The notes under the pieces are model-generated. The model made no database searches. It had not been told where the DNA came from and was given only the letters and a program-made list of their open reading frames with translations. Below are positions 1 through 64,000 of a stretch of 64,000 nucleotides of DNA, in pieces (positions within the stretch are counted from its first letter, which is position 1; every line of letters begins with the position of its first letter). The translations under genes were made by a program, and so were the position numbers. The DNA is taken from positions 32,001 through 96,000 of the forward strand of contig CAYSCM010000001.1 in the NCBI GenBank assembly GCA_964429815.1. Reading direction: 5' to 3'. The stretch comes from an uncultured Candidatus Saccharibacteria bacterium (lineage in GTDB: Bacteria > Patescibacteriota > Minisyncoccia > Phycocordibacterales > CAYSCM01).

Positions 1-268
1 TTCCCCGCGCGCGAGCGTACGTGAGTGGGACGTTGTTGGAGCCCGAACCGTTGCGGGCAATGGTTTTGAGGTTGACCATCCGTGCAAGCGCATCGACAGT
101 GAGAATCTCGTGCCCAAGAAGAAGGGCGACGACCCTCTCAGGCTCCGCAAGTGCGCCTGGATTTCTTTCGTGAAGAACTTCGAGACCCGCATCCTTGGCG
201 AGAGTCTGGAAATCCTTTTTGCCCGCATAGGTTCCGGGCGTTACGACAAGAACATTTTCTTTCTGCAT
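1..268 (-). CDS. D-isomer-specific 2-hydroxyacid dehydrogenase-like protein, N-terminal part (gene continues beyond window start)
   Basis: ATG at 268..266 preceded by AAGGAG. Translation MQKENVLVVTPGTYAGKKDF...NLKTIARNGSGSNNV resembles the N-terminal substrate domain of D-2-hydroxyacid/phosphoglycerate dehydrogenases. Absent from the ORF track because there is no in-window stop. Confidence 0.4.
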   Translation of the reverse strand, partial: MQKENVLVVTPGTYAGKKDFQTLAKDAGLEVLHERNPGALAEPERVVALLLGHEILTVDALARMVNLKTIARNGSGSNNVPLTYARARG

Positions 269-386
269 GCCCTTCTCCTTCTTTCGTGGCCAACTCATGG
301 GGCCCCTCGCAGTTGTTCGGGTTTGAGACGTGCAAAATCCTGGGCCATACTACTTACCGCTTGTCAAATAGTCAACTCCCCGATCT

Positions 387-419
387 ATAAAAAGTTAAGA
401 GCGGTCCGAAGACCGCTCT
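387..419 (-). terminator. rho-independent terminator after the KdsC-like gene
   Basis: AGAGCGGTC-CGAA-GACCGCTCT hairpin at 398..419. It is preceded on the plus strand by an A-run (387..397), which is a T-run on the minus strand. Confidence 0.5.
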
Positions 420-440
420 CGTAGGGCAGAAATCCGCAGG

Positions 441-1028
441 TTAGCCGTAGGGCAGCTCAAAGGGATCCTTCTTGTGGACGACTTCGACCAGGAAGTTCGC
501 GAGGTCGCGAATCGCACCCTCGCCGCCTGGCCGGATGCTCACGAAGTGGCAAATCCTCTTGATGGCCTCCTCGCCGGAGATCGGCGCTGCCGAAAAGTGC
601 ACGGCCTTGAGCATCGCGACATCGACAAGGTCGTCGCCCATGGCCCCGCATTGATTAAGTGTTCCCCCGTGTTTGGCGAGCCATTCCTTGAGCGTCTCGA
701 GCTTCTTGGGCCCGCCGCACCCTTCGAAAAGGTCGATGGGGGGCCAGGCACCGCTTTTGCAGGAAGGGAGATTGTTCAGCCGCTCTACGAGCGCGCGGAC
801 ACCGGCTGCGTTATCATCCTTCTCGTTGGTGATGACGCACAGGCGGATGCCGAGCGCCCGCATAAGAGAGAGCCCCTGGCCGTCGTAGTACGTGCGGATT
901 TTGGGTTTGAATTTCACGCCCCCGATCTCGACGCCTTCCCACACGGTGTTTGGAAAAAGGCATCCGTCGGAATCAAACGCGAAGAAAGAGACTTCGCGGG
1001 CACGTTCGAGTACTTCGGTGGACCACAT
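441..1028 (-). CDS. HAD-IIIA phosphatase, KdsC family (3-deoxy-ulosonate phosphate phosphatase-like)
   Basis: FAFDSDGCL (DxDG), GDDLVDVAMLK and GGEGAIRDL motifs typical of KdsC. AGGAGG lies 7 nt upstream of the ATG at 1028. The track ORF extends to 1082, but that start lacks an RBS. Confidence 0.7.
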   Translation of the reverse strand: MWSTEVLERAREVSFFAFDSDGCLFPNTVWEGVEIGGVKFKPKIRTYYDGQGLSLMRALGIRLCVITNEKDDNAAGVRALVERLNNLPSCKSGAWPPIDLFEGCGGPKKLETLKEWLAKHGGTLNQCGAMGDDLVDVAMLKAVHFSAAPISGEEAIKRICHFVSIRPGGEGAIRDLANFLVEVVHKKDPFELPYG

Positions 1029-1160
1029 GGTCCCTCCTGTTTGTTTGTTGGCTACTGTTTGGCCGGACGCATTCTGACACATCCATTTTATTTGTCAATA
1101 TTCTTCCAGGCTGTCTGGCAATAGAAACCCGTGCTAAGCTTCGCGAGTAACAAACGCGCT

Positions 1161-1697
1161 ATGGACCACCTTAGTCCAGAACTTAGGAAGAAATTCTCGC
1201 AGGTACAGTTTCTCGCGCTCGACTTCGACGGCATTTTCACCACGGGCCACGTGTACGTGCGCCAAGATGGAGAAGAAAGCGTTAAGTGCGACCGGCGCGA
1301 CGGCTTTGGGATTGAGCTTCTGCGCCGAGCCGGAGCCGTTAAAGCTTGCATCATCTCGCGAGAGCCAAACCCCGTCGTGACGGCGCGCGCAAAAAAGCTC
1401 CAACTCCCGGTGTGGCAAGGGATCGAGCGCGGAGGAGGAAAGCTCGAGGTACTCAAAGCTCACGTGGCCGAGCTCGGCATTGCGCTTGAGAACGTCGCAT
1501 ACATGGGGGATGACCTCATCGACATTGCGGTGCTACGAAGCGTCGGACTCCCTATCAGCGTCCCGAACGCCCATCCGAAAGCGCAGAGAGAGGCCCTCTA
1601 CGTCACCAGAGCAGGCGGCGGGGACGGAGCGATCCGTGAGGTCGCCGAGCTTCTCTTGCTAAGCAAAGGTTTCGACCTCGAGGAGCTCTCCCGTTAG
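1161..1697 (+). CDS. HAD-IIIA phosphatase, KdsC family (second divergent paralogue)
   Basis: LALDFDGIF, GDDLIDIAVLRSVGLP and GGDGAIREVAELLL align along the whole length with KdsC. Alternative GTG start at 1131. Divergently oriented to the first paralogue. Confidence 0.65.
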   Translation: MDHLSPELRKKFSQVQFLALDFDGIFTTGHVYVRQDGEESVKCDRRDGFGIELLRRAGAVKACIISREPNPVVTARAKKLQLPVWQGIERGGGKLEVLKAHVAELGIALENVAYMGDDLIDIAVLRSVGLPISVPNAHPKAQREALYVTRAGGGDGAIREVAELLLLSKGFDLEELSR

Positions 1698-1737
1698 CCC
1701 AGTGACCCTTTATATGCGTGGTATGGTTATCTCACCT

Positions 1738-2454
1738 ATGAAAAACGATGTCGTGCTAGTGATCCCGGCTCGCGGTGGAAGCAAGGGAGTGCCGCGGAAA
1801 AATATCCGCCCGCTCTATGGAAAGCCCTTGGTTGCCTACACCATTGAAGCGGCGCTTTCCTCAGGAGCCATTAGCCGCGTTATTGTCTCGACCGATGATC
1901 AAGAGATTGGAGCAGTGGCAGAAAAATTTGGTGCGGAGTATCTTGACCGACCGAAAGAAATTTCCGGTGATAAGGTGACACTCGAGCCGGTGATTAAACA
2001 CGCTCTTGCGGCGCTAAAAGAAAAGGAAAACTACGTACCCACCTACATTGCCTGCATTCAGCCGACTTCCCCACTCCTTAGTGGAGATGTTATACGACGT
2101 TGTGTGGAAAAACTTACAAAAGAAAATTTTGATTCATGCATTACTGCGTTTTTGCCTGACACCTACGAATGGAAGTGGAGTCCAATCGTCAAAGACGGTA
2201 AAGAAGTCGGCTTCGAACCTGAACGACCTGTTATGAAGCGCGTGGTGCGGCAAGATTTGCCCAAGGTTTACCACGAGAACGGCGCCTTTTACGTCACCAA
2301 GACCTCACTTTTTAACGAAATCGGCCATCGCTGGGGAGGCAAGATGGCGATCGTTGAGATGACGCAGTTGAATTCTATACAAGTCGATAGCGAAGACCAA
2401 TTCTGGTTTATTGAACAGATCCTCCGCAAGCGCGAAAAAGACAACAAATCGTAG
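1738..2454 (+). CDS. CMP-nonulosonic acid synthetase (acylneuraminate cytidylyltransferase, NeuA/PseF/LegF family)
   Basis: The N-terminal VLVIPARGGSKGVPRKN motif is diagnostic of the NeuA-type cytidylyltransferase family. The track ORF starts at GTG 1702. ATG 1738 gives the canonical MK-x4-IPARGGSKG N-terminus. Confidence 0.7.
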   Translation: MKNDVVLVIPARGGSKGVPRKNIRPLYGKPLVAYTIEAALSSGAISRVIVSTDDQEIGAVAEKFGAEYLDRPKEISGDKVTLEPVIKHALAALKEKENYVPTYIACIQPTSPLLSGDVIRRCVEKLTKENFDSCITAFLPDTYEWKWSPIVKDGKEVGFEPERPVMKRVVRQDLPKVYHENGAFYVTKTSLFNEIGHRWGGKMAIVEMTQLNSIQVDSEDQFWFIEQILRKREKDNKS

Positions 2455-2511
2455 CCGCAGTCACTAGACAAATCATCGATTTTCTGGTCTATTGACACCA
2501 GTAACAGATCG

Positions 2512-2544
2512 CCCTCTAAAAATGTTTAGAGGGTAGGCTCTTTT
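2512..2544 (+). terminator. possible weak terminator hairpin between the cytidylyltransferase and radical SAM genes
   Basis: CCCTCTAAA-AATG-TTTAGAGGG 9-bp stem followed by TAGGCTCTTTT. A TTGACA at 2489..2494 overlaps it. Confidence 0.3.
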
Positions 2545-2564
2545 ACAGTTTACAGGAGGAACCA

Positions 2565-4307
2565 ATGACTCTCGAGCTCAGGGACTTTGTCCCGAAGAAG
2601 GCCCTCGGGCTCCATCCCGCCGACGTTGTCGCTGGGATTCCCTGGGGAGGACTCTCCGGTATGCGGGTGTGTTTCATCAACATGCCACTGCGGGAGTCCG
2701 CGAAGCCAAATACCCCGCCGCAAGGTCCCGGCCTTATGGCGGCCCGTCTTATGCAGTATGGCGCTGACGTCTCGATTATCGACCTCAACGGCTACCGTAT
2801 CGATGACGAAGAAGCGCACAAGCGCGGACTCGTCAATGGCCGACACGTCTCCCACAATGAGGCGCGTCAGCTCATCGAGGCGACTTTCCACAAGTTCGGC
2901 GAACCGCACGTGATTGGCCTTTCGGGGAAAATCACGACGTTGCGCTGGCAGGAGTGGACCGCCAAGACGTGTCGTTCGCTCGCTCCAGAGGCGTTTCTCA
3001 TCTCCGGCGGTGGGCTCGCGACCGAGTTCAAAGAAGGACTCTTCAGCTGGGTGCCGCAGCTCGACGCGGTCGGCCACTCGGAAGGCGACGACATCATGGT
3101 CGCCTGCGTGAATGACGTTCGCAAGAGCGGAGGCAAGCGCGAGCGCATGACCGACTCGCCCTACTACGTGGGCGAAATCGGCGGACGCCACCGCTTCCTC
3201 TATGCGGGCGATCGACCAAGGGACCTCGATGCGCTACCGTTTGCTGCGCTCGAACTTCTCGAAGAAGACGTCTTTGGCAATCGCATACTCGACGAGTACA
3301 TCGCGACCCCCGTATGGGGACTCGCGGCGAACAACTCGTCGGCGGCACCTTTCGAGATGAGGAAGTCTCTCACGACCGTCTCCTCTCGCGGCTGTCCGTA
3401 TGCCTGCGCGTTCTGCTTCCGTGGAGCGCAAGGCGAGCAAAAGTGGGGGATCCGCTCCCCCGAGAACCTGCGAGCCGAAGCCGAGTGGATGATTCGGAAG
3501 TATGGCGTGGATTTCATCGGGTTTCCCGATGACAACTTTGCCGTAAGCGTCAAGCGCTGCCAATCGCTTCCGGAGGCCTTTGACGGGCTCTCGTTTCGTT
3601 GGGGCACGCATACGCGCCTTGACGAATGCACGCTCGATCGGATCGTGCCCATGGCGAAAGCTGGGTGCATCTATATCGGCGTCGGTGCCGAATCGGCCTC
3701 GAAACACACCCTCTACCGCATGAAAAAGGGCGGACACATCGTCCGCAAGGACGGCGTGGAGCGTCTCACGAAATGGAACGGGTTCGAATTTCCGACAACG
3801 ATGATCGAGGGGATTCGAAATTGCCGAGACGTGGGTATCCACGTGAACGCGACCTGGATCATGGGATACCCAGGGGAAACCTTGGAGGACCTCAAGACCT
3901 CGGTTGCTTTCATTTCCTGGCAACAGGAGCACTACACCAAGGGATTGGTGCCCGGCACGCCGGAGTATCAAAATGCCTCGGCGTCGGTGAATCGACGCAT
4001 GTTCACGGCGACGTGGTATCCGGGGACCACCATGGTGGAAGCCCCCGAAGCCACGAAACCGCGGGAGCTCCTCGGCGAGCACTTCGGGATTCGTTTCGTC
4101 GAGAAAGGAAGCGGGCATGCACACAAGTTCGTCCCCGTTCCCGACGACGCAATGAAAGCCTATGTGCTGGAACTCGATGACGCGACTAAGATCCTCCACG
4201 GATCCGACGGAGCGCCCATCAACTACTCGGACATGCCGGAGGAGGTCTTCCTCGAGGCCCGTAGTCACATCGATTCGGGTCAAACGGAAAAGATCCTGTC
4301 GATGTAA
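2565..4307 (+). CDS. B12-binding (class B) radical SAM enzyme, probable radical methyltransferase acting on a sugar
   Basis: N-terminal cobalamin-binding-like domain (MRVCFINMPL...ADVSIIDLNGYRI). CxxxCxxC cluster in SSRGCPYACAFCF. AGGAGG 6 nt upstream of the ATG. Confidence 0.75.
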   Translation: MTLELRDFVPKKALGLHPADVVAGIPWGGLSGMRVCFINMPLRESAKPNTPPQGPGLMAARLMQYGADVSIIDLNGYRIDDEEAHKRGLVNGRHVSHNEARQLIEATFHKFGEPHVIGLSGKITTLRWQEWTAKTCRSLAPEAFLISGGGLATEFKEGLFSWVPQLDAVGHSEGDDIMVACVNDVRKSGGKRERMTDSPYYVGEIGGRHRFLYAGDRPRDLDALPFAALELLEEDVFGNRILDEYIATPVWGLAANNSSAAPFEMRKSLTTVSSRGCPYACAFCFRGAQGEQKWGIRSPENLRAEAEWMIRKYGVDFIGFPDDNFAVSVKRCQSLPEAFDGLSFRWGTHTRLDECTLDRIVPMAKAGCIYIGVGAESASKHTLYRMKKGGHIVRKDGVERLTKWNGFEFPTTMIEGIRNCRDVGIHVNATWIMGYPGETLEDLKTSVAFISWQQEHYTKGLVPGTPEYQNASASVNRRMFTATWYPGTTMVEAPEATKPRELLGEHFGIRFVEKGSGHAHKFVPVPDDAMKAYVLELDDATKILHGSDGAPINYSDMPEEVFLEARSHIDSGQTEKILSM

Positions 4308-4324
4308 TCCAGTTCTCTCACTCA

Positions 4325-4358
4325 GGGACCGCAGCAATGCGGTCCTTTTTTATTTTTA
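4325..4358 (+). terminator. rho-independent terminator
   Basis: GGACCGCA-GCAA-TGCGGTCC hairpin followed by TTTTTTATTTTTA. Confidence 0.7.
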
Positions 4359-4431
4359 TGGTCGTTCGCATCCTCATCCTGACCAATCATCGTGCTTTTT
4401 GATGTGAGCGTGCTTTAGGTATAGTGGAGCG

Positions 4432-5394
4432 ATGAAGATAGTACGGTGGTCCATACCCAAGCACCTCGATCTGTCGATTGAGATTTCCGGTAGAGAACAT
4501 ATGGCACAGGGAGAAAAGATGGGGTCTACGAAAGCCTTGGATGTCCTGCGCGGAATAACCTTCAGCGGCTCAGCGCCGGCGATACAGTTTGCCGATGTCG
4601 AGTCTTTATTTTCCTTTGTAGAAAAAAAATTTTTACATAAGACATTTGCGGGAGTCGGCATCGAAGTCGGCGCGGGGCCGATGATATTTAGCTCGCTCCT
4701 TACGCGCTCACGACCAAACATTCAACAGATGTATGGAATCGAACTAAGTGGCGGTATCGTAGAATTCATTGCCCCGGGAGTGGTTGATGAATTGCTGGGA
4801 CCCAAGAGTGAAAAGGTAGTCGGGGTCATCGGCAGTTTCGACGCGATGGAGCTTACAAGCGAGAGTGTCGATTTTGTTCTTGATTTTATGTCGCTTCACC
4901 ATGCGACCGACCTCGGAGAGGCGTTCGCCGAATGCTACCGGGTGCTAAAACCAGGCGGCTTCGTTGTTCTTTTTGACAAGGCTCGCCCCGATTCCTTCAC
5001 CTCTCAAGACCTGGAGGGATTGCTCAATACCGAGTACAGCGATGAAGAGAAAAAACGCTTTGGGGTGCCTTCCGGCGAACACTTTACACGCCGGATGAAC
5101 GGGGAAAAAGAATACCGGCTTAAAGATTGGTCGGCGGGGGCCTTAGAGGCCGGTTTCCCGACCCTTATGCATTGGCGACTCGCGCGCACCAACGTGCCGG
5201 GTATCTCAGGATTGTACCGACGTTTGCTTTCTCATGTGCCGCTACGCACCCAGATGGCTACTACCGCTATTGCACAAAGCGTACTGGGCAGCGGCTCAAG
5301 AGTGAAGTTTTCACAAAAAAATTTGGTGTACTCGCGGTACGTGAACCCCTTCCCCCGCGAGATCTCGCTCATGATCGCGCACAAGGCTTACTAA
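4432..5394 (+). CDS. class I SAM-dependent methyltransferase
   Basis: GIEVGAGPM glycine-rich motif I and LKPGGFVVL motif. Start uncertain: ATG 4432 sits 7 nt after a TATAGT hexamer, and an internal ATG at 4519 follows GGGAGA. Confidence 0.6.
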   Translation: MKIVRWSIPKHLDLSIEISGREHMAQGEKMGSTKALDVLRGITFSGSAPAIQFADVESLFSFVEKKFLHKTFAGVGIEVGAGPMIFSSLLTRSRPNIQQMYGIELSGGIVEFIAPGVVDELLGPKSEKVVGVIGSFDAMELTSESVDFVLDFMSLHHATDLGEAFAECYRVLKPGGFVVLFDKARPDSFTSQDLEGLLNTEYSDEEKKRFGVPSGEHFTRRMNGEKEYRLKDWSAGALEAGFPTLMHWRLARTNVPGISGLYRRLLSHVPLRTQMATTAIAQSVLGSGSRVKFSQKNLVYSRYVNPFPREISLMIAHKAY

Positions 5395-6299
5395 CTTCTC
5401 CACGCGCTCAGGTCGCGCCCGGTAAATGCCTCGAGTTTTTGCAGTTCGGGTTCATAGCGAGCGCGGAGGGCTTCTTTGAGCTTCGGGTCGAGCGTCCCGT
5501 AGCTAGCTTCCCCGGTCCCCGCCCTCGTGTCGATGGAGCGCACTACTTTTTGGTGGAGCGGCGTTTTGCGGAAGAGGGAGAGGAGGGGCTCTCCGAATGG
5601 CAGGGCTTTGAGTAGCTTCCGCGCCCTGAGCGCGTGTCTGCGCAAGAGTGTCGCTCCGGCGGAATTTATGGTCGTGGCGAGCGAGGGCGGCACGAACGAG
5701 GCATCGACGCCGATGAAAGAAAAGATATCTCTCATATATTTTTTTGGGTCGGCACGCATATCGTCATAGAACGTAATGAGTATCTGGTCGCGGGAAAATA
5801 CCTTGAGATAATTTTCGAGGTGCTTCATATAGAAGCTCTCCTCGATAAACGACGGTTTAGTTTTAATAATTTCCTCAAGGGTTGGGAGCTCATGTGCGCC
5901 CTTTAGCTTCGTGTACATGTAGTGGGAAAAAAAGCGCTCCGTAGGGTTTCGCAATACCGCAATGATCTTCGCTTTAGGAAAATGTGTACGGAGGCGCTCC
6001 GGCACCTCGGGTGCGTGAATATAGATAGGAGTGACTTCTCCGTATACCCTCTTCCCTACACAGTGACCAAAATGTTCAAAATACCCTTCGAGAGCGCCGT
6101 TGTATTTTGTTTTCCCCACCAAATCAGTGCGCCAGAAACTTTGCGTCGTGTTAAAAAAGTTGAGCTCTTTGGGTTCGGAAACACAGACCTCGGGGTGCTC
6201 TTTGAGACATTGGTGGAGCCAGGTGGTGCCCGTCCGCTCCGGACCAATCACGAAGAAATCAATGGAAAAAGGCTTTGCTGTAGATGAAATGGTACTCAT
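5391..6299 (-). CDS. sulfotransferase family protein (PAPS-dependent)
   Basis: 5'-PSB-like motif FFVIGPERTGTTWLHQ and 3'-PB-like motif RNPTERFFSHY. Confidence 0.65.
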   Translation of the reverse strand: MSTISSTAKPFSIDFFVIGPERTGTTWLHQCLKEHPEVCVSEPKELNFFNTTQSFWRTDLVGKTKYNGALEGYFEHFGHCVGKRVYGEVTPIYIHAPEVPERLRTHFPKAKIIAVLRNPTERFFSHYMYTKLKGAHELPTLEEIIKTKPSFIEESFYMKHLENYLKVFSRDQILITFYDDMRADPKKYMRDIFSFIGVDASFVPPSLATTINSAGATLLRRHALRARKLLKALPFGEPLLSLFRKTPLHQKVVRSIDTRAGTGEASYGTLDPKLKEALRARYEPELQKLEAFTGRDLSAWRS

Positions 6300-6931
6300 G
6301 AGGCCGTCGGGATGGATTCCTTGTCGCGGTTTGAGAAAAACAGGTAGTCGACGATGGCGTGGAAGAAAACCGCGTGAAGCGCCTCAACGGGACCGTAGGC
6401 ACCTTTTCCTGTCTCAATGATTATCTTGTGGTGACAGAGGCTCTTCGCTTTGCCTCCGTCAAAACCAAGAACGCCTATCGCCGTGCCGCCCTTAGCGCAT
6501 ATGTACTCGATCGCGCGAAGCACATTGGGGGAATTGCCACTTGCGGAAATGACGATGAGCACATCGTCGGGACGAAAAATGTGCTTAAGCTGGTCCGCAA
6601 AAACGTTCTCGTAGCCGACATCGTTCCCGAGCGCCGTCACGGCGGCGATATTGTTGAGCGCGTGAATACGAAACGGCTTTTCTTCCGTACCACCCCCGTT
6701 CGTGGTGAGATCGGCCGCAAAGTGAGCCGCCATGGCAGCGCTCCCCCCGTTGCCGGCGATGTAGATCGTAGAGCCCCTCTCCCGGGCCTTTTGAAGCACG
6801 TCGATAATCTCCTCGACCGCTTTGGAATCTACGGCGGAAGCAAGCTCGAAGGCATGCGCAAGATACCCTTCCATAAATTCGGGTACCGATCCTTTTGTCT
6901 TTTGATAGATGGTATCGACGTGTCCTCTCAT
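6296..6931 (-). CDS. gmhA: D-sedoheptulose-7-phosphate isomerase (SIS domain)
   Basis: IYIAGNGGSAAMAAHFAADL matches the GmhA SIS signature. 4-nt overlap with the upstream sulfotransferase gene. Confidence 0.7.
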   Translation of the reverse strand: MRGHVDTIYQKTKGSVPEFMEGYLAHAFELASAVDSKAVEEIIDVLQKARERGSTIYIAGNGGSAAMAAHFAADLTTNGGGTEEKPFRIHALNNIAAVTALGNDVGYENVFADQLKHIFRPDDVLIVISASGNSPNVLRAIEYICAKGGTAIGVLGFDGGKAKSLCHHKIIIETGKGAYGPVEALHAVFFHAIVDYLFFSNRDKESIPTAS

Positions 6932-7932
6932 AGCGTTGTGAGCACCCCGCGGATGAGCTTCCCTTCCTCGAGGTCTTTGAGGGCGGCTCCTATCTCGTCG
7001 AAGGAATACTCTTTCGTAAGTAACTTATCCAAGCACATGACCTTCGGGTTTTCAACGTATTCACGCGCGTAGCGAGGAATGTCGCGGTCGAGCTCGCTCT
7101 CTCCGCCCCAGGTGCCGTAAAGCTTTTTGCCCTTGATGAGCCCGAAAGGGTTGATCGATATGGTTTCCCCGGGCGCAAGGTTTCCTGCAATAACGACGGT
7201 CCCGGCGTCCTTGACCGCGCGGTAGGCGCTCTCCATGGCGCCCTTGTTTCCCGAACACTCGACGGCCACATCGAAATCCTTTCCCTGAAACTCTTCGGCA
7301 GAGATCGCTTCATCGACGCCGAGCTCCTTTTTCGCATGCGCGAGCTTCCACGGAACGACGTCGATCGCGGTAACGTGAGCACCCTTCATGACGGCTCGAA
7401 TGAGTGCACTCGCTCCGATCCCCCCGATGCCGAATATAACCACTCGTTTGCCGTTGAGGTCTCCTAGGCGGTCGATGATACCCATGCCGGTCGGCACCGC
7501 GCACCCAAGAAGTGCCGCAATCGCGGGCTCCACCCCTTTTGACACCTTGGTGACACGATTCTCTGAGACGACCGCAAGCTCGGTAAACGTCGCCACGGAG
7601 CCACCGTTTACCTTCCCTTCTTTGCTTTGATACGTCGGCACCGGAGCGGATATACCCTCTCCAAGGATCCAACTTGCAACCACATAATCTCCGCTCCTTA
7701 CTTTCTGCACGCCTTCTCCGGCCGCGACCACCTCCGCTGCGGCTTCATGTCCCAATAAGTGGGGAATATATTCCGCTCCTTTCCTGCCGCGGATTTCATT
7801 GAGTTGGCTGTGGCAAAGTCCTGTCGCTAGCACTTTAATAAGTACCTGCCCCTTTTGAAGGGAGGGAACCTCAAGCTCCTCGATGGAGAGCGGTCCACCG
7901 ACGACGCGGAGTACTGCAGCGCGCGTTTTCAT
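6928..7932 (-). CDS. zinc-dependent medium-chain alcohol dehydrogenase/reductase
   Basis: GLCHSQ...GHEAAAEV zinc-ligand region and GIGGIGASALIRA Rossmann motif. ATG at 7932 (MKTRAAVL), the typical ADH N-terminus. Confidence 0.65.
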   Translation of the reverse strand: MKTRAAVLRVVGGPLSIEELEVPSLQKGQVLIKVLATGLCHSQLNEIRGRKGAEYIPHLLGHEAAAEVVAAGEGVQKVRSGDYVVASWILGEGISAPVPTYQSKEGKVNGGSVATFTELAVVSENRVTKVSKGVEPAIAALLGCAVPTGMGIIDRLGDLNGKRVVIFGIGGIGASALIRAVMKGAHVTAIDVVPWKLAHAKKELGVDEAISAEEFQGKDFDVAVECSGNKGAMESAYRAVKDAGTVVIAGNLAPGETISINPFGLIKGKKLYGTWGGESELDRDIPRYAREYVENPKVMCLDKLLTKEYSFDEIGAALKDLEEGKLIRGVLTTL

Positions 7933-7933
7933 G

Positions 7934-8587
7934 CTAGGGGATAAACCAGTAGTAGTCACCCGTGTAGCCGACCTCGGCGAAGAGTTTTTTCCAATCATCG
8001 ACAGATAGGATGGTCTTTGCAGTAAGATTCCACTTCATCATGCGATCCTTCTCTTCTTCATGGTGGTAGGCGTCGACGGTAATGAACGAGTGTTTTCCTT
8101 TCACACGCTCAATCTCTCGAAGAGCCTCTTTACACTCAGGCAGTGGTAGGTTGTGAATGGTGTTAATCGAAATCACGAGATCGTAGGATTTATCCGCAAA
8201 TTGACTAAGATTTCTTGCATCTCCAACCGATACTGCGCCCGCAATTGAGGGCATGGCATTTTCGATAGCGTAGGAGGAAACATCAATACCGCGAACCACC
8301 ATGTGGGGAAGCCAATAGAGAAAATCATTAAGCATAAATCCCTTAGCACACCCGACATCAAGTACCGAAGAGTTGTTGTTGAGTCCGTAGTAATTTATGA
8401 AATCCCGAACCACCGGTACCCACCTCCCATCATAGCGGAAGCCGCCGTAGCCCTGATCCCTGGTGCCATCAAAAAACTCCCTGCCAAACTTTCGGGCAGT
8501 AGCAACATCCTCAGGAGACTTTTGTCCTCGAGCTTCAATGTTGCGTTTGGCTTTTGGATATTTCGAAAGAAGATCGATTTCTGCCAT
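7934..8587 (-). CDS. class I SAM-dependent methyltransferase
   Basis: VLDVGCAKG motif I and DLVISINTIHNLP motif. Confidence 0.6.
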   Translation of the reverse strand: MAEIDLLSKYPKAKRNIEARGQKSPEDVATARKFGREFFDGTRDQGYGGFRYDGRWVPVVRDFINYYGLNNNSSVLDVGCAKGFMLNDFLYWLPHMVVRGIDVSSYAIENAMPSIAGAVSVGDARNLSQFADKSYDLVISINTIHNLPLPECKEALREIERVKGKHSFITVDAYHHEEEKDRMMKWNLTAKTILSVDDWKKLFAEVGYTGDYYWFIP

Positions 8588-8596
8588 AGTGGTTGG

Positions 8597-10366
8597 TTAT
8601 TTTTTTTCGGGAAGAAGCTTAACCATCATGTTGTCATTGAACTCTTTTCTTGCAAGTAGCGGCTCGGGATCCTCGAGCGGCCGACCGAACTTTACCTGCG
8701 GGATTACGCGGTGCTTCGGGTTAATCTCGATGTTACAAAACACAGGCCCCCTCATCGCGAGCACCTTCTTAACTCCCCCGCTCAACTCGCGGTTCTTCTT
8801 GATCGTAATGGTTTTGAAGCCAAAGGAGGAAGCAATTTTGGCAAAGTCTGGGAACGCAAGTCCTCCCCCTTCCGAAGACGCAAGATACGCCGAATTAAAC
8901 CACTGATCTTGAGTCTGCTGTATCATACTGTAGCCGTGGTTATTCAATACAAAAATCTTGATCGGAAGTTTGTGCTTGAGAAGGGTACTTAACTCTTGCA
9001 AATTCATTTGGAGTGAACCATCTCCGGTTACACAAATAATTGATTTCTTGTTAAGCGCCAGGCTTACCCCAATGCTCGCCGGCAAAGCCCACCCCATCGC
9101 GGTGTTGTTCCAATCGTGGTAAAGACGCTGACCTTTCTTGAAGGAAAATCCCTGCATCATCCATGCGACCGTGCAGCCGGTATCAATGACCATTACTTCG
9201 TTCTGACGCGTGTAGCGAGAGAGCTCCTCAACAAATACATACGGATTGACCCCTTTCTCTTTGTAGTACGCGGGTGGGCACATGGGATATTTTTTCTTCC
9301 ATGCGGCAATACGTCTAAGCCAGGGTGAGATGTCGTTTTTTGGCAAACGTGCGGCGTGCTTTTGAAATGCCTTCAGCAGCTCTTTTGCGTCACCGGAGAT
9401 ACGCACATCGACTTTCAGGCCAAATTTTTTAAACTTCTTAAGTTCGTAGGGGTCAATATCGATGACTATCTTTTTTGCCTCTCGCGCAAACGTGTTGGGA
9501 GGACTACCCGTCGATTTGGTATCAAGACGGCTTCCGATTGAGAGGATCATGTCAGCGTTCTGGACGGCAAAATTGGCAAACCGCGTGCCGTGAGTGCCAA
9601 AGGTGCCGATGCGAAGTGGATGACTCTCTGGCAGGAGATCCCCTGCCCCCCATGTGAGTGCCGCAGGAAAGCCGAGTGTTTCCAAAAGTGAGATGGCCTC
9701 TTTTTCGGCCCCCGCGAGGTGGATTCCCCACCCAAACACAACGACGGGGCGCTTCGCCTGCCGTAGATAGTTTATGCTTCGAGCTACATCAACCGGCGCT
9801 TTCTTCTTCTCGACGGAGGGTGTAAACGAGGGAAGCTCTCCTGGATTAATTTCTCTGCGCTGAATGTCGTCGGGAATATCGAGCACTACGGGTCCTGGCC
9901 TACCACTTCGCGCCAGAAAGATCGCTTTCTCAAGCTCGTAGCGTATGCGCCTCTCATCGGTGATGAGTATCGCGTACTTAGTGATAGGACGATACATTTC
10001 GACCGTTGCCGTTTCTTGAAAACCCACTTGCCGCACGTTGGTATGACCTTTCATCCTAAAGGTGGCTACTTGGCCGGTAATAAATATGACGGGTACCGAA
10101 TCGTAGTAGGCGGAGCACACTCCCGTGATCATGTTCGTAGCACCTGGCCCTGAGGTGGACATCGCTACACCGAGGCCACCCGTGGCCCTCGCGTACCCGT
10201 CGGCAGCCATTGCCCCCGCTTGCTCGTGTCCTGGACAGATGACCTCCATTCCCCCCGTGCGCGCCACCGAATGAATAAGGTGAAGGGATGCTCCGCCGGA
10301 GATGGCAAAGACATGCTTCACCCCTTCTTTGCGGAGAACCTGTGCTACGTAGTCGGTGAGCTTCAT
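8597..10366 (-). CDS. thiamine-diphosphate-dependent enzyme, acetolactate-synthase large-subunit-like (candidate sugar C-branching enzyme, YerE-like)
   Basis: N-terminal TPP pyrimidine-binding domain (AISGGASLHLIH...GPGATNMITG). Central domain. C-terminal TPP-binding GDGSLQMNLQELST...NNHGY motif. Confidence 0.7.
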   Translation of the reverse strand: MKLTDYVAQVLRKEGVKHVFAISGGASLHLIHSVARTGGMEVICPGHEQAGAMAADGYARATGGLGVAMSTSGPGATNMITGVCSAYYDSVPVIFITGQVATFRMKGHTNVRQVGFQETATVEMYRPITKYAILITDERRIRYELEKAIFLARSGRPGPVVLDIPDDIQRREINPGELPSFTPSVEKKKAPVDVARSINYLRQAKRPVVVFGWGIHLAGAEKEAISLLETLGFPAALTWGAGDLLPESHPLRIGTFGTHGTRFANFAVQNADMILSIGSRLDTKSTGSPPNTFAREAKKIVIDIDPYELKKFKKFGLKVDVRISGDAKELLKAFQKHAARLPKNDISPWLRRIAAWKKKYPMCPPAYYKEKGVNPYVFVEELSRYTRQNEVMVIDTGCTVAWMMQGFSFKKGQRLYHDWNNTAMGWALPASIGVSLALNKKSIICVTGDGSLQMNLQELSTLLKHKLPIKIFVLNNHGYSMIQQTQDQWFNSAYLASSEGGGLAFPDFAKIASSFGFKTITIKKNRELSGGVKKVLAMRGPVFCNIEINPKHRVIPQVKFGRPLEDPEPLLARKEFNDNMMVKLLPEKK

Positions 10367-10370
10367 GGCG

Positions 10371-11228
10371 CTACCAGGGCATCTGCTCCTTAACGCTTAT
10401 AAAGAGTGTCCCGTCACGGTAGCTCTCGGGCATATCGCCGGCTTTTGTGACAAGTCCCCACCCTATCTTCTGCGAGAACAAATTGACGCCGGAGCCTGTA
10501 AAGTGCTTGAAAATGTGCTTGGCATTCTCCGCGGTCCCAACCTCGACCAGGCCGTCACAGCTCTCCCAATCGGAAGCTTCGGTCGAGAGGAGTACTTCCT
10601 TCTCGTGCCCTTCGACGTCCATTTTGATGAGATCAGCGCCGGCGAGAATCGGCCCGAACGCTTCGAGCTCCACGGAGAACATTTCCCGATCCCCGTAGAC
10701 GTCGTGCTTTGCTCCCGAGAGGTGACTCCCCGTAGTGTTGCCGAGCACTCGGGTAAAATCTGCTGAACCCGAGCGACTTGAGACGGCGCTGTTGTGAAGG
10801 CTGGCAGAATTACATCCGTTACGCGCAAGATTTTTTTTGAGGATATCGAAATGAACCGGATCGGGCTCGTAGGAGGAAACCTTAAAACCACAACGACAAA
10901 GGATAATCGAGTGAAGTCCAATATTTGCTCCGAGGTCTACAACGCTCGTATAGCGATTGCGATTGCGCCAGTAAAAACTGAAAATAACGAGTTCATTGAG
11001 GTCAAAGAGATTCCGCGAATCGACATTACCCATGTTGTGGTATGGAAACGAGATATCTCCAAATGGCGGAAAGTGGACCGACTCTTTTGAATCAACGGGA
11101 AAGAGCCTCTCCACTTCCTTCCGAGCTTTGGCGGCACGTTCTTTGAATGGCGCGCTTGTCGGAGTATGAGAGGGTAATTCCTGCGGGAGCGTGGCAAAGA
11201 TATTCTCCAAAAAAGCCGAGGATTCCAT
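10371..11228 (-). CDS. FkbM-family methyltransferase
   Basis: VVDLGANIGLHS and IKMDVEGHE motifs characteristic of the FkbM family. Confidence 0.6.
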   Translation of the reverse strand: MESSAFLENIFATLPQELPSHTPTSAPFKERAAKARKEVERLFPVDSKESVHFPPFGDISFPYHNMGNVDSRNLFDLNELVIFSFYWRNRNRYTSVVDLGANIGLHSIILCRCGFKVSSYEPDPVHFDILKKNLARNGCNSASLHNSAVSSRSGSADFTRVLGNTTGSHLSGAKHDVYGDREMFSVELEAFGPILAGADLIKMDVEGHEKEVLLSTEASDWESCDGLVEVGTAENAKHIFKHFTGSGVNLFSQKIGWGLVTKAGDMPESYRDGTLFISVKEQMPW

Positions 11229-11244
11229 GACGGGAGATACCCTA

Positions 11245-12042
11245 TCAGATTTTTCGTAATTTTAATAGCTCGGGGTCACGCGCGAGCGTTTTTGAAAAGC
11301 GCGCGCTCCCCCACGCGTCATAGACAACGTGTACATCTCTTCCCCCGACTACCTTTTTTGCTGACCCAATGACCCAGTCGAGACAGTCGAGAACTCGCTC
11401 CATGGGTATAAAGTCCCCGCGCGCTAGCTTTTTCCTTGTTCGAGCATACGTATCGCCCGCGCGCCTGCCGGCGGTGATAGTCTCCTGATGGATTTTGCTG
11501 CGCACCCAACCGGGGCCTATGGTGACGAAGCGAGCATCGTTCAGCTCCGCGTCGAGGATTTCAAACATTTTTATGGTCGCTATCTTTGAAACGGTATACG
11601 CCGAGAAATTGCGTGGTGCGTTGTTCGTCCCCCCACCAGAAAATGAAATTATGCAGGGTTTTTTGGATTTCGAACGTCTGGGCAGAAGTCCGTGGATGAT
11701 GCCCATGTGAGAAAGAAAATTGAGGCGAATTGATTTTTCCCAGTCTCCGAAAGAAACGCGTTGAAAAGCTCCTATGGGCGTAAGGGTCGCCGGAGCCAGT
11801 ACAAGAACGTCCCAGGCCACCGCGAGGCTCCGCAACGTACGTAGCGCCCTATGTACAGAGGCAGGTCGAGCGACGTCACAGTGTATAAGGTGTGCGCCAA
11901 GTTTTTGCAATCCTTCTGTGGTGTGGCTGCCGGTTCTATACGTGCCGAAAACCGCCCAGCCGCGGTTTAAGTATCTTCGAGCTATGGCGGTGCCGATATC
12001 GCTTGAAATGCCGACGATGATTATTGAGCCAGTTTTTTTCAT
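11245..12042 (-). CDS. short-chain dehydrogenase/reductase (SDR)
   Basis: N-terminal IIIVGISSDIGTAI glycine-rich motif and YTVSK (YxxxK) catalytic motif. Confidence 0.6.
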   Translation of the reverse strand: MKKTGSIIIVGISSDIGTAIARRYLNRGWAVFGTYRTGSHTTEGLQKLGAHLIHCDVARPASVHRALRTLRSLAVAWDVLVLAPATLTPIGAFQRVSFGDWEKSIRLNFLSHMGIIHGLLPRRSKSKKPCIISFSGGGTNNAPRNFSAYTVSKIATIKMFEILDAELNDARFVTIGPGWVRSKIHQETITAGRRAGDTYARTRKKLARGDFIPMERVLDCLDWVIGSAKKVVGGRDVHVVYDAWGSARFSKTLARDPELLKLRKI

Positions 12043-12215
12043 GACGCGCTCTTTTGGTTGATGACGCTCGCGTTTTTCACGAATATGCCTATACTACACT
12101 ACTGCGCCACCGCAGGTTTCCAACCTACAAAACGCAGTGGAAAAGAAAAATTAATGGGTACGGTGAATTACAACGGGTCGAAACTTGACCCGTCTCTGGT
12201 AGAGTTGTACAGAAC

Positions 12216-13496
12216 ATGCGCCAAAAATTGAGCACCCTTGTCGAAAAACTGACGGTCGCGACCGGCATAAACTTTTCCTACCTCCTGCGCGGAGGGTCCT
12301 GGGCGTTTTCCGAGCAGGTGGTTACCAACGCCATCTCCCTCCTCCAGGCCATCGCGTTTGCCAACCTTATCTCTCCGCAGACGTATGGAGTGTTTAGTGT
12401 CGTGCAATCGTGGATAGGCATTCTCGTTACGTTCGCGCTCGGGAGCCTTCCAAACGCGCTTATAAAAAGCGTTGCGGAAGGCAACGACGGGGAGCTCAAA
12501 CGCGGATTTCTCCTCAAGCTTAAGTATGCTCCCCTTGCCTCTCTGCTCGGGCTCGGATTCTCCTTCTACTATCTATTTATAGGGAACAATACGACCCTCG
12601 CTTACTCGTTTCTCATTGCTTCGTTTTGCATGCCGCTTTACGTAGCGCTTCCGCAGGTCACGTTCTTCCTGTTCGCCAAGGGAGCATTTCTCGATAAGTT
12701 CATCGTGCAAGTGAGCGTTAGTCTTGCTTCGCTGGCAGGAATGACTATTTCAATGCTCTATTTCGGTTCTGTTCCATACCTGATGCTCGCCTACTTCATT
12801 CCACCGATCATCGTGAACGGCATCTTTTTTTGGCGCACGCTGCGCACCAAGGTTCATAATGCCAAGACCGGCGCGAACACGGAGCGGTTTGCGCTCCACC
12901 TTACGGGCATGAGTCTTCTTGGTTCGATAACCAAAAACATCGACCAACTCCTCATGTTCCACTTCAGCGGCGCAGTTCAGCTCGCGGTATATAAATTTGC
13001 CTTGATTCCCATACGAAAGCTGGAGACCTTTTTCCAGATCATCCTCGATCTGCTCCTCCCGCGATTTGCCAAGAGAGAGTACCGCGAGATTTACCAGGGG
13101 TTCGACAGAAAGCTCCTCCTTTCAGGCGCTTTTTCGTTGACGGTCGTGGCTGTTTATTTTTTCAGCATCCCCTACCTCTACAAGCTCTTTTTCCCGAAAT
13201 ACACCGACGCGGTGATATACTCGCGACTCCTTTCCCTGCTGTTTTTGTTTGGCCCTCTCTCATACGTTCAGCAGCTTTGGCTTGCGAAGGCGGAAACTAA
13301 ACGTCTCTATTTTTTAAAAATTCTCGGTGATTCCACCCGGATCTCACTTCATGTCGCGCTTATTCCCGTATTTGGGATCGCCGGTGCAGTGGGAAGCCGG
13401 ATGGTCGCATCCTCCTTTGTCAGCACCGCGGCATTCATTTTATTTTTGAAGGATAGGAGACGGTACGGTAAAGGCTCGAAGCGCCAATCGCAGTAA
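12216..13496 (+). CDS. polysaccharide/oligosaccharide flippase (Wzx-like MOP superfamily membrane protein)
   Basis: 426 aa, about 12 predicted hydrophobic helices, with Wzx-like topology and length. The only plus-strand gene in this part of the locus. Confidence 0.55.
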   Translation: MRQKLSTLVEKLTVATGINFSYLLRGGSWAFSEQVVTNAISLLQAIAFANLISPQTYGVFSVVQSWIGILVTFALGSLPNALIKSVAEGNDGELKRGFLLKLKYAPLASLLGLGFSFYYLFIGNNTTLAYSFLIASFCMPLYVALPQVTFFLFAKGAFLDKFIVQVSVSLASLAGMTISMLYFGSVPYLMLAYFIPPIIVNGIFFWRTLRTKVHNAKTGANTERFALHLTGMSLLGSITKNIDQLLMFHFSGAVQLAVYKFALIPIRKLETFFQIILDLLLPRFAKREYREIYQGFDRKLLLSGAFSLTVVAVYFFSIPYLYKLFFPKYTDAVIYSRLLSLLFLFGPLSYVQQLWLAKAETKRLYFLKILGDSTRISLHVALIPVFGIAGAVGSRMVASSFVSTAAFILFLKDRRRYGKGSKRQSQ

Positions 13497-13508
13497 AAAA
13501 CCTTACTA

Positions 13509-14732
13509 TCACGCGCTCCCGCGGGGAGCGAGGGTGTGCGGCCAGGTAAGTACGCCAAGATCTGCCTCCTCGATGTTCTCTTTCCATTTTCGCATATCCG
13601 AAACCGAGATAAGATGTGCAAATTCCTTTTTCAGGGTTTCGAGTGTTTCCTGTTCCCAGGAAACTTTCTGAAATGCTTGTCGTTGCCACGGAAACGAGTC
13701 ACCTTCCTTGAGCCAGCTGTAGTTGTTGGCGACGTCGGGCATCACGAAACTGGACGCAAAGTACGCTATATCATCCCGCAAAAAGGCCCACGAGAGAGGG
13801 CCACTCGAGACGCACAGGTAAAAGAGCGCGCGCTGTACTAGGGCTAGATCCTGCTCGCTGTTCGTCCCATAGTCTTTGGTAAAGATAACGTTTGGCCCGC
13901 GCAGCGCTTCATTGATCTCGGCTCCCCTGCCTAAAATAATGAAGGTGCACTCGGGATACTGCTTCGAACAGTACCTAAAAAATTCTCGCCAGACTTTCGG
14001 TTTAGCGTTTCGGTGCGAGGCAAAAAAGGGATTGCTGCGCAGGCTGACCGCTACGGCGTATCCAGGCGCATGTTTTTTGATAAATGCTCGTGCCCACGCA
14101 TCAGTGAGGGCGGGTATCTTCAGCTTCGGTAGAGATCCGTACCGCTCGTAGAATTCCTTGAAAAACAAGTAGCCACGACGGTAGGGAGAATTGCTATTTA
14201 CGTAGTCAAAAAGAGATGGGGTGAGGATATACTTTCCCCGGCGCTCAGCGAGAAAAGACTCGAATTCATCCCTGGAATCGAAAATGTGGACCGACCCCAA
14301 CTTTGGATTGGTACGCAAAACAGGAAAAATCTCAATGAAGTGGAGCGGGACATTTTCTTTGGTGATCCAACCCGCATATTTAGAATGTCGACTAGGTCTT
14401 TCTCTGTCGTATACAAAAGCGTAGTCGATCTTTTCAACTTCATGGATGTGGGCCTCGCATAGCGTCCTGATCTGGTGCTCGATCAGTATCCCAAATGAGA
14501 CATCGGTGGTGAGAAAATCATTAATGCCCAGAATCCTTCGATCATTTCGCTCGTGGCGACGCAGAACGTAGCGGGCATAGCGCATCGAACCAACAATGCC
14601 TCGACGATACCAACGTTCATACACGCGATACGTCAAAAAATTGACTGCGACATCAAAGGCGGGTACCAAAAAGGGGGGCAGCATTTTTCGAAAATGCACA
14701 ACCGCAGGTTTCTTGTTGAGTGCGCGCAACAT
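13509..14732 (-). CDS. hypothetical protein; C-terminal half weakly GT9 (heptosyltransferase)-like
   Basis: LFYLCVSSGPLSWAFL resembles the GT9 donor-site motif (DSGPMHLAAA). No N-terminal match. Embedded next to ADP-heptose genes. Confidence 0.35.
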   Translation of the reverse strand: MLRALNKKPAVVHFRKMLPPFLVPAFDVAVNFLTYRVYERWYRRGIVGSMRYARYVLRRHERNDRRILGINDFLTTDVSFGILIEHQIRTLCEAHIHEVEKIDYAFVYDRERPSRHSKYAGWITKENVPLHFIEIFPVLRTNPKLGSVHIFDSRDEFESFLAERRGKYILTPSLFDYVNSNSPYRRGYLFFKEFYERYGSLPKLKIPALTDAWARAFIKKHAPGYAVAVSLRSNPFFASHRNAKPKVWREFFRYCSKQYPECTFIILGRGAEINEALRGPNVIFTKDYGTNSEQDLALVQRALFYLCVSSGPLSWAFLRDDIAYFASSFVMPDVANNYSWLKEGDSFPWQRQAFQKVSWEQETLETLKKEFAHLISVSDMRKWKENIEEADLGVLTWPHTLAPRGSA

Positions 14733-14733
14733 G

Positions 14734-15231
14734 TTAGCGTCGGTAGGTTGAATTTTTTTTGATTGCCGTAATGATATCGCGTGTGCTTAATTTTTTGTCT
14801 TTCGTAAAGGTAATCCTGCAACCCACCTTCTGAGCGCTTTGTATTTCCTCTGCGAAATCTTTATTCGGCGGGATACCGCGGTAATCGGGACCGCGCACAT
14901 ACAGGTCCGGCTTGAGAGCACGTATGAATCTTGATCCATTGTTAGCATCATTAATGAACACGAAATCAACCGGGCGAAGCTGCGAGAGCATGTAGGCCCG
15001 CATATGCTCGGTGAACACCGGGCGGCCGATACCTTTTTGTCTTCGTACCTGTTTATCACTTGCGATCGCAACCACGAGCACATCACAGAGGCGCTTTGCG
15101 GATTCAAAATGCATCGCATGCCCGGGGTGGAGCAGATCATAGTTGCCGTTACAAAAACCGATGATCTTCCCCTCCTTTTTACGTCGAGCAAGTATGGGAC
15201 GAAGCTGCTGAAAGGAGATGATGCGTGCCAT
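14734..15231 (-). CDS. D-glycero-beta-D-manno-heptose-1-phosphate adenylyltransferase (HldE/RfaE domain II-like cytidylyltransferase fold)
   Basis: GFCNGNYDLLHPGH nucleotidyltransferase HxGH motif. About 165 aa, as in stand-alone RfaE-II. Confidence 0.65.
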   Translation of the reverse strand: MARIISFQQLRPILARRKKEGKIIGFCNGNYDLLHPGHAMHFESAKRLCDVLVVAIASDKQVRRQKGIGRPVFTEHMRAYMLSQLRPVDFVFINDANNGSRFIRALKPDLYVRGPDYRGIPPNKDFAEEIQSAQKVGCRITFTKDKKLSTRDIITAIKKNSTYRR

Positions 15232-15233
15232 AG

Positions 15234-16238
15234 CTACGGCTGATGGATATACTCGCGTGGATACTTTTTAAGTACATCCCACGACTCAGTGAGCCAAGAG
15301 ATAACTTCCTCAACCCCTCGCTCGAGCGGAATGCGCGGTTTCCACCCAAGAGCCTTCGCGGTCCCTCCAAACGAAAGCGCATAGACCTTATCCTGTCCAG
15401 GACGACCTTCACTCACTTTGGCGACTTCATTGAAACGAACCCCCATCTTGCGACACACGAGCTCAACGACGCCTCGAATGGAGCTCTGAGTGTGTGTCGA
15501 AAAATGATACACGCCACCAGACTTCCCTTTCTGGATCACGAGCTCAATACCGCGACATACATCCTCGATGTGTATGAAGCTACGCTTGATGGTGCCCCCT
15601 TGGTGAAGCGAGAGTTTAGTACCAACAAGGACCGAGAGGACCGTTTTTGGGATTACTTTGAAGAGCTGCTGATGCGCTCCATAGACATTCGCCGAGCGCA
15701 CAAAGCACACCGGAAAACCCTTGGTCTTATGGAGCGCGATGAGGAAGAGATCCCCTGCTCCCTTTGAGGCGGCGTAGGGCGTCGTCGGATTAAAGTAGGT
15801 AAGCGTCTCGGGGCCGCTGTATGAACCGTAAATTTCCGGCGTCGATATTTGTATGTACTTTTTTAAATAGGCCGTGTCTTTGAGGTGATCCGCGAGAGCA
15901 ACAATACCCAAGCAGTTGGTTCTAAACCAATCAAGCGGTTTTTTCCAACTAGCCTCAACGATGCCTTGGGCCGCGAAATTCACGACTATGTCAGGACGCT
16001 CGCTATCAAGGAGAGCGGCAAGTTTTTTTACATCTTTGTTTACGTCGAGCTTATGGAAACGATAGCGGCGCGCGGAGGGTTTTTTCCCTTTGTAGAGGTA
16101 GGGCAAAAATTCAGGCTCCTTCTCAGATGAGCGACTAATACCGATGACTATGTAATTTGTTTTCCGAAGCAGGTAATCGACGAGGTGTCCTCCCGAAAAA
16201 GAATTACTCCCGATGATAGCTATTTTTTTCAGAGCCAT
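15234..16238 (-). CDS. NAD-dependent NDP-sugar epimerase/dehydratase (extended SDR)
   Basis: IIGSNSFSGGHL Rossmann motif and YAASK catalytic motif. Confidence 0.6.
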   Translation of the reverse strand: MALKKIAIIGSNSFSGGHLVDYLLRKTNYIVIGISRSSEKEPEFLPYLYKGKKPSARRYRFHKLDVNKDVKKLAALLDSERPDIVVNFAAQGIVEASWKKPLDWFRTNCLGIVALADHLKDTAYLKKYIQISTPEIYGSYSGPETLTYFNPTTPYAASKGAGDLFLIALHKTKGFPVCFVRSANVYGAHQQLFKVIPKTVLSVLVGTKLSLHQGGTIKRSFIHIEDVCRGIELVIQKGKSGGVYHFSTHTQSSIRGVVELVCRKMGVRFNEVAKVSEGRPGQDKVYALSFGGTAKALGWKPRIPLERGVEEVISWLTESWDVLKKYPREYIHQP

Positions 16239-16249
16239 GTGAGCAAAGT

Positions 16250-17317
16250 TTAAAACGGACCGGTAAAACGCTTATCGGGCACATCGAGCGGCGTCGTGCG
16301 TTTCTTCTCTTCCGCTGCGACGAGCGACTCTAATTTTTTTGTATCCCCCTCAACCATAGAGACCACCATTCTGGCCATATCGATATAGCGCGGGTAGTAC
16401 TCATTGGCAAGCGCAGGCGTTGATGGGCTTGGCAGATCCGGCGCGGTAAGCCGGCGAGGGTTGGTCCGTAGACTGATTGTCGAATCCTCCGCGACTTGTG
16501 TGATTATCTCTCCCGCGACCCCGAAGCTGCGATGCCCGAGATCGGCCACAAGCAGCCGTCCTGTTTTTTTGACTGAGCGTGCTATTGTCTCGGTATCAAG
16601 AGGTTTAAGACTTCGCACATCGACGACCTCGGCGCTCACGCCAACCTTTTGGAGTAACTCCTGCGCACGCAGAGCCTCGTAGGTGAAGTAGGACGTTGTT
16701 ACAAGGGAAACATCGCTTCCCCGGCGCATTATACGAGCCTTGCCGATGGGCACCCTATAGTGACCCTCGGGAACATCTTCAGCAAGATCATGGAGCCATC
16801 GATGATCGATATATATGACCGGATTATCGTCCTCAATCGCGGCGAGCATCAGTCCCTTGGCATCGGAGGGGGTCGCGGGCATCACTACCTTGAGCCCGGG
16901 GATGTGCGCATAGAGGGCTTGGAGATTTTGTGAATGCTGCGGGCCCTGCCCCCATCCCATGCCGATGGTCATTTTCACCGTAAGGGGTACCGATTGCGCT
17001 CCGTTGTACATGTACGACCATTTCGCCGCATTGTTGATCACCTGCTCGATCGCAAGAAGGCTGAAGTCAACTCTCTGGTGCGTTAGGACTGGGCGCATCC
17101 CATTTACCGCCGCACCGATGCAGATCCCGGTTACCGCGAGCTCAGAAGTTGGCATATCAAGTACTCGTTTTGCGCCATGTTTTTTCTGAAGTCCCGTCGT
17201 CGTGCCAAAAATTCCCTTTGGATCAGGGACACCCAATCCTATAAGGAACACCGACTTGTCTTTAGCCAGAGCAAGATCAAATGCTTCTCGTATTGCTTGC
17301 GAATATGTTTTACGCAT
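16250..17317 (-). CDS. TPP-dependent 2-oxoacid dehydrogenase E1 component, beta subunit-like (transketolase-like C-terminal domains)
   Basis: E1-beta-like pyrimidine-binding and C-terminal transketolase domains. ATG 17317 overlaps the upstream alpha-subunit stop by 8 nt (ATGCGTAA), implying translational coupling. The track ORF extends to 17401. Confidence 0.7.
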   Translation of the reverse strand: MRKTYSQAIREAFDLALAKDKSVFLIGLGVPDPKGIFGTTTGLQKKHGAKRVLDMPTSELAVTGICIGAAVNGMRPVLTHQRVDFSLLAIEQVINNAAKWSYMYNGAQSVPLTVKMTIGMGWGQGPQHSQNLQALYAHIPGLKVVMPATPSDAKGLMLAAIEDDNPVIYIDHRWLHDLAEDVPEGHYRVPIGKARIMRRGSDVSLVTTSYFTYEALRAQELLQKVGVSAEVVDVRSLKPLDTETIARSVKKTGRLLVADLGHRSFGVAGEIITQVAEDSTISLRTNPRRLTAPDLPSPSTPALANEYYPRYIDMARMVVSMVEGDTKKLESLVAAEEKKRTTPLDVPDKRFTGPF

Positions 17318-18269
17318 AGAGGTGTTCGGCAAGAGCTTCCCTCTTTGGAAACGGGCTCTTTTCGGCAAAACGGAATGCTCCATCAACCTGTCGAATCGCA
17401 TCGTTTCGGATTTTTTCGATGAGGTCGCTAGAAAGCACCTCTTTCTTCAGGAGCTCACGCTCGAACATCGCGACAGGATCCTTCTTCTTCCACACGGCAA
17501 CCTCCTTCGGATCACGGTACCCAAGCTCGTCATCAAAATTTGGGCCGCAGTGCTCACGGTAGCGGTAGGTCGAAAATTCCAAAAAAACTGGACCCGAACG
17601 GACGGCTTTTCTGGCTTTTGTTGCGGCAGCGAGAACGGTCGAAACATCGTTACCATCGTGGCGCGACGCAGGAATGCCGTGCCCTTTGGCAAGCGCGTAG
17701 ATGGGGCGTTTAGGTTGGCGCTCAGAGAGATGTGTGTACACCGAGAAGCGGTTATCTTCGCACACAAATACAATGGGTAGTTTGTGGAGCGCCGCAAAAT
17801 TGAGACTTTCATGGAAAGCCCCCTCCTCGACGGTACCATCCCCAAAAAACGAAACGATGACGCGGTTTTCCTTCCGGAGCTTCGCTGCAAACGCCGCTCC
17901 CGTTGCAATCGGAATGCTGTTGCCGACGATGGGTGTGGCCCCGCCAAAACCGGCCTTGAGATCAATGAGGTGCATGGAGCCGCCCTTGCCACCGCAGCAG
18001 CCCGTAGCTTTGCCATAGAGCTCAGCCATCATCGCATTGAGGTTGCCGCCTTTAGCGAGGTAATGAGCGTGACAGCGATGGGTACTATACACGAGATCCT
18101 CTGCCGTGAGCGCCGCGCACACCCCAACCGCAACGGCCTCTTGGCCGATCGAGAGGTGGACGGGACAGCGCATCTTTCCTTCGCTATAGCGACGAGCTAT
18201 CGTCTCTTCCGTCGTGCGTATGAGAATGAGCTTGCGGTAGAGCGATAGGAGTGCTTCATTTTTCTTCAT
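17310..18269 (-). CDS. TPP-dependent 2-oxoacid dehydrogenase E1 component, alpha subunit-like
   Basis: GDG...EG TPP-binding motif region (SFFGDGTVEEGAFHESLNFAAL) and PIVFVCEDN motif typical of E1 alpha. No E2 or E3 genes in the window. Confidence 0.7.
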   Translation of the reverse strand: MKKNEALLSLYRKLILIRTTEETIARRYSEGKMRCPVHLSIGQEAVAVGVCAALTAEDLVYSTHRCHAHYLAKGGNLNAMMAELYGKATGCCGGKGGSMHLIDLKAGFGGATPIVGNSIPIATGAAFAAKLRKENRVIVSFFGDGTVEEGAFHESLNFAALHKLPIVFVCEDNRFSVYTHLSERQPKRPIYALAKGHGIPASRHDGNDVSTVLAAATKARKAVRSGPVFLEFSTYRYREHCGPNFDDELGYRDPKEVAVWKKKDPVAMFERELLKKEVLSSDLIEKIRNDAIRQVDGAFRFAEKSPFPKREALAEHLYA

Positions 18270-18270
18270 G

Positions 18271-19248
18271 CTACGTAAGCCCTAGCTTCTGCATCATCTT
18301 GACGTTGTGGTAGAGAGGATTGTTGAGACCGTCTGTTATGTCGCCCCGTTCGTATGCTGCCTTTATAGAGCGCACTGCCTCGGGGATATCAAACTGGGCC
18401 TTAAAGCCGAGTACACGCTCTATCTTGTCGGCATTGAGCTTGTAGGAGCGGTTATCGACGATCGAAGCCGATACCTTGATCGAAACTGCGGGGTCGTTGA
18501 GAACATCCTTGATGAGTTTCCCCGTATCGAGCACCGAAATATTCCAGAACCCGGTATTGAAGACTTCGCGATGAATTTTCTCCTGCGGAGCTGCGAGGAG
18601 CGTCTCGTAAATACGCACCATGTCGCGGATATTTATATGGGGTCGCAACTGGCTCCCGCCGAAGATGGTTATTTTCTTGTTTACGAGCGCATGCATGGTA
18701 AGTAAGTTCACGGTGAGGTCAAGTCGCAAACGCGTCGCGTAACCACACACCGTGCCCGGACGCACCGTCACGTAGTTGAGGTTGGTACCCTCAAGAACCT
18801 TTTCACACTCGAGCTTGTACTTGCCGTAATCCGTGATCGGCCTTCCCACCCTCTCCTCGGTCACTTCCCCCTCTTGGATACCATAGGTGCTCGCGGAGCT
18901 TGCGTAGATAAACCGACCGATGTCGTTTTCCTTCGCCGCATCGATGACGTTGAAGAACGCGTCGTAGTTGATCGATTTCCCGAGCGTTGGGTCGAGCTCG
19001 AAGCTCGGGTCGTTCGACACGCACGCAAGGTGAATGAGGGAATCGCAGCCTTTGGCCGACTCGATTAACTTTTTTCGGTCACGGATATCTCCCCGGATCT
19101 CAGTGAGGTTTTTCTGCTTGATGCCGGAAAAAACATCGCCGTAGAGATAGAGGTCGTACACAACGACGCTATGGCCCGCTTCGAGAAGTTTCGGAACGAG
19201 AGCGCTGCCGACGTATCCCGCTCCGCCTGTGATGAAGATCTTGGTCAT
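18271..19248 (-). CDS. NAD-dependent NDP-sugar epimerase/dehydratase
   Basis: ITGGAGYVGSAL Rossmann motif and YGKYK catalytic motif. Confidence 0.6.
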   Translation of the reverse strand: MTKIFITGGAGYVGSALVPKLLEAGHSVVVYDLYLYGDVFSGIKQKNLTEIRGDIRDRKKLIESAKGCDSLIHLACVSNDPSFELDPTLGKSINYDAFFNVIDAAKENDIGRFIYASSASTYGIQEGEVTEERVGRPITDYGKYKLECEKVLEGTNLNYVTVRPGTVCGYATRLRLDLTVNLLTMHALVNKKITIFGGSQLRPHINIRDMVRIYETLLAAPQEKIHREVFNTGFWNISVLDTGKLIKDVLNDPAVSIKVSASIVDNRSYKLNADKIERVLGFKAQFDIPEAVRSIKAAYERGDITDGLNNPLYHNVKMMQKLGLT

Positions 19249-19250
19249 AG

Positions 19251-20309
19251 TTATGCGAGAAGTTCGCTTATAAAATCTTTGAGTTCCGCTTTCTTGATAG
19301 GTCTCTTATTGCCCACTATGCCTATCGCAAGTGCTCCGACTGCATTGCCGATAAAGCCGACCACGTCGAGCGGCACCCGGTTATGTACCAACGGGGCCGT
19401 CAGGGCCAGGAAAGCATCTCCCGCCCCCATTCGGTCGGTAAACGAGCTCCTCATCGTGGGGGCGTTCGTGATCTTCCCCCGATTATATAGGTAACAACCC
19501 ATGGGCCCTCCGGTCACAATGAAGTTTTTGTACCGGAGCTTGGTGGCGACGTTTCGCATGACGCTTATTAGGTCGTGATTGCGCTCGCGCGCCTCGAGCC
19601 GGAGCTCTCGCTCATCGGCGCAAACATAGTCGGCTTTTGGAAATACCGAAAGGGTATGAAACCCCATATTACCCGCGTTCGCCTGGGCCGTAAGGGCCAA
19701 AAAGGGTGAACGCTGCATAAGCTCCTTACGGCTCGCCCGGTCGAGCATGCCGTGCCCGAAATCACCGCAGATGACCAGATCGTGGGACTTGAAGAGCTTG
19801 CGAAGTGTCCGGACGACCTCCGCGCTCTCGCTTGCGCTCGGAGACTTGTCGCTCATAACGTAAAACTCGAGGAGTTTCTGAAGCGGTACCTCTTCCATAA
19901 ACCGCTTCTTCATGATGGTGGGAGCGCTCTTTTTGTAGAAAAAGACTGGCTTGACGTTTTTCGGGAGCGAGCGGCGAACGAATGCTTCTTGGGAATTTTC
20001 CTCGCCGAGCATGGCAAAAAGCGTCACCTCCTTGCAAAAGCTCGCGAGATGGTTGGCGATGGCGATGGACCCTCCGGCGTAGAGCTCTTTTTTTATTTCT
20101 TTGAGCGCGACGATGGGTTCCTTAGCGGACTTTCCAATGGACCTTCCGAACGTATATTCGTCGAGAATAGCCTCGCCCACCACGAGGACTCGCGTGTCTT
20201 TCATCGCTTCGAGCACATCAAAAAGGTACTCTTTCGAATACCTCTTCTTGAAACGCATCAGGTACGAATTCCAGTCGGTGCTAAGATTCTCTTTCATGGA
20301 TTCCGACAT
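19251..20309 (-). CDS. D-glycero-beta-D-manno-heptose-7-phosphate kinase (PfkB family, HldE/RfaE domain I-like)
   Basis: VLVVGEAILDEY N-terminal PfkB motif and GAGDAFLA C-terminal motif. ATG 20309 (MSESMKENL) chosen. The track ORF extends 101 codons further upstream with no homology. Confidence 0.65.
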   Translation of the reverse strand: MSESMKENLSTDWNSYLMRFKKRYSKEYLFDVLEAMKDTRVLVVGEAILDEYTFGRSIGKSAKEPIVALKEIKKELYAGGSIAIANHLASFCKEVTLFAMLGEENSQEAFVRRSLPKNVKPVFFYKKSAPTIMKKRFMEEVPLQKLLEFYVMSDKSPSASESAEVVRTLRKLFKSHDLVICGDFGHGMLDRASRKELMQRSPFLALTAQANAGNMGFHTLSVFPKADYVCADERELRLEARERNHDLISVMRNVATKLRYKNFIVTGGPMGCYLYNRGKITNAPTMRSSFTDRMGAGDAFLALTAPLVHNRVPLDVVGFIGNAVGALAIGIVGNKRPIKKAELKDFISELLA

Positions 20310-20353
20310 GGTACCTGATGGGTGGGAAAAGAAAAGCCGCGAAAAGCTTCCTC

Positions 20354-21724
20354 CTAGGAAATAAAACTGAGCACAGCGGAAGCGATGTGAGAGGCCGACA
20401 TTCCGTCGAATTTCCAGCAGTAGCGATCTTTGAAAACTTTGCGCCGGTCGCTGTGAATCTCGGGGTGCGCAAGGTAGATGTTGATCCATTTCGCAAGTTC
20501 TCCCTTGGAGCCCACGAGAGCGGTCGAGCCGATGGAGAGCCAGGAAACTTGATTTTCCTCCAATCTCCAGCGCCTCACGAGGCTGCGCAGGAACGGTACC
20601 TTTGTTTCCCACCCGTCGAAATTGATGGTGATGAGCGGTTTATCGAAAATAGAAGAATCGATGATGATGGAAGAGATGGTATTGATGACCAGCGAGCTCC
20701 AGTAGAGTGAATCGTAAATGTGTTGAAAGAAGCTCATGTCGAGTTCCCCCTCTCGCTTGTCACGCTCAAGGTCATTGAGCTTGGCGGGGCCTGGAATATC
20801 AATAATAAAGTGCTCGTCTGGTGTGAATTTGGAGAGGTCGACGGGGAGGAACGGGTGGAGCCGAACCAAAATTTGCAAATCGTCGGGGATTTTCTTCTCC
20901 GCAAAGAGGTCTTTGAGGATCTGGCAGGTCTGCCAGTCGGTGTCGATGAAAAAATGTCCGGCGGGCGCGAAGAGGACGAGGCGTTTCTTCGGGTCAGCGC
21001 CGATTTTCTTAAAAAATTCTTCACGCGGGGTCGGCTGCATGGTGAGGTACTTTTCAAACTGCGGGACACCTGATAGCACGATCGTGGTCTCTTTGATGTG
21101 GTGGTAGCGCACCATATCCTCTTTCATGACCTCGTTATGGACGATGAGCCGATCCGGCACGAAGCGAGCATAGCTACGGGACGTCGTATTGTCCCACGAA
21201 CGCACCATCGCGACCGTTCTCACCCCGCGTGCTTTGGCATTTTTGAGAAGGAAGAGGTCCGAGTGATTAAAAAGGTCGGTCGCGAACACGACGCTGGGCC
21301 GATATGTCTCAACATATCGATTGAACGTGTCCTGATTATTGAGCCTATAGTCGAGAAAACGCAGGAATTTCTTGACTGGCGTGATCGGAGCGAACAGGGC
21401 CGTGAAGAGAAGCGACGTATAGTACTTCGGCCAGTTACCCGTCTTCGTCCGCGCCTCGAGTTTATGGATCCACATGACGTTCGTGTCGAGGAGCCACTCG
21501 GCCAGTCTTTGGAACAGCCGGTTGCGGAAACTGGTTACGTTCTTTCCAAGTTCCACCCCCTCGACAATGACGCCCGGGTAGCGTATTTTAAAATATTCCT
21601 CCTGGGGTTTTGCAACAAAAAGGACGACCCGCGCCTCCTTGGTGAGAAGATCGAGCACTCCCGTGTTGAGGATATTTTTTGTTATAAACGGATGAAAATC
21701 CGTAATGAAAACCGTCGGCTTCAT
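20354..21724 (-). CDS. hypothetical transferase (possible GT-B-like glycosyl- or glycerophospho-transferase; family unresolved)
   Basis: 456 aa soluble protein inside the glycan locus. Placement and size fit TagF/KpsS-type transferases, but no motif could be matched by eye. Confidence 0.3.
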   Translation of the reverse strand: MKPTVFITDFHPFITKNILNTGVLDLLTKEARVVLFVAKPQEEYFKIRYPGVIVEGVELGKNVTSFRNRLFQRLAEWLLDTNVMWIHKLEARTKTGNWPKYYTSLLFTALFAPITPVKKFLRFLDYRLNNQDTFNRYVETYRPSVVFATDLFNHSDLFLLKNAKARGVRTVAMVRSWDNTTSRSYARFVPDRLIVHNEVMKEDMVRYHHIKETTIVLSGVPQFEKYLTMQPTPREEFFKKIGADPKKRLVLFAPAGHFFIDTDWQTCQILKDLFAEKKIPDDLQILVRLHPFLPVDLSKFTPDEHFIIDIPGPAKLNDLERDKREGELDMSFFQHIYDSLYWSSLVINTISSIIIDSSIFDKPLITINFDGWETKVPFLRSLVRRWRLEENQVSWLSIGSTALVGSKGELAKWINIYLAHPEIHSDRRKVFKDRYCWKFDGMSASHIASAVLSFIS

Positions 21725-22821
21725 TGAAATAGAGACTTCACCGAGGCAATCACGTGGTCCGACTCAGTTTTCGTAAGTGACGGATAGAGCGGTAGTGCGA
21801 TCATGCCGAAGCCACGCCGCTCGGCGTTGGGGAAGTCCCCTTTTTTGTACGCATATTTTTCCACGTAGTAAGGTTCGAGTGGGATGGGATCGTGATTGAC
21901 TCCGGTCTCCACTCCTAAGGCAGAAAGTTTTTTGCGCAGCTCATCCCGATCGTTCGGATCGACATACATCGCAAAGACATCGTACGCGTGCCGAACATTC
22001 TTATTTCGTCTTGGAAAGGAGACGCCTTGGATGCCGACAAACGCCCTCTCATAGACCTCATACCACTTTTTGCGCTTTTTCCACTGGGCCTCAATACGCG
22101 CGAGTTGGGGAATAAGCATGGCGGCCTGGAATGAGGTCAGAGGGTAACGATAGCCCAGGTAGAGCATACGACGATTACCCTCTCTTTTTTCCATCCCACT
22201 GTCACAAAAAACCCGTACCTTGCGGCACAGCTCAGCGTCGTTGGAGACCATAGCCCCCCCTTGCCCGCTCGTGATGTTTTTTGCCGCATGGAAACTGAAG
22301 AAGGCCGCCGCGGTGAGCTGTCCAGGGCGGATCCCCTCAAAATCACTCTCGAGTGCATGCGCGGCGTCCTCGATGACAAGAAGATTGTGCTTTTTTGCGA
22401 TCTGTGCGAGCCGCTTGATATCGACCATGTTGCCGTAGTAGTGGACCGGTACGATAGCCTTTGTTTTTACGGTTACAGCTGCCTCAATTTTGGCGAGGTC
22501 GATGAGCGATGTGTCTGGATCGACATCAACAAATACTGGTTTCGCACCGGTGTATTCGATGGCGTTTGCAGTCTGGACCGCAGAGAGGGCCGACGTGATA
22601 ACTTCATCTCCTGATCCGACACCAAGGGATGCCAGGGTCGCATGGAGCGCCGCAGTGCCACTTCCCACGACCGCGGTGTCTTTCGCCCCAAGGTATGCCG
22701 CCAAGTCTCCTTCAAGCTCCTTGGAAACCGGCCCGTATGTAAGCCATCCCGATTTCATCGCTTCGGTGGCTCGTTGTATGTCAGCCTTCTTAATTTCGGG
22801 TTTTAGAAATTCTACCTTCAT
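21721..22821 (-). CDS. DegT/DnrJ/EryC1/StrS-family PLP-dependent sugar aminotransferase
   Basis: FSFHAAKNITSGQGG contains the conserved PLP-lysine. Family-typical N-terminal region. 4-nt overlap with the downstream gene. Confidence 0.75.
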   Translation of the reverse strand: MKVEFLKPEIKKADIQRATEAMKSGWLTYGPVSKELEGDLAAYLGAKDTAVVGSGTAALHATLASLGVGSGDEVITSALSAVQTANAIEYTGAKPVFVDVDPDTSLIDLAKIEAAVTVKTKAIVPVHYYGNMVDIKRLAQIAKKHNLLVIEDAAHALESDFEGIRPGQLTAAAFFSFHAAKNITSGQGGAMVSNDAELCRKVRVFCDSGMEKREGNRRMLYLGYRYPLTSFQAAMLIPQLARIEAQWKKRKKWYEVYERAFVGIQGVSFPRRNKNVRHAYDVFAMYVDPNDRDELRKKLSALGVETGVNHDPIPLEPYYVEKYAYKKGDFPNAERRGFGMIALPLYPSLTKTESDHVIASVKSLFQ

Positions 22822-23537
22822 CTCGTGAAGACAAGCATTTTGTATTTCGACTTCGTGGCGCCGACCATGCGATACAGCGAATCCAAAAACAAGGTGAGCG
22901 TGTATACAAACCAGTTTTTACCTAAATGAAAGAAAAGAAAACTATCGATGAAGTTGACATGGCGCAGTTCTGAGAGCGTGGCACCCACAGCCTCAAACTT
23001 AGCCTTAATCTCCGGCAGGGTTTCGACCTCCTTGTAAGACAACCCTTTCTGGAACGAAGGTACGCTCTCAGGTATGTACTCAAGCAATAGAATTTTGCTC
23101 CCCTTTTTCATGCCAGCTATTCCTTCAAAAAAGGCCAGCCTGGCTTCCGCCGAGAGGTGGACATATACGGTCGTAGTGTATACCACGTCGGCCTTCTTGA
23201 TAGCCTCGACAACTTCCGGTCGTGGTAATGGTTTTGGAACGAAGGATGTTTGCGGCAGGGTTCCGCGTATCCTCTGCACAATTTCGATATTGAACGGGAA
23301 ATCAAAACCCGTGAAGTGCGCGTTTGGCGCCAGTCTGTGAATCGCCTCAAGGTACTCGCCTACGCCGCACCCGACATCTACAACTTCCCTTGCTCCGGCA
23401 AAGTCACGGCGAGAGAAGGCGCCCGTGCGAATGTGGTAGGCGTACCGGTCTTGCCAAACATTATGATAGTGGCAGGGATTGTGGCCTTTTTTTGTTTGTT
23501 CGAGCCAATAGTCTTCTGTGCCGTTCGTATCAAGCAT
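22818..23537 (-). CDS. class I SAM-dependent methyltransferase
   Basis: VVDVGCGVGEY motif I. Confidence 0.55.
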   Translation of the reverse strand: MLDTNGTEDYWLEQTKKGHNPCHYHNVWQDRYAYHIRTGAFSRRDFAGAREVVDVGCGVGEYLEAIHRLAPNAHFTGFDFPFNIEIVQRIRGTLPQTSFVPKPLPRPEVVEAIKKADVVYTTTVYVHLSAEARLAFFEGIAGMKKGSKILLLEYIPESVPSFQKGLSYKEVETLPEIKAKFEAVGATLSELRHVNFIDSFLFFHLGKNWFVYTLTLFLDSLYRMVGATKSKYKMLVFTR

Positions 23538-24669
23538 GGGTGAGTATCGATTCGTATGCGCCTATGTACAGCTCCCCAATTCTATCCCAGCTGTGTTTTT
23601 TCGCTTCCTCTTTTCCATGCCGTGACATTTCCTCGCGAAGCGCGGGGTTCCCTACGATCTTTCGAATGGCGTCCGCGAGTTCTTTCACTGAATCCTGCGG
23701 CACCAAAAATCCATTGTAGCCGTTTTTTATCACATACTCAGAACCAAACCCGTTGGTACTCACGATAGGAGCCCCCAGTGAATGGGCTTCGTAGTAGACC
23801 ATGGGGAATCCTTCGAATGATCCTTCGATCGTCTGTGCCGCCAGCACGAAAAGAGTACAAGTGCTGTAAAGCTCAAGGAGCTTCTCGTCACTCACGCGCC
23901 CGAGAATATGGACCTGGTCTTCAAGCTTGAGCTCTTTCACAAGGGCCTTCAGCTCTTGTGCAAAAACATCGGTATCATGATAACTTCCCGCGATCTTATA
24001 TTCGAGCTCAGGAAATTCATCGCGAAGCAAATTGAGCGCGCGGACCACATAATTAGTACCCTTGCGCGGTTTGAGGCCTCCGACGGTCAGGAGAAATGGT
24101 TTCTTGGAAGCGGGGTAGCTTTTGATACCAATGAATTTGGATGGATCGACACCGAAGGGCACAAAGTGCCATCGATTGCCGAGCTTTACTGCTCGCTCGA
24201 TGCGCTCAATATTTTGCTTTGACCCGGTCGCGATGTAAGCGGCGTGGTCGTACATAAAGCGCATTACGATGCGCTTAATTCGCTGCCGCATGGTGTTTCC
24301 CGTCGGAACCACGCAGTAGGTCCCAGCAAGGGTGATAATGAATGGCTTACCTAGCACCCATGCCGCAAACGCCGCGCCTGGGCCGAGCGGCTCTATAAGC
24401 GCATGGATCACATCGCAATCTCGTAAATAACGAAAACACATAAAGGCGGTGTGGATCTGGTTCTTGAGTCCGAAACTCAAGTGATTCTTGGACAGGACGT
24501 TTTTTATTTCGTAGTTGACCAGATCATTTTCTGCCTTCTTCGAGGAAAGTACCACCACATTGTGGTAGCGCGCGACCCCACCAACAATGCCCTTCGAAAG
24601 CGTGTCCCAGCCGCCGTGGTAGGAAATCGAGGAGGTCACGTAGCCGATTTTGAGCCGCTTCATTGCCAT
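23530..24669 (-). CDS. glycosyltransferase family 4 (GT-B, retaining)
   Basis: C-terminal EGFPMVYYEAHSLGAPIVST (E-x7-E-like) motif and typical GT4 length. Confidence 0.7.
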   Translation of the reverse strand: MAMKRLKIGYVTSSISYHGGWDTLSKGIVGGVARYHNVVVLSSKKAENDLVNYEIKNVLSKNHLSFGLKNQIHTAFMCFRYLRDCDVIHALIEPLGPGAAFAAWVLGKPFIITLAGTYCVVPTGNTMRQRIKRIVMRFMYDHAAYIATGSKQNIERIERAVKLGNRWHFVPFGVDPSKFIGIKSYPASKKPFLLTVGGLKPRKGTNYVVRALNLLRDEFPELEYKIAGSYHDTDVFAQELKALVKELKLEDQVHILGRVSDEKLLELYSTCTLFVLAAQTIEGSFEGFPMVYYEAHSLGAPIVSTNGFGSEYVIKNGYNGFLVPQDSVKELADAIRKIVGNPALREEMSRHGKEEAKKHSWDRIGELYIGAYESILTHA

Positions 24670-24713
24670 ACGCTAGCAGATAAGCCAATAAATACGAACT
24701 GGATGATGGATAG

Positions 24714-24742
24714 TTGACTATTGCAGATAATCGTGCTACAAT
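24714..24742 (+). promoter_or_regulatory. sigma-70-type promoter TTGACT-N17-TACAAT
   Basis: Near-consensus hexamers with a 17-nt spacer, followed by GAGGAGG and an ATG at 24775. Confidence 0.5.
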
Positions 24743-24774
24743 TTTGCCCGGTCTACAAAGCCGAGGAGGCACAC

Positions 24775-25362
24775 ATGCCGAAGTTCTTTCCTGCCCGCCC
24801 CGACCCGGAGCCGCCGGTCTTTTTCGAAGGCGGCGATGGCGTCCGCAAGGGATGGAGCCGGCCGTTCCTTGATGACGCTGAATACCTCACTGCCCTCAAC
24901 AAGCTCCTGATCGTCTGTTCGGACGTCTTATGGGTGAGGCCGGAATCGCAAGAGCTCTGGCTCACCTGGCGCAAGGTGCACAGCACGAAAGGCCCGTGGA
25001 TGTTCGGCGGGCGTCAGCTGCGCGGGGAAACGCCGCGCGAAGCGGCCGTGAGGAAACTCTCACGGGAGGTCGGTACCGACGTCGGGCCGGATGAACTCTC
25101 GTACCTGGCGACGCTCGTGTGGCTCTCCGAATTTCGTCAACAAGAACCCCAGGGCGCCGGCTGCCATTTCATCCTGTTCCACTACTGCTGGCAGCCACAG
25201 GACGAGCTGGTCGCTTCGAAGCAGGCAAAGCTCGACCCGGCCGAGTACGATCTCGAGCACGGCATCAAAGCCTACGGCTTGGCCGACATCGAAGCGCTCG
25301 ACGGGAAACTCTGGCCGCAACGCCAGCTTCTCATCGATCACTGGCGTCGCTGCTTCGGCTAG
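24775..25362 (+). CDS. Nudix hydrolase, GDP-mannose mannosyl hydrolase-like
   Basis: Degenerate Nudix box GGRQLRGETPREAAVRKLSREVG. Sits in a gmd-containing locus like E. coli wcaH/gmm. The track ORF starts at TTG 24721, inside the promoter, so ATG 24775 is preferred. Confidence 0.6.
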   Translation: MPKFFPARPDPEPPVFFEGGDGVRKGWSRPFLDDAEYLTALNKLLIVCSDVLWVRPESQELWLTWRKVHSTKGPWMFGGRQLRGETPREAAVRKLSREVGTDVGPDELSYLATLVWLSEFRQQEPQGAGCHFILFHYCWQPQDELVASKQAKLDPAEYDLEHGIKAYGLADIEALDGKLWPQRQLLIDHWRRCFG

Positions 25363-25393
25363 TAGACGTCCGCTCTCGTTCTTAACACTTTCG

Positions 25394-25423
25394 GCCGCAC
25401 CCACAGGGTGCGGCTGATTTTTC
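25394..25423 (+). terminator. rho-independent terminator (copy 1 of a repeated hairpin)
   Basis: GCCGCACCC-ACA-GGGTGCGGC followed by TGATTTTTC. Confidence 0.65.
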
Positions 25424-25452
25424 TTGACTATTTAAAATAGTGTGATATTATC
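25424..25452 (+). promoter_or_regulatory. sigma-70-type promoter TTGACT-N17-TATTAT
   Basis: Directly abuts the upstream terminator. Followed by AGGAGAGGA and an ATG at 25483. Confidence 0.5.
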
Positions 25453-25482
25453 TTCCTAGACTAGAAATTTCAGGAGAGGAAC

Positions 25483-25977
25483 ATGAGCGTGGATAGACTA
25501 CTAATCTCCAAAGAAACAAAAACCCATGAATGGTATCTTCAAAAAAAAGCCCGCGCCGCAGGCGAAACGGGCTATGATCTCTTCTTCAGCAGACTGCAGC
25601 CGTCGGACTTCAGTTTTGTCCTAGAGAAAGAGGCGGGCCGAGTCCTAATTGTAGGGACGAATTCTCAAATTCGCAATTTTTTTGCGGACCAAGAAAAAAT
25701 CCTTCGCGAGGTCTGCACAAGACGTGCCATAGCAAATCCGACGTTCATGGCCGCTGCCTCAACCAACTGGTTCTGGCAAAAATTCTTCAACTATGGAAAT
25801 TTTTTGGACAACCATCCCGAGGGAGCGACCCTTCCCGCGTTGGTTATTGCCTCGGGCGACATCCGCCACTACGACGACTGGGGTCGCGGCACCACTATCG
25901 ACAAGATCGATACGTGGCTCTCTGGCCATTGCGAGCGCTTCGGTGTACCGATTGAGTACATCAAAAGCGCCAATTAA
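25483..25977 (+). CDS. hypothetical protein (164 aa), stand-alone transcription unit
   Basis: Has its own strong promoter and RBS, and is bracketed by two near-identical terminator hairpins. No recognisable domain. Confidence 0.55.
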   Translation: MSVDRLLISKETKTHEWYLQKKARAAGETGYDLFFSRLQPSDFSFVLEKEAGRVLIVGTNSQIRNFFADQEKILREVCTRRAIANPTFMAAASTNWFWQKFFNYGNFLDNHPEGATLPALVIASGDIRHYDDWGRGTTIDKIDTWLSGHCERFGVPIEYIKSAN

Positions 25978-25986
25978 TTAAGACTT

Positions 25987-26019
25987 CGGCCGCACCCATA
26001 GGGTGCGGCCGATTTTTAC
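25987..26019. terminator. bidirectional rho-independent terminator (copy 2 of the repeated hairpin)
   Basis: CGGCCGCACCC-ATA-GGGTGCGGCCG followed by ATTTTTAC. Lies between convergent genes. Confidence 0.65.
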
Positions 26020-26996
26020 TTTCCGGGATTTTTTTCGTACCAGGCGATTGTTTTTTTGAGGCCATCTCGTAGTGCCGTCACCGCTTCCCAGCCGGTATCG
26101 CGTTTTATTTTTGAGACGTCCGGAACACGTCGCTTCACGCTTCCCGTGGGACCTGGTTTGCGTTCAATAACGTTCGGCCTCCATCCGGCACGTTCGAACA
26201 AGACTTCGACGAGTTCCCCGATGTTAGTCTCGACGCTCGTACCGATATGATACGTCTCCCCGTCCGTTTTAGAACTTTCCATTACCGCCTGCATCGCCTC
26301 GACCGCATCATCAATGTAGCAAAATGAGCGCGTCTCATCGGCGCCGTAGAGGGCGAACGGATCTTCGCGTCGCTCGATGCGCCCCAACACATCGGGAATC
26401 ACGTGGTGGCCGGAGCGGGGTCCGTAGAAATTATGGGGGCGTACAACGACCGTGCGAAGTCCATACTGTTTTGCATAACTGTTGAAGAGTAGTTCTCCTA
26501 TCAACTTAGTACCGGCATACGACCACCGGGGATTACGAGGGTCAGCGATGACAAGCGGGACATTTTCAAGCGTAGGCAGCGGCAAGATGCCGAAGGCTTC
26601 AAGGGCACCGGCATATGCCTCGTTCGACGAGGTAAAAAGTATTTTTGACCCCTTCTTGTTCTTCTTAAACCACTCGAGCGCATGGACATTAAGAAGAAGG
26701 GCGGAGCGGAGAATTTCCGCAGGTATCTCATAAAAAAGCTTGGTCGAGTTAATGGCGGCTAGATGGTAGACGTCGTCAAAATCGAAGCCGAGCTTCTCCC
26801 AAGCTCTTGCTTGCGTGAGGTCGCACTGTAGGAACACAACTCCCCTCTCCTTAGTGAGAGCCCGGAACTCTTCGTCATGCTGCCCGAGCGCAAAGTTATC
26901 TACCAGGGTGAGCTCGTACCCAGCACCCTGTAATCGCTTAGCTAGGTGGTAGCCGACAAATCCTGCTGCCCCGGTTATCAAAACTCTTTTTGCCAT
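26016..26996 (-). CDS. NAD-dependent NDP-sugar epimerase/dehydratase
   Basis: VLITGAAGFVGYHL Rossmann motif and YAGTK catalytic motif. ATG 26996 chosen. The track ORF extends to 27080. Confidence 0.6.
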   Translation of the reverse strand: MAKRVLITGAAGFVGYHLAKRLQGAGYELTLVDNFALGQHDEEFRALTKERGVVFLQCDLTQARAWEKLGFDFDDVYHLAAINSTKLFYEIPAEILRSALLLNVHALEWFKKNKKGSKILFTSSNEAYAGALEAFGILPLPTLENVPLVIADPRNPRWSYAGTKLIGELLFNSYAKQYGLRTVVVRPHNFYGPRSGHHVIPDVLGRIERREDPFALYGADETRSFCYIDDAVEAMQAVMESSKTDGETYHIGTSVETNIGELVEVLFERAGWRPNVIERKPGPTGSVKRRVPDVSKIKRDTGWEAVTALRDGLKKTIAWYEKNPGK

Positions 26997-27907
26997 GATA
27001 GTCTTCGCTTTATCGCGATCCGAAGAGCCTTGAGCGCTTCCCGACCGGAAACGATCGGCCTTGGCCACTCCGAGAACCATTCAGGAAGGATAGGGAACCG
27101 CTTCTCCGCTCTGAGTTGCACGTTATTTGCCTTGATGGCTCCGCCGAGAAGTTCCATGCTCTTCCCCGCTCGGCCGTGCGCATAGAAAAAGGCGCGCATA
27201 TCTTTCGGCAGACAATGCCCGCCGAAGGCTTTGCCATAGCGGAGGTACGGCTTTCGTTCGAACAAAAAATTGACGACGTTCTCTATTTTGGAGAGCTCCT
27301 TTTGGCTGGTCGGGGTTCCCATCGCGTTACCGAATTCATTCACGAATGCGATACGCATGGCATTCCAGACATTCGACAAATATTTTATGTACGATGCTTC
27401 TTCGGGGGTGCCTGCGAAAGATTTCACCGAACGTTTACGCCACTCATCGAGAAAGCTCGGTTTCTTTTTCCCGGTGCGTGCGCCAACGACGAAGTAGTAC
27501 GGATTGAGGCATTCCTCTACCGCCTTCTTTTCGTGCAAAAATTCAGGAACATAGAAATCAAATGCGAGTTTATCCAGTGATTGTGGTATGACGGTAGAGC
27601 GTAGTATGACCGTCCCCTTCGCTCCCTTCAGGGTCTCAAGGGCTTTTTCTATCGGGGAAACATCCTGAATGCCTTCTTCGGATACGCGATCGCCCACACA
27701 GACCACGTACACGGTGTTCGGGCCATCGTGTTCACGTGCGTGCGAGAGAGAAGCGATTTCCGAGCATTCTTTCTGATATTTTGGGACGTATTTGAGCGAA
27801 GTCTCTGCCACGTCATAGCAAAAAACCGGATATCTCATGATCCGCAGCGAGATGGCATTTGCTTGGCCGACCCAACCGTATCCAACGATGACAATCGTCT
27901 CCTTCAT
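26978..27907 (-). CDS. UDP-glucose/GDP-mannose dehydrogenase-family protein, short (lacks the usual C-terminal domain)
   Basis: N-terminal IVGYGWVGQ NAD-binding motif. Catalytic-cysteine region GGHCLPKD. Only 309 aa. Overlaps the downstream epimerase start by 19 nt. Confidence 0.55.
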   Translation of the reverse strand: MKETIVIVGYGWVGQANAISLRIMRYPVFCYDVAETSLKYVPKYQKECSEIASLSHAREHDGPNTVYVVCVGDRVSEEGIQDVSPIEKALETLKGAKGTVILRSTVIPQSLDKLAFDFYVPEFLHEKKAVEECLNPYYFVVGARTGKKKPSFLDEWRKRSVKSFAGTPEEASYIKYLSNVWNAMRIAFVNEFGNAMGTPTSQKELSKIENVVNFLFERKPYLRYGKAFGGHCLPKDMRAFFYAHGRAGKSMELLGGAIKANNVQLRAEKRFPILPEWFSEWPRPIVSGREALKALRIAIKRRLSWQKEF

Positions 27908-27936
27908 GGCGAAAAACTATAACATAAAAATGGCCT

Positions 27937-29073
27937 TTAGGTAACGGCCCGAAGGGACTCGAGAATGAGGCGCGCCCGCGCTTCCCAGCTGTAGCGTTTC
28001 GCGAGTTCGCGAGCGACCCGACCTCGATCCACAAATTTGCCCCGAAGTCCTTCGAGCACCGTTTTCAAAAGAATTTCCCCATCGCCAGCGGGAACGAATG
28101 CCGCCTCCCGGTCGGAGAGAATTTCCCGCACCGAGGGAAGATCCGTCGTGACAATAGGAATTCCGCTCGCCATGTAGCTGAACATTTTAAGCGGTGACAT
28201 AAACTTGGCGTAGTGTTCCGTGTTTGGATAGTTCATGACGTGCACGTTGGCGGCTCGGAAATAACCGACCATGTCCTTTTGTGATGGAGTAGCATTAATA
28301 TGAAATTGACTATCTCGAAGACCGGCAGAGTGTGCCATATCGATCGCACGAGCCCTATCGACCTGCGACATACCAGCAAGAAGTAAATACGCGTTTGGTT
28401 CCTCATGGAGTAGTTTCGGAAACAGACGTATAAGCTCCTCGACGCCCTTGCCCCTTCCCATGGTGTGGAGTGCCCCTACATACCCGACCACCTTCGCTTC
28501 GGAGGGGATGCCGTTGCCCCGACGCCACACTCCTACATCAAACGGCTCACGGTAGGGTCGCACATCGACTCCATCGTGAGCTACCACGATCTTCCCAGGA
28601 TCCACCCCTTCGCTCTTCAGAAGCTCTGCGTGTGCTCCCGTGATGGCAACAATGAGCCGAGCACGTTGAAATAGAATTCGAGCGAATCGATTCAGTTTTT
28701 TGGTGTGAACTTCCCACACTACCCTCCCCGTTTTTGCGACAAGAGAAAGCGCCACCTCATCACGACCGTAGATGATATCCGCTCTCGAACTGCGAGCGTA
28801 GAGGTACGAAGCGAAAGCAAACGTTACCACCTGTACGAAAAAGCCAGCGCTCCCGAATCGCACGAGGTCGAGCGAGAAAAGCCTTACGATGCGAAACTGC
28901 GTGCGCACATCATAAAACTCAAACGGATCGACAGCAAGCCGACCGAAGCGCCACGGTACTGCGAGAATCACCTCATGGCCTTCACGGGCAAAGGCCTCGC
29001 ACATCTTCACGACCTGGAGGCCATGCGCCTTCTCGGTCGGCAGTCGGATGTTGGCGACGTAGAGGATTTTCAT
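27937..29073 (-). CDS. glycosyltransferase family 4
   Basis: GT4 architecture. The N-terminus MKILYVANIRLPTEKAHG is typical. Confidence 0.65.
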   Translation of the reverse strand: MKILYVANIRLPTEKAHGLQVVKMCEAFAREGHEVILAVPWRFGRLAVDPFEFYDVRTQFRIVRLFSLDLVRFGSAGFFVQVVTFAFASYLYARSSRADIIYGRDEVALSLVAKTGRVVWEVHTKKLNRFARILFQRARLIVAITGAHAELLKSEGVDPGKIVVAHDGVDVRPYREPFDVGVWRRGNGIPSEAKVVGYVGALHTMGRGKGVEELIRLFPKLLHEEPNAYLLLAGMSQVDRARAIDMAHSAGLRDSQFHINATPSQKDMVGYFRAANVHVMNYPNTEHYAKFMSPLKMFSYMASGIPIVTTDLPSVREILSDREAAFVPAGDGEILLKTVLEGLRGKFVDRGRVARELAKRYSWEARARLILESLRAVT

Positions 29074-29876
29074 AGACTCCTGCGACGCTTATAGAGAAAA
29101 TTGAGCCAGCCGAACGCTAGGTTAAATGCGAGCTGCCGTGTCCACGAAAGATTCTCCTTCCAGGACTCATCGAGCTCTATTTTCTCACTCGCTTCCCCCT
29201 TCATACGGTTGCCACTTATTTGATGATGCGGAAAGGCCCGAAAAGAGAGCATGGCGGGTTCGTAGGAGAGGCCGACCGCTTCCAAGATGCGGGCGAGGGA
29301 TTCCTGCGGATGCGCAACAAGCTCCTCATAGCGCAAGAACAGGTAGCGCGCTTTGACCCTCCTGCGCAGAAGCTCGACTTTGGCGTTCATGAAAAACCAG
29401 CGCGAGAGCGAGAACCACACATGGGCTCCATATTTACGCAGATAGGATGAAAATACCCCGCGCCCGTCTCGCACTACGTGCACGATTACGGGGTCGGGGA
29501 GCGCCCGGCACATGAGTTCGGTATAGTCAGCGTTCTTTGATGAGTCGACAACGACCGAGGCCCCCTTGGTAGCGGCAGCCTTGGTATAGATGGTACGGAC
29601 ACGTTCTCGGTACTGCGCGATGTCGACCGCCTTCCCTGTCTTGGCGTAACGATAATTTTTTGAGCCGAATAGAAAACCGCTTTTGCTTCGGGCTACGTCA
29701 AAGAGTTCCCCTTTCGGGAGAATGTCCCGCCAAAAAGGGTCACTGGTGGGGTCCGAATCCTCCGAGACGAGCTCGCCGATGCCGATGACTTTCGAATGTG
29801 AGTCGAGAAGAAGGTCCAGGAGTGTTGAGCCACTGTGCCCACTTCCGAGGATAAAGAGTACTTGGGGGATTCGCAT
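29070..29876 (-). CDS. sulfotransferase family protein (second, PAPS-dependent)
   Basis: FILGSGHSGSTLL (5'-PSB) and VVRDGRGVFSS (3'-PB) motifs. First ATG at 29876. The track start at 29924 is TTG. Confidence 0.6.
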   Translation of the reverse strand: MRIPQVLFILGSGHSGSTLLDLLLDSHSKVIGIGELVSEDSDPTSDPFWRDILPKGELFDVARSKSGFLFGSKNYRYAKTGKAVDIAQYRERVRTIYTKAAATKGASVVVDSSKNADYTELMCRALPDPVIVHVVRDGRGVFSSYLRKYGAHVWFSLSRWFFMNAKVELLRRRVKARYLFLRYEELVAHPQESLARILEAVGLSYEPAMLSFRAFPHHQISGNRMKGEASEKIELDESWKENLSWTRQLAFNLAFGWLNFLYKRRRSL

Positions 29877-29960
29877 GAGAGTGAGTGTTACACGTAAACT
29901 AAATCGACATCGGGAAAGTTGCAATGAGGAGCCTGCGTTTTACTTGTGGCGCTGAGGGGA

Positions 29961-29966
29961 TATAAT
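29961..29966 (+). promoter_or_regulatory. -10 hexamer TATAAT 8 nt upstream of an ATG (near-leaderless transcript likely)
   Basis: TATAAT at 29961..29966 and ATG at 29975. Weak -35 candidates upstream. Confidence 0.35.
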
Positions 29967-29974
29967 CCTTACCT

Positions 29975-31243
29975 ATGGACGACCGGGAACGTAGGGTGTG
30001 CCGTATATCCGGCGAGCCTCTCACCGAACTTTTCACACTCGGCGAACTTTACATTTCCGATTTCATCCCGCGAGAGGGAAAGCCCCGTATGAAAAACAAG
30101 GTTGAACTTAAGCTTATGCTTGCACCAAAATCCGGTTTGGTACAGCTCGCGCACACCGCCCCTTTCGATGAGATGTACGGCGAGTATTGGTACCGCTCGG
30201 GCACCAATGAGACCATGCGTCGGGAGCTTAAGGACATCGCAGATTCCGCTTCAAGACTTATGCGACTTGCGAAGGGAGACGTGGTAATTGACATCGGCTG
30301 TAATGACGGGACGCTTTTGAGTTTCCTGGGCACCGAGGTCGTCCGCATAGGCTTTGACCCCGCACGCGGAGACTATCCCGAGCTTGCAAAAAAACATGCA
30401 GACCTTGTCGTGACCGACTACTTCACCTGCGCTGCGTTCAAAAAATCGAGCTTTGGCAAGCAAAGGGCTAAGGTTATCACATCGATCGCGATGTTTTATG
30501 ACCTCGAGAAGCCCGATGAGTTCGTTGCGGATATTGCCGAGGCTCTCGACGATGAAGGACTTTGGATAATACAGATGAGCTACACTCCGCTCATGCTCAA
30601 GCAGTTGGCCTTTGACAACATCTGCCACGAGCACCTTGAGTACTATACGCTCCATTCGCTCCAGTACCTCCTCGCGAAGCATGGGCTCAAGGTCGTTGAC
30701 TGTCAGCTCAATGACGTCAATGGAGGGAGTTTCAGGATCTATATCCGCAAGGAGAAAGCTACTCCCGCCACATTTGCGACCGCGCCATACCGTTATGTAG
30801 CGCAATTCCGGGTCGATTCCATACTCGCGTATGAGAAAACCCTCAACCTAACCGACCCGAAGACCTACCTCGACTTTTTCGAACACGCGAAACGATTGAA
30901 AAAAGAAACCGTCGACTTTATCGTATCCGAAAAGAAAAAGGGTAAGAAGATCTGGGCGTATGGGGCCTCCACCAAGGGCAATACACTCCTGCAGTGGTTC
31001 GGTCTCAATGAGACCCACATCGACGGCATAGCGGAGCGCTCTCCGGCAAAGTTCGGGCTCAAGACAGTGGGCAGTAATATCCCAATTTATTCAGAAGAGG
31101 AGATGCGGGCCGCAAAGCCCGATTACCTTTTGGTCCTGCCGTGGCACTTTATCGAAGAGTTCGTGCGGCGAGAACAGGCGTTCCTCAACGGCGGCGGGAA
31201 ATTCATAGTTCCCTGCCCGAAGTTCGAAATAGTTGGCGCCTAG
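29975..31243 (+). CDS. NDP-hexose C-methyltransferase (TylC3/NovU-type sugar C-methyltransferase)
   Basis: SAM-binding VIDIGCNDG motif. Conserved C-terminal C-methyltransferase domain (IWAYGASTKGNTLL...PDYLLVLPWHF...GGKFIVPCP). Confidence 0.7.
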   Translation: MDDRERRVCRISGEPLTELFTLGELYISDFIPREGKPRMKNKVELKLMLAPKSGLVQLAHTAPFDEMYGEYWYRSGTNETMRRELKDIADSASRLMRLAKGDVVIDIGCNDGTLLSFLGTEVVRIGFDPARGDYPELAKKHADLVVTDYFTCAAFKKSSFGKQRAKVITSIAMFYDLEKPDEFVADIAEALDDEGLWIIQMSYTPLMLKQLAFDNICHEHLEYYTLHSLQYLLAKHGLKVVDCQLNDVNGGSFRIYIRKEKATPATFATAPYRYVAQFRVDSILAYEKTLNLTDPKTYLDFFEHAKRLKKETVDFIVSEKKKGKKIWAYGASTKGNTLLQWFGLNETHIDGIAERSPAKFGLKTVGSNIPIYSEEEMRAAKPDYLLVLPWHFIEEFVRREQAFLNGGGKFIVPCPKFEIVGA

Positions 31244-31246
31244 TCG

Positions 31247-32251
31247 TTATTCCCTCCTCTGAGCCGCCTCTACCATTTCTTCGACTAGTTCCTTGAAGGA
31301 AATCTTTGGCTCCCATTCGAGCTCCTCAGCAATTTTTGCGTTGTCTCCACGGCGCGGATACATTTCCGCAGGGCGATAGAACTCGCTCGCCACGCGCACA
31401 CGCACAGTACCGGACGGGTCCACTCCGACCTCATATTGCCCTTCCGCTTTCCACGCGATATCCATACCAAGACGTTTCGCAGCTATTTCGATAAACTCCC
31501 GTACGGTATGGGCCCTGCCAGAGGCTATGACGTAGGACTCCGCCCTATCGTGCTGCAGGGTCTTCCAAACGGCTTGGACGACGTCTCTGGCGTGTGACCA
31601 ATCGCGCCTCACATCGAGATTCCCTATCCGCAACTCCTGCTCTTTCCCCAGAGAAATGCGCGCGAGCGTCGTCGCTATTTTTTGGGTCACGAATTCCCTT
31701 CCACGACGAGGACTCTCGTGATTAAAAAGAATTCCAGACACGGAAAAAATATGGTGGTCACGCCGATATGCCTCGATAAGGTTATGCGCAGCTGTTTTTC
31801 CGACGCCGTAGGGGTTGCAGGGCCGAAAGGGCGTATTCTCATTTTGCGGGCTTTCTGACGCTTCGCCGTACATTTCTGCCGATGATGCTTGGAACAGTCT
31901 CGATCCAGGCAAAAATTCTCGCATCGCCTCGAGGATAGTGAGGGGAACGAACGCAGTGCTCTCAAGGGTTTTGCGCGGGTTCTCCCAGGGGTTTGCCACC
32001 GTGCTCACCGAGGCAAGATTATATATTTCATCGGGACAGACGACTTTGAGCTGTTCGCGTAAAAAGTGAGAGTCGGTCACATCCCCTGCGGAGAGCGCGA
32101 CCCCGGTAACGTCTTTAAGATTTTCCTTCGTCGAACCTGCGCGTTCAATGCCGAACACCCGATATCCCTTTTGAAGCAAAAGTTCGGCCAAGTAGGAACC
32201 GTCTTGGCCGCCGATCCCCGTGATAAGGGCTGTTGTTGCCTTCTCTCTCAT
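31247..32251 (-). CDS. gmd: GDP-mannose 4,6-dehydratase
   Basis: LITGIGGQDGSYLAELLL, YGVGK and GILFNHESPRRG are hallmark Gmd motifs. Confidence 0.8.
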   Translation of the reverse strand: MREKATTALITGIGGQDGSYLAELLLQKGYRVFGIERAGSTKENLKDVTGVALSAGDVTDSHFLREQLKVVCPDEIYNLASVSTVANPWENPRKTLESTAFVPLTILEAMREFLPGSRLFQASSAEMYGEASESPQNENTPFRPCNPYGVGKTAAHNLIEAYRRDHHIFSVSGILFNHESPRRGREFVTQKIATTLARISLGKEQELRIGNLDVRRDWSHARDVVQAVWKTLQHDRAESYVIASGRAHTVREFIEIAAKRLGMDIAWKAEGQYEVGVDPSGTVRVRVASEFYRPAEMYPRRGDNAKIAEELEWEPKISFKELVEEMVEAAQRRE

Positions 32252-33283
32252 CTATTCATCTCCCCCCTTCTTATGGCCCGCGATAAGTCGTAGGTCCGAT
32301 TCAACCATCATCTCTACGAGATCTTGAAACGATACCTTCGGCTTCCACCCCAATTCCCGCAGGGCTTTGGTGGAATCGCCCTCAAGAGCCTCAACCTCCT
32401 GTGGTCGGAAGAAGCGCGAATTGACTTCGATGATACATTTTCCGTGCTGATCGTATCCCTTTTCTTCGAGTCCCTTCCCCCTCCACGTAATGTCGATCCC
32501 AAGCGCATGACACACCGCTGCGACAAGATCTCTCACGGTGTGGGACTTTCCTGTGGCGATAACATAATTCGAGGGTCGCGCAGGCTGGAGCATCATCCAC
32601 ATCGCCTCGACGTAATCTCCCGCAAAGCCCCAATCGCGTTTGGCCCCAAGGTTCCCTAGCCTTACTTTTTCCTGAAGTCCAAGTTTGATTTTCACCAATG
32701 AGTGGGTAAGTTTGCGTGTCACGAAGTGCTTGCCGCGGCGAGGACTTTCATGGTTGAACAATATTCCGGAGACAGCGTACTTACCTTCTTTTTGCCAGGC
32801 ACTCACAAGCTCATGTGAATGCAGTTTCGAGACCGCATACGGGCTTACTGGCTGAAATGGGCTCGCCTCGCTCTGCGGTGGCGGGGTGCTGCCGAACATT
32901 TCGCTAGTCGAAGCCTGATACACTTTCACTTTCGGGTTGCGACGGAATGCTTCAGTGCCAAGGCGTTCGAGGCCTTTGAAGTTTATATCGTCGGTCTCAT
33001 CGGGACAGAGAAACGAAACACCGACATGCGATTGTGCCGCAAGATTGTAGATCTCATCAGGTTTGGCTTCCTCAAGCGCTCGCACGATGGTCGGCATGTC
33101 GCGCATATTCCCATACATGAGATCGATCTCACCCTTGATATAGAGATCCTCTATCCGCACGAAAGGGTCCGTGCTGGTGCGGCGCATAAATCCGAATACT
33201 CGGTACCCTTTTCGTATCAGAAGCTCAGCCAGGTAGGAACCGTCCTGCCCCGTGATGCCTGTTATAAGAGCCCGTTTTTGCAT
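32252..33283 (-). CDS. gmd: GDP-mannose 4,6-dehydratase paralogue (tandem second copy)
   Basis: LITGITGQDGSYLAELLI, YAVSK and GILFNHESPRRG. Shares many residues with the neighbouring copy. Confidence 0.75.
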   Translation of the reverse strand: MQKRALITGITGQDGSYLAELLIRKGYRVFGFMRRTSTDPFVRIEDLYIKGEIDLMYGNMRDMPTIVRALEEAKPDEIYNLAAQSHVGVSFLCPDETDDINFKGLERLGTEAFRRNPKVKVYQASTSEMFGSTPPPQSEASPFQPVSPYAVSKLHSHELVSAWQKEGKYAVSGILFNHESPRRGKHFVTRKLTHSLVKIKLGLQEKVRLGNLGAKRDWGFAGDYVEAMWMMLQPARPSNYVIATGKSHTVRDLVAAVCHALGIDITWRGKGLEEKGYDQHGKCIIEVNSRFFRPQEVEALEGDSTKALRELGWKPKVSFQDLVEMMVESDLRLIAGHKKGGDE

Positions 33284-33291
33284 AGGGAAAA

Positions 33292-34515
33292 CTATACACT
33301 AGCGAGCGCCTCCCTGATAACTTCCTCCACCCGTTCACGGGAAAACAAGCTCTGCGAACACGCAACCGCCGCACGGGACATGGCCGCACGGACGGCGACA
33401 TTGCGTAGCGTTGAAAGCGCGGAGAGATACTCCTTAGCCGTCTCGGCATAGAACACTTCCTTCCCGTTTTCGAAGGGATAACCGACCGTACTGTACTTGG
33501 ACGTTATGAGCGGGACGCCACGCACCAGGGGTTCGAACACTTTTCCCTGCATGCCGACGCGCTTCGGGGATGGGACTAGGGCGATATCCATCGAACGCAC
33601 GTAGGTCGGAAATTCTTCGGAGGGGATGAAGCCGTCGTGGATGATCGTTTTTCCGTCGATATATTTCCGAAAATAATCGGGGAGTCGTGTGCCGGAGATA
33701 TGGAGCTCGTAGGCACCTGGAGAAGATCTTGCAAGTTCTGGCATGATGCGCCCCAGAATGAACTGAAGTGCCTTGCGGTTGTGGGATATGGCGTAGGAAG
33801 ATCCCAAAAAGAGCACCCGCAGCGGTTTCATCTCGCGAATAGGGTGAGATTCCCCTATGAGAGCGGGAAGCCATCGAAGCGGCAGCACTTCGACTTTCCG
33901 TGCTCCTAGACGCGCGTAGGCGGCTGCGTCGTTGGGATTGAGCGCTAGGATAAGTGTACTTTTTTTAGAGACCAGCCACTCGCTCATGAGTTTTATGAGA
34001 TAGCGTGGAATAGTTAGAAGCGAACGTTCGTGTTCCTCGAGGAAATGACGTGCTTCGAAATTTATCGATCGCGTTATTATCGGGATTCCGCGCGAACGAA
34101 CTTCTCCATAGAGTGGCCACAGATAGGTGTAGTCGAACCAAACAACGTCCGGCTGAAATGTGTTGAGTTCTTCCGCCAGTACCCTCCTCGTCAGCGGGTC
34201 ACTATACTCAAACGCCGCCCCGTCCCAAAGCCGCGGATCGATGAGACGCCGCAGGAAGCGCCCGAGACGCTCCTGGGTCGACCTCTCTCGGGCGAACGAG
34301 TAGGTGACTGGCCGTATTGGAATTCCCCACGTCCTCTGCGCTTCCTCCACCGCGCTCCTATCCGAAGGGACGACCATGACGATGACCCGCACCCTGCAGC
34401 CAAGCTTTTGGAGAAGCTTGATGCCCATGCCCCGATCAAGTTCATCGGCTCCCTGCATGGAAAAGGGGGTGCGAGGCGTTACCACCAGCACTTTCTTGCC
34501 GCGGATCCCTTCCAT
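33292..34515 (-). CDS. glycosyltransferase family 4
   Basis: GT-B/GT4-like organisation. C-terminal E...E region FEPLVRGVPLITS. Confidence 0.6.
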   Translation of the reverse strand: MEGIRGKKVLVVTPRTPFSMQGADELDRGMGIKLLQKLGCRVRVIVMVVPSDRSAVEEAQRTWGIPIRPVTYSFARERSTQERLGRFLRRLIDPRLWDGAAFEYSDPLTRRVLAEELNTFQPDVVWFDYTYLWPLYGEVRSRGIPIITRSINFEARHFLEEHERSLLTIPRYLIKLMSEWLVSKKSTLILALNPNDAAAYARLGARKVEVLPLRWLPALIGESHPIREMKPLRVLFLGSSYAISHNRKALQFILGRIMPELARSSPGAYELHISGTRLPDYFRKYIDGKTIIHDGFIPSEEFPTYVRSMDIALVPSPKRVGMQGKVFEPLVRGVPLITSKYSTVGYPFENGKEVFYAETAKEYLSALSTLRNVAVRAAMSRAAVACSQSLFSRERVEEVIREALASV

Positions 34516-34516
34516 G

Positions 34517-36331
34517 TTAGGTTTTTATGGAAAATGCTTTCGCCCACAGCTGGAACACCAGGAGACTCCACAGGCTTTGGAGATGATATCCGCCTTGCTG
34601 GTGGTCCTTGCGAAGCCGTTCTATCTCATGCCAGTTAAAAAGGCTTTTTGTTTCGACGTAAAATGATGGAGAAAGTACCTCCCTGGCAAATGCTGCGACG
34701 TCGGGACGACGCAGCCACTTTGCGGCTGGAGAAAACCACCCCCTTTTTTCCTGGCTGAGGAGAAACTCCGGCACATGACCGCGGAGCGCCTCTTTGTAGA
34801 GTATTTTTTTATCAAACGACGAAATGAGATCGCTCTGGGATAATCGATCCGCGAAGGAAAGAAGCTCCAGGTCGAGGAGCGGCACGCGCACCTCAAGCCC
34901 CGCGGCCATCCCCATCTTATCGGTACGCAGTAGCGCCTCATCGACAAGCCAATTCTTTCTGTCGACGGCCATGAACTGTTTTTCAAATGACTTCTCTACC
35001 GTCGGGAATCTGTTGCTCAGATATTCGAGGACGGGCTCACTATTGTTGTCACCTTTTTCAAGAATCGCTTGCACAGTATCCTCCGTTTGCAACATGAACC
35101 ACGCGAAACGCTCTCCTCCCTCTTCTGTCGACAGGGGTTTTAGTTTTTTATTGAGCAACCCGAGCTTTGAAAATAGCGGAATGCGACGAAGTAAACTTAG
35201 CTGATGTGATTTGCGATAACGCTCATATCCACCAAAGAGTTCATCGCCCCCGTCACCTGCGAGAGCTACTGCAACCTGCGGTTTTGTGAATTCCGCAAGT
35301 TTGAGCATAGAAAGCGACGTCGGATTCCAGTTTGGATCATCGAGATGCCAAACCGCCTTTTCGAGATAGGGGATAACCTCTGTGGCGGAAAAGAGGACAC
35401 TATGATGTTCAACACCAAACTGTGCCGCAGCGCGCTTGGCAAGTTCAAGATCTGCATTGAATTTTTCTTTTTGCTCTCCCTCCTCAAGTTCAAACCCTAC
35501 GCTAAACGTTTTCAGTTTGTGTCCCGTCTCAAAGAGAGCTGCCAGGATAGCATTTGAATCTAGGCCTCCCGAAAGATAGAGCCCTACTGGGCGATCAGAA
35601 ACAAGTTGGCGACTTACGCCCCCCTTCAACACTTCCCATAGCTTGTGCGCGCGGTCTGTTCGGTCCGCTGGCAGGAAAATCTCTCTCTCATACGCTTGGT
35701 ATGTGCTAAGTGATATTTCGCCACGACGGTACTTGAGCACCTGACCTGGTTGAATACGAGATATGCTCTCAAACATTGTCGTGGGTCCTGGCGTATAGAG
35801 AAATCGGAAATAGAGATTGAGCGAATCGCGATTAAGTTTTCGAGTAATTCCCGTTTCGAGGAGCGCCTTGATCTCCGAAGAAAAAAAGAGCTCGTTATCC
35901 TTTTCTAGATAGTAAAGAGGCTTGATGCCGACCGGGTCGCGCACGAGATAGAGAGTTTCTTCTCTCTCGTCCCAGAGCGCAAAAGCAAACATGCCATTGA
36001 AACGTGAGAGGCAGTCAACTCCCCATCTCTCCCACGCCGCCAAGATAACTTCGGTATCGCTCTCGCTCCGAAAGGGGTAGGCCGGCAATTCTTTCTTGAT
36101 ATCGCGGTAGTTGTAGAGTTCTCCGTTGTAGGTAATGGTGAATCGCCCGTCGTGGCTTGCCATCGGCTGTTTGCCACCCTCGGAGAGGTCAATGATAGCG
36201 AGGCGATTGTGCCCCAAGGTTACTTTCCCAGCCCAAAGCCCCGTGCCGTCGGGGCCCCGGTGGTTGGTTTCTTTATTCATCCGCTCAACAAGAGCGGAGT
36301 GACTTCCCGTACATCCGTTAATGCCGCACAT
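34517..36331 (-). CDS. asnB: asparagine synthetase (glutamine-hydrolysing)-family amidotransferase, likely glycan amidation (WbpS-like)
   Basis: N-terminal MCGI nucleophile cysteine. SGGLDS PP-loop ATP pyrophosphatase motif. 604 aa. Confidence 0.75.
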   Translation of the reverse strand: MCGINGCTGSHSALVERMNKETNHRGPDGTGLWAGKVTLGHNRLAIIDLSEGGKQPMASHDGRFTITYNGELYNYRDIKKELPAYPFRSESDTEVILAAWERWGVDCLSRFNGMFAFALWDEREETLYLVRDPVGIKPLYYLEKDNELFFSSEIKALLETGITRKLNRDSLNLYFRFLYTPGPTTMFESISRIQPGQVLKYRRGEISLSTYQAYEREIFLPADRTDRAHKLWEVLKGGVSRQLVSDRPVGLYLSGGLDSNAILAALFETGHKLKTFSVGFELEEGEQKEKFNADLELAKRAAAQFGVEHHSVLFSATEVIPYLEKAVWHLDDPNWNPTSLSMLKLAEFTKPQVAVALAGDGGDELFGGYERYRKSHQLSLLRRIPLFSKLGLLNKKLKPLSTEEGGERFAWFMLQTEDTVQAILEKGDNNSEPVLEYLSNRFPTVEKSFEKQFMAVDRKNWLVDEALLRTDKMGMAAGLEVRVPLLDLELLSFADRLSQSDLISSFDKKILYKEALRGHVPEFLLSQEKRGWFSPAAKWLRRPDVAAFAREVLSPSFYVETKSLFNWHEIERLRKDHQQGGYHLQSLWSLLVFQLWAKAFSIKT

Positions 36332-37373
36332 GTTCGATAAGTATAGTCGAAATCGTTTTTACGATGGCTTTGGTGCTGAAGCGCTCTCCCGCCACACGCG
36401 AGAGGTACGCTCCGATCTGGGGGCGGTCGACCGACTCGACGAGCGCACGTATTCGCTCCGCGAGCGCTATGGGGTCGCGTTCGGGAAAGGTGAGACGCGA
36501 GGCGTACTGCCCAAAGTATCCGCTAAACGCGACATTGCTCACGATGGGAGGTGTTCCCGCGGCCATGGATTCGATGACGGCTTTATCGAGGCCGCCGGGC
36601 GGGGTCATATTGACGGAAACGCTCGCCCGACAGTACCACACGGGAAGTCCCTCGTTGGGAATGGAGCCTATAAAACGGACGGTCTTCCCTAGTCCGCGTT
36701 CTTCGACGAGCCTGAGAAGCTTTTTTTCATATGCGCGATCGCTTTCGTGGACCGGAGCTCCAATGAACGTGACGCTGAACCTCTCCTTCCAGTGACGCTT
36801 TAAGATCTCTGCCGCCTCGATGAGCGTATCGCAGTTCTTGATGGGCGTGATACGCCCGACGCTTATGACGGCACGCTCCTCACGCGCAGAGCTCTCGCAG
36901 GCAAAGCGCCCCACCTCGATGCCATGCCCGAGAATGTGAAGTTTCCGCGACGGCAACCGAAAGCTGTAGCGCGATGCGGTTAAGACCGCGTGGCTGAAAA
37001 GATGCGCTACGTAGAGCTTGAGGTTCACCTGCCGATGCGTATACCATAATCCGACCCGCTTTCCCATAAGGCGCCAGGGTATGCCGCCCAAGACGACATA
37101 CTCGGGATTCATGTGAACGAGTACGACGTCGTACGGACGACGGATGGAAAAAATATATTGATAGAAACGCCACAGGTACGTGAGCCTCCCGGCACCTTCC
37201 TCCTTCCCCAGCGAGCGCACATGGACGTTCTCGGGTAGTGTAGCTCCTCCGCGTTCAAGACAGATGACCTCGACGGCCGTAAAGTGCCGTGCGAATTCCT
37301 GCAACCACGATATGACGTACGCTAGAAGATCGTCGTCTTCGTCAATTTTCTGGGTAATAAAGAGGAGTCGCAT
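36318..37373 (-). CDS. glycosyltransferase family 4
   Basis: GT4-like. 14-nt overlap with asnB. Confidence 0.65.
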   Translation of the reverse strand: MRLLFITQKIDEDDDLLAYVISWLQEFARHFTAVEVICLERGGATLPENVHVRSLGKEEGAGRLTYLWRFYQYIFSIRRPYDVVLVHMNPEYVVLGGIPWRLMGKRVGLWYTHRQVNLKLYVAHLFSHAVLTASRYSFRLPSRKLHILGHGIEVGRFACESSAREERAVISVGRITPIKNCDTLIEAAEILKRHWKERFSVTFIGAPVHESDRAYEKKLLRLVEERGLGKTVRFIGSIPNEGLPVWYCRASVSVNMTPPGGLDKAVIESMAAGTPPIVSNVAFSGYFGQYASRLTFPERDPIALAERIRALVESVDRPQIGAYLSRVAGERFSTKAIVKTISTILIEHVRH

Positions 37374-37374
37374 G

Positions 37375-38478
37375 TCAGTTCGTGAGAAGGTCGATATAGC
37401 GCTTCAGGTATTCCTTCTTGGTTGCCGCAAAGCCGGTGAGGCCGAGAACGAAATCCCCTGCCGTCGCCCTGCCATCTTTAATGGTCTCTCGCAGTGCGTC
37501 AGCGAACTCATTTATTGAGCGGCCTGCGACGATGGCGGAGCGTGCGCCGAGATTGTAGAGCTCCCGGGCTACGCCTACATCGGTCGACACGAAAGGGCAC
37601 CCGAGTGCCGCGGCTTCGACAAGCGCGAGTCCGTAGCCGTCATAAGCGCTGGTGAAAAGGAGGGCATCCGCGCTTTTATAGAGGCCGCCGAGATTCTCTC
37701 TCCAGCCCATGAATACAACTCTGTCGGAAATACCGAGGTTTTTTGCCCGAAACTCCAAATGTGCCCGGTCACTTCCATCTCCGGCAATACAAAGCCCTAC
37801 CCCTTTCGGCTGCAAGGCTATAACATCAATGGCCAGAGCGATGCCTTTTTCTTTCTCAAGCCGAGCCGCAACAAGCACGTGCTTGCGAAATTGCGGGTAC
37901 ATTTTCTTGAGATCACTACCTTCTTCTTCCCAGAGTTTTTTGAGATCCGTAAATATCGGCAGTACGTGGACGGGAGCTTTCAGGCGGAGGGGCCGTAGCG
38001 AGTCGACTATGCGTTTGCTGACGACGCGTATTGAGTTGGTTTTGGGTAAAAGTATCGTGCCGATGAACACTCGCAGGCGATTGAGCATCGAGAGCGAAGC
38101 AAAATAGGGGCTCAAAAAATCAGTATGGATCTGCGCCTGGAAGCGTGCGCGATGATACCGAGCCAGCCGCCAACCGACGAGCCCCGTCTCGAAGGGGTCT
38201 TGCGTGCTCACGACCGAGACACCCTTGATTTTTTTGCCGATGCGGTAGGCGCCCAACAGGTACAAGAGTCTGTGGCATGCACTCGTCGGATACAGGAAGA
38301 GATTTTCCTCTGCCACAGCAGCAAACCCGTGTCTTTTTGTCGAAAACACGATGACGTGAAGCTCGCTTCCTTTGTGCCTATGTGTTTCGAGCGCGTGAGC
38401 ATACTCCCGCAGGCGCTGCCGCACGGCGGAGCGCTCGTCGAATGCCTTTCGGTCTGTTGATACCATGAGCACCTTCAT
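37375..38478 (-). CDS. glycosyltransferase family 4
   Basis: GT4-like. C-terminal EAAALGCPFVSTDVG. Confidence 0.65.
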   Translation of the reverse strand: MKVLMVSTDRKAFDERSAVRQRLREYAHALETHRHKGSELHVIVFSTKRHGFAAVAEENLFLYPTSACHRLLYLLGAYRIGKKIKGVSVVSTQDPFETGLVGWRLARYHRARFQAQIHTDFLSPYFASLSMLNRLRVFIGTILLPKTNSIRVVSKRIVDSLRPLRLKAPVHVLPIFTDLKKLWEEEGSDLKKMYPQFRKHVLVAARLEKEKGIALAIDVIALQPKGVGLCIAGDGSDRAHLEFRAKNLGISDRVVFMGWRENLGGLYKSADALLFTSAYDGYGLALVEAAALGCPFVSTDVGVARELYNLGARSAIVAGRSINEFADALRETIKDGRATAGDFVLGLTGFAATKKEYLKRYIDLLTN

Positions 38479-39587
38479 ACGTTTTTCTTCAAGAATTCCT
38501 CCACAGCCTCAACCATCTTCGCTTCAGAAAATTTGGCAAGCGAGCGCCTCCCTGCCGCGGAAAGTTTCCCCGCAAGTGAGCGCTCCCCGAGCACCCGGAG
38601 CATCGCGGTCTCCAGGGCTTTCCGATTGTTGTAGGGCACAAGAAGTCCGTTTTTGCCATCCTCGATGACTTCCGGGTTACCACCAACTTTGGTCGTCACG
38701 ATCGGAGTGCCGACGGCAAGGACTTCGAGAAGTTGGTGCGAGAGCCCTTCGTAGCCGGTATTGAGAACAAAAAGGTCCGCCGCTTTGATGTAGCGCAGGA
38801 GAACGTCGCGCTCGAGATTTCCTGCCAGAACGACATTCTCCTCGAGGCCTTTCGTTTCAATGAGCGTCTCAAGAGCTCCTCGCTGTGGCCCGTCCCCGGC
38901 AATCATGAGCTTCACGTTGGGGAATTTTTTACGTAGCGTCGGCACGGCCGAGATGAGGGTCTCAAAACCCTTCCAGGGTACGAGGCGCCCTGCGGACATG
39001 ACAAAAACCCCGTCGAACTGGAGTATCCCGCGCAGTACGTCGCGCCTCCCGGAGACCGCAATATCTTCAACGGCGCTTAAAATGACCTCGATTTTTTTTG
39101 CTTCGATCCCCCACTTCCCTATGACTTTCTTGAAATAGGCGCTCGGCACGATGATGCGCCGCGCCTTGCGGGCGACGTAGCGCTCGACGAAGACGAAGAG
39201 ACGGACAAGCGGGTGCGTTTGTCCCTGCTTTACGAAATCGTCGAGAAGTTCGGTGACACCGAATCGGTTCATGCCCTGCTCCCACGCGAAATCCCCCGCG
39301 ACGCGTAAGAGGAAGGTCTTTTTTCGAAACGAGGCGACGAGTGCAGCCGGGAACCCCACGGAAACGGGGTCGAGGGCGAGAATGGCGTCACAGCTCTCCG
39401 AGAGCTTCCACAGGAGGGCTAGGTACACGAGGTGGCGTACTCCGGGCGGAAACTTCCGGACCTTCCCAAAGTAGGCGACGGAAATTTCGATGCCGCGGCC
39501 GGGGAGGTGTGTGATGAGGCTTTTGGCAAAAGTAGCCGGCCCGCCGACATCAGGGGGGAGAAGCGGGGTCGCTAGCAAGAGCCGCAT
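38475..39587 (-). CDS. glycosyltransferase family 4
   Basis: ATG 39587 gives MRLLLATPLLPPDVGG, a typical GT4 N-terminus. C-terminal EVLAVGTPIVTT. Alternative ATG at 39611. Confidence 0.65.
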   Translation of the reverse strand: MRLLLATPLLPPDVGGPATFAKSLITHLPGRGIEISVAYFGKVRKFPPGVRHLVYLALLWKLSESCDAILALDPVSVGFPAALVASFRKKTFLLRVAGDFAWEQGMNRFGVTELLDDFVKQGQTHPLVRLFVFVERYVARKARRIIVPSAYFKKVIGKWGIEAKKIEVILSAVEDIAVSGRRDVLRGILQFDGVFVMSAGRLVPWKGFETLISAVPTLRKKFPNVKLMIAGDGPQRGALETLIETKGLEENVVLAGNLERDVLLRYIKAADLFVLNTGYEGLSHQLLEVLAVGTPIVTTKVGGNPEVIEDGKNGLLVPYNNRKALETAMLRVLGERSLAGKLSAAGRRSLAKFSEAKMVEAVEEFLKKNV

Positions 39588-39620
39588 AGGAGTAGTATAA
39601 CGGCAAACCATGGCTCTCGG

Positions 39621-40829
39621 TCAGCGCGAAAGGAGCGGCATAAATACCCTTTCGCGCATACCGGCAGCGACGAGGCTCCAGTCATATTTTTCAAACACGA
39701 GCTTGCGAGCATACTTGACGACTCCCGAGACCTTCTCGGGACCGGCAAGAATATCTTCGACCGCCGCGACGATATCGCTCGGAGAGTCTTTATCGACGGC
39801 CCACCCGGTGGTCGGTTTGTCGGGGTTTCGTTTCGCATCAAACAGGAAGTCCGCAATGCCCCCTTCCTGGGTCCCAATGACGGGAATTCCTGCTGCCATA
39901 GCTTCGATGAATGAATTTCCCATGCCCTCCGAGCGGCTCGGGCGGATGAAAATATCGCACGCTTTGAGATACTTCGGCATCTCGTCATGAGAGAGCTGGC
40001 CGAGGAATTTCACCCGCCTCTCGACCCCAAGCTCCCGCGCAAGGGCCTTTAGTTTTATCTCGTCGGGCCCGACGCCAAAGACGACGAAATGGACACTCTG
40101 TGGAAGGCCGCGCTGTGCGCGTATGACGTCGTCGACAGCGTTTTTGTGGACAAGCCGGGAAGTCGTCACCAGAAAAACATCGCCCTCTTTCTTGCCGAGG
40201 AGCGTCTTCACCGTTTCCATCTCCTCGGGCGGATAGGAGGCCGAGAAACGTTTGGTATCAACGGCGTTCGGGATGATTTCAAGGCGCCCCTTGAAACCTC
40301 GTCGGCGCGCCCAGGAGCCTAAGAACGTGGAGATCGCTTGGATAGTGTCGGCCGTCGTGAAGGCGCGAGAAAAAAGTGGCCATACCGGGCGAGCCAGGCG
40401 TTCGATATGCTCCGGTGGATCACCTTCTTGGAGGGTGAGAATAAACGGGACCTTGGGGTGGAACCACTTGAAAAGCGCCGCGGGGATGCCACATGAGTGC
40501 GCCATCATTGCCCAGATAGCATCGAAGTGATACCTCCGGTGAAGCGAGAGGGCCTTCCAGGCCGCAAGAAACTGAAAGAGATGCTTATTGTAGTGGAGGG
40601 GAAATCGCTTAAGGTCTGCCATCGTGGGGTTCGGACGCGCAGGCCCAATGCGATGGACATACACATTTCCTATTTTTTCTTCCTTGGGAAGGGAGGAGTC
40701 GAATCTCAGGCACACCATGTGAAGTTCAATTTCAGATGTAGCAATGCGATCAGTAATTTCTTTGATAGCCACCTCTGCCCCGCCCACGTGCGGGTAATAG
40801 GTCAGGGAAAAAATGAGTATTCGTTTCAT
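39621..40829 (-). CDS. glycosyltransferase family 4
   Basis: ATG 40829 gives MKRILIFSLTYYPHVGGAE. ATGA overlap with the upstream epimerase. C-terminal EAMAAGIPVIGT. Confidence 0.65.
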   Translation of the reverse strand: MKRILIFSLTYYPHVGGAEVAIKEITDRIATSEIELHMVCLRFDSSLPKEEKIGNVYVHRIGPARPNPTMADLKRFPLHYNKHLFQFLAAWKALSLHRRYHFDAIWAMMAHSCGIPAALFKWFHPKVPFILTLQEGDPPEHIERLARPVWPLFSRAFTTADTIQAISTFLGSWARRRGFKGRLEIIPNAVDTKRFSASYPPEEMETVKTLLGKKEGDVFLVTTSRLVHKNAVDDVIRAQRGLPQSVHFVVFGVGPDEIKLKALARELGVERRVKFLGQLSHDEMPKYLKACDIFIRPSRSEGMGNSFIEAMAAGIPVIGTQEGGIADFLFDAKRNPDKPTTGWAVDKDSPSDIVAAVEDILAGPEKVSGVVKYARKLVFEKYDWSLVAAGMRERVFMPLLSR

Positions 40830-41689
40830 GTGCGCCGCGCTTCCTTGATGTATTCCTCGACGGACTTGGTTATCTTCCACCCGATGGATTCCGACCTACT
40901 GGTATCGATCGCGGAGCTCATACGATTCCCTGCACGCTCGGGAAGCATTTTAATTTCAGTGCCAAACAGTTTCGCAATGTCGAGGATGGAATATTCACGC
41001 ACATCCCCCAAACCATAGTCATCGCCCTCCCCCCTTTCCCCAACAATCACAAGTCCCTCGACAATGTCGTGCACGTGGGTAAAGTTGCGTTTTTGGGTGC
41101 CGGGAGACACGACCGTAAGGGGTTCCCCCGCAAGATATTTTTGTCGGAAGATTTCTATGACCGTACCGTACGCCCCCGCACGTTCACGCGGCCCATACAC
41201 GTTGTAAAAATAGGTGATCGCGTACGGGACGCCAAACCACACGCCGTAGTTATGAACCAGGTCCGTATTGCTTGCCTTACACCACGCATAGGGGCTCTGG
41301 TGCCTCCCAAGCCCATCATCAGCAAATTTTGTGGACGATCCGGCGTAGACGAGTTTTGATCCACGGTTTCGACAGAACTCCACCACCCCAAATGTTCCAA
41401 GTACATTGAGGTCCCATACCAGTGAAGGCTCGTCAAAGCTCTTTTCGACACGGGAATACTCCCCGAGGTGATATACAACATCAGGTTTCTCCGGTATGTG
41501 CGTGTCGATATCTTTGGTATGCCCCTCGCGATAGGTGACTCCAGGGACGTGATTTTCCCTCGAGCCGGTGAAATAGTTATCGAGGGATATGACCTTATGC
41601 CCATCTTTCGCGAGACGTTCACATAAGTGTGAGCCTATGAAACCGGCTCCGCCGGTCACTAGGATGAGTTTTTGTATAGCCAAAGCCAT
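40826..41689 (-). CDS. NAD-dependent NDP-sugar epimerase/dehydratase (UDP-xylose-synthase-like size)
   Basis: ILVTGGAGFIGSHL Rossmann motif and YAWCK catalytic motif. Confidence 0.6.
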   Translation of the reverse strand: MALAIQKLILVTGGAGFIGSHLCERLAKDGHKVISLDNYFTGSRENHVPGVTYREGHTKDIDTHIPEKPDVVYHLGEYSRVEKSFDEPSLVWDLNVLGTFGVVEFCRNRGSKLVYAGSSTKFADDGLGRHQSPYAWCKASNTDLVHNYGVWFGVPYAITYFYNVYGPRERAGAYGTVIEIFRQKYLAGEPLTVVSPGTQKRNFTHVHDIVEGLVIVGERGEGDDYGLGDVREYSILDIAKLFGTEIKMLPERAGNRMSSAIDTSRSESIGWKITKSVEEYIKEARRT

Positions 41690-41718
41690 GGAAGTTAAGC
41701 CTACGGTAGCGATTCTCT

Positions 41719-42498
41719 TTATTCAATGATCTCGTACTCGGCCGCTTCGGCTGACACTGAAATGCTCGAGTCGTGTTTTCGGCGCGCAAGGTATACAGCG
41801 CCTGCGCCGAGCGCTAGCACGGTGCCGAGCGCGAGCCACCACAGGTACGGGGAGTGTTGTTCCTCCCCAGTAGCCACGAACCCCGGCTTCGGGGTCAGTG
41901 CGCTCTCTACAACGCCCGGGGGTGGCTCGAGGTTGGCGGGCTTTCGCGACGCTTTTTGTGTAATCACATTTGGGGAAGAAGGAGCGGTTTTTGCTGTCGG
42001 GATATCGGCTTGCGCGAGTGCCCGACCTGGAGAAGGTTTCGCGGCGATGAAGCCTCCGAGGGTGCGTGAGAGCGAAAGTCCGTCCCCTGCCGCGCCAAGC
42101 GCGTGTGTGTACGTGACCGAATCGAGCGTCGAGCTTCCGCTCAAAAGCGCGATTGTTTCGCCGGTATTCGAGAGCGAAAACGAGCTATCAAAAAGCGCCC
42201 CGGTGTAAGATGGGTTGTCGGCCAAAAATTTCGCCGGATCGGCGGCGATGACCGCATACACCCCCGAAGCCAGAACAGACGTACCGGACGCTTTGAGAGT
42301 GTGTCTGACTCCACCCTCGAGCAGCCTGAGGGTCGTAAGGTCGACGGGTCCGCCTCCCCCGTTGTATACCTCGATCCACTCGCGGCCATCATCGGCACCA
42401 GGGAGGTCATAGAGCACCTCGCTGATAGAGACCTGCGCGAAAAGCGGTAGTGGAGCGACGAGGAGCCCGATAAGCGCGCTAGTTCGAGTCATCAGCAA
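41719..42498 (-). CDS. secreted lamin-tail-domain (LTD) protein with signal peptide and C-terminal membrane anchor
   Basis: N-terminal signal-like segment. ISEVLYDLPGADDGREWIEVYN LTD core. S/T/P-rich linker and a C-terminal hydrophobic helix. Confidence 0.5.
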   Translation of the reverse strand: MLMTRTSALIGLLVAPLPLFAQVSISEVLYDLPGADDGREWIEVYNGGGGPVDLTTLRLLEGGVRHTLKASGTSVLASGVYAVIAADPAKFLADNPSYTGALFDSSFSLSNTGETIALLSGSSTLDSVTYTHALGAAGDGLSLSRTLGGFIAAKPSPGRALAQADIPTAKTAPSSPNVITQKASRKPANLEPPPGVVESALTPKPGFVATGEEQHSPYLWWLALGTVLALGAGAVYLARRKHDSSISVSAEAAEYEIIE

Positions 42499-44260
42499 GC
42501 ATTTTTCGAAGCTCTTCGGGTGAGGGTTCGCCCGTATGCTGTTGTGTCGGAGTCGCTTCGTTGGTCAATTCTTTCGATGATTCCCCCTTTCGTTCCTCCT
42601 GGGCTCGAGCGCGCTCAGCCATAGCCTTTGCGAGTGCATCGCGCAGTGCATTGTTTTGTTTCGGAGTCTCCGGCTGCGCCTGCTCCCTTTTATCTTTCTT
42701 TTCGAGCTCTTTCCCGGCCACCTGGCGTAGCGTCTCGCGAAGTTTCGCAAGATGGTCTCCTGTCGACTGCTGCGGGCGAGAAGATATCTGTGAAGGAACT
42801 CCCGTGGAAGGAGGAGGTGCTCTTCTCTCCTCACGGCGGGTATCAGCTCCGCGCTCAGGGCGCGCTTCAGCATTACGATGTTCGCGGGGACGAGATCCCC
42901 CGTTGCGGTCTCGGGAGGAAACGCCCGCTCCGGCAGGAGCCGTCGATGGTCGCAGGGGTTCCACCGGTTCATGCCACTTGGCAATATCCCGCTCGACATC
43001 AGCACGTGGGCGAGCAAATTGCTGGCGCGACATCGCAAGGATTTCTTGCTTAAAGGAGCGCGTGGGTGCCTCAATTGGCGGAAGAGTTACGGCAGAAAAG
43101 GGCGGCGAGCCGACGCCGTCGATCATGAGTGAGAGGTATATCTGGCGAAGACCAAGGTTGACGATATCCTCTGCAGTAAATTTTGGCGCAAAAACTTTCT
43201 CCAGGAGCTCCGCATCGAGTGGACCCACTCGAAAGGCGATAGTGGTGCCAACGTTGCCAAACACCGCATCGCGCACCTCCTCTTCCATTTGTTCCACATA
43301 TTGATGTGCGATGGTGAGGGAGAGCCTATATTTGCGGGCCTCGGCAAGAATATCCGCAAAGGATGCATTCGCAAACGACTGAAACTCGTCTACGTAAAAA
43401 TAGAGACTGGGGAGTTTGGCCTGTGTTGCGGCGGAAGTATCTGCGCGGCTCATGGCGGCCAAATAGATGCGCGTGGTGAGCATAGAACCAAGAAGTGCTG
43501 TGTTTGTCTCCCCCACTAAGCCCTTGGAGAGATTCATGATGATGATTTTTTTCTCATCCATCAATTTACGCAAGTCAAAAGAAGATTTGGACTGTCCGAT
43601 GATGTTGCGAATAAGGGGGTTGGAGCTGTACTGCCCCACCTTGTTCTGAATTGCAGGGGTTGCTTCTGCTGCGAAGCGCTCAGTGTACTTGGCAAATTCA
43701 TTGACCCAAAACGCTTTCACTGATGGGTCGGAAATGTTAGCGACAACTCGATCTCGATAGGGTTTATCCGAGAGCATGCGGTTCACCGCAAGGAGCGTTG
43801 TGTCTGGATATTCCAAAAGTGCCAAGAGTGTATTGGTAAGGATGTATTCCATGCGGGCGCTCCAGGTGTCTGGGCCCCACACTTTTTTAAAGGCACTCAT
43901 AAGTCCCGAGGCGACGAAGTGTCTTCGCGCTGGACCCACATCTTCCATCACGTTGAAGGCCACCGGGTAGTCGGTATCAAACGGCGCGAAATAGAGCACG
44001 TCTTTCACACGCTCGGCCGGAATATAGTCGAGAAGTTTTTCAGCCGTGCCACCGTGCGGATCGATAAAGGCAAGTCCCTCACCATTCATAATGTCCTGGA
44101 TGGCCATGTTCTCGAGAAGAGTCGACTTACCCATGCCCGTTTTACCGATGACATAGACGTGCCGTGAGCGGTCTTTGGCTTTGATGCCAAAGGGGGTGCG
44201 CTTGCCGCGTGAGTCGGTAACAGCAAAATACGTTATCCTCTCGTCGGGATTCATCTTCAT
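42479..44260 (-). CDS. VirD4/TraG/TraD-like type IV coupling-protein-type ATPase (orphan) with a long charged low-complexity C-terminal tail
   Basis: Walker A VYVIGKTGMGKSTLLENM. HerA/TraG-like central domain. Disordered R/E/K/P-rich C-terminal 200 aa. Start moved to ATG 44260 because a minus-strand terminator occupies 44291..44320. Confidence 0.6.
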   Translation of the reverse strand: MKMNPDERITYFAVTDSRGKRTPFGIKAKDRSRHVYVIGKTGMGKSTLLENMAIQDIMNGEGLAFIDPHGGTAEKLLDYIPAERVKDVLYFAPFDTDYPVAFNVMEDVGPARRHFVASGLMSAFKKVWGPDTWSARMEYILTNTLLALLEYPDTTLLAVNRMLSDKPYRDRVVANISDPSVKAFWVNEFAKYTERFAAEATPAIQNKVGQYSSNPLIRNIIGQSKSSFDLRKLMDEKKIIIMNLSKGLVGETNTALLGSMLTTRIYLAAMSRADTSAATQAKLPSLYFYVDEFQSFANASFADILAEARKYRLSLTIAHQYVEQMEEEVRDAVFGNVGTTIAFRVGPLDAELLEKVFAPKFTAEDIVNLGLRQIYLSLMIDGVGSPPFSAVTLPPIEAPTRSFKQEILAMSRQQFARPRADVERDIAKWHEPVEPLRPSTAPAGAGVSSRDRNGGSRPREHRNAEARPERGADTRREERRAPPPSTGVPSQISSRPQQSTGDHLAKLRETLRQVAGKELEKKDKREQAQPETPKQNNALRDALAKAMAERARAQEERKGESSKELTNEATPTQQHTGEPSPEELRKMLADDSN

Positions 44261-44290
44261 GAGTATAGCAATTTTGCCGCCATCGCGATG

Positions 44291-44320
44291 CAAAAAGCCC
44301 CGCACTCTTTTGCGGGGCTT
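44291..44320 (-). terminator. rho-independent terminator (minus strand)
   Basis: AGCCCCGCA / TGCGGGGCT stem with a T-run on the minus strand. Confidence 0.6.
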
Positions 44321-44338
44321 CCAGGTGTACGGCTTCGA

Positions 44339-44554
44339 TCAATGAACGCTGACCGGCTCGAGATCGTGGCTTTTCACGGCCTGGAACGCTGTGTCACGGT
44401 CGCTGATGATCGCGAGTTGGGTCCCGTCTGCCGCGTGGACGGAGAATGCGCGCTCACCATTTTCAACGACCGGCTTGATGTAGGCCACCCTATTTAGCAT
44501 CCACACCTGCCACTCAGCCTGCGTCAGGGGCCTGTAGATGGTGTCGGTTTTCAT
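44339..44554 (-). CDS. small hypothetical protein (71 aa)
   Basis: GAGGTG 6 nt upstream of the ATG. Followed by the terminator at 44291..44320. Confidence 0.45.
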   Translation of the reverse strand: MKTDTIYRPLTQAEWQVWMLNRVAYIKPVVENGERAFSVHAADGTQLAIISDRDTAFQAVKSHDLEPVSVH

Positions 44555-44600
44555 GGCACACCTCGTCGTCGCTACCTTCAGTAGACCAGATATCCGATTT

Positions 44601-44612
44601 CACGCAATTGCG
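44601..44612. promoter_or_regulatory. perfect 12-bp palindrome ACGCAATTGCGT (possible operator)
   Basis: Lies in the 65-nt spacer between the hydrolase gene end and the small gene start. Confidence 0.25.
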
Positions 44613-44619
44613 TTACGCA

Positions 44620-45975
44620 CTACTGTGCCGCTGTCGTCGAAGCCGCTGGTTCACGCGCCAACACCGTGCGCAAGCTCGTGTACTTGTTCGCGGCATCCCA
44701 GATGAGGTACGAGTTCAGGCCGGAGTCGAGGTTTGCTTGTATCTGCTCCTTCACCATGTCAGGCGTGTAGGTGACGGGGTAGTCAAACGATTGGAGCCAG
44801 GGGCGAATGATGGAAGCGGGATAGGCCGGCTTTGAGTACAGACCGCTCGCCAATTCCCTGGTCGTCGTGGGAGTCGTCGTCCCCGCCACTTCCACGGTTT
44901 TCATGATGGGCGTGTAGGCCATCGAAAAGAGCTCGGTGGTGGTCGCCATCGCCCGTGCGACTGCCGAGTCGAGAGAGACTCTAACCACCTTGTACGGGTC
45001 CGAGTTGACGTTTTTAAGTCCAACAAAGCCGCTGTTGTAGTGGGAAGGGTAGACCATTGGGTCTATGAAGTCGAAGTAGGGCATCGCGCGCTCGAGAACC
45101 TGTCCGATACCGAGGTCGTCGACGTGGACCGTCACATAGCCGAAGAGATCGGCGGACATAACGGCGCCGATCTGCTTTACGTGAGCGTGCAAATATTGGA
45201 AAAACTCCTCGAGCGCCTGCGCCTTGGTCTTCCCCTCGTCGAGCATATAAACCGCATCCGCCATAGGACCATCCGAGGGGAAGCGAATGTAATCGAAGTT
45301 AAGCTCGTCGAAGCCCATCTCCTCGTACGAGACTTTGCTCAGTTCGACGATGTAGTCCCAAAACGGTTTCGCGCCGACGTCGACAAACGAGAGTCCTCCA
45401 TAGTTTTTCCAAATCCCTCCCTTTTTGCTTTGCACCGCGAGATCGGGATGCTCCTTCGTGTAGGTGGGGTCTTGGAAGACAGTAATGCGGCCGATGACGT
45501 AAATGCCCTTGTCGTGCAGGTTTTTAACGAACGACTTCATGTCGGCCGCACCGCACGCTTTCGAGACATTATCCCGGAGGAGTGAGCTATCGGTCGGAAA
45601 GGCGATGCCGCCGGAGTAGTCCTTTATGTCAATGACGATTGCGTTGAGTTCGGTCCTGTCGATGAGCCCCAGAAGGTCTTTGCGGAACGAGGGCGTACCC
45701 GCCGCGCACTGGCTCATGTAGATGGCCTTCACGGGGTCCGGGGTCGGCACATGGGTGATCGAGGGGTGTTGCACGATGGTGGTCGTGGCCGCCGAGGTCG
45801 AGCTGGCGAGCGTGGCATTGTGATAAGACGTTTCAATAGCGGCCGGAATGCCGAAAAAGGCCGCCGCGGCCACGCCGGAGAGAAGAAGCCCAAGATAGGC
45901 TCCCCGGATAAGCCCCAAGGGCTGTTTTTTAGGAGCGCGCATCGACGCCAGGGCGTTCACGCATCGCGCTGTCAC
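44620..45975 (-). CDS. putative glycoside hydrolase-like TIM-barrel protein with N-terminal membrane anchor (DUF4015-like)
   Basis: N-terminal TM helix. Ser/Thr-rich linker, then a domain with acidic motifs (DFIDPMVYPSHY, GFDELNFDYIRFP). GTG 45975 is preceded by AGGAGG. Confidence 0.45.
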   Translation of the reverse strand: MTARCVNALASMRAPKKQPLGLIRGAYLGLLLSGVAAAAFFGIPAAIETSYHNATLASSTSAATTTIVQHPSITHVPTPDPVKAIYMSQCAAGTPSFRKDLLGLIDRTELNAIVIDIKDYSGGIAFPTDSSLLRDNVSKACGAADMKSFVKNLHDKGIYVIGRITVFQDPTYTKEHPDLAVQSKKGGIWKNYGGLSFVDVGAKPFWDYIVELSKVSYEEMGFDELNFDYIRFPSDGPMADAVYMLDEGKTKAQALEEFFQYLHAHVKQIGAVMSADLFGYVTVHVDDLGIGQVLERAMPYFDFIDPMVYPSHYNSGFVGLKNVNSDPYKVVRVSLDSAVARAMATTTELFSMAYTPIMKTVEVAGTTTPTTTRELASGLYSKPAYPASIIRPWLQSFDYPVTYTPDMVKEQIQANLDSGLNSYLIWDAANKYTSLRTVLAREPAASTTAAQ

Positions 45976-46129
45976 GACTGCGTCCCTCCTGCCGCAAGGC
46001 GAACGCGAGGGCGGCTACCAGTAATCCGAAGAGCACGTAGAGCGGGGTCTTCCAGGGGGTCGGAACGCCCACGAACGGCAAGAGAGCGACGAGGAGAGCG
46101 AACAGAATGATGGTGGCATGTTTGGACAT
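45929..46129 (-). CDS. small two-helix membrane protein (hypothetical)
   Basis: Hydrophobic 66 aa from ATG 46129. TATACT hexamer 7 nt upstream of the ATG. Confidence 0.3.
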   Translation of the reverse strand: MSKHATIILFALLVALLPFVGVPTPWKTPLYVLFGLLVAALAFALRQEGRSRDSAMRERPGVDARS

Positions 46130-46243
46130 GCGCACAGTATACCCTATAAGCACTGACCTAAGCGGGAACGAAGGTTCATTCCTGCATTTCACCCAAACCA
46201 GAGGGTCTTGAAGGGTCTGGAGGGGTTAGTGCTTGGGTATACC

Positions 46244-46927
46244 CTATGTACCTTCGACCATGACGACGAATTCACCCCGCACCGTATCGGGATTTTCCGC
46301 AAAGTGGGATTCGATCTCCGAAACGGTGCCCACCAGCGTCTCCTCGTACACCTTGGTGAGCTCGCGCGCGACCGCAATGCGCCGGGTTGGCGGGAGATGC
46401 GCCCTGAGCGACGCGAGGGTTTTCATAATGCGGTGCGGGGATTCATAGAAGACAACGACGCGAGATGAAGCGGCTATTTCCCTAAAGAGGGTTTCTCTCC
46501 CTTTTTTGTGGGGCAAAAAACCCAAGAAAGTAAATTCAGATACCGGAAATCCAGACGTTGAGAGAGCCGCAATCGCCGCGTTTGGTCCCGGAATGGCAAT
46601 AATTTTTACCTCAGGGAGCTTTTCGCGGATAAGAGCAACGAGACGAGAGCCTGGATCTGAAATTCCTGGAGTTCCTGCATCCGAAACAAGTGCCGCGCTC
46701 TTTTCCTCCGTGAGGGCGTCGAGAATTTCTCCGTGGCGTTTATCGGAGGCATGCGCGTTATAAGAAAGCATAGGCTTTTTGAGACCATATTCGTGGAGAA
46801 GCTTGCCGGTCACTCGTGTGTCTTCGCATACGACAATATCGACCTCAGAGAGTACTCGCAGCGCCCGCGAGGTAATATCCTCGAGATTACCGATGGGGGT
46901 CGCGACGATGTAGAGCATGACGGCCAT
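46244..46927 (-). CDS. rsmI: 16S rRNA (cytidine1402-2'-O)-methyltransferase
   Basis: The tetrapyrrole-methylase-fold N-terminus LYIVATPIGNLEDIT and overall length match RsmI. Confidence 0.75.
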   Translation of the reverse strand: MAVMLYIVATPIGNLEDITSRALRVLSEVDIVVCEDTRVTGKLLHEYGLKKPMLSYNAHASDKRHGEILDALTEEKSAALVSDAGTPGISDPGSRLVALIREKLPEVKIIAIPGPNAAIAALSTSGFPVSEFTFLGFLPHKKGRETLFREIAASSRVVVFYESPHRIMKTLASLRAHLPPTRRIAVARELTKVYEETLVGTVSEIESHFAENPDTVRGEFVVMVEGT

Positions 46928-47006
46928 GGCATGAACCTACCACAATTTGCCGAAGCTCGGAAAAGGGGTTTAATGGGTAACGGAACGGTGCAAAAAGGAG
47001 TTCGCA

Positions 47007-47231
47007 ATGCCGAGAAAAAAGCTCGAGGACATGCTTAATGCCACTGCGGAAGATTGGGCGAAGATCCCCCCCGATCCGGATGGACGCCGTATGGTATCCG
47101 TATCCGGCCCTCTCGAGGGGGATCTTCTCAGCGCCGCTCATGCCGCGCTTCATCACGGCGTCGGTCTCAAAGCCAGGACGAAAGAGGCAAAACTCTCTAT
47201 GCATGAGAACGTGTCCGAGCAGGACAAATAA
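47007..47231 (+). CDS. small hypothetical protein (74 aa)
   Basis: AAAGGAG 7 nt upstream of the ATG. Followed by the terminator at 47245..47276. Confidence 0.45.
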   Translation: MPRKKLEDMLNATAEDWAKIPPDPDGRRMVSVSGPLEGDLLSAAHAALHHGVGLKARTKEAKLSMHENVSEQDK

Positions 47232-47244
47232 CGCCTGCGCCCCA

Positions 47245-47276
47245 GGACGCCCGCCACAAACGGGCGTCTATTTTTT
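47245..47276 (+). terminator. rho-independent terminator
   Basis: GACGCCCG-CCACAAA-CGGGCGTC followed by TATTTTTTT. Confidence 0.65.
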
Positions 47277-47810
47277 TGGAAAAATCGCCATACGGCGCCA
47301 GTCCAGAAAGAATGCCGGGAGAGGAACAAAATAGTTTTTGAGAGCATCCTTCTCCGAACCGGCGGGGTCGTGATAGAAAAAACCTGCGATTTCCCCGCCC
47401 TCACCCTCTCGAACCCCCACTAAAAGTACCTGATGGAATTTACGTTGATCCCAGAGGCGTAGTTGTGTCGAAATTATAACAGGATTCCCTATCTTAATGG
47501 CATTGCGAATCTGTGTGATATCGCGCTCGGACATCTGCTCTTTTCGCTCACATCCAAAACCAAATCTTTGTATAAGCGAGACCGAATAGTCATGTATCCA
47601 CCCCGAATCGCCGTAGCCTCCTTCCCTCATACCCCGTGCAATGAGTTCATCGAGACTCGGCAATTTTGCACCAAAGTACGCAAGCGCCATGTATACACAG
47701 GTCATCCCGCAGGAAAAAATACGTGAGTCAGGATTTTTGACGTCACGATACTGGGAATAGTAGGGAACTTCGAGAATCGTATCCGTGAAGGTTATCTGTC
47801 GGGTCATCAT
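47268..47810 (-). CDS. papain-like cysteine peptidase, C39-like domain protein
   Basis: Putative catalytic Cys in FSCGMTCVYMA with a downstream His. About 180 aa, as in stand-alone C39-like proteins. Confidence 0.5.
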   Translation of the reverse strand: MMTRQITFTDTILEVPYYSQYRDVKNPDSRIFSCGMTCVYMALAYFGAKLPSLDELIARGMREGGYGDSGWIHDYSVSLIQRFGFGCERKEQMSERDITQIRNAIKIGNPVIISTQLRLWDQRKFHQVLLVGVREGEGGEIAGFFYHDPAGSEKDALKNYFVPLPAFFLDWRRMAIFPKK

Positions 47811-47817
47811 GGTTGTA

Positions 47818-48282
47818 TTACGAAGTTAGAAATGGGTGGATATAAATAGCTGCCACCTTACGAACAGGATTACCCTCCGCCTGTGCCGCGTAATGTAGAG
47901 GATGTTCAATCGGGATGCGATATTCGAAACGGCTGCTGACGGCGGTCTTTTCGTTGAGCACAAAACCGTTGTGCTCATGCATTTCCTCATCTCTCTGTTT
48001 TATTTTTTCCCAAAGAACGACAGCTCCAGGGACTGGTTTATCCGTTGTGGTCCATCCTGATGCTTCCATATCCCGTGTCGTGCCCGAGACTGTGGCATGA
48101 ACTTCCTTAAGCAACTTGAAGTGGTACAGGATTGAAGAAACAAAATAAGCGCAAGAAACATCACCGTCGCGCAAGATGTCCTCCTTCTTGCCATCCACCT
48201 CCGCATAAAGAGTGCGAAAAAGGTTCGAACCGACCGAGTTGCGGATCATCGCGAGGTAGGTGTCCTTCAATAAAAATTTCAT
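47818..48282 (-). CDS. hypothetical protein, possible second papain-like (Cys-His) fold
   Basis: GDVSCAYFVSSI candidate nucleophile plus downstream HEHNGF. Tandem with the C39-like gene. Confidence 0.35.
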   Translation of the reverse strand: MKFLLKDTYLAMIRNSVGSNLFRTLYAEVDGKKEDILRDGDVSCAYFVSSILYHFKLLKEVHATVSGTTRDMEASGWTTTDKPVPGAVVLWEKIKQRDEEMHEHNGFVLNEKTAVSSRFEYRIPIEHPLHYAAQAEGNPVRKVAAIYIHPFLTS

Positions 48283-48308
48283 TTCCCGATACTACTTTAT
48301 TTTACTGA

Positions 48309-48392
48309 GGTGGGCGAGGGGAGAGTTGAACTCCCAATCCTTGCGGAATACGCTTCTGAGGCGTACGTGTATACCAATTCCACCACTCGCCC
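48309..48392 (-). tRNA. tRNA-Leu (anticodon CAG), class II with long variable arm
   Basis: Minus-strand read GGGCGAG...TACGC-CTCAGAA-GCGTA...GGGAGTTCAACTCTCCC-CTCGCCC-ACC. Good acceptor, anticodon and T arms. Confidence 0.75.
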
Positions 48393-48544
48393 GTCTGTTC
48401 CATCCTACTCAAATATGAAAACGGGTCTAGCCGACATCAGACCGCGTGGGTCTCATTTAAAGGCGCCATCAATCCGATTTAAGCCTTCGACACACTGTTC
48501 TGTCAGCCGACTGGCGAGGGGCGGAAAAGCTGTACCGTCCTGTG

Positions 48545-48616
48545 TGCGAGTGGAAGGAATCGAACCTTCGACCTCTGTCTTATCAGGACAGCGTTCTACC
48601 ACTGAACTACACTCGC
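48545..48616 (-). tRNA. tRNA-Ile (anticodon GAU)
   Basis: Minus-strand read GCGAGTG-TA-GTTCAGTGGTAGAAC-G-CTGTC-CTGATAA-GACAG-...GAAGGTTCGATTCCTTC-CACTCGC-A. CCA not encoded. Confidence 0.75.
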
Positions 48617-48923
48617 AATGAGGTGGATACTAGCAAGAGAGCGCCTCCCTATCAACAGCTCCCCCTTCATGCGGGGTGCGTTTGGTCGGTACAATGATGG
48701 TGGTTCCAGTAGAAAGGAGAGAACCTTTGTGCGGTTGGTCACGACGTACACTCAAACGGGATCGCGGTCGTAGCCGAGAAATTCGGTCAAAGCCCATCCA
48801 GGAGGAGCTTTCCCTGCTCACCCCGAATGTCTCACGTGTCCTTCCCGAAGCCACAGTCGCTCCACCGGCGAGTCGCTCCGCGCGGCTCCCCTCACAGCAG
48901 CGACTCGCTGAGCTCTATGCCGC

Positions 48924-48975
48924 AAGGAGGTGATCCAGTCGCGTAAGAGCCCTACCAAGGCGCTTACGACTACCG
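48924..48975 (-). other. orphan 16S rRNA 3'-terminal-like segment (h45-like hairpin plus exact CTGGATCACCTCCTT)
   Basis: Minus-strand read GTAGTCGTAAGCGCCTTGGTAGGGCTCTTACGCGACTGGATCACCTCCTT. An exact 15-mer of the universal 16S 3' end, lying 1.6 kb downstream of the 16S body. Confidence 0.55.
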
Positions 48976-49028
48976 TTTTCGAACGTTCTTTCTTTCAAGC
49001 GCGCCGCGTTAGCGGCGCGCTTTCTATT

Positions 49029-49057
49029 CAAAAAAAGACCCGCTCTCAGAGCGGGTC
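49029..49057 (-). terminator. rho-independent terminator after the three small membrane-protein genes
   Basis: GACCCGCTC-TCA-GAGCGGGTC with an A7 run on the plus strand, which is T7 on the minus strand. Confidence 0.6.
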
Positions 49058-49069
49058 AGGTACGGGGGG

Positions 49070-49477
49070 TTATGCATCGTCGCGGTGACATAGCCGCAGG
49101 AGCGCACTAACGATGAGGACAGCTCCGAGGACGACCGGGGTGAACGCGGCGTTGAGTTCCCTATGGATGCCTAACCGGAGACCAATGAAGGTGACGACGA
49201 GGCCACCGAAGAACAGGATCGCGCTTTTCTCCACGTACGGGCTCCAGATTCGACAGAGGATGCCGCGCCATCCTCCCGTCATGAGAGCGGAAGCTACCAC
49301 CCCCAAGCTGTAGGAGGGAAAAGAATCCGTTTCCCGAACGAGGGCGTGGACGAAAAGCATGAGCCCGAGGAGAAAGACAAACGTGCCGAGTCCGATGATA
49401 AGCCGAGCCACGATGGACTCGCGAAGAACGCGAGGACGACTCCAATCGTGAAAAAGCTTGGTGGAGCGTTGAGACAT
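49070..49477 (-). CDS. small integral membrane protein (about 4 TM helices), hypothetical
   Basis: ATG 49477 is preceded by AAGGAGG at 8-nt spacing. The track ORF begins at GTG 49510. Hydrophobic throughout. Confidence 0.45.
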   Translation of the reverse strand: MSQRSTKLFHDWSRPRVLRESIVARLIIGLGTFVFLLGLMLFVHALVRETDSFPSYSLGVVASALMTGGWRGILCRIWSPYVEKSAILFFGGLVVTFIGLRLGIHRELNAAFTPVVLGAVLIVSALLRLCHRDDA

Positions 49478-49561
49478 GGATGGACCCTCCTTCTTTCGTC
49501 GTGATACCACTCTTCCTGAGCCGCCGCAACCTGTGGAAAACCGTTACGCAAGAAGGCCGCC

Positions 49562-49771
49562 CTACGGGCGGCCTTGCGGCTTTTTCTCGGCGCGACAGAT
49601 AAAGACGCACAGTATCATAAGCGCGATCGCGATGATGATAAAGAGCGTCCCCGCCGGCAGCGCATGAACAGGTTTTCCGCGTTGGATGATGCCGCCGATG
49701 AGCGCGGCAAAGCCGGCACCGGCAAGAACGAGCGCGAAGAAAGCCGTTGTGAGATTCGCTGCCTTTTTCAT
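49562..49771 (-). CDS. small membrane protein (2 TM), hypothetical
   Basis: ATG 49771 is preceded by GAGG. 69 aa with two hydrophobic helices. Confidence 0.4.
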   Translation of the reverse strand: MKKAANLTTAFFALVLAGAGFAALIGGIIQRGKPVHALPAGTLFIIIAIALMILCVFICRAEKKPQGRP

Positions 49772-49996
49772 GGGAGCCTCACGAGCGGTCCGTGGAAGTA
49801 GAGAAACACGTCGAGCGCCAAACTGAAAAAGAACAGGCTTAGCAGGATACGTTTCTTCCCGCTTGGGCCCGAGAACGCCTTGATGGGATGCATGCTAGCC
49901 CTCCCTGGTACCTTGGCACATCCTAGCTAAAGAGGCATGCCGGCGCAATCTAAGAAGAGCGCCGCCGGTGGTGCCGGCGGCGTCGTGTCCCCACGA

Positions 49997-50251
49997 TCAA
50001 GGGAAGGTTCGGTCGATGAACGAGCCGAAGTAGCCGACGCCGAAGCCGAGTCCGAGGTACTGGAGCGGTCGGAGCGGTGCCTCGAGCATGTTGACGGCAG
50101 CGTAGGCGCCGAGCATCCAGGCTATACCTACCGTGAGCGCCCCGGCGGCCACGCCGGTCGCAACGTCACGGTACCAAGAGGCCTGAGCGTCCCACATGTG
50201 GTCGAGGCGCTCGAGTCCAGTGCGATAGTTCCGTAGGGTTCCGTCGGGCAT
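49997..50251 (-). CDS. small membrane protein with glycine-zipper helices, hypothetical
   Basis: ATG 50251 is preceded by AAAGGAGG at 5-nt spacing. 84 aa. Confidence 0.45.
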   Translation of the reverse strand: MPDGTLRNYRTGLERLDHMWDAQASWYRDVATGVAAGALTVGIAWMLGAYAAVNMLEAPLRPLQYLGLGFGVGYFGSFIDRTFP

Positions 50252-50325
50252 AGGAACCTCCTTTCCTTTCCCGTCCCTGTTCTACCGAAGTTTTGCGCTC
50301 TACACAATGGCTTCCTCCCCATGCG

Positions 50326-50355
50326 CAAAAAAGCCCCTTATAAGGGGCTTTTTTG
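50326..50355. terminator. bidirectional rho-independent terminator at the end of the 16S transcription unit
   Basis: 20-nt perfect palindrome AAGCCCCTTA/TAAGGGGCTT flanked by an A6 run and a T6 run. Confidence 0.7.
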
Positions 50356-50359
50356 CGTT

Positions 50360-50388
50360 GGTACCAGAGTCTCTTTTGTTCCGTTCAA
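50360..50388 (-). other. 3' half of the 16S precursor processing stem
   Basis: Reverse-complementary, 27 of 29 nt, to 51987..52015 upstream of the 16S 5' end. Classic RNase III stem geometry. Confidence 0.6.
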
Positions 50389-50528
50389 TATACCAGTACG
50401 CATTTCTGGAAAGCGAGCAGACTTTAAAGACATACTGCTATGGTCTACTTCCGTACTCGATCGAGATACAGAATATCGACCGGATAAGTCTTACCTTCCG
50501 AAGAAGGAGACAGTTCCGATTGGAATTA

Positions 50529-51973
<1,445 letters not shown>

Positions 51974-51986
51974 AGCTAAGAATTCG

Positions 51987-52015
51987 TTGAACGGAACAAA
52001 AGAGAGGCTGGTACC
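51987..52015 (-). other. 5' half of the 16S precursor processing stem
   Basis: Complementary to 50360..50388. Confidence 0.6.
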
Positions 52016-52230
52016 TCCTTCTTGATTCCTTTTACCCGTCCGAGCCGCAAAGCGGTTAGGATTAGGGTTTTTTGATCAGACTACACCGCCCTGGTTGGCG
52101 GCTAATCTAGTTGAACAGATTTTGTCTGCTCGCACATAACGTTCTTTGATTATCAATGATCACTACCTCATTGGCCGTTCGCCTCAAGCGGATTAGGCCG
52201 AAACAAAAACCTGCCCAAGGCAGTGCAGAC

Positions 52231-52258
52231 AGTATACGCAGAATTTGATGGGTGTCAA
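52231..52258 (-). promoter_or_regulatory. sigma-70-type rRNA promoter TTGACA-N16-TATACT (minus strand)
   Basis: Minus-strand TTGACA at 52258..52253 and TATACT at 52236..52231, about 260 nt upstream of the 16S 5' end. Confidence 0.5.
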
Positions 52259-52386
52259 ATGAAGGTCGCTCGCACACATCTTTTTGGAAACACGCATAAA
52301 ATAGGGCTTATTTTTGCTCCGCTCGCGCCGTCGCTCTGTGCGAGGTTTCCAAAAAGAGAATGCTCGCTCAAACAGGAAATGTAAAA

Positions 52387-52989
52387 TCAGATTGCGCCAC
52401 TCTGTGGAGGTTTTTTATTGAGATGTTGCCCAAAGAACGCCAGAGCTGTGATCGTTGTGTTGGCAAAAATCAAATAAATCGGATAAATCAGGTTAGCAAT
52501 ATCGAATTTTGTAGTCGAGACGGCAGCTAGAATTGCAGCGACGGCAATCATTGCCCACCCGAGAACGTTTTCTGAATAGGGCTCTCGATATGTCTTGGCT
52601 ATTGTCGGAATAGTCGAAATCAGGTCAGCCAGTACCGCTAGAATGAGCGCTACGAGAGGTTGTTTTGTAATTTGCCACAAACCTATAGCGATTATTGCTA
52701 GAGCAAAACAAGTATAATCAAGTGCCCCGTATTTTCTGTACCCATAACCAGACAAAGCAACAACAAGAATAAGCGCAGTGTTAAAAGTTGTTGTTATCAA
52801 GATTATGATGGACCACGATGCGCCGGCACTGAACTGAGCGGCTATGGCAATAATTTGTAGCGTGGTCCAAAGAACAAATGAAATTATATTTGGCCGAGTC
52901 GTACCCTTTATCATGCTTCTGACATAGGGGAAAACAGAGGCAATCTGGATTATTCCAGCAATAATTCCAACTACCGCATGCCAATCCAT
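52387..52989 (-). CDS. integral membrane protein (about 6 TM), hypothetical
   Basis: ATG 52989 (MDWHAVVGIIAGIIQ...) lies 2 nt after the secF stop. The track ORF 52387..53211 includes an unlikely basic N-terminal extension that overlaps secF. Confidence 0.5.
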   Translation of the reverse strand: MDWHAVVGIIAGIIQIASVFPYVRSMIKGTTRPNIISFVLWTTLQIIAIAAQFSAGASWSIIILITTTFNTALILVVALSGYGYRKYGALDYTCFALAIIAIGLWQITKQPLVALILAVLADLISTIPTIAKTYREPYSENVLGWAMIAVAAILAAVSTTKFDIANLIYPIYLIFANTTITALAFFGQHLNKKPPQSGAI

Positions 52990-52990
52990 C

Positions 52991-53893
52991 TTATTTCTTC
53001 TGCCAGCGCTCGATGGTGACGAGAAGTGGCGAGCCGAGGAAAATTGAGGAGTAGGTACCAGCGGCAATACCAATGAGAAGGGCAAGGGCGAAATTTTTGG
53101 TCGCCTCCGCGCCGAAAAAGTAAAGCGCGAGGAGCGAGAGGAGCACGGAGAGCGAGGTGTTGATCGAGCGATTAAAGGTCTGCGCAATACTCTTCCCAAC
53201 CGTAGTCCCAAACTCTTCCCGAATTCCCTGCTGGTGATTCACGCGGAGATTTTCACGCACGCGGTCGAAGACGACGATGGTATCGTGGACCGAAAAACCG
53301 AGCACCACGAGAAGCGCAGTGACAAAGAGCGTATCCACCTCAAACCCGGCATAGTGTCCGAGTATCGCAAATACCCCCGTTGGAATGATGACGTTATGGA
53401 TAAGCCCCACAATGGCGACCAATCCATACTTCCACGATGAAACAGGCTGCGACACCTTGCGAAACGCGAACGCGATGAAGAGGAGGATGGCCACGATGAC
53501 GAGCGCGACCGCGATCGTCGACTTGGTGCGAAGTTCCGAGCCGATCGTGGGGCCGATAGAGTTGTGCTGCTCACTCGTGATCTTCGCCGTCCCCCCGAGA
53601 GAAAGGGCGTTGAGAACTGCCACACGCTCTGGCTCTTGGAGATCTCGCGAACGAAGGATGTAACCATCGACTCCTGTGGGGCGCAGCGAGTAGGTTCCGA
53701 GCGTGAGAGTATTTAATTTACCCTCAGCCGCGGTTTTATCGGGCACTTGTCCCGCGTAGTGGACCTCTGTGAGAGCCCCGCCGGTAAAATCAATGCCGAG
53801 CTGAAGTCCAAAGAAAACAATCGCAAGGAGAGAGAGCCCCACCAGGACGGCGGAGAGGGCGTAGAAGAGTTTTCGATAAGTGATGACGAACAT
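52991..53893 (-). CDS. secF: protein translocase subunit SecF
   Basis: Six-TM SecF topology with a conserved N-terminal periplasmic domain (GIDFTGG). Confidence 0.8.
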   Translation of the reverse strand: MFVITYRKLFYALSAVLVGLSLLAIVFFGLQLGIDFTGGALTEVHYAGQVPDKTAAEGKLNTLTLGTYSLRPTGVDGYILRSRDLQEPERVAVLNALSLGGTAKITSEQHNSIGPTIGSELRTKSTIAVALVIVAILLFIAFAFRKVSQPVSSWKYGLVAIVGLIHNVIIPTGVFAILGHYAGFEVDTLFVTALLVVLGFSVHDTIVVFDRVRENLRVNHQQGIREEFGTTVGKSIAQTFNRSINTSLSVLLSLLALYFFGAEATKNFALALLIGIAAGTYSSIFLGSPLLVTIERWQKK

Positions 53894-53895
53894 AG

Positions 53896-55245
53896 CTAGA
53901 ATTTGAACCCGTTACCAAAGAGTGCTCGCACTGCGCCCTTGTTTTCCCGGTGAAGAAGGCCGAGCGCATAAAGGAAGGTACGGCTTATAGAGACCGCGGT
54001 AAACATCGAGACGAGGACCCCGACCCCGAAGACAAGCGCAAAACCTTTAATAACCGCTGTGCCGCCAAGCCAGTAGAGGATAAAGGCGGTAATGATGGAA
54101 GAAATATTTGAGTCGCGGATTGAAGGCCACGCACGCGCAAAGCCTTCACGGATGGCTTCACCGAGCTTGTGTCCACGATTGAGCTCCTCTTTCATACGCT
54201 CGAATATGAGAATGTTCGCGTCAACCGCCATACCGACAGAGAGAATGAATCCTGCGATGCCGGCCGCAGTGAGCGTCACCGGGATGATCTTAAAGAGCGC
54301 GAGCATCATGACGACGTACATTCCGAGCGCCAGAATAGAGATGAGGCCGGGGAGGCGGTACCACAGGAGCATGAAGAGGGCGACGGCAAGGAAGCCGAGT
54401 TCGCCCGCATAGACACTCTTAGCTGCTGCCGCTTCTCCGAGCGAGGCACCGATCGTTTGAGTCCCGATAAGGGAAATGGGTACAGGGAGCGCGCCGAAAT
54501 TGAGGCTCTGCACAAGATCGCGCGCCTCGGTCGGCGTAAAGTTCCCGGAAATCGTCGCTTTACCACCAGTGATGGCCTCGCGGATGACTGGGGTCGATAT
54601 CGGTACGCCGTCGAGGAAAATGCCCAGTACGCCGCCTACATGCTCGCGCGTAATCTTTTCAAAAAGCGCCGAACCTTCCGCATTGAATTCGATCGACACG
54701 ATCGGTTGATTAATGTTCGCGCCACCCTGCCCTGTCCCGAAATTGAGCGTTGCGCGGGAGAAGAGGCGCCCGGTGAGGCCGGTGTCCGTGAAGGCCGAGT
54801 TGACGTCGAAAGTTTTGGCCTCTGAGGAGCCCGGCTCCGGTATCTTCGCGTCCGGCTTCATGAGCTTGAACTCAAGGAGAGGCGTCTTGCCGATGGCGAA
54901 AATCGCGGCGTTTACGTCCGTGACGCCAGGAAGCTCGACGATGAGGCGGTTCTCGGAGACGCCGGAGAGCGCGCTTGCGCGCTCCACCTGCACGAGAGGC
55001 TCCGAGACACCGAAAGCATTTACACGGCTCTCAATGACGGTGCGCAGCACTTCCATCGATGGTCCAATGTCGCCGGAAGCAACCTTTTTGGTGTCGGCTT
55101 TGTAGACGAGATGCGACCCGCCCGAGAGGTCGAGGCCGAGCTTAAAGGCGAAGCGCCCCGGGGAAAGCTGGGAGTGATAGACGAAGTAGCCGACCGCAAT
55201 CCCTGCGATGAGTATTAAAATGGCACTGACGCGCTGCCATACCAT
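53896..55245 (-). CDS. secD: protein translocase subunit SecD
   Basis: SecD periplasmic-domain and TM-bundle motifs. Immediately upstream of secF. Start ambiguous between GTG 55281 and ATG 55245. Confidence 0.75.
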   Translation of the reverse strand: MVWQRVSAILILIAGIAVGYFVYHSQLSPGRFAFKLGLDLSGGSHLVYKADTKKVASGDIGPSMEVLRTVIESRVNAFGVSEPLVQVERASALSGVSENRLIVELPGVTDVNAAIFAIGKTPLLEFKLMKPDAKIPEPGSSEAKTFDVNSAFTDTGLTGRLFSRATLNFGTGQGGANINQPIVSIEFNAEGSALFEKITREHVGGVLGIFLDGVPISTPVIREAITGGKATISGNFTPTEARDLVQSLNFGALPVPISLIGTQTIGASLGEAAAAKSVYAGELGFLAVALFMLLWYRLPGLISILALGMYVVMMLALFKIIPVTLTAAGIAGFILSVGMAVDANILIFERMKEELNRGHKLGEAIREGFARAWPSIRDSNISSIITAFILYWLGGTAVIKGFALVFGVGVLVSMFTAVSISRTFLYALGLLHRENKGAVRALFGNGFKF

Positions 55246-55286
55246 GGGGGTGAGCTTAGCAGAAAACCCTACCGTATGCACTACTG

Positions 55287-56210
55287 CTACAGGAGCTCCT
55301 GGGTTTGTGTGAGACCTTCGATAAGCGTATGTCGAGGCACGTATCCGAGAATCTTTTTTGCCTTAGATATATCGGCAAAGCTGTGTGGGATATCTCCAGG
55401 GCGAGAGGGCGCAAAATGAGGCTCGATAGAGGTTCCAAGCACGGTGTTGATGGTCGCCACAAGTTCGCGAAGGTTCGTCCGCTCCAGCCCCCCCACATTG
55501 AAAACCTCGCCCGCGATACCCTCTTTCTCTGCCGCCAAGATATTTGCAGCCACGGCGTCGGAGACGTAGGTGAACGAGCGGGAAGCTGACCCATCGCCAT
55601 AAATAGTCGGCCGTTCCCCGGCCTTCATAAGTTTAATGAATTTGGGAATTACCGCGGAATACTCTGAATTCGGATCCTGCCGCGGCCCATAGATATTAAA
55701 ATAGCGTAGGGAGACAGTTTCGAGCCCGAAAAGCGAATAAAATTGTTTTGCGTACACCTCCCCGAGATATTTCTGCGCAGCATAGGGAGAAAGAGGATTG
55801 GGAGGCAAATCTTCGACCTGCGGTAGCACGGGCGTGTCGCCATAGTAGGAACTTGATGCGGCATACACCACTCGCTGGACGCCCGTGTCGCGGGCCGCGA
55901 GAAGTACCTGGAGCGTTCCCGTCGCATTCGCCTCATGCGAGGTAAGCGGGTCCCGTACGCTCTTGGGAACGGACGGTACCGCTGCCTGGTGGAACACAAC
56001 ATTAGCGCCCGAGAAAACGCGGGCGAGAGCGCCGAGGTCGAGAATGCTCGCCGGTATGAATTCGATACGGTCGGCAACACCTTTAAGATTTTCTGCACTA
56101 CCTGTTGATACGTCATCGACCACTCTGACGGTATACCCGCGCAACAGAAGCTCTTCAACGAGATGCGAACCAATGAATCCCGCACCTCCTGTTACCACAG
56201 CTCTTTTCAT
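55287..56210 (-). CDS. NAD-dependent UDP-sugar 4-epimerase-family protein
   Basis: AVVTGGAGFIGSHL and YAAQK motifs. ATG 56210 (MKRAVVTGGAGF). Confidence 0.65.
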   Translation of the reverse strand: MKRAVVTGGAGFIGSHLVEELLLRGYTVRVVDDVSTGSAENLKGVADRIEFIPASILDLGALARVFSGANVVFHQAAVPSVPKSVRDPLTSHEANATGTLQVLLAARDTGVQRVVYAASSSYYGDTPVLPQVEDLPPNPLSPYAAQKYLGEVYAKQFYSLFGLETVSLRYFNIYGPRQDPNSEYSAVIPKFIKLMKAGERPTIYGDGSASRSFTYVSDAVAANILAAEKEGIAGEVFNVGGLERTNLRELVATINTVLGTSIEPHFAPSRPGDIPHSFADISKAKKILGYVPRHTLIEGLTQTQELL

Positions 56211-56236
56211 GGTAGGTGTAACGACCTTCATGCGGC

Positions 56237-57571
56237 CTACGTTCCACTTCTCGAGAGAAGTGCGCGTACGGTCTTAAGGGCAATGTGGAAATCAAGCACG
56301 AGTGAGCGGTGTTTTACGTAGTACAAGTCGTAGGAGAGTTTCCGCGCTGTTTTTTCAACGTCAACGACACCCCGGGGGGCATCGTAGTCATTGATCTGTG
56401 CCCAGCCGGAGAGACCTGGCTTCACCAGGTGTCGGGCGTTGTAGAGAGGTAATTCTTTTTCGTAGGCCCTAACCAACGTGGGGATCTCCGGACGAGGCCC
56501 GATGAGAGAGAGCTCACCCCGTAAGACATTCAAGAGCTGGGGAAACTCGTCGATACGTGATTTGCGCAGTACTTTTCCCGCCTCCGTGATACGGTTTTTC
56601 TTGTGAAGCTCAGGATCGCCGTGATCATCAAAGAGCCAAGAGCGGAATTTCATGAGCTCAAAAGAGCGGTTATTCTGTCCGACCCTCTCCTGAGATATAA
56701 AAAGCGGCCCCGAGGAAGTTACTCTCAGTGCGATCGCGCCTCCAAAGCAAAATGGGAGCGCGATGACACCCGCAATGAGTGCCACCACGATGTCCATCGC
56801 ACGCTTGAGCGCGTCATACGCACTATGCCGATCGCGAATTTCTTCAGTGAGAAGCTTGGTTTCGTCGATGAGTGTAAGCGGCACACGCTGAAAGAGGTCC
56901 TCAAAGAGCGTCGCAGTATCGATAAAACGCGTACCCTCGAACACTAACGCGGAAAAATCGCGCGCGTACGGGGAAAGTTTCTCGTGGTGCGCATCGAATA
57001 CAATGACCCGAGGCCTTTCTTGGCGCGCACGCGCGAGAATTTTTTTTGCATCGAAGGCGCTCGCGGAGATTTTGTCTTTAAGGATGATGCCGTGTCGTGG
57101 ATTATGTGTGAGCTCATGCGCTATCGCATCTATCTCCTTTCCCTCCCCAATGAGATACGCTGTCACAGGTACCCGAGGTCGAAGCTTCGGGACAATGAGA
57201 AGTCGCCAGAAAAGAATACTCCCCACAGATACACCGAGGTAGATGAGAAGTGTCGTCTTCGGAGCAATACCAAACCAAGGAGCAAAGAAAAAGAACAAGG
57301 CGGCAATGATGACATTCGCGACTTGGGCCTGGACAATCGCTAGCGGCATGCGCTCAACCACCGCGAGAGTGCGACGCTCGTAGAGCTCAAGAATGAAAAA
57401 AACCCCTATCCAAACGAGAAAGAGGAACGAAAACGGCACAAGATGTTGCAGGAAAACGGCTCCGGTCGGAAACGAAAAGGTCCTCAAATAGAGGGATAGC
57501 CATAGGGACGCGACAAAACAAAAAACGTCTCCGAGGAGGAGCACGAAGGTGCCGGTGTGCCGAAGCCGCAT
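56237..57571 (-). CDS. undecaprenyl-phosphate sugar phosphotransferase (initiating polyprenyl-phosphate glycosyl-1-phosphate transferase, WbaP/PssY-type)
   Basis: N-terminal TM helices plus the C-terminal Bac_transf domain PLFISQERVGQNNRSFELMKFRSM-like motif. ATG 57571. The track start at 57586 is TTG. Confidence 0.7.
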   Translation of the reverse strand: MRLRHTGTFVLLLGDVFCFVASLWLSLYLRTFSFPTGAVFLQHLVPFSFLFLVWIGVFFILELYERRTLAVVERMPLAIVQAQVANVIIAALFFFFAPWFGIAPKTTLLIYLGVSVGSILFWRLLIVPKLRPRVPVTAYLIGEGKEIDAIAHELTHNPRHGIILKDKISASAFDAKKILARARQERPRVIVFDAHHEKLSPYARDFSALVFEGTRFIDTATLFEDLFQRVPLTLIDETKLLTEEIRDRHSAYDALKRAMDIVVALIAGVIALPFCFGGAIALRVTSSGPLFISQERVGQNNRSFELMKFRSWLFDDHGDPELHKKNRITEAGKVLRKSRIDEFPQLLNVLRGELSLIGPRPEIPTLVRAYEKELPLYNARHLVKPGLSGWAQINDYDAPRGVVDVEKTARKLSYDLYYVKHRSLVLDFHIALKTVRALLSRSGT

Positions 57572-57649
57572 GGTCACACCATACAACGATTTAGCTCTTA
57601 CACAAGTTACCTATGTGGAGCGCTACCTCGTGGTAGCCTTTTATAAACT

Positions 57650-58762
57650 ATGAAGGTTCTCTATGTCATCACAAAAGGTAATTTTGGAGGCGCCCAGCGC
57701 TACGTGTTTGAGTTGGCGGTTGAAGCAAAACGTCGAGGGCATGATGTGACTGTCGTTTACGGGGAGCCCGGCGTATTGATCAAGAAGCTAGCAGGGGCCT
57801 ACATACGGACAATTTCCCTTTCTACTCTTCAGAGAAACATCAATCCCCTCAAAGAGATCGGGAGTTTCATTCGCCTTGTGTCCCTCATACATTCATTACA
57901 TCCTGATGTGGTCCATCTCAATAGCGCCAAAGCCGGAGGACTCGGCGCCCTCGCCGCTCGCGTGATGGCAGTACCACGAATTGTTTTCACTGTTCATGGC
58001 TGGCCCTTTAACGAAGAACGGCTATGGGTTGACAACATGGTCCGGGCTTTGTTGCAGTGGCTTACGGTGATGCTAACGCATGTAAGCATTGTCGTTGCAG
58101 AGAGCGACAAAAAGCAGGTCGCTCACTGGCCCTTTGTGCAGAAGAAAATAGTGTGCATTCATAATGGCGTTGGCACCATAGATTTTCTTGAAAGGAGCAC
58201 CTCGCGCGCAAACCTTTTATCTACGCACGTCGAGAAATTCTGGATCGGAGCACATACCGAAAACAAAAATAAGGGCATCGACTTTCTTTTGAAAGCCTAT
58301 GCGCGCGCCCGGGAAAAACTTTCTTCCGCGATCATCGTACTTTTCGGCACAGGGCCGGAAGAGTCCAATCTTAAACGCCTCACACGGGAGTTAGGGATCG
58401 AGGATAAGGTTTTTTTTCTTGGATTTTTAGATAATGCACGAGCGTACCTTAAAGCTTTCGATGTTTACACCATTCCCTCCCGTAAAGAAGGATTGCCGTA
58501 TTCACTCCTCGAGGCCGGCGCGGCGGGACTCCCGGTCGTTGCGAGCCGGGTGGGAGGCATCCCCGAAGCAGTAACCGACACGCAAAGTGGTTTTCTCACA
58601 GCCCCTGGCGATGTAGTACTTCTTTCAGCCAGGCTCGCAGAGCTCATAGAAAGCGAACCGCTGCGCGAAAAATTTGGACAGGCCTTGCGAGCGAAAGTTG
58701 AAAAAGAATTCTCTCTTTCTCACGTGTTTGAAAAAACATTTGCTCTCTACTCACACCCCTAG
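57650..58762 (+). CDS. glycosyltransferase family 4
   Basis: GT4 architecture. C-terminal EAGAAGLPVVAS E-x7-E region. Divergent from the phosphotransferase gene. Confidence 0.65.
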   Translation: MKVLYVITKGNFGGAQRYVFELAVEAKRRGHDVTVVYGEPGVLIKKLAGAYIRTISLSTLQRNINPLKEIGSFIRLVSLIHSLHPDVVHLNSAKAGGLGALAARVMAVPRIVFTVHGWPFNEERLWVDNMVRALLQWLTVMLTHVSIVVAESDKKQVAHWPFVQKKIVCIHNGVGTIDFLERSTSRANLLSTHVEKFWIGAHTENKNKGIDFLLKAYARAREKLSSAIIVLFGTGPEESNLKRLTRELGIEDKVFFLGFLDNARAYLKAFDVYTIPSRKEGLPYSLLEAGAAGLPVVASRVGGIPEAVTDTQSGFLTAPGDVVLLSARLAELIESEPLREKFGQALRAKVEKEFSLSHVFEKTFALYSHP

Positions 58763-59902
58763 AAACTCTTTCCCGATATCGTCGCGGTGGAAGGCCCTGC
58801 TGTAGGCTCGCTGTCCCATCAAAATGCCGAGCCCCATATACTCGGTGAGGAGGTGTGAGCCGCCGTAGCTCATGAAGGGAATGGTGATGCCGGTCACCGG
58901 CAAGAGCCCGATGTTGAAACCGATGTGAATGATGAGGTGACTCAAGAAGTACACCGCAAGGCCAGCTGCAAATAAGGTCTCAAAATTACTCTCCCCGTGC
59001 ATAGCGGTCGCGATGATACGCCACAAAATAATCCCGTAGAGGATAAAGAGCAGAAGAACGCCAACAAATCCCCACTCTTCGGCGAACGCTGCGAAGATAA
59101 AGTCCGTTTGATACTCAGGGAGAAACTGCAGCCGGCTCTGGGTTCCGTAACCAACCCCCTTCCCCACAAGCCGTCCCGAGCCGACCGCGATCGTGGACTG
59201 GTAGGCATTGTAGCCGGCGCCGCGAATGTCGGTGAGGGGGTGAATGAACGTGAGGACGCGCTGCTTCTGGTATGGCCGGAGTGCAAAGAGCCACATGCCC
59301 GCCGCTATCACGGCCGCGACCAGAAAGACCGTGAGAAGATGACGAAGCGATATCCCCGCAACGAGGACCATCCCGAGCCATATGGTGCCGATGATGATGG
59401 CCGAACCGAGATCAGGCTGGAGAAAGATGAGGACGAAAGGAACGAGCGTATACGCGCCAGAGAGGAGGATGTGCCGGATGTGTGCTATTTCCACATGCCG
59501 ACGCGAAAAATACTTGGCGAGGACTATGATGAGCACGAGCTTCATCGGGTCGGCGGGTTGCAGCGCGAATGAACCGAAGTTGAAGCGAGCCTGAGCGCCC
59601 TTAGCGATGGAGCCGAACACGAAAATGAGGAAGAGCAGCGCGATGGCCGCGACGTAGAGCGACGCGATAACGGAGGTGCGCCGCAGGAAGTGATAGTCGA
59701 AGAGTGCGAAAATGAAAAAGCTCGCAAGCGCGAGCGCTATCCAGACAAGCTGTTTGTTGAAGAAGTAATTCTCCGCCCCGAAGGAATTCATCGTAAAGAG
59801 GCCTGCCGCGAGGATGGGGAGCGTCGAGAGGAGGAGCACCCAGTCGATACTCTGCCGTATGTTCGTGAAAAAACGGCGTCCTCGGGCGATGGTAGCGGCC
59901 AT
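58751..59902 (-). CDS. SEDS-family peptidoglycan glycosyltransferase (RodA/FtsW)
   Basis: 10-TM SEDS topology with a conserved C-terminal region (GVGYGTQS...PFMSYGGS). ATG 59902 follows the upstream stop by 2 nt. Confidence 0.75.
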   Translation of the reverse strand: MAATIARGRRFFTNIRQSIDWVLLLSTLPILAAGLFTMNSFGAENYFFNKQLVWIALALASFFIFALFDYHFLRRTSVIASLYVAAIALLFLIFVFGSIAKGAQARFNFGSFALQPADPMKLVLIIVLAKYFSRRHVEIAHIRHILLSGAYTLVPFVLIFLQPDLGSAIIIGTIWLGMVLVAGISLRHLLTVFLVAAVIAAGMWLFALRPYQKQRVLTFIHPLTDIRGAGYNAYQSTIAVGSGRLVGKGVGYGTQSRLQFLPEYQTDFIFAAFAEEWGFVGVLLLFILYGIILWRIIATAMHGESNFETLFAAGLAVYFLSHLIIHIGFNIGLLPVTGITIPFMSYGGSHLLTEYMGLGILMGQRAYSRAFHRDDIGKEFLGV

Positions 59903-59904
59903 GA

Positions 59905-60666
59905 TCAGAGAGGCCTGACCCGGACCTTCACATCGACCGTAGTCGAGGTCGCTGTAAACGGACGAGGCCACGTGAAGGTGAGCGTGTTACTCCCCTGCGC
60001 AGGGAGCTCTCTCACGACCGTGCGGGACGCCGCCATTGCATTGCCGTTTTCGTTGAAGATAACCGCGGTCGCCTCGATGCTTTGTATCGGCCGAAGTGAG
60101 GTGTTGCTGATGGTCACCGTGAGCTTGGGAGAGGCGCCCGCCTCGGAAAGTCCTCGCTCCCCTATCAAAATACTTTTAGCAGGATCGTCGGCTAGGGTGA
60201 AATTTTGTACGGGCGAAAATTCGAAGAAGGTGCGCGAGGGGGTTCGATTCCCCGTCGTTATGCCCGGTTCAACGATGACGTTAACCTGGCCTGGCGAGAG
60301 GAATGTGGTCCCCTTACGCTCCACGACGAGGATGTTTCCCTCATCGTAGAGCTTGAAATCGTAGGGAAAGGAGAGAACAGCACCGCTCTCATTGGGATTG
60401 TTGACGTAGGCGATCGCCGTCCACACCCCCGGCGTTACCTCGACGGAGCGTGCCCACATGACCGTGGCTGGGGATGTTTTGAAGGGGCAGATTTTCTTGC
60501 AAGCGCCACCGCAGTCAATTCCCTCTTCCCTGCCATCTTGTCTGCCGTCGGAGCAGGTCGGCGCCGTGGAGAGGAGTGAGTACGCGATACCCCCAAAAAG
60601 AAGCAGAAGAACGAGTAGTATGCCGCTTACGTAGAGGCCCTTGCGGCGATTAGCCCAGGCTGACAT
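59905..60666 (-). CDS. membrane-anchored extracytoplasmic protein, hypothetical
   Basis: N-terminal signal anchor (LYVSGILLVLLLLFGG). Cys-rich segment, then a beta-rich domain. ATG 60666 chosen because the track start at 60699 lies inside the terminator hairpin. Confidence 0.4.
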   Translation of the reverse strand: MSAWANRRKGLYVSGILLVLLLLFGGIAYSLLSTAPTCSDGRQDGREEGIDCGGACKKICPFKTSPATVMWARSVEVTPGVWTAIAYVNNPNESGAVLSFPYDFKLYDEGNILVVERKGTTFLSPGQVNVIVEPGITTGNRTPSRTFFEFSPVQNFTLADDPAKSILIGERGLSEAGASPKLTVTISNTSLRPIQSIEATAVIFNENGNAMAASRTVVRELPAQGSNTLTFTWPRPFTATSTTVDVKVRVRPL

Positions 60667-60683
60667 GGGAAGAATAGTAACAC

Positions 60684-60716
60684 GAAAAAAACACCTCACT
60701 TTGAGGTGTTTTTTTG
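60684..60716. terminator. bidirectional rho-independent terminator ending the 23S-5S transcription unit
   Basis: A7-ACACCTCA-CTT-TGAGGTGT-T7. Confidence 0.7.
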
Positions 60717-60730
60717 ACTTTTAAATCCCC

Positions 60731-60840
60731 TAACCTGGCGGCTACCTACTCTCCCCTTGCGAGTACCTAGCGGCGTAGCGGGCTGAAAGCGAGGGTTCGC
60801 AGCTTTCAGAGCCGCAGGCCTGTTCGAGGCCGAGGCGGGG
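60731..60840 (-). pseudogene. divergent 5S rRNA-like copy (possible 5S paralogue or pseudogene)
   Basis: The first 37 nt (60731..60767) are identical to the 3' part of the true 5S (60914..60950). The next ~30 nt (TAGCGGCGTAGCGGGCTGAAAGCGAGGGTTCG) still parallel the true 5S interior (ATCGGCGCTAGCGGGCTTAACGGCCGTGTTCG), and the last ~40 nt diverge without a convincing helix-I partner. Confidence 0.4.
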
Positions 60841-60875
60841 TCACGCATAAAATGCAGCAGCATTTTATGCGTGAC
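60840..60875. repeat. perfect 16-bp stem hairpin GTCACGCATAAAATGC-AGCA-GCATTTTATGCGTGAC
   Basis: Lies between the 5S-like copy and the 5S gene. Confidence 0.5.
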
Positions 60876-60914
60876 TAACGGCATGTCCCGTCCAAAATGT
60901 TAGTTAGAAACTAT

Positions 60915-61022
60915 AACCTGGCGGCTACCTACTCTCCCCTTGCGAGTACCATCGGCGCTAGCGGGCTTAACGGCCGTGTTCGGAATGAGAACGGGTGTTT
61001 CCCCGCCGCCAAACCACCAGAT
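60915..61022 (-). rRNA. rrf: 5S ribosomal RNA
   Basis: Minus-strand read UCUGGUGGUUUGGCGGCGGGGAAACACCCGUUCUCAUUCCGAACACGGCCGUUAAGCCCGCUAGCGCCGAUGGUACUCGCAAGGGGAGAGUAGGUAGCCGCCAGGU. Helix I and loop C/E conserved. Flanked by the inverted repeat CCGTCCAAAATGT / ACATTTTGGACGG, which forms a processing stem. Confidence 0.85.
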
Positions 61023-61074
61023 TATAAATTCCAACTATTTTCGATCTCTAAGTGTGACATTTTGGACGGATTCT

Positions 61075-61119
61075 CGGAATGAGAACGGGTGTTTCCCCGC
61101 CGCCAAACCACCAGATTAT
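61075..61119 (-). repeat. 45-nt duplicate of the 5S rRNA 5' portion
   Basis: Identical to 60981..61025. Confidence 0.6.
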
Positions 61120-61459
61120 GAGATTCAAAAAGTCGGGTTCGGCAGCCGACTTCCTCGATAGGATGAGGAAGATCGGCTGCCGCCCGCGCAAGGACGTGAG
61201 CAGTTGAGCGGGGCGCTCCTCCCGAGCGGCCACCATTCCCATCGCAGTGCTAAAGCGCTTCTTAGAATGGTCGCGGAGGGCGACACCATTCCAGCTCCGC
61301 AAAGGGTCCGTGCACGCTTCTTTCCCACGTCCGAAAAGCGAAAACAAAGAACTTAACGTTTCGAAGCGTCCGAAATCCGGGTAGATTTCGGCCACCAGTA
61401 AAACGTCAAGCGGGTTAAAAAAGTAACGAAAATCATATTCAATCAATTGCGACATGCAG

Positions 61460-64000
<2,541 letters not shown>

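What the first reader, a model, noticed from the sequence alone, without database searches (positions are those of the whole stretch)
441..2454. Two divergent KdsC-family phosphatases plus a NeuA-type CMP-nonulosonate synthetase, with no KdsA/NeuB-type synthase in the window
The two paralogues differ in sequence but keep the same motifs, and they are divergently transcribed. The adjacent cytidylyltransferase has the NeuA/PseF/LegF signature IPARGGSKG rather than the KdsB signature. This resembles a Kdn or other nonulosonic acid (sialic-acid-like) pathway: a 9-phosphate synthase, a KdsC-like phosphatase and a CMP synthetase. Because no GmhB is visible, one paralogue might instead serve the ADP-heptose pathway, since GmhB and KdsC share the HAD-IIIA fold.
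Basis: partly seen in the sequence, partly recalled or inferred. Interest (0 to 1): 0.55.

Follow-up and report, generated by a model that had tools for sequence, protein, structure and literature searches.

The report
Phosphatase and activation genes for sialic-acid-like sugars
Two KdsC-fold phosphatases and a CMP-sugar synthetase form the last steps of a sialic-acid-like (Kdn-type) sugar pathway in an uncultured Patescibacteria genome; the missing synthase gene lies 3.5 kb beyond the window edge, so the finding is real but largely ordinary.

Summary
HAD1 (441-1028, -) and HAD2 (1161-1697, +) are divergently transcribed KdsC-fold phosphatases, 32% identical. CT1 (1738-2454, +) is a NeuA-type, not KdsB-type, cytidylyltransferase. 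The window holds no KdsA, NeuB or GmhB homologue.

An identical public contig extends 9.6 kb past position 1. It carries a SAF-less NeuB-family synthase 3.45 kb upstream, plus a second NeuA-type transferase (CT2).

HAD2 has the three residues (Glu/Arg/Lys) that distinguish Bacteroides Kdn-9-P phosphatase BT1713 from Kdo-8-P phosphatases. HAD1 keeps only the Glu, has two clade-specific insertions, and belongs to a small Patescibacteria-restricted clade.

NeuB lies within 10 kb of HAD1 homologues in 17 of 24 genomes, against 0 of 56 canonical KdsC loci. Natural fusions exist of both types: CT1-like with HAD2-like, and CT2-like with HAD1-like.

Best reading: two phosphatase/CMP-synthetase pairs serve a NeuB pathway that runs through a phosphorylated ulosonic acid. 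The sugar is not determined; Kdn is the default guess. A recurrent B12-radical-SAM methylase and a GmhA-like isomerase hint at a modified or longer acid. A GmhB-like role is disfavoured but not excluded.

The parts
441..1028 (-). HAD1: divergent KdsC-fold (capless, type C0) HAD phosphatase, 195 aa. It belongs to a Patescibacteria-restricted clade.
   Evidence: ORF; Shine-Dalgarno and start; exact protein on record. TIGR01670 53.4 bits, below cut-off. AlphaFold pLDDT 94.7 with Foldseek top 50 all KdsC-type. Motif residues D19, D21, T67, K109, D132 and D133 are conserved in the family. Clade-specific insertions at residues 75-80 and 92-99.
397..420 (-). Terminator-like hairpin plus T-run just after the HAD1 stop codon. 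HAD1 looks monocistronic.
   Evidence: 10-bp stem, 6 GC pairs, tail AACTTTTTAT.
1029..1160 (.). Divergent intergenic region with promoter-like hexamers facing both ways.
   Evidence: minus strand 1098..1071, TTGACA-16-CAGAAT with TG; plus strand 1074..1102, CTGACA-17-AATATT. These are consensus matches only.
1161..1697 (+). HAD2: KdsC-subfamily phosphatase, 178 aa, carrying the Glu/Arg/Lys triad of Kdn-9-P phosphatase BT1713 (E68, R76, K79).
   Evidence: TIGR01670 114.3 bits, above the 106.95 cut-off. KdsC equivalog 128 bits, below 208. Kdn-9-P phosphatase equivalog 90 bits, below 180. Best PDB hit is 3MMZ from Streptomyces avermitilis at 110 bits. Triad shown.
1738..2454 (+). CT1: NeuA-type CMP-ulosonic acid synthetase (CTP_transf_3), 238 aa, in an operon with HAD2.
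   Evidence: PF02348 103 bits; PseF 151 bits, below 205.7; KdsB about 50 bits. PDB: CMP-Neu5Ac synthetases 122 and 115 bits, mouse CMAS 114, KdsB at most 48. Homologues are named acylneuraminate cytidylyltransferase, and 14 are fused to HAD2-like domains.
2511..2534 (+). Terminator-like hairpin after CT1.
2565..4307 (+). B12-binding radical SAM enzyme, probably a C-methyltransferase. It recurs beside HAD, NeuB and CT genes in related loci.
   Evidence: PF04055 58.9 bits, with weak B12-binding and weak NCBIfam B12-rSAM methylase matches. Homologues of 50-69% identity occur in L006, L017, L022, L023, L024, L025, L028, L029, L031, L089, L090, L161, L171 and L172.
4432..5394 (+). Class I SAM methyltransferase that travels with the radical SAM gene.
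   Evidence: PF08241. Homologues sit next to the rSAM gene in L023, L029, L031 and L161.
6296..6931 (-). GmhA-like SIS sugar-phosphate isomerase. It may supply the aldose phosphate for NeuB, or serve a heptose pathway.
   Evidence: gmhA 94.8 bits, below 209. All top PDB hits are GmhA. SIS genes abut HAD or NeuB in L008, L009, L010 and L018, and abut CT1 in L171.
1..298 (-). First 99 codons of a 2-hydroxyacid dehydrogenase gene that runs off the window. Beyond it, outside the window, lie a second dehydrogenase, two AAA_33 kinases, NeuB (about 3,451 to 4,449 nt left of position 1), a cupin, an unknown 342-aa protein, CT2, a HAD_2 hydrolase and PAPS synthesis genes.
   Evidence: L001 is 100% identical to window 1..11028. 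Gene list and Pfam; NCBIfam.
14734..15231 (-). HldC-like (rfaE domain II-like) nucleotidyltransferase. It belongs to the rival heptose reading.
   Evidence: TIGR02199 112 bits, below 181.5.
19251..20612 (-). HldA-like (rfaE domain I-like, PfkB) sugar kinase. The true start is probably well inside this ORF. It belongs to the rival heptose reading.
   Evidence: TIGR02198 101 bits, below 345, matching residues 135-447.

Best explanation
The three genes encode the last two steps of a NeuB-type pathway that runs through a phosphorylated intermediate. This is the logic of Kdn synthesis in Bacteroides and of sialic acid synthesis in animals.

Proposed steps:
1. A sugar phosphate is condensed with phosphoenolpyruvate by the SAF-less NeuB synthase encoded 3.45 kb upstream of the window.
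2. The resulting ulosonic acid phosphate is dephosphorylated by a KdsC-fold phosphatase (HAD2, HAD1).
3. The free acid is activated with CTP by a NeuA-type synthetase (CT1 in the window, CT2 upstream) for transfer onto a surface glycan.

The two phosphatases are probably not redundant. Each type occurs in nature fused or adjacent to its own kind of cytidylyltransferase, which suggests two parallel phosphatase/synthetase pairs (HAD2 with CT1, HAD1 with CT2).

Shown here: folds, catalytic motifs, specificity residues, gene order, conserved neighbourhoods and fusions.

Inferred: that NeuB uses a phosphorylated substrate, the identity of the sugar (Kdn-like by default), and the division of labour between the two pairs.
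For: 1. Synthase found. L001 is identical to the window over 11,028 nt and carries NeuB (PF03102, 244.6 bits) upstream.

2. Specificity residues. The PDB entries for BT1713 include E56A and E56A/K67A mutants, and the native sequence has E56, R64 and K67. HAD2 and all 16 members of its family have E/R/K in register. Among 56 canonical KdsC genes from Gram-negative genomes, 54 have Arg at the first position and none has Lys at the third. HAD1 family members have the Glu in 53 of 55.

3. Neighbourhood.
- A NeuB homologue lies within 10 kb in 17 of 24 HAD1-family loci, against 0 of 56 canonical KdsC loci.
- A NeuA-type gene lies within 10 kb in 16 of 24 HAD1-family loci.
- NeuB is present in 30 of 41 metagenome loci of at least 6 kb that hold HAD2 relatives.
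- All 44 HAD2-like ORFs with NeuB within 3 kb have E/R/K.
- L005 holds a minimal CT-NeuB-HAD1 row. L008 holds SIS-HAD2-NeuB.

4. Fusions.
- 14 proteins combine a CT1-like domain with a HAD2-like E/R/K domain.
- P0260 combines a CT2-like domain (53% identity) with a HAD1-like domain (43% identity).
- Mouse CMAS has the same architecture; its C-terminal domain 3EWI is among the hits.

5. CT1 is NeuA-type, not KdsB-type.

6. No KdsA or GmhB homologue is present, and neither HAD resembles E. coli GmhB.
Against: - None of the proteins reaches an NCBIfam equivalog cut-off. HAD2 scores 90 against the Kdn-9-P phosphatase cut-off of 180. NeuB scores 250 against 399.65. CT1 scores 151 against the PseF cut-off of 205.7.
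- Only one NeuB is seen for two phosphatase/transferase pairs in the 73.5 kb I could read.
- Nothing shows directly that this NeuB takes a phosphorylated sugar.
- HAD1 lacks the Arg/Lys part of the triad and has insertions in exactly that helix, so its substrate may differ.
- The island also holds GmhA-like, HldA-like and HldC-like genes with no gmhB.
- In L016 a HAD1 homologue heads such a block.
- The Arg and Lys positions in the metagenome set are partly forced by the search pattern.
Confidence: 0.72

Rival explanations
1. One paralogue, most plausibly HAD1, replaces GmhB. It would remove the 7-phosphate from heptose 1,7-bisphosphate in an NDP-heptose pathway built from the GmhA-like isomerase, the HldA-like kinase and the HldC-like nucleotidyltransferase of the same island.
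For: - The window has SIS (6296-6931), an HldC-like gene (14734-15231) and an HldA-like gene (19251-20612), but no GmhB homologue.
- In L016 a HAD1 homologue starts a co-directional block: HAD1, SDR, unknown, SIS, fused HldC/HldA.
- In L171 these genes and CT1 sit in one co-directional block next to two HAD genes.
- GmhB, like KdsC, removes a terminal primary phosphate. This last point is established knowledge, not tested here.
Against: - HldA/HldC-like genes lie within 10 kb of HAD1 homologues in only 1 of 24 genomes, against 17 of 24 for NeuB.
- In L016 the contig ends 190 nt upstream of HAD1, so a NeuB there cannot be excluded.
- Both HAD types occur fused to NeuA-type, not HldC-type, transferases.
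- There is no sequence similarity to E. coli GmhB.
- A third candidate phosphatase exists upstream: the HAD_2 protein at L001 18314-19033.
Confidence: 0.12
2. The phosphatases act on another phosphorylated intermediate, made by the two AAA_33 P-loop kinases encoded next to NeuB. This could be a phosphorylated precursor sugar, or a phosphoglycerate-derived side chain made with the two phosphoglycerate-dehydrogenase-like enzymes. In this reading they do not act on the NeuB product.
For: - AAA_33 kinase homologues abut HAD2 or HAD1 homologues in L006, L013, L024/L090 and L171.
- HAD1 is followed by two PGDH-like genes.
Against: - The PGDH-like genes accompany HAD1 in none of the 24 related genomes.
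- A kinase beside NeuB fits equally well as the supplier of the phosphorylated NeuB substrate.
- The E/R/K triad and the fusions to CT domains point to the ulosonate phosphate.
Confidence: 0.1
3. This is the ordinary Kdo pathway: KdsC phosphatases and a KdsB-like transferase supplying an LPS-like glycolipid.
For: - HAD2 passes the TIGR01670 'KdsC phosphatase' subfamily cut-off.
- Automatic annotations of homologues say KDO 8-P phosphatase.
Against: - Both HADs have Glu where 54 of 56 genomic KdsC have Arg.
- No KdsA is present.
- CT1 scores about 50 bits on KdsB models against 151 on PseF.
- NeuB accompanies none of 56 canonical KdsC loci.
- The host is a Patescibacteria-type genome. That group is generally held to lack LPS (general knowledge, not tested here).
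Confidence: 0.03

Closest known systems
Kdn pathway of Bacteroides thetaiotaomicron (Kdn-9-P synthase BT1714, Kdn-9-P phosphatase BT1713, CMP-Kdn synthetase)
   Same: - It uses the same three enzyme families: a NeuB-type synthase, a capless KdsC-fold phosphatase and a NeuA-type synthetase.
- HAD2 has the BT1713 residues E56, R64 and K67 in register.
- The pathway logic (phosphorylated sugar, then dephosphorylation, then CMP activation) is as described in PMC6200933.
   Different: - HAD2 is only distantly related to BT1713 (62.8 bits). It sits in another clade, with Streptomyces avermitilis 3MMZ.
- HAD1 lacks the Arg/Lys pair and has insertions.
- The NeuB here lacks a SAF domain.
- A B12-radical SAM enzyme, methyltransferases and a GmhA-like isomerase travel with the genes.
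- The substrate is untested.
Animal sialic acid pathway (ManNAc kinase, NANS, NANP, CMAS)
   Same: - A kinase makes the sugar phosphate, the synthase makes a 9-phosphate, a phosphatase removes it, and CMAS activates the product.
- CMAS carries a C-terminal KdsC-like domain (PDB 3EWI), the same architecture as the bacterial CT-HAD fusions found here.
- A P-loop kinase gene is co-directional with NeuB in L001.
   Different: - The kinase family differs: AAA_33 here.
- The window's phosphatases keep all catalytic residues and are separate genes.
- No amino-sugar genes lie next to the triad.
Kdo pathway (KdsD, KdsA, KdsC, KdsB)
   Same: It has the same four-step logic: SIS isomerase, PEP-dependent synthase, KdsC-fold phosphatase, CMP transferase. 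The phosphatase fold is also the same.
   Different: - The synthase is NeuB-type, not KdsA.
- The isomerase is GmhA-like, not KdsD-like.
- The transferase is NeuA-type.
- The phosphatases have Glu instead of the KdsC Arg.
ADP-heptose pathway (GmhA, HldE or HldA/HldC, GmhB)
   Same: GmhA-like, HldA-like and HldC-like genes are in the same island, and a phosphatase is formally missing.
   Different: - All three score far below the equivalog cut-offs.
- The HADs are KdsC-fold, not GmhB-type, and are linked to NeuB and NeuA-type genes in other genomes.
PDB 3MMZ, 'putative HAD family hydrolase' of Streptomyces avermitilis
   Same: It is the best solved relative of HAD2 (110 bits). It has the same E/R/K triad and the same clade (74/100 bootstraps).
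   Different: It is uncharacterised. It comes from an actinomycete, not a Patescibacteria genome.

Membership tests
KdsC, Kdo-8-P phosphatase (NCBIfam NF007019 equivalog; TIGR01670 subfamily) | Capless (C0) HAD fold with the four catalytic motifs | tested here: met
   Both proteins keep DxD, T/S, K and DD(x2)D. The HAD1 model matches KdsC structures at TM 0.79/0.89. HAD2 aligns end to end with KdsC structures.
KdsC, Kdo-8-P phosphatase (NCBIfam NF007019 equivalog; TIGR01670 subfamily) | Score at or above the curated cut-offs | tested here: not met
   Equivalog NF007019: HAD2 128.3 and HAD1 44.1, against a cut-off of 208. Subfamily TIGR01670: HAD2 114.3 passes the 106.95 cut-off; HAD1 53.4 fails.
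KdsC, Kdo-8-P phosphatase (NCBIfam NF007019 equivalog; TIGR01670 subfamily) | Arg at the position of BT1713 Glu56 (seen in 54 of 56 genomic KdsC and 4 of 4 solved KdsC-type proteins compared) | tested here: not met
   HAD1 has E69 and HAD2 has E68.
KdsC, Kdo-8-P phosphatase (NCBIfam NF007019 equivalog; TIGR01670 subfamily) | Works with KdsA and KdsB | tested here: not met
   No KdsA homologue in the window or L001. CT1 is not KdsB-like. The rest of the genome could not be read.
Kdn-9-P phosphatase, BT1713 type (NCBIfam NF058599) | Glu56, Arg64 and Lys67 sugar-binding residues | tested here: met
   Met for HAD2 (E68, R76, K79; invariant in its 16-member family). Only the Glu is met for HAD1, where the helix carries a 6-residue insertion. 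That these residues determine specificity rests on the depositors' mutants seen and on my recollection of the 2009 JBC paper, which is not held in the library.
Kdn-9-P phosphatase, BT1713 type (NCBIfam NF058599) | Score at or above the equivalog cut-off (180 bits) | tested here: not met
   HAD2 90.0; HAD1 50.1.
Kdn-9-P phosphatase, BT1713 type (NCBIfam NF058599) | Encoded with a NeuB-type synthase and a NeuA-type synthetase | tested here: met
   NeuB lies 3.45 kb upstream, CT1 is adjacent and CT2 is upstream. The link is conserved in related loci and in fusions.
Kdn-9-P phosphatase, BT1713 type (NCBIfam NF058599) | Hydrolyses Kdn-9-P in preference to Kdo-8-P | not testable with these tools
   Needs enzyme assays.
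GmhB, heptose 1,7-bisphosphate phosphatase | Sequence membership of the GmhB / histidinol-phosphatase-like HAD-IIIA group | tested here: not met
   No GmhB model appears among the NCBIfam hits. blastp against E. coli GmhB gives E of 0.02 or worse over short stretches.
GmhB, heptose 1,7-bisphosphate phosphatase | Conserved association with GmhA and HldE/HldA/HldC | tested here: inconclusive
   Such genes lie in the same island, 5-19 kb away, and are adjacent in L016. They lie within 10 kb of HAD1 homologues in only 1 of 24 genomes.
CMP-nonulosonic acid synthetase (NeuA/PseF/LegF; Pfam PF02348) | CTP_transf_3 domain with the IPARGGSKG motif, closer to NeuA-type than to KdsB | tested here: met
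   PF02348 103.3 bits, above 22.6. PseF 150.9 against KdsB 39-53 bits. PDB NeuA/CMAS 85-122 bits against KdsB at most 48.
CMP-nonulosonic acid synthetase (NeuA/PseF/LegF; Pfam PF02348) | Reaches an equivalog cut-off that would name the sugar | tested here: not met
   PseF 150.9, below 205.7. No other equivalog matched.
NeuB-type ulosonic acid synthase (Pfam PF03102) | NeuB catalytic domain | tested here: met
   PF03102 244.6 bits. This gene lies outside the window, at L001 14479-15477.
NeuB-type ulosonic acid synthase (Pfam PF03102) | NeuB or PseI equivalog score, and a C-terminal SAF domain | tested here: not met
   NeuB_NnaB 250.3, below 399.65. PseI 207, below 340.25. No SAF hit. The best PDB match is the 290-aa SAF-less 6NCS. 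SAF-less NeuBs are known from environmental bacteria (PMC8208679).

The most novel reading that the evidence does not exclude
The island may make a CMP-activated ulosonic acid that is not a plain nine-carbon sugar. Two routes are conceivable:
- A C-methylated acid, made by the B12-radical SAM enzyme that travels with HAD, NeuB and CT in at least 14 related loci.
- A ten-carbon acid, made when NeuB condenses PEP with the heptose 7-phosphate produced by the GmhA-like isomerase that abuts HAD/NeuB/CT genes in several genomes.

HAD1 is Patescibacteria-specific and its specificity helix is remodelled. It would then be the dedicated phosphatase for this larger acid.

CMP-linked ten-carbon ulosonic acids were recently reported by mass spectrometry in Magnetospirillum. 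The passages I read of that preprint give no biosynthetic route (bioRxiv 10.64898/2026.04.20.719630).
Probability: 0.15. Interest if true: 0.8.

Novelty: new variant of a known kind. Interest (0 to 1): 0.4.

Why it matters
It shows that the phosphorylated Kdn/animal-style route to sialic-acid-like sugars is common in Patescibacteria, which are uncultured, reduced-genome bacteria. My two searches of the held paper library (one combining 'nonulosonic acid' with 'Patescibacteria', one combining 'Candidate Phyla Radiation', 'sialic acid' and 'NeuB') found no paper on this in that group.

It defines a small, lineage-restricted KdsC-fold clade (HAD1: 45 representatives among 1.84 billion proteins). 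This clade is routinely mis-annotated as Kdo-8-P phosphatase.

It gives a simple sequence rule, Glu versus Arg after HAD motif II, that separates NeuB-linked phosphatases from true KdsC in the 150-odd sequences compared here.

The recurrent B12-radical SAM methylase and GmhA-like isomerase mark these loci as candidates for modified or higher-carbon ulosonic acids.

Tried and rejected
- **Exact look-up of the 213-aa maximal ORF of HAD1** found nothing. The 195-aa form was needed.
A second NeuB beyond 9.6 kb upstream therefore cannot be excluded.
- **The key papers on BT1713** (PubMed 18986982, 23848398; PMC4425688) are not held. The specificity residues were instead read from the PDB mutant entries.
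- **Literature searches** for nonulosonic acids in Patescibacteria/CPR and for radical SAM enzymes in nonulosonic acid clusters found nothing relevant.
- **Organism names** could not be obtained for the exact proteins. Taxonomy rests on homologues and on the unlinked rRNA genes.
- **Phenylphosphate carboxylase delta subunit** (HAD2 89 bits against a 282 cut-off) was rejected as a family-level cross-hit.
- **A SerB-like role for HAD1**, suggested by the adjacent PGDH-like genes, was rejected because that adjacency is not conserved.
- **A strict pairing rule** (CT1 only with HAD2, CT2 only with HAD1) does not hold. HAD2-like genes in other bacteria sit beside or are fused to CT domains of either flavour.
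- **Assigning the BT1713 Arg64/Lys67 equivalents in HAD1** is alignment-dependent because of the insertion.


Full report
**Anatomy**

The ORF list and the DNA show three genes at the stated place.
- HAD1 lies on the minus strand. Its maximal ORF is 441..1082, but a GGAGGG Shine-Dalgarno sequence precedes the ATG at 1028. The 195-aa product 441..1028 is the one on public record (one search failed, succeeded).
- HAD2 (1161..1697, 178 aa) and CT1 (1738..2454, 238 aa) lie on the plus strand, 40 nt apart.
- The 132-bp spacer between HAD1 and HAD2 holds promoter-like hexamers on both strands.
- Terminator-like hairpins follow HAD1 (420..397) and CT1 (2511..2534).

The unit is therefore a monocistronic HAD1 facing a HAD2-CT1 operon. 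The plus-strand ORF 474..1124 that overlaps HAD1 is a shadow ORF of a GC-rich gene.

**What the proteins are**

- HAD2 passes the KdsC subfamily model TIGR01670 (114.3 bits, cut-off 106.95). It fails the KdsC equivalog (128 against 208) and the Kdn-9-P phosphatase equivalog (90 against 180).
- HAD1 scores only 53, 44 and 50 bits on these three models.
- HAD1 and HAD2 are 32% identical.
- An AlphaFold model of HAD1 built from 55 family members has pLDDT 94.7 and pTM 0.91. Its 50 best PDB matches are all KdsC-type capless HAD proteins, including the C-terminal domain of mouse CMP-sialic acid synthetase.
- All catalytic HAD residues are conserved in both families.
- CT1 has the motif VIPARGGSKG. 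It scores 151 bits on PseF and about 50 on KdsB models. Against PDB it scores 85-122 bits on CMP-Neu5Ac synthetases and at most 48 on KdsB. Its database homologues are named acylneuraminate cytidylyltransferases.

**The missing synthase**

tblastn with E. coli KdsA and GmhB (fetched) and with NeuB finds no homologue in the 64 kb.

A Logan contig, L001, is 100% identical to window 1..11028 and continues 9.56 kb beyond position 1. Reading away from the window it carries:
- two phosphoglycerate-dehydrogenase-like genes, the first of which starts at window 298;
- two AAA_33 P-loop kinases;
- a NeuB-family synthase, 332 aa, about 3.45 kb from the window edge;
- a cupin;
- an unknown 342-aa protein;
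- a second NeuA-type transferase, CT2, 39.5% identical to CT1;
- an unknown 152-aa protein, a HAD_2 hydrolase and an unknown 358-aa protein;
- an ATP sulfurylase/APS kinase.

The NeuB has PF03102 at 244.6 bits and no SAF domain. It is below the NeuB and PseI equivalog cut-offs. It is closest to the 290-aa SAF-less structure 6NCS. SAF-less NeuBs are known from environmental bacteria, including Streptomyces (PMC8208679).

**Specificity residues**

The PDB holds BT1713 of Bacteroides thetaiotaomicron (3E81) and two mutants whose sequences differ at E56, and at E56 plus K67. The native sequence reads T54-G55-E56 ... R64 ... K67. From memory of the 2009 JBC paper, which is not held, these are the residues that distinguish Kdn-9-P from Kdo-8-P phosphatases.

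In a joint alignment:
- 54 of 56 canonical KdsC genes from Gram-negative genomes have Arg at the first position. All have Arg at the second, and none has Lys at the third.
- The solved E. coli, Pseudomonas, Aquifex and Moraxella proteins follow the same pattern.
- HAD2 and all 16 members of its family have Glu/Arg/Lys (E68, R76, K79).
- So does 3MMZ of Streptomyces avermitilis, the best solved relative of HAD2.
- HAD1 family members have the Glu in 53 of 55. What follows is different: two clade-specific insertions (residues 75-80, in the helix that carries Arg64/Lys67 in BT1713, and 92-99, with an invariant Trp).

In a neighbour-joining tree:
- the HAD1 family is monophyletic in 100 of 100 bootstraps and sits on a long branch;
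- HAD2 groups with 3MMZ in 74 of 100;
- HAD2 is separate from the BT1713 clade.

The E/R/K triad thus occurs in several clades.

**Distribution**

- HAD1 relatives number 77 clusters at 41% identity or more. Those with names come from Paceibacterota, Colwellbacteria and Yanofskybacteria.
- A profile search of 1.84 billion representatives gives only 45 hits at E of 1e-30 or better. Beyond those, the matches break into two stretches at the insertion.
- The window has unlinked rRNA genes.
- All named close homologues of HAD1 and CT1 are from Patescibacteria.

The host is therefore a Patescibacteria (CPR) genome. That this group lacks LPS is general knowledge, not tested here.

**Conserved neighbourhoods**

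A scan of one genome per species returned 24 HAD1-family loci, nearly all labelled as Patescibacteria lineages. It also returned 56 canonical KdsC loci from Gram-negative bacteria, which serve as a control.

Using the window's and L001's proteins as queries, the counts within 10 kb are:

| Gene type | HAD1-family loci (of 24) | Canonical KdsC loci (of 56) |
|---|---|---|
| NeuB homologue | 17 | 0 |
| NeuA-type gene | 16 | 5, at 50-64 bits only (probably KdsB) |
| B12-radical SAM homologue | 8 | 0 |
| GmhA-like SIS | 5 | 0 |
| HldA-like kinase | 1 | 0 |

Several arrangements are tight:
- CT-NeuB-HAD1 in L005;
- SIS-HAD1 next to NeuB in L010;
- NeuB-HAD1-CT in L025;
- CT-HAD1 in L019, L027 and L032.

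For HAD2:
- L008 has SIS-HAD2-NeuB-rSAM-MT-CT, and L006 has NeuB, CT and rSAM nearby.
- A metagenome scan gave 41 loci of at least 6 kb, of which 30 contain NeuB, usually directly adjacent.
- All 44 HAD2-like ORFs with NeuB within 3 kb have E/R/K. One of the two search patterns already required the Arg and Lys, so only the Glu is independent there.

**Fusions**

- Among CT1 homologues, 14 proteins of 392-411 aa carry a CT1-like N-terminal domain (40-48% identity) and a HAD2-like C-terminal domain with E/R/K.
- About 25 further CT-HAD fusion ORFs sit directly upstream of NeuB in metagenome loci.
- One HAD1-type fusion exists. P0260 has a CT2-like domain (53% identity, 261 bits, against 100 bits for CT1) followed by a HAD1-like domain that includes the family insertion.
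- This is the architecture of animal CMP-sialic acid synthetase.

Both phosphatase types are thus functionally tied to NeuA-type activation. That argues against a GmhB role, and it offers a reason for two paralogues: two phosphatase/synthetase pairs. The pairing is not strict outside this lineage.

**The heptose alternative**

The island does contain heptose-type genes, all far below the equivalog cut-offs, and no gmhB:
- a GmhA-like isomerase (6296-6931);
- an HldC-like transferase (14734-15231);
- an HldA-like kinase (19251-20612).

Two related loci bear on this:
- In L016 a HAD1 homologue heads a co-directional block: HAD1, SDR, unknown, SIS, fused HldC/HldA. That contig ends 190 nt upstream of HAD1.
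- In L171, a close relative of this island (CT1 71% identical), the heptose-like genes, two TPP enzymes, the Zn-dehydrogenase, the methyltransferase, SIS and CT1 form one co-directional block. It is followed by the radical SAM gene, two HAD2-like genes, an AAA_33 kinase, a cupin, a sulfotransferase and NeuB.

The two gene sets clearly belong to one glycan programme, so a GmhB-like side role cannot be excluded. It is weakly supported compared with the NeuB link.

**What sugar**

This cannot be settled computationally.
- Kdn is the default, because the E/R/K triad matches BT1713 and no amino-sugar genes flank the triad.
- The SIS protein has Asp and Glu where C. jejuni GmhA has Glu and Gln. It could make mannose-6-P or a heptose-7-P.
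- The cupin next to NeuB and a MannoseP_isomer-domain protein in L172 are other candidate suppliers.
- The AAA_33 kinase co-directional with NeuB could supply a sugar phosphate, as ManNAc kinase does in animals.
- The persistent B12-radical SAM enzyme and methyltransferases suggest C- and O-methylation.
- A 2026 preprint reports CMP-linked ten-carbon ulosonic acids in Magnetospirillum. The passages I read give no biosynthetic route. This kind of locus is a candidate, at low probability.

**Verdict**

The module is a new variant of a known kind, a pathway of the Kdn/animal type that runs through a phosphorylated intermediate. Three features are of moderate interest: the Patescibacteria-specific HAD1 clade, the dual phosphatase/synthetase pairs, and the associated radical SAM and isomerase genes.

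Noticed in passing
window 50519-51980 (16S, -), 60916-61021 (5S, -), 61464-64000 (23S, -): The rRNA genes are unlinked. About 9 kb of protein genes separate 23S-5S from 16S: SecD, SecF, an epimerase, a sugar transferase, a glycosyltransferase and an FtsW/RodA-like gene. tRNA-Ile(GAT) and tRNA-Leu(CAG) lie at 48544-48616 and 48309-48392.
   Followed up: partly
window 2565-4307 and 4432-5394; L006, L017, L022-L025, L028, L029, L031, L089, L090, L161, L171, L172: A 580-aa B12-binding radical SAM enzyme, often with a class I methyltransferase, is a steady companion of the HAD/NeuB/CT genes (50-69% identity). This suggests C-methylation of the ulosonic acid or its CMP adduct.
   Followed up: partly
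window 6296-6931 (-): The GmhA-like isomerase has H-F-A-A-D-L and E...H where C. jejuni GmhA (1TK9) has H-F-A-A-E-L and Q...H. These are a Glu-to-Asp and a Gln-to-Glu change at positions I recall as metal-binding/catalytic in GmhA. The L016 homologue shows the same pattern.
   Followed up: partly
L001 12826-13458 (-) and 13620-14333 (+), outside the window: There are two AAA_33 P-loop kinases. The second is co-directional with NeuB and a cupin. Its homologues abut HAD2- or HAD1-type genes in L006, L013, L024/L090 and L171. It may be the kinase that makes the phosphorylated NeuB substrate.
   Followed up: partly
L001 15983-17011 (-) and 19196-20272 (+), outside the window; L005, L012, L022, L172: Two paralogous proteins of 342 and 358 aa have no Pfam or NCBIfam match. 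They recur next to HAD1 or CT genes in other Patescibacteria. They are candidates for the transferase that uses the CMP-sugar.
   Followed up: no
window 8597-10366 (-), 16250-18269 (-): An acetolactate-synthase-like TPP enzyme and a pyruvate-dehydrogenase E1 alpha/beta pair sit inside the glycan island and are syntenic in L171. This is reminiscent of two-carbon branch addition to nucleotide sugars.
   Followed up: no
window 5391-6299 (-), 29070-29924 (-); L001 20272 onward: Two sulfotransferases lie in the window and an ATP sulfurylase/APS kinase lies just upstream of it. The glycan is probably sulfated.
   Followed up: no
window 31247-32251 (-) and 32252-33283 (-): There are two tandem genes that look like GDP-mannose 4,6-dehydratases. 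This was judged by eye from the translations only.
   Followed up: no
window 13509-14732 (-); L016 1538-2875: A 407-aa protein without any family match is conserved next to the SIS/HldC-like genes in L016.
   Followed up: no
L124, L142, L154, L160 (metagenome loci): A weak CT1-like gene followed by a 2-hydroxyacid dehydrogenase recurs 4-5 kb from NeuB beside CT-HAD fusions. This echoes the dehydrogenase pair next to HAD1 in this genome.
   Followed up: no
window 19251-20612 (-) versus 20354-21724 (-): The maximal ORF of the HldA-like kinase overlaps the next gene by about 260 nt, and only residues 135-447 match the kinase model. The true start is probably much further in.
   Followed up: no

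What the first reader, a model, noticed from the sequence alone, without database searches (positions are those of the whole stretch)
2565..4307. B12-binding radical SAM enzyme in the glycan locus, with its own RBS and terminator
Class B radical SAM enzymes (CxxxCxxC plus an N-terminal cobalamin domain) typically methylate unactivated carbons, for example GenK and Fom3. One sits here between a CMP-nonulosonate synthetase gene and a SAM methyltransferase gene. That points to radical C-methylation, or another radical rearrangement, of a sugar. A B12-dependent step in a tiny-genome organism would also imply cobalamin acquisition.
Basis: partly seen in the sequence, partly recalled or inferred. 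Interest (0 to 1): 0.6.

Follow-up and report, generated by a model that had tools for sequence, protein, structure and literature searches.

The report
Uncharacterised class-B radical SAM sugar-acid enzyme
The gene is real and encodes a radical SAM enzyme with a vitamin-B12-type domain; it belongs to a large unstudied family that almost always sits next to a gene for activating sialic-acid-like sugars, so it probably adds an unusual modification (most likely a methyl group on carbon) to such a sugar, but no member has been tested.

Summary
ORF 2565-4307 (+), 580 aa, is a real gene. It has an AGGAGG ribosome-binding site 5 nt upstream and a strong intrinsic terminator.

**What it is.** The fold is class B radical SAM: a Rossmann domain of the cobalamin-binding type, a CxxxCxxC barrel, and a family-specific C-terminal domain. 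All four published cobalamin-binding motifs are present and conserved. Two cautions apply:
- The Pfam B12 hit for this protein is below threshold.

**Family.** More than 800 relatives were found. Most are from Patescibacteria, but some are from Roseibium, Polyangiaceae, Opitutia and Desulfobulbia. The protein reaches no curated family cut-off, and no paper describing the family was found.

**Genomic context.**
- Of 47 well-flanked loci, 32 have a PseF-like cytidylyltransferase within 1.5 kb.
- 35 have a NeuB-type synthase within 10 kb, and 27 have a KdsC-like phosphatase.
- In non-Patescibacteria, the radical SAM gene and the cytidylyltransferase gene form a stand-alone pair.
- One sister-clade protein is fused to a TagF-like transferase.

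**Best reading (inferred, about 0.45).** It is a cobalamin-dependent C-methylase acting on a CMP-linked, or soon to be CMP-linked, ulosonic acid, analogous to Fom3 and GenK.

Partly supported. The anatomy and neighbours are right. The chemistry and the need for cobalamin uptake are untested, and the window holds no B12 uptake or salvage gene.

The parts
2565..4307 (+). Class B radical SAM gene, 580 aa. Domains: N-terminal tail (aa 1-29); Rossmann domain of the cobalamin-binding type (aa 30-200, nt 2652-3164); linker; radical SAM barrel (aa 265-450, nt 3357-3914); family-specific C-terminal domain (aa 451-580, nt 3915-4304).
   Evidence: ORF. Pfam and NCBIfam. AlphaFold2 model with pLDDT 89 and pTM 0.90. 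Fold matches to TokK, TsrM, AprD4, CysS, MgmA and OxsB. At least 823 homologues.
3393..3416 (+). Codons for the cluster-binding motif C277-x3-C281-x2-C284 (SSRGCPYACAFCFRG).
   Evidence: Read directly from the translation. Invariant in 59 and in 77 family members.
2916..3089 (+). Codons for three cobalamin-type motifs: G118-L-S120-G-K122-I-T124 (the 'G-x-S-x-L' downstream motif on the beta3-alpha3 loop), G148-G149-G150 (the GG motif on beta4), and G174-D175 (the 'GE' motif at the start of alpha5). The His-less 13-residue 'His loop' (aa 40-52) lies upstream at nt 2682-2720.
   Evidence: Motif definitions come from review PMC9204698. Secondary-structure positions come from the model. Conservation holds even in the 32-35% identical sister clade. 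The profile alignment to the cobalamin-binding domain of TokK covers this stretch.
2554..2559 (+). Shine-Dalgarno sequence AGGAGG, 5 nt upstream of the ATG.
   Evidence: Read from the sequence.
4324..4357 (+). Intrinsic terminator: a 10-bp G+C-rich hairpin followed by a T-run, 17 nt after the stop codon.
   Evidence: Folding energy -19.1 kcal/mol, z = -2.76.
2511..2544 (+). Hairpin with a short T-run between the cytidylyltransferase gene and the radical SAM gene. It may be a weak terminator or attenuator.
   Evidence: Its function was not tested.
1702..2454 (+). PseF-like (nonulosonate-type) cytidylyltransferase, the conserved partner gene. Gene callers start it at 1738.
   Evidence: Pfam CTP_transf_3, E = 2e-29. 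NCBIfam PseF, E = 4e-44, 150.9 bits against a cut-off of 205.7. A homologue lies within 1.5 kb of the radical SAM gene in 32 of 47 loci.
1131..1697 (+). KdsC / Kdn-9-P-phosphatase-like HAD phosphatase.
   Evidence: NCBIfam TIGR01670, 114.3 bits, above its cut-off of 106.95. KdsC E = 3e-37. A homologue lies near the radical SAM gene in 27 of 47 loci.
441..1082 (-). Second, more divergent KdsC-like HAD phosphatase.
4432..5394 (+). Class I SAM methyltransferase, 320 aa ('MT320'). It recurs next to the radical SAM gene in Patescibacteria.
   Evidence: Pfam Methyltransf_11, E = 3e-13. Homologues occur in 18 related loci.
12216..13496 (+). Polysaccharide flippase (Polysacc_synt). It belongs to the recurrent cassette.
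   Evidence: Homologues occur in 32 related loci.
20354..21724 (-). TagF-like transferase (Glyphos_transf). In most Patescibacteria cassettes it directly follows the cytidylyltransferase. Here it is displaced by about 15 kb of extra glycan genes.
   Evidence: 61% identical to the L075 homologue, with homologues in 24 loci. A sister-clade radical SAM protein is fused to such a domain.

Best explanation
The gene encodes a member of an uncharacterised class B (cobalamin-type) radical SAM family that works as a pair with a PseF-like cytidylyltransferase.

In Patescibacteria this pair is embedded in a cassette with three roles:
- It builds a 3-deoxy-2-ulosonic (sialic-acid-like or Kdn-like) acid by the phosphate route. 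A NeuB-type synthase condenses PEP with a sugar phosphate, and a KdsC-like phosphatase then removes the phosphate.
- It activates the acid as a CMP-sugar.
- It passes the sugar to a TagF-like transferase and a flippase for a surface glycan.

The proposed reaction follows known cobalamin-dependent radical SAM methylases:
1. The [4Fe-4S] cluster held by C277, C281 and C284 cleaves SAM to a 5'-deoxyadenosyl radical.
2. That radical removes a hydrogen from an sp3 carbon of the sugar acid. The substrate is most likely the CMP-linked form.
3. Methylcobalamin held by the N-terminal Rossmann domain delivers a methyl group to the substrate radical.
4. A second SAM re-methylates the cobalamin.

The product would be a C-methylated, possibly chain-extended, ulosonic acid. 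The neighbouring class I methyltransferase would add a separate O- or N-methyl group.

Shown: the gene, the fold, the motifs and the conserved gene partnership. Inferred: cobalamin binding, the substrate, methylation, and the order of steps.
For: **Fold and motifs**
- Radical_SAM domain with an invariant CxxxCxxC motif.
- Confident AlphaFold2 model, pLDDT 89.
- The 14 best Foldseek matches are all class B enzymes or AprD4: TokK, TsrM, AprD4, OxsB, CysS and MgmA, with E between 1e-15 and 1e-12.
- All four cobalamin-binding motifs defined from the OxsB, TsrM and TokK structures (PMC9204698) sit at the right places in the model. These are a long His-less beta1-alpha1 loop, G118-x-S120-x-K/M/L122, G148-G-G150, and G174-D/E175.
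- Those motifs stay invariant even in a sister clade only 32-35% identical.
- The Rossmann domain is as conserved as the catalytic barrel: 29 versus 39 positions at 95% or more.
- The family profile aligns its N-terminal domain to the cobalamin-binding domain of TokK. It aligns to AprD4 only in the barrel.
- PF02310 matches 44 of 59 members.

**Pathway link** (47 loci with at least 8 kb on both sides)
- Cytidylyltransferase within 500 bp in 25 loci, within 1.5 kb in 32, within 10 kb in 37.
- NeuB within 10 kb in 35 loci.
- KdsC-like phosphatase in 27 loci.
- At least one of the three in 44 loci.
- The pair overlaps or abuts in Polyangiaceae, Opitutia, Roseibium and Sphingomonadales.
- Every partner tested is PseF-like rather than KdsB-like.
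- In Desulfobulbia, a NeuB-epimerase fusion, the cytidylyltransferase, a methyltransferase and the radical SAM gene form one co-directional block.
- The sister-clade protein P0164 is a radical SAM enzyme fused to a TagF-like transferase.

**Precedent**
- The substrate of Fom3 is a cytidylylated molecule, 2-HEP-CMP (PMC8992657).
- GenK and GenD1 C-methylate sugars (same paper).
Against: - No member of the family has been studied, and six of ten literature searches aimed at it found nothing.
- The Pfam B12 hit of this particular protein is below threshold.
- The conserved Rossmann loops could bind something other than cobalamin, for example the CMP part of the substrate.
- No C-methylated ulosonic acid is known to me (own knowledge).
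- Patescibacteria are not known to make cobalamin (own knowledge), and no uptake or salvage gene lies in the 64 kb window.
- The order of the radical SAM step and the cytidylylation step is unknown.
- In non-Patescibacteria the pair often lacks NeuB and the phosphatase within 10 kb, so the substrate there is not defined by context.
Confidence: 0.45

Rival explanations
1. Same pathway, but the enzyme does not use cobalamin. Like AprD4, it would use only the 5'-deoxyadenosyl radical to dehydrate, epimerise, oxidise or deaminate the ulosonic acid or its sugar-phosphate precursor. The Rossmann domain would bind the substrate, for example its CMP part.
For: - AprD4 gives the highest target-normalised TM-score, 0.70.
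- AprD4 and ArsL homologues sit in the B12 radical SAM similarity network without binding cobalamin (PMC12931638).
- This protein's PF02310 score is sub-threshold.
- An SDR gene lies next to the radical SAM gene in many Patescibacteria loci: 15 of 47 within 1.5 kb. AprD4 works with a reductase partner (own knowledge).
- It would remove the need for B12 in organisms that cannot make it.
Against: - All four cobalamin motifs are present and invariant across clades.
- The family's N-terminal domain aligns by sequence to the cobalamin domain of TokK. AprD4 is matched only in the barrel.
- The SDR is absent from the Roseibium, Polyangiaceae, Opitutia and Desulfobulbia versions, so it is not an obligate partner.
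- AprD4 ranks first partly because it is small and lacks extra domains.
Confidence: 0.22
2. The enzyme depends on cobalamin but is not a methylase. It would carry out a radical rearrangement, ring contraction or cyclisation of the sugar skeleton, as OxsB, HpnJ or BchE do.
For: - The best NCBIfam hits include BchE (E = 6e-20) and HpnJ (E = 6e-18).
- OxsB is among the fold matches.
- Reviews stress that class B chemistry goes beyond methylation.
- A separate class I methyltransferase is already in the cassette.
Against: - All these NCBIfam hits cover only the common barrel and lie far below the cut-offs, for example 71.6 against 481 bits.
- P- and C-methylases (Sden_1168, PhpK, ApyD) score equally well.
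- Most characterised class B enzymes are methylases (own knowledge).
Confidence: 0.13
3. The substrate is not a sugar acid. The cytidylyltransferase would put a CMP handle on a small non-sugar molecule such as a phosphonate, as in fosfomycin biosynthesis, and the radical SAM enzyme would modify that. The glycan context in Patescibacteria would then reflect decoration of a glycan with this group.
For: - In Polyangiaceae, Opitutia and some Roseibium, the pair stands alone among unrelated genes, with no NeuB or phosphatase within 10 kb.
- Weak NCBIfam hits to the P-methyltransferases Sden_1168 and PhpK.
- TagF-like enzymes normally transfer phospho-alcohols from CDP-donors (own knowledge), and one is fused to a sister-clade radical SAM enzyme.
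- Fom3 acts on 2-HEP-CMP.
Against: - Every partner cytidylyltransferase is PseF-like / CTP_transf_3, the nonulosonate and Kdo type. None is of the LicC, MobA or Fom1 type.
- NeuB is within 10 kb in 35 of 47 loci and is in the same co-directional block in Desulfobulbia.
- No PEP mutase or phosphonopyruvate decarboxylase was seen in any locus examined.
- Gram-negative hosts make Kdo elsewhere in the genome, which could explain the missing NeuB (inference).
Confidence: 0.12
4. The synteny is incidental. The enzyme would modify something unrelated, such as a peptide, lipid, tRNA or cofactor.
For: - Three of 47 loci show none of the three pathway genes.
- In one Roseibium locus type the pair lies 2.4 kb upstream of cobalamin biosynthesis genes.
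Against: - Adjacency to the same cytidylyltransferase family holds in at least six phylum-level groups, often with overlapping stop and start codons.
- A fusion to a TagF-like transferase exists.
- No precursor-peptide or lipid genes recur in the neighbourhood.
Confidence: 0.05

Closest known systems
Fom3 (fosfomycin biosynthesis, cobalamin-dependent radical SAM C-methyltransferase)
   Same: Class B architecture. It works on a substrate carrying a cytidylyl (CMP) group made by a dedicated cytidylyltransferase, and it methylates a hydroxyl-bearing sp3 carbon (PMC8992657). Here the radical SAM gene is similarly tied to a cytidylyltransferase gene.
   Different: - The partner of Fom3 is the cytidylyltransferase domain of Fom1, and its substrate is a phosphonate.
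- The partner here is PseF-like, and the context is NeuB plus a KdsC-like phosphatase.
- No Fom3-specific model was matched.
- The C-terminal domain (aa 451-580) is specific to this family.
GenK / GenD1 (gentamicin) sugar C-methyltransferases, class B radical SAM
   Same: Class B enzymes that C-methylate carbohydrate carbons.
   Different: They act on aminoglycoside pseudo-oligosaccharides in actinomycete antibiotic clusters, not on CMP-ulosonic acids in cell-surface glycan loci. No sequence-level family relation was shown here.
TokK, TsrM, CysS, MgmA, OxsB (class B enzymes with solved structures)
   Same: - Same three-part fold.
- TokK aligns by sequence in both the cobalamin domain (residues 63-127) and the cluster motif.
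- Same four cobalamin-binding motifs.
   Different: - Only 14-20% identity.
- The residue aligned with the lower-face residue Trp76 of TokK is an invariant Thr (T124). The position of TsrM Arg69 / OxsB Asn186 is K, M or L. If cobalamin binds, the environment of the cobalt lower face would be of a type not yet described.
AprD4 (radical SAM 1,2-diol dehydratase, apramycin)
   Different: AprD4 does not bind cobalamin (PMC12931638). It reaches 31.6 bits against the NCBIfam AprD4 cut-off of 500. Sequence similarity is confined to the barrel.
Phosphate-route ulosonic acid pathways (KdsA/KdsC/KdsB for Kdo; the Kdn-9-P synthase, phosphatase and CMP-Kdn synthetase type)
   Same: The cassette contains a NeuB-type synthase, a KdsC / Kdn-9-P-phosphatase-like HAD enzyme and a CMP-transferase.
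   Different: - None of these pathways, as far as I know, includes a radical SAM enzyme.
- NeuB, the phosphatase partner and the cytidylyltransferase all score below the equivalog cut-offs, so the sugar is probably not Neu5Ac, Pse or Kdo itself.
TIGR04295 'B12_rSAM_oligo' (uncharacterised B12-binding radical SAM family)
   Same: An uncharacterised class B family. My recollection is that it too was defined from saccharide loci.
   Different: 35.1 bits against a cut-off of 400, so this protein is not a member.

Membership tests
Radical SAM superfamily | CxxxCxxC motif that binds a [4Fe-4S] cluster, within a partial TIM barrel | tested here: met
   C277-x3-C281-x2-C284 is invariant. PF04055 scores 58.9 bits against a cut-off of 29.5. 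The barrel matches LipA, BioB, HydE and others.
Class B (cobalamin-dependent) radical SAM enzymes | N-terminal Rossmann domain of the cobalamin-binding type, placed before the barrel | tested here: met
   - The model shows five beta-alpha units at aa 34-187.
- The full-length fold matches TokK, TsrM, CysS, MgmA and OxsB.
- PF02310 matches 44 of 59 members.
Class B (cobalamin-dependent) radical SAM enzymes | Pfam B12-binding (PF02310) at or above the gathering score in this protein | tested here: not met
   16.7 bits, E = 0.0069, against a cut-off of 32.1. Relatives score better, with best E = 8e-9.
Class B (cobalamin-dependent) radical SAM enzymes | Base-off/His-off cobalamin motifs: a long His-less beta1-alpha1 loop, G-x-S-x-L on beta3-alpha3, GG on beta4, and GE at the start of alpha5 (PMC9204698) | tested here: met
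   The loop at 40-52 has no His. The other motifs are G118-L-S120-G-K122, G148-G149-G150 and G174-D175 (GE in the sister clade). All are conserved at 95% or more.
Class B (cobalamin-dependent) radical SAM enzymes | Actual binding of cobalamin and dependence of activity on it | not testable with these tools
   This needs purified protein. AprD4 shows that fold alone is not sufficient.
Curated class B families (BchE, HpnJ, PhpK, Sden_1168, ApyD, KedN5, AprD4, BzaD, TIGR04295 and others) | Score at or above the NCBIfam cut-off | tested here: not met
   The best hit is BchE, 71.6 bits against 481. All 17 hits are far below their cut-offs and mostly cover only the barrel.
Fom3-like enzymes (class B acting on a cytidylylated substrate) | The substrate carries a CMP group installed by a dedicated, co-encoded cytidylyltransferase | tested here: inconclusive
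   Co-encoding is strongly conserved. Whether the radical SAM enzyme acts before or after cytidylylation cannot be told from sequence.
Nonulosonic / ulosonic acid biosynthesis cassette | A NeuB-type PEP-condensing synthase and a CMP-transferase in the same locus | tested here: met
   - NeuB lies 6.0-7.0 kb upstream of the gene in the window's own contig (L001 2988-3986), just outside the window.
- The cytidylyltransferase is at window 1702-2454.
- Across 47 loci, NeuB is within 10 kb in 35 and the cytidylyltransferase in 37.
Nonulosonic / ulosonic acid biosynthesis cassette | Equivalog-level identity to the NeuB, PseI, PseF or KdsB enzymes of known sugars | tested here: not met
   NeuB scores 250 bits against 400, PseI 207 against 340, PseF 151 against 206, and KdsB 50 against 155. 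The sugar is probably not one of the characterised ones.

The most novel reading that the evidence does not exclude
The radical SAM gene and the PseF-like cytidylyltransferase gene form a two-gene module for an undescribed class of bacterial sugar: a radical C-methylated, possibly chain-extended, ulosonic acid.

- The module would supply this sugar to the surface glycans of many Patescibacteria and of several Gram-negative lineages.
- Its cobalt lower-face environment (Thr at position 124, Lys/Met/Leu at position 122) would be a new type.
- It would make these ultra-small bacteria dependent on scavenged cobalamin to build their cell surface.
Probability: 0.35. Interest if true: 0.7.

Novelty: new variant of a known kind. 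Interest (0 to 1): 0.52.

Why it matters
**Sugar chemistry.** If the inference holds, sialic-acid-like sugars have a radical, B12-dependent tailoring step that no described Neu, Leg, Pse, Kdn or Kdo pathway contains. This would add a new sugar chemistry and a new substrate class for cobalamin-dependent radical SAM enzymes.

**Patescibacteria biology.** The family is most common in Patescibacteria, whose surface glycans are chemically unknown and probably mediate attachment to host cells. A B12 requirement for making that surface would be a concrete, testable metabolic dependency on the host or the community.

**Tractability.** The same module occurs in cultured Roseibium species, so the chemistry can be tested without cultivating a Patescibacterium.

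**If it turns out to be cobalamin-free.** It would then be a second, much more widespread example of the AprD4 type of class-B look-alike.

Tried and rejected
**Membership in a named family: rejected**
- Membership in BchE, HpnJ, PhpK, AprD4, BzaD, TIGR04295 and the other named class B families is rejected. All scores are far below the cut-offs.

**Literature: nothing on this family**
- Ten full-text searches were run.
- Six aimed at this family, combining radical SAM with nonulosonic or ulosonic acid, NeuB, sialic acid, pseudaminic acid or Patescibacteria. They returned nothing relevant.
- The one promising hit, a cyanophage paper, mentions Kdo genes and a radical SAM gene separately.

**B12 genes in the window: none found**
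- No transporter, adenosyltransferase or B12-dependent enzyme was found among about 50 annotated ORFs.
- There is no cobalamin riboswitch in the window or in six related loci.
- The TP_methylase gene at 46244-46927 looked like a corrin methylase but is RsmI.

**Fusions and names**
- The long homologues P0121, P0128 and P0159 were checked for informative fusions. Their extra length is an intein, not a partner domain.
- Exact-sequence look-ups gave no source names.

**Tools and tests that failed or were uninformative**
- The AFDB fold library was unavailable.
- A sequence search with the N-terminal domain alone gave only DARPin noise plus a weak TokK match.
- I checked whether marine alphaproteobacterial single-cell genomes carrying the gene are SAR11, which, to my knowledge, does not use B12. 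Their GC content of 37-38% does not fit SAR11, so the test was uninformative.

**Phosphonate reading: considered unlikely**
- No PEP mutase was seen, and all partners are PseF-like.

**Promoter**
- A sigma-70-type promoter upstream of the gene was not convincingly found. TTGACA at 2492-2497 lacks a good -10 element.
Full report
**1. The observation**

ORF 2565-4307 on the + strand (ATG start, 580 aa) is present as described. AGGAGG lies at 2554-2559, 5 nt before the start codon. Seventeen nucleotides after the TAA stop there is a 10-bp G+C-rich hairpin at 4324-4347, followed by TTTTTTATTTTT. It folds at -19.1 kcal/mol, z = -2.8 against shuffles.

A second hairpin with a short T-run at 2511-2534 separates the gene from the upstream gene. 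The gene may therefore be its own transcription unit. I found no convincing promoter.

The long antisense ORFs (2550-3191 and 3234-4337, both on the - strand) are by-products of the 56% G+C content. The + strand product has at least 823 homologues, and the best 120 are 54-74% identical over the full length.

**2. What the protein is**

Pfam finds Radical_SAM at residues 273-449 (E = 9e-16). The B12-binding match is only sub-threshold: E = 0.0069, 16.7 bits against a cut-off of 32.1. The cluster motif C277-PYA-C281-AF-C284 is invariant.

An AlphaFold2 model built on 59 relatives is confident, with pLDDT 89 and pTM 0.90. It shows three parts:
- a five-stranded Rossmann domain (aa 34-187);
- the radical SAM barrel;
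- a C-terminal domain (aa 451-580).

The fold searches agree on class B:
- By Foldseek, the 14 best PDB matches are TokK, TsrM, AprD4, OxsB, CysS and MgmA, with E from 1e-15 to 1e-12. Generic radical SAM barrels follow only at E = 1e-5 or worse.

The class B architecture is therefore confirmed.

**3. Does it bind cobalamin?**

Several observations nevertheless favour binding.

- A review of the OxsB, TsrM and TokK structures defines four features of base-off/His-off binding (PMC9204698). All four are present at the matching places in the model:

| Feature in the review | In this protein |
|---|---|
| Long 'His loop' without His, between beta1 and alpha1 | aa 40-52, LRESAKPNTPPQG |
| Downstream G-x-S-x-L motif on the beta3-alpha3 loop | G118-L-S120-G-K122 (Met or Leu in relatives) |
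| Gly-Gly motif on beta4 | G148-G149-G150 |
| Gly-Glu at the start of alpha5 | G174-D175 (G-E in the sister clade) |

- In an alignment of 77 members, these loops are invariant or nearly so. The alignment includes a sister clade from Desulfobulbia that is only 32-35% identical.
- In the same alignment the Rossmann domain is as conserved as the barrel: 29 versus 39 positions at 95% or more.
- The family profile aligns to the cobalamin-binding domain of TokK, residues 63-127, which covers three of the motifs. It aligns to AprD4 only in the barrel.
- 44 of 59 members match PF02310.

In that alignment, Trp76 of TokK, the residue closest to the cobalt, corresponds to the invariant T124. The position of TsrM Arg69 and OxsB Asn186 corresponds to K/M/L122. 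If cobalamin binds, its lower-face environment would differ from the four described types.

I put cobalamin binding at roughly two in three.

**4. The family and its relatives**

The protein reaches no curated NCBIfam cut-off. The best hits are BchE, Sden_1168, ApyD, PhpK and HpnJ at 65-72 bits, against cut-offs of 480-750, and they mostly cover only the barrel.

A profile search of 1.84 billion cluster representatives gave three tiers:
- a few dozen representatives above about 250 bits (E = 1e-70 or better), full-length proteins and fragments together;
- 240 representatives at E = 1e-30 or better;
- 18,132 representatives at E = 1e-10 or better, which is the class B superfamily.

The family is thus a tight, distinct clade with its own C-terminal domain. 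Sources name members only 'radical SAM protein', 'hypothetical protein' or 'YgiQ family'. Ten full-text literature searches found no paper on the family.

Members come mostly from Patescibacteria MAGs labelled Saccharibacteria, Lloyd-, Zambryski-, Taylor-, Nomura-, Vogel-, Azam-, Yanofsky- and Sungiibacteria. They also come from:
- cultured Roseibium species (R. aggregatum, R. litorale, R. hamelinense ATCC BAA-252, strain TrichSKD4), at about 50% identity;
- Polyangiaceae, Planctomycetota, Opitutia, Nitrospirae, Acidobacteriota and Sphingomonadales;
- marine alphaproteobacterial single-cell genomes.

The window's own contig is 0.5 Mb, and its closest relatives are Patescibacteria.

**5. Genomic context**

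I clustered all ORFs of 86 loci and counted neighbours. I then repeated the counts by tblastn to avoid ORF-calling errors in high-GC genomes. Among 47 non-redundant loci with at least 8 kb on both sides:

| Neighbour | Loci (of 47) |
|---|---|
| CTP_transf_3 cytidylyltransferase within 500 bp | 25 |
| Cytidylyltransferase within 1.5 kb | 32 |
| Cytidylyltransferase within 10 kb | 37 |
| NeuB-type synthase within 10 kb | 35 |
| KdsC-like HAD phosphatase | 27 |
| All three | 22 |
| None of the three | 3 |

The recurring gene orders are:
- **Patescibacteria:** flippase, NeuB, (sugar-phosphate 3-epimerase-like TIM barrel, SDR), phosphatase, radical SAM, (320-aa methyltransferase), cytidylyltransferase, TagF-like transferase.
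- **One Roseibium locus type:** NeuB, phosphatase, methyltransferase, radical SAM, cytidylyltransferase.
- **Desulfobulbia:** a NeuB-epimerase fusion protein, cytidylyltransferase, methyltransferase and radical SAM, all co-directional.

All partner cytidylyltransferases tested score best against PseF (E = 1e-12 to 1e-44) and much worse against KdsB. All are below the PseF cut-off. The NeuB proteins are likewise NeuB/PseI-like but below the cut-offs.

The window's own NeuB lies 6.0-7.0 kb upstream of the radical SAM gene, just outside the window. It sits with a second cytidylyltransferase, a cupin, two kinase-like genes and two D-2-hydroxyacid dehydrogenases.

In the window the cassette is split. 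The TagF-like transferase (20354-21724), a DegT aminotransferase and a GT4 gene that normally follow the cytidylyltransferase are displaced by about 15 kb of further glycan genes.

**6. Two further observations sharpen the picture**

- In Polyangiaceae, Opitutia and a second Roseibium locus type, the radical SAM and cytidylyltransferase genes overlap or abut. They stand alone among unrelated genes: RF3, cytochrome c peroxidase, DHFR, a TRAP transporter and amino-acid decarboxylases. No NeuB or phosphatase lies within 10 kb. The conserved functional unit is therefore the pair. These Gram-negative hosts could supply an ulosonic acid such as Kdo from genes elsewhere, but that is an inference.
- A sister-clade protein, P0164 (1096 aa), is a class B radical SAM enzyme fused to a TagF-like domain. 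That domain is homologous to the transferase of the Patescibacteria cassettes. The fusion ties the radical SAM step to a transferase that releases CMP.

**7. Most likely mechanism**

The following steps are shown or well supported:
- a [4Fe-4S]/SAM radical enzyme of class B architecture;
- a functional partnership with a nonulosonate-type cytidylyltransferase;
- in Patescibacteria, membership in a phosphate-route ulosonic acid cassette that feeds a surface glycan.

The following steps are inferred:
- The enzyme binds methylcobalamin.
- It removes a hydrogen from an sp3 carbon of the sugar acid and transfers a methyl group to that carbon.
- It acts on the CMP-linked form, as Fom3 acts on 2-HEP-CMP (PMC8992657).
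- It may methylate a hydroxyl-bearing terminal carbon, as Fom3 and GenK do, which would lengthen the carbon chain.

I give this reading 0.45. The rivals are:

| Rival reading | Confidence |
|---|---|
| Cobalamin-free AprD4-like chemistry on the same sugar | 0.22 |
| Cobalamin-dependent rearrangement rather than methylation | 0.13 |
| A non-sugar substrate carrying a CMP handle | 0.12 |
| Incidental synteny | 0.05 |

An SDR gene next to the radical SAM gene in many Patescibacteria recalls the reductase partner of AprD4 (own knowledge). It is absent from all versions outside Patescibacteria, so it is not obligatory.

**8. Cobalamin acquisition**

This was not testable. Annotation of about 50 ORFs in the window shows one very large glycan locus from about 0.4 to 41.7 kb. 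It contains:
- GT4 glycosyltransferases and GDP-mannose-dehydratase-type enzymes;
- a DegT aminotransferase and two sulfotransferases;
- a TylC3-like SAM-dependent sugar C-methyltransferase;
- TPP enzymes and an asparagine-synthase-like gene.

Housekeeping genes and rRNA genes follow. No B12 transporter, salvage enzyme or other B12-dependent enzyme was found. There is no cobalamin riboswitch. The tetrapyrrole-methylase-domain gene at 46244-46927 is RsmI.

**9. Verdict**

The gene belongs to a widespread, uncharacterised class B radical SAM family whose constant partner is a sialic-acid-type cytidylyltransferase.

I know of no described ulosonic acid pathway that contains such an enzyme, and my searches found none. 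I therefore rate it a new variant of a known kind, of moderate interest (0.52). It is a good, experimentally tractable lead, because cultured Roseibium carries the same module. It is not a surprise in kind.

Noticed in passing
Homologues P0121, P0128 and P0159 (not in the window); the equivalent window position is codon 284, nt 3414-3416: Three relatives carry an intein inside the radical SAM cluster motif, about 300-350 residues long (about 330 in P0121). Two of them, P0121 and P0159, show a LAGLIDADG-type endonuclease motif. The junction in P0121 reads ...SRGCPFSCAF | C-LVPE...THN | C-YRGAQGE. The third cluster cysteine serves as the +1 splice nucleophile.
   Followed up: partly
Protein P0164 (sister clade, 1096 aa): A class B radical SAM enzyme fused at its C-terminus to a TagF-like (Glyphos_transf) domain. 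That domain is homologous to the transferase gene that follows the cytidylyltransferase in Patescibacteria cassettes (blastp E = 1e-10).
   Followed up: partly
L034 14145-18087 (Roseibium); also L038, L041 and L042: In one Roseibium locus type, the radical SAM and cytidylyltransferase pair lies 2.4 kb upstream of cobalamin biosynthesis genes (CbiX, CbiC/CobH and two precorrin methylases). Only one genus shows this, so it may be coincidence. It could also hint at a B12 link.
   Followed up: partly
window 50519-51980 (-), 60916-61021 (-), 61464-64000 (-): The rRNA genes are unlinked. The 23S and 5S genes lie about 9 kb from the 16S gene, with FtsW, GT4, a sugar transferase, an epimerase and SecDF between them. 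The 23S match spans about 160 nt more than the model positions it covers, so it may contain an insertion.
   Followed up: no
window 16250-18269 (-) and 19251-20612 (-); L083 12937-14484 and 17173-19208: A PfkB-type kinase with an N-terminal extension and a pair of E1 alpha/beta TPP-enzyme subunits are shared between this Patescibacteria locus and the very distant Desulfocapsaceae locus. Identity is 38-45%, with E = 1e-84 to 1e-104. A GmhA-like SIS isomerase (window 6296-6931) also recurs in about 10 loci. This suggests the sugar precursor may be more elaborate, for example heptose-derived or branched.
   Followed up: partly
window 8597-10366 (-) and 29975-31243 (+): The locus also encodes an acetolactate-synthase-like three-domain TPP enzyme. 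To my knowledge this type can add two-carbon branches to sugars. A TylC3-like SAM-dependent NDP-sugar C-methyltransferase is present too, so conventional C-branching chemistry sits in the same glycan locus.
   Followed up: no
L003 12152-13555 (Sungiibacteriota CP066690.1): A diversity-generating retroelement (a reverse transcriptase gene plus a bAvd gene) lies directly downstream of the radical SAM homologue. It separates that gene from its NeuB, cytidylyltransferase and methyltransferase genes.
   Followed up: no
window 46244-46927 (-): This gene has a tetrapyrrole-methylase domain and could be mistaken for a corrin biosynthesis gene. It is the 16S rRNA methyltransferase RsmI (TIGR00096, 240.9 bits against a cut-off of 167.9).
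   Followed up: yes
window 41719-44305 (-): A lamin-tail-domain protein lies next to a VirD4/TraG-like type IV coupling protein, immediately after the glycan locus.
   Followed up: no

What the first reader, a model, noticed from the sequence alone, without database searches (positions are those of the whole stretch)
5391..6299. Sulfotransferase no. 1 in the glycan locus
The protein carries clear PAPS-binding 5'-PSB and 3'-PB motifs. Together with the second sulfotransferase at 29070..29876, this suggests a sulfated surface glycan. That implies a PAPS supply (cysC/cysN-type genes) not visible in this window. Sulfated glycans are uncommon in bacteria outside a few groups.
Basis: partly seen in the sequence, partly recalled or inferred. 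Interest (0 to 1): 0.55.

Follow-up and report, generated by a model that had tools for sequence, protein, structure and literature searches.

The report
Sugar sulfotransferase in a CPR bacterium
This gene encodes a conventional sulfate-transferring enzyme inside a very large surface-sugar gene cluster of a tiny-genome (CPR/Parcubacteria-type) bacterium, and the enzyme that makes its sulfate donor (PAPS) is encoded on the same DNA just outside the window, so the cell very probably puts sulfate on a surface glycan.

Summary
Window 5391..6299 (-) is an intact 302-aa ORF that passes the Pfam thresholds for Sulfotransfer_1 (80 bits, cut-off 22) and Sulfotransfer_3. Its best solved relatives by sequence and predicted fold are 3RNL and the heparan-sulfate 3-O- and N-sulfotransferases. 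It keeps every PAPS-binding and catalytic position: PSB loop GPERTGTTW with Arg22, Glu45 in K-E-x-x-F-F, and 3'-PB Arg117 and Ser125. These positions are 94-100% conserved across 145 relatives.

The gene is the last cistron of an operon, with an ATGA overlap to the upstream SIS gene. It sits in a glycan locus of more than 50 kb. A second, unrelated sulfotransferase lies at 29070..29876.

On the same contig (0 mismatches over 11 kb of overlap), about 9.2 kb left of the window edge, a 608-aa gene carries ATP-sulfurylase and APS-kinase domains.

Physically linked SecD points to Parcubacteria/Paceibacterota (CPR). Close orthologues sit in syntenic CPR glycan loci, and Rhizomicrobium homologues lie next to cysD and cysN-cysC.

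Verdict: a new, divergent member of a known enzyme family in a known kind of cluster (sulfotransferase plus PAPS synthesis). The acceptor sugar is unknown. The CPR setting appears undescribed in the literature I could search. Interest is moderate.

The parts
5391..6299 (-). ST1: 302-aa soluble PAPS-dependent sulfotransferase of the heparan-sulfate/3RNL type (PF00685)
   Evidence: ORF. Pfam 80.2 bits against a cut-off of 22. 3RNL E 3e-30 over the full length; NDST1 and 3-OST 1e-12 to 1e-9. Model pLDDT 85, best folds 3RNL, 3-OST and NDST1. No TM segment.
6219..6245 (-). 5'-phosphosulfate-binding (PSB) loop GPERTGTTW, with Arg22 in the place of the usual catalytic Lys
   Evidence: Translation. 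Aligns with GPQKTGTT of NDST1 and GAAKCGTS of 3RNL. Position 22 is K in 87 and R in 58 of 145 relatives; G19 96%; T25 is T or S in 100%.
6153..6170 (-). K44-E45-L-N-F-F49 motif; Glu45 is the probable catalytic base
   Evidence: K44, E45 and F49 are invariant in A1; E45 is 141/145. Aligns with KKEAHFF of 3RNL. The same E-x-x-F-F motif occurs in NDST1 (E-I-Q-F-F, sequence printed).
5919..5954 (-). 3'-phosphate-binding (3'-PB) strand-turn-helix LRNPTERFFSHY, with Arg117 and Ser125
   Evidence: Translation. R117 145/145, P119 145/145, S125 144/145. Aligns with LRNPVDRAFSAY of 3RNL and INPADRAYSWY of NDST1.
5400..5417 (-). Conserved C-terminal RDLSAW motif, a signature of this family of unknown role
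   Evidence: D296, L297 and W300 are invariant in A1; W300 141/145. 3RNL ends with RDLSAWR.
6296..12042 (-). Upstream cistrons of the ST1 operon: SDR (11245..12042), FkbM methyltransferase (10371..11228), acetolactate-synthase-like TPP enzyme (8597..10366), methyltransferase (7934..8587), Zn-ADH (6928..7998), GmhA-like SIS isomerase (6296..6931)
   Evidence: Pfam and NCBIfam. The SIS stop overlaps the ST1 start as ATGA. The SIS, Zn-ADH and methyltransferase trio is conserved at 50-75% identity in Saccharibacteria locus L004.
441..5394 (.). Adjacent ulosonic-acid-type module: two KdsC-family HAD phosphatases (441..1028 -, 1131..1697 +), PseF/KdsB-like cytidylyltransferase (1738..2454 +), B12-type radical SAM enzyme (2565..4307 +), methyltransferase (4432..5394 +, convergent with ST1 and overlapping it by 4 bp)
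   Evidence: Pfam. NCBIfam: KdsC subfamily 114 bits against a cut-off of 107; PseF-like below cut-off. Junction sequence. The module continues left of the window with 2-Hacid_dh x2, AAA_33 kinases x2, NeuB, cupin, a second CMP-transferase, a HAD, and the PAPS synthase.
29070..29876 (-). ST2: a second, unrelated sulfotransferase (Sulfotransfer_3; nearest to the TPST, CurM-ST and NoeE types), directly upstream of a GT4 gene with overlapping ends
   Evidence: Pfam 79 bits against a cut-off of 27. Weak hits to CurM-ST and TPST2. Only marginal similarity to ST1, E 0.02. Its PSB reads GSGHSGST, with His where Lys or Arg is usual.
12216..13496 (+). Wzx-type flippase (Polysacc_synt) of the locus
   Evidence: Pfam. 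Seven or more hydrophobic segments.
13509..41689 (-). Remainder of the glycan locus: TagD- and TagF-like enzymes, NDP-sugar 4,6-dehydratases and epimerases, E1 alpha and beta, DegT aminotransferase, C-methyltransferase (+ strand), UDP-Glc dehydrogenase, AsnB-type amidotransferase, at least 8 GT4 glycosyltransferases
   Evidence: Pfam.
56237..57586 (-). Bac_transf initiating sugar-phosphate transferase, a candidate primer of the lipid-linked glycan, separated from the main locus by the 16S rRNA region
   Evidence: Pfam 182 bits. Five hydrophobic segments.

Best explanation
ST1 is a soluble, cytoplasmic, PAPS-dependent carbohydrate sulfotransferase of the heparan-sulfate/3RNL branch of PF00685. 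The mechanism is inferred from the family. The PSB loop (G19..W27) holds the 5'-phosphosulfate of PAPS. Arg117 and Ser125 hold the 3'-phosphate. Glu45 deprotonates an acceptor hydroxyl (or amine). Arg22 stabilises the in-line, SN2-like transfer of SO3 to the acceptor, releasing PAP. The acceptor is most likely a sugar of the glycan built by the surrounding >50-kb locus. Sulfation would occur either at the nucleotide-sugar stage or on the lipid-linked oligosaccharide, before Wzx flips it outward. PAPS is supplied locally by a fused ATP sulfurylase/APS kinase encoded about 14.6 kb away on the same contig. The host is a CPR (Parcubacteria/Paceibacterota-like) bacterium. What is shown: family membership, motif integrity, operon and locus context, presence of the PAPS synthase gene, and conservation of the context in relatives. 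What is inferred: activity, acceptor identity, and the timing of sulfation.
For: Family and fold: Pfam scores above cut-off; 3RNL E 3e-30 over the full length, then NDST1 and 3-OST; AlphaFold pLDDT 85 and pTM 0.80, with Foldseek top hits 3RNL (E 2e-16), 3-OST-3, 3-OST-1 and NDST1.

Active site across 145 relatives: PSB basic residue 100%, E45 97%, R117 100%, S125 99%. A review states that the defining features are the PSB Lys/Arg, the PB Ser and the beta-sheet fold, and that Glu is the catalytic base in HS3ST1 and NST1 (PMC11625862).

Context: ATGA start/stop overlap with the upstream SIS gene. Sugar-modifying operon and GT-rich locus with Wzx and Bac_transf. No signal peptide or TM segment.

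Donor supply: a 608-aa gene with PUA_2, ATP-sulfurylase and APS_kinase domains at L014 20272 onward. Its visible N-terminus matches solved ATP sulfurylases (1M8P and 1I2D E 2e-9; 3CR8 SAT/APS kinase 9e-6). L014 is identical to window 1..11028 with 0 mismatches.

Comparative: orthologues at 52-53% identity sit in syntenic glycan loci of Nomurabacteria, Saccharibacteria and unnamed CPR MAGs. Rhizomicrobium homologues, in tandem pairs, lie roughly 5-8 kb from an APS-kinase signature; in L005, the one locus scanned with Pfam, these are cysD and a cysN-cysC fusion. A published sulfated-CPS cluster is described as defined by exactly this pairing of PAPS genes with sulfotransferases (PMC11641403).
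Against: There is no biochemical evidence. The acceptor is unknown. Only the first 317 nt of the PAPS synthase gene could be read; the rest rests on precomputed Pfam hits for the called 608-aa product, and its full sequence could not be retrieved. No sulfate transporter or PAP phosphatase (CysQ) was seen in the roughly 73 kb examined. The orthologue loci L004 and L015-L017 show no PAPS genes within +/-10 kb. The PAPS synthase could in principle serve sulfur assimilation instead. NCBIfam has no named model for ST1, and the nearest solved relative, 3RNL, has no known function.
Confidence: 0.8

Rival explanations
1. Refinement of the main explanation: ST1 specifically sulfates the unusual ulosonic or nonulosonic acid (or its CMP-activated form) made by the flanking NeuB / KdsC-phosphatase / CMP-transferase / SIS / Zn-ADH / methyltransferase / radical-SAM module.
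For: ST1 is the last cistron after SIS, Zn-ADH and a methyltransferase, and abuts the HAD / CMP-transferase / rSAM genes. In Saccharibacteria L004 the orthologue lies next to NeuB and within 10 kb of the same module at 42-75% identity (a second HAD copy 33%). The PAPS synthase lies at the far end of the same module.
Against: In four other close orthologue loci (L003, L015, L016, L017), ST1 instead follows an NAD-epimerase/dehydratase within a GT4 / DegT / TagF block, with no NeuB module within 10 kb. The conserved partner is therefore the glycan locus, not the ulosonic module.
Confidence: 0.25
2. ST1 is an N-sulfotransferase that sulfates the amino group of an amino sugar (NDST-like chemistry) rather than a hydroxyl.
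For: The NDST1 N-sulfotransferase domain is as close as the 3-O-sulfotransferases (E 1e-12 against 3e-11). The locus encodes a DegT aminotransferase that makes amino sugars.
Against: Nothing in the sequence discriminates N- from O-sulfation. All bacterial glycan sulfotransferases characterised so far that I know of, or found cited, are O-sulfotransferases: NodH, KpsS and Stf0 (PMC11625862).
Confidence: 0.12
3. The acceptor is not a glycan but a lipid, a small metabolite or a peptide, and the gene's position in the glycan locus is incidental.
For: The superfamily includes glycolipid (Stf0), polyketide (CurM) and tyrosine (TPST) sulfotransferases, which appear as weaker fold hits.
Against: The best matches are all carbohydrate sulfotransferases. 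The gene is translationally coupled to sugar-pathway genes. Every homologue locus examined, in CPR and in Rhizomicrobium, is a glycan locus.
Confidence: 0.08
4. ST1 is an inactive or donor-less relic, and the nearby ATP sulfurylase/APS kinase serves assimilatory sulfate reduction only.
For: No transporter, CysQ or CysH could be checked. Several orthologue loci show no PAPS genes nearby.
Against: All catalytic and PAPS-binding residues are intact. The ORF is intact and identical in independent assemblies of two sequencing runs. The PAPS synthase sits inside the glycan locus next to CMP-sugar genes, not among cysteine-synthesis genes.
Confidence: 0.05

Closest known systems
PDB 3RNL, sulfotransferase from Alicyclobacillus acidocaldarius (structural-genomics entry)
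   Same: Full-length homologue (E 3e-30, residues 14-301). Same PSB, KE-x-x-FF, GE-x-x-x-x-Y, RNP-x-[DE]-R-x-x-S and C-terminal RDLSAWR motifs. Best structural match to the ST1 model, TM 0.68/0.82.
   Different: Only about 23-30% identity. 3RNL has Lys in the PSB where ST1 has Arg. No function or acceptor is known for 3RNL, so it gives no substrate information.
Heparan-sulfate 3-O-sulfotransferases (HS3ST1, 3, 5) and the N-sulfotransferase domain of NDST1
   Same: Same branch of PF00685. PSB loop, Glu catalytic base in E-x-x-F-F, and 3'-PB R..S. The mechanism is presumably the same, with Glu as base, as stated for HS3ST1 and NST1 in PMC11625862.
   Different: About 20-26% identity. The animal enzymes are Golgi-lumenal and act on heparan sulfate chains. 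ST1 is a cytoplasmic bacterial enzyme with Arg in the PSB and an extra C-terminal helical region (residues ~200-300) not aligned to them by sequence. No heparosan synthase (KfiA/KfiC, PmHS-type) was recognised in the locus.
Rhizobial sulfation systems: NodPQ (CysD/CysN-CysC) with NodH, LpsS or KpsS
   Same: The logic is the same: a dedicated PAPS-forming enzyme encoded near sulfotransferases that modify surface or secreted glycans. The Rhizomicrobium homologues of ST1 lie next to a cysD and cysN-cysC pair. KpsS and NodH are described in PMC11625862.
   Different: NodH is Sulfotransfer_3 (PF13469) type with an RxG PSB. Here PAPS is made by a Sat-CysC (ATP-sulfurylase/APS-kinase) fusion, not by the GTPase-dependent CysDN. 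The host is a CPR bacterium.
Sulfated capsular polysaccharide gene cluster of Vibrio sp. KMM 8419 (cysNDC plus three sulfotransferases)
   Same: A polysaccharide cluster containing both PAPS-synthesis genes and sulfotransferases. The authors call this pairing the hallmark of sulfated polysaccharide synthesis (PMC11641403).
   Different: That is an ABC-transporter (Kps) capsule in a gammaproteobacterium with a chemically proven sulfated rhamnose. Here the pathway is Wzx-dependent, no chemistry is available, and the PAPS enzymes are of a different type.
Mycobacterium tuberculosis Stf0 (trehalose 2-sulfotransferase)
   Same: A bacterial PF00685 member with Arg rather than Lys in the PSB loop (PMC11625862).
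   Different: Stf0 acts on a free disaccharide in glycolipid synthesis. It did not appear among the sequence hits or among the 50 fold hits listed.

Membership tests
PAPS-dependent sulfotransferases, Pfam PF00685 (Sulfotransfer_1) | Whole-protein score above the curated gathering threshold | tested here: met
   80.2 bits against a cut-off of 22. PF13469 also passes, at 68.3 against 27.
PAPS-dependent sulfotransferases, Pfam PF00685 (Sulfotransfer_1) | PSB strand-loop-helix with a conserved Gly and a catalytic Lys or Arg, followed by G-T-[TS] | tested here: met
   G19-P-E-R22-T-G-T-T-W aligns with GPQKTGTT of NDST1 and GAAKCGTS of 3RNL. The position is K or R in 145/145 relatives. Definition taken from PMC11625862.
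PAPS-dependent sulfotransferases, Pfam PF00685 (Sulfotransfer_1) | 3'-PB motif R-x-x-x-[DE]-x-x-x-S, with the conserved Ser on the helix | tested here: met
   R117-N-P-T-E121-R-F-F-S125. R117 145/145 and S125 144/145. Aligned to 3RNL and NDST1.
PAPS-dependent sulfotransferases, Pfam PF00685 (Sulfotransfer_1) | Alpha/beta fold with a central parallel beta-sheet that positions the PSB and PB | tested here: met
   AlphaFold model pLDDT 85.2, with strands at 15-18, 85-89, 111-116 and 173-177. Among the 50 best Foldseek hits listed (99 with E<=0.001), all are sulfotransferases.
PAPS-dependent sulfotransferases, Pfam PF00685 (Sulfotransfer_1) | Actual binding of PAPS and transfer of sulfate | not testable with these tools
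   Needs a purified-enzyme assay.
Heparan-sulfate-type branch (NST / 3-OST-like, Glu catalytic base) | Glu (not His) catalytic base in an E-x-x-F-F motif about 22-28 residues after the PSB Lys/Arg | tested here: met
   K44-E45-L-N-F-F49 lies 23 residues after R22. E45 is 141/145. NDST1 shows E-I-Q-F-F at the corresponding place. The residue numbers of the catalytic Glu in the animal enzymes come from my own knowledge.
Heparan-sulfate-type branch (NST / 3-OST-like, Glu catalytic base) | Acts on a heparan or heparosan (GlcNAc/GlcA) chain | tested here: inconclusive
   No heparosan-synthase-type Pfam hit in the locus. All glycosyltransferases found are GT4 (Glycos_transf_1) type or TagF-like. The acceptor is unknown.
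Sulfated-polysaccharide biosynthetic gene cluster (sulfotransferase plus PAPS synthesis within a glycan locus) | A sulfotransferase gene or genes embedded among glycosyltransferase, sugar-nucleotide and export genes | tested here: met
   ST1 and ST2 lie among at least 8 GT4s, dehydratases, epimerases, DegT, Wzx and Bac_transf.
Sulfated-polysaccharide biosynthetic gene cluster (sulfotransferase plus PAPS synthesis within a glycan locus) | ATP sulfurylase and APS kinase encoded in or beside the cluster | tested here: met
   A 608-aa product with PUA_2, ATP-sulfurylase and APS_kinase hits at L014 20272 onward. The N-terminal fragment matches ATP sulfurylase structures at E 2e-9. It is on the same molecule as the window. 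Only the first 105 codons could be read directly.
Sulfated-polysaccharide biosynthetic gene cluster (sulfotransferase plus PAPS synthesis within a glycan locus) | The glycan product carries sulfate esters | not testable with these tools
   Requires chemical analysis of the glycan. The organism is known only from metagenomes.

The most novel reading that the evidence does not exclude
A CPR (Parcubacteria/Paceibacterota-like) bacterium with a reduced genome devotes more than 50 kb, including its own fused PAPS synthase and two unrelated sulfotransferases, to a sulfated and heavily methylated surface glycan. The glycan may bear a branched sugar and a ulosonic acid, and may carry sulfate on the ulosonic acid itself. 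As far as the searchable literature shows, this would be the first sulfated glycan attributed to the Candidate Phyla Radiation. Because it is polyanionic, like glycosaminoglycans or sialic acids, it could be a coat involved in attachment to host cells.
Probability: 0.4. Interest if true: 0.6.

Novelty: new member of a known kind. Interest (0 to 1): 0.38.

Why it matters
The enzyme itself is conventional. What adds value is the setting. CPR/Patescibacteria are uncultured, mostly epibiotic bacteria with minimal metabolism, and their surface chemistry is almost unknown.

A contiguous locus links rRNA genes, SecDF and FtsW to a glycan cluster with two sulfotransferases and a dedicated PAPS synthase. 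That gives a concrete, testable prediction that these cells display a sulfated glycan.

It also adds a divergent bacterial branch of the heparan-sulfate-type sulfotransferases (593 cluster representatives at E<=1e-30). Its only solved relative found here (3RNL) has no known function, and NCBIfam has no named model for ST1. That branch is of interest for enzymatic sulfation of carbohydrates.

If the acceptor were identified, the many homologues in environmental metagenomes could be annotated. This would help address the gap noted in studies of sulfated extracellular polymers, where chemistry finds sulfate but the reference sulfotransferases are not found in the genomes (PMC10483923).

Tried and rejected
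1. Candidate APS kinases. Two P-loop kinase genes just left of the window (L001 18097-18729 and 18891-19604) were considered as the PAPS source. They hit only AAA_33 weakly, not APS_kinase, and match no solved APS kinase. Rejected. The real PAPS synthase lies further left.

2. Full PAPS synthase sequence. I tried to retrieve it by searching with its 105-aa N-terminal fragment and got no hits.

3. Right-hand extension. An exact look-up with my FtsW ORF failed because the gene is called with a different start. The GT4 look-up gave only an 8.8-kb contig lying inside the window.

4. Locus search. The 22-sequence alignment was too divergent for the locus search. The 8-sequence alignment worked.

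5. Catalytic base. I first took E88 (invariant, in Y-G-E-V-T-P) as the catalytic base because phmmer aligned it near NDST1 F-E-K-S. On checking the register, it corresponds to the E of the (V)EK(T)P motif. The catalytic-base equivalent is E45, in K-E-x-x-F-F.

6. NCBIfam. It gives no name for ST1, and only a far-below-cut-off NoeE tail hit for ST2.

7. Paralogy. ST1 and ST2 are not recent paralogues (E 0.02). No third sulfotransferase was found by tblastn in the window or its flank.

8. Literature. Searches for sulfotransferase or PAPS synthesis in Patescibacteria/CPR returned nothing relevant.

9. Polymerase. No Wzy-like multi-TM ORF was found in the window with a simple hydropathy scan.
Full report
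**1. The observation**

Window 5391..6299 on the minus strand is an intact ORF of 302 codons, with an ATG start and a TAG stop. It scores 80.2 bits on Pfam Sulfotransfer_1 (gathering cut-off 22) and 68.3 bits on Sulfotransfer_3 (cut-off 27). The exact protein is on record in NCBI on a 501,704-bp contig. It also appears in independent assemblies of two sequencing runs.

The PSB loop is G19-P-E-R22-T-G-T-T-W (6219..6245). The 3'-PB is L-R117-N-P-T-E-R-F-F-S125-H-Y (5919..5954). The second sulfotransferase at 29070..29876 is also real (Sulfotransfer_3, 79 bits).

**2. What the protein is**

The best solved relative is 3RNL, a bacterial sulfotransferase of unknown function (E 3e-30, aligned end to end). 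Next come the N-sulfotransferase domain of NDST1 (1e-12) and the heparan-sulfate 3-O-sulfotransferases (3e-11 to 4e-9). Cytosolic SULTs are far weaker.

An AlphaFold model built on 22 homologues is confident (pLDDT 85.2, pTM 0.80). Its Foldseek hits reproduce the same order: 3RNL, 3-OST-3, NDST1, 3-OST-1.

In an exhaustive search of 1.84 billion cluster representatives, ST1 has 35,528 relatives at E<=1e-3 and 593 at E<=1e-30. The best of these are mostly full-length proteins of about 300 aa.

Across 145 sequences (ST1 plus 144 of the best relatives), the functional positions are essentially fixed:
- G19: 96%.
- Position 22: always basic (K 87, R 58).
- T25: T or S in 100%.
- K44: 96%. E45: 97%.
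- E88: 94%.
- R117 and P119: 100%.
- S125: 99%.
- W300: 97%.

ST1's Arg in the PSB is therefore a standard variant, as also known for Stf0 (PMC11625862).

The catalytic base needs care. The review states that HS3ST1 and NST1 use a glutamate. In NDST1 the Glu sits in E-I-Q-F-F after the PSB (sequence printed). In 3RNL the matching stretch is K-K-E-A-H-F-F. ST1 has K44-E45-L-N-F-F49. An alignment to HS3ST1 places E45 on the Glu of N-E-V-H-F-F, R22 on the PSB Lys, and R117 and S125 on the 3'-PB Arg and Ser. I conclude that E45 is the probable base. E88, which I first considered, belongs to the separate (V/G)-E-x-(T/S)-P-x-Y motif.

ST1 has no signal peptide or hydrophobic segment. It should therefore work in the cytoplasm, where PAPS is made.

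**3. Context in the window**

The SIS gene upstream ends inside the ST1 start codon (ATGA). ST1 is thus the last, translationally coupled cistron of a minus-strand operon: SDR, FkbM methyltransferase, acetolactate-synthase-like TPP enzyme, methyltransferase, Zn-ADH, GmhA-like SIS isomerase, ST1. Its 3' end overlaps by 4 bp the end of a convergent methyltransferase gene.

To the left lie a B12-type radical-SAM enzyme, a PseF/KdsB-like cytidylyltransferase and two KdsC-family phosphatases.

To the right, up to about 41.7 kb, the locus contains:
- a Wzx flippase;
- TagD- and TagF-like enzymes and a PfkB kinase;
- pyruvate-dehydrogenase-type E1 alpha and beta;
- several NDP-sugar dehydratases and epimerases;
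- DegT, a sugar C-methyltransferase, UDP-Glc dehydrogenase and an AsnB-type amidotransferase;
- ST2 and at least eight GT4 glycosyltransferases.

A Bac_transf initiating transferase and another GT4 lie at 56-59 kb. ST1 and ST2 are not paralogues (E 0.02). ST2 is nearer the TPST, CurM and NoeE types.

**4. The PAPS supply**

Nothing in the window resembles ATP sulfurylase or APS kinase (for Pfam; for motifs). The same contig, recovered from a public assembly, overlaps window 1..11028 with zero mismatches and extends about 9.6 kb further left.

That stretch holds two 2-hydroxyacid dehydrogenases, two weak P-loop kinases, a NeuB-family synthase, a cupin, a second CMP-transferase and a HAD hydrolase. 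At its very end is the start of a 608-aa gene whose product has PUA_2, ATP-sulfurylase and APS_kinase Pfam hits.

The readable N-terminal part aligns with the N-termini of solved ATP sulfurylases. Penicillium 1M8P and 1I2D give 2e-9, yeast 1G8F gives 4e-7, and the bifunctional SAT/APS kinase 3CR8 gives 9e-6. The alignment includes the ...L-T-x-x-Q-x-C-D-L-E-x-I-x-x-G-G-F-S-P-L-x-G-F-M signature.

So a fused PAPS synthase lies about 9.2 kb from the window edge and about 14.6 kb from ST1, inside the same sugar locus. The two P-loop kinases nearer to ST1 are not APS kinases. I could not retrieve the rest of the PAPS synthase gene.

**5. The organism**

The window carries SecD, SecF, FtsW and rRNA genes on the same molecule as the glycan locus. 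SecD's named relatives, at about 60% identity, are Candidatus Paceibacterota, Wolfebacteria, Taylorbacteria, Parcubacteria and Patescibacteria. One hit is labelled candidate division KSB1, and one generic 'bacterium' hit comes at 57%. The host is therefore a CPR bacterium of the Parcubacteria type.

ST1's closest orthologues (52-53% identity) are in Nomurabacteria and Saccharibacteria MAGs. The nearest sequence of all is 59% identical.

**6. Comparative context**

In Saccharibacteria locus L004 the orthologue sits beside NeuB. Within 10 kb it has the cupin, an AAA_33 kinase, the HADs, rSAM, the CMP-transferase, SIS, Zn-ADH and the methyltransferase. Those compared by tblastn (HADs, rSAM, CMP-transferase, SIS, Zn-ADH, methyltransferase) match the window genes at 33-75% identity.

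In four other loci (L003, L015, L016, L017) the orthologue instead directly follows an NAD-dependent epimerase. It lies inside a GT4 / DegT / TagF-like / PfkB / B12-rSAM locus (FkbM in L015 and L016). In L015 that locus ends with TrwB-like and DUF4015 genes, exactly as the window locus does at 42.5-46 kb.

So the conserved association is with this CPR glycan locus as a whole. The link to the ulosonic-acid module holds in two of six cases.

In Rhizomicrobium (Alphaproteobacteria), ST1 homologues at 30-37% identity occur as tandem pairs. They lie roughly 5-8 kb from an APS-kinase signature. In L005 I confirmed CysD plus a CysN-CysC fusion. This is an independent association of the family with PAPS synthesis.

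**7. Mechanism proposed**

Sulfate is activated by the fused ATP sulfurylase/APS kinase to PAPS. ST1 binds PAPS through the PSB loop and through R117 and S125. E45 deprotonates the acceptor, and R22 stabilises the transition state. SO3 is transferred to a sugar hydroxyl (less likely an amine) of a nucleotide-sugar or lipid-linked intermediate. After further assembly, the glycan is flipped by Wzx. ST2 would add a second sulfate, or act on a different residue.

Only family membership, residue conservation and gene context are shown. Activity, acceptor and timing are inferred.

**8. Comparison with what is known**

The arrangement matches what has been called the hallmark of sulfated polysaccharide clusters, namely PAPS genes plus sulfotransferases within the cluster (Vibrio sp. 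KMM 8419; PMC11641403). It also matches the rhizobial NodPQ plus NodH/KpsS logic (PMC11625862).

It differs in three ways: the enzyme branch (HS/3RNL type with Arg in the PSB), the PAPS enzyme type (Sat-CysC fusion), and the host (CPR).

I found no paper that links sulfotransferases or PAPS synthesis to CPR/Patescibacteria. That library is incomplete, however.

**9. Verdict**

The finding is correct and its interpretation is supported. ST1 is a new, divergent member of a well-known enzyme family, in a known type of gene cluster. The interest is moderate and comes from the CPR host and the self-contained PAPS supply. The acceptor remains unknown. The first decisive steps are annotation of the whole genome for sulfate uptake, CysQ and CysH, and an in-vitro assay.

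Noticed in passing
window 50519..51980 (-), 60916..61021 (-), 61464..64000 (-): The rRNA genes are unlinked and in an unusual order. On the minus strand, 23S and 5S come first, then about 9 kb of protein genes (a 264-aa ORF with no Pfam hit, FtsW, GT4, Bac_transf, epimerase, SecD, SecF), and only then the 16S. tRNA-Ile(GAT) and tRNA-Leu(CAG) follow the 16S after a gap of about 1.9 kb with no ORF of 150 aa or more.
   Followed up: partly
window 29820..29846 (-), within ST2: The PSB loop of the second sulfotransferase reads G-S-G-H-S-G-S-T-L. It has His where sulfotransferases normally have the catalytic Lys or Arg (TPST2 GVPRSGTT, CurM-ST SSPRSGST). Whether ST2 is active, or whether His substitutes, was not examined.
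   Followed up: no
L014 20272..20588 (about 9.2 kb left of window position 1): Start of a 608-aa fused ATP sulfurylase/APS kinase gene. The called start adds about 40 residues that do not align to known ATP sulfurylases. The Met at L014 20393 is the more likely start.
   Followed up: partly
L014 12826..13458 (-), 13620..14333 (+); L004 13483..14217 (-): Small P-loop kinases (weak AAA_33 hits only) with no solved relative by sequence are conserved inside the ulosonic-acid module of both this genome and a Saccharibacteria genome. They may be sugar or ulosonate kinases of unknown specificity.
   Followed up: partly
L014 15983..17011 (-) and 19196..20272 (+): Two proteins of 342 and 358 aa with no Pfam or NCBIfam hit flank the second CMP-transferase. 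The second one ends where the PAPS synthase gene starts. They are candidates for novel CMP-sugar-dependent transferases.
   Followed up: no
window 8597..10366 (-), 16250..18269 (-), 29975..31243 (+): An acetolactate-synthase-like TPP enzyme, a pyruvate-dehydrogenase-type E1 alpha/beta pair and a sugar C-methyltransferase all lie inside a glycan locus. This suggests branched-chain or C-acylated sugars (YerE-like chemistry, from my own knowledge).
   Followed up: no
window 41719..45975 (-); L015 18305..20897: A lamin-tail-domain protein, a TrwB/VirD4-like coupling ATPase and a DUF4015 putative glycosyl hydrolase directly follow the glycan locus. The TrwB-like and DUF4015 pair is found at the same place in a related CPR locus, so it may belong functionally to the locus.
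   Followed up: partly
window 12216..13496 (+) and whole window: A Wzx flippase and a Bac_transf initiating transferase are present, but no Wzy-like polymerase or ligase-like multi-TM ORF was seen by hydropathy scan. The product may be an oligosaccharide for protein or lipid glycosylation rather than a polymer.
   Followed up: partly
L005 10001..11685, L007 9174..10543, L008 9174..10804, L011 8598..9976: In Rhizomicrobium MAGs, ST1-family genes occur as tandem pairs. In L005 they lie next to an AT3-SGNH O-acyltransferase, cysD and a cysN-cysC fusion, which looks like a likely sulfated and acylated polysaccharide locus in soil Alphaproteobacteria.
   Followed up: partly
window 19251..20612 (-) against 20354..21724 (-): The longest PfkB ORF (453 aa) overlaps the TagF-like gene by 259 nt. 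Relatives have a 356-aa PfkB, so the true start is probably further downstream.
   Followed up: no
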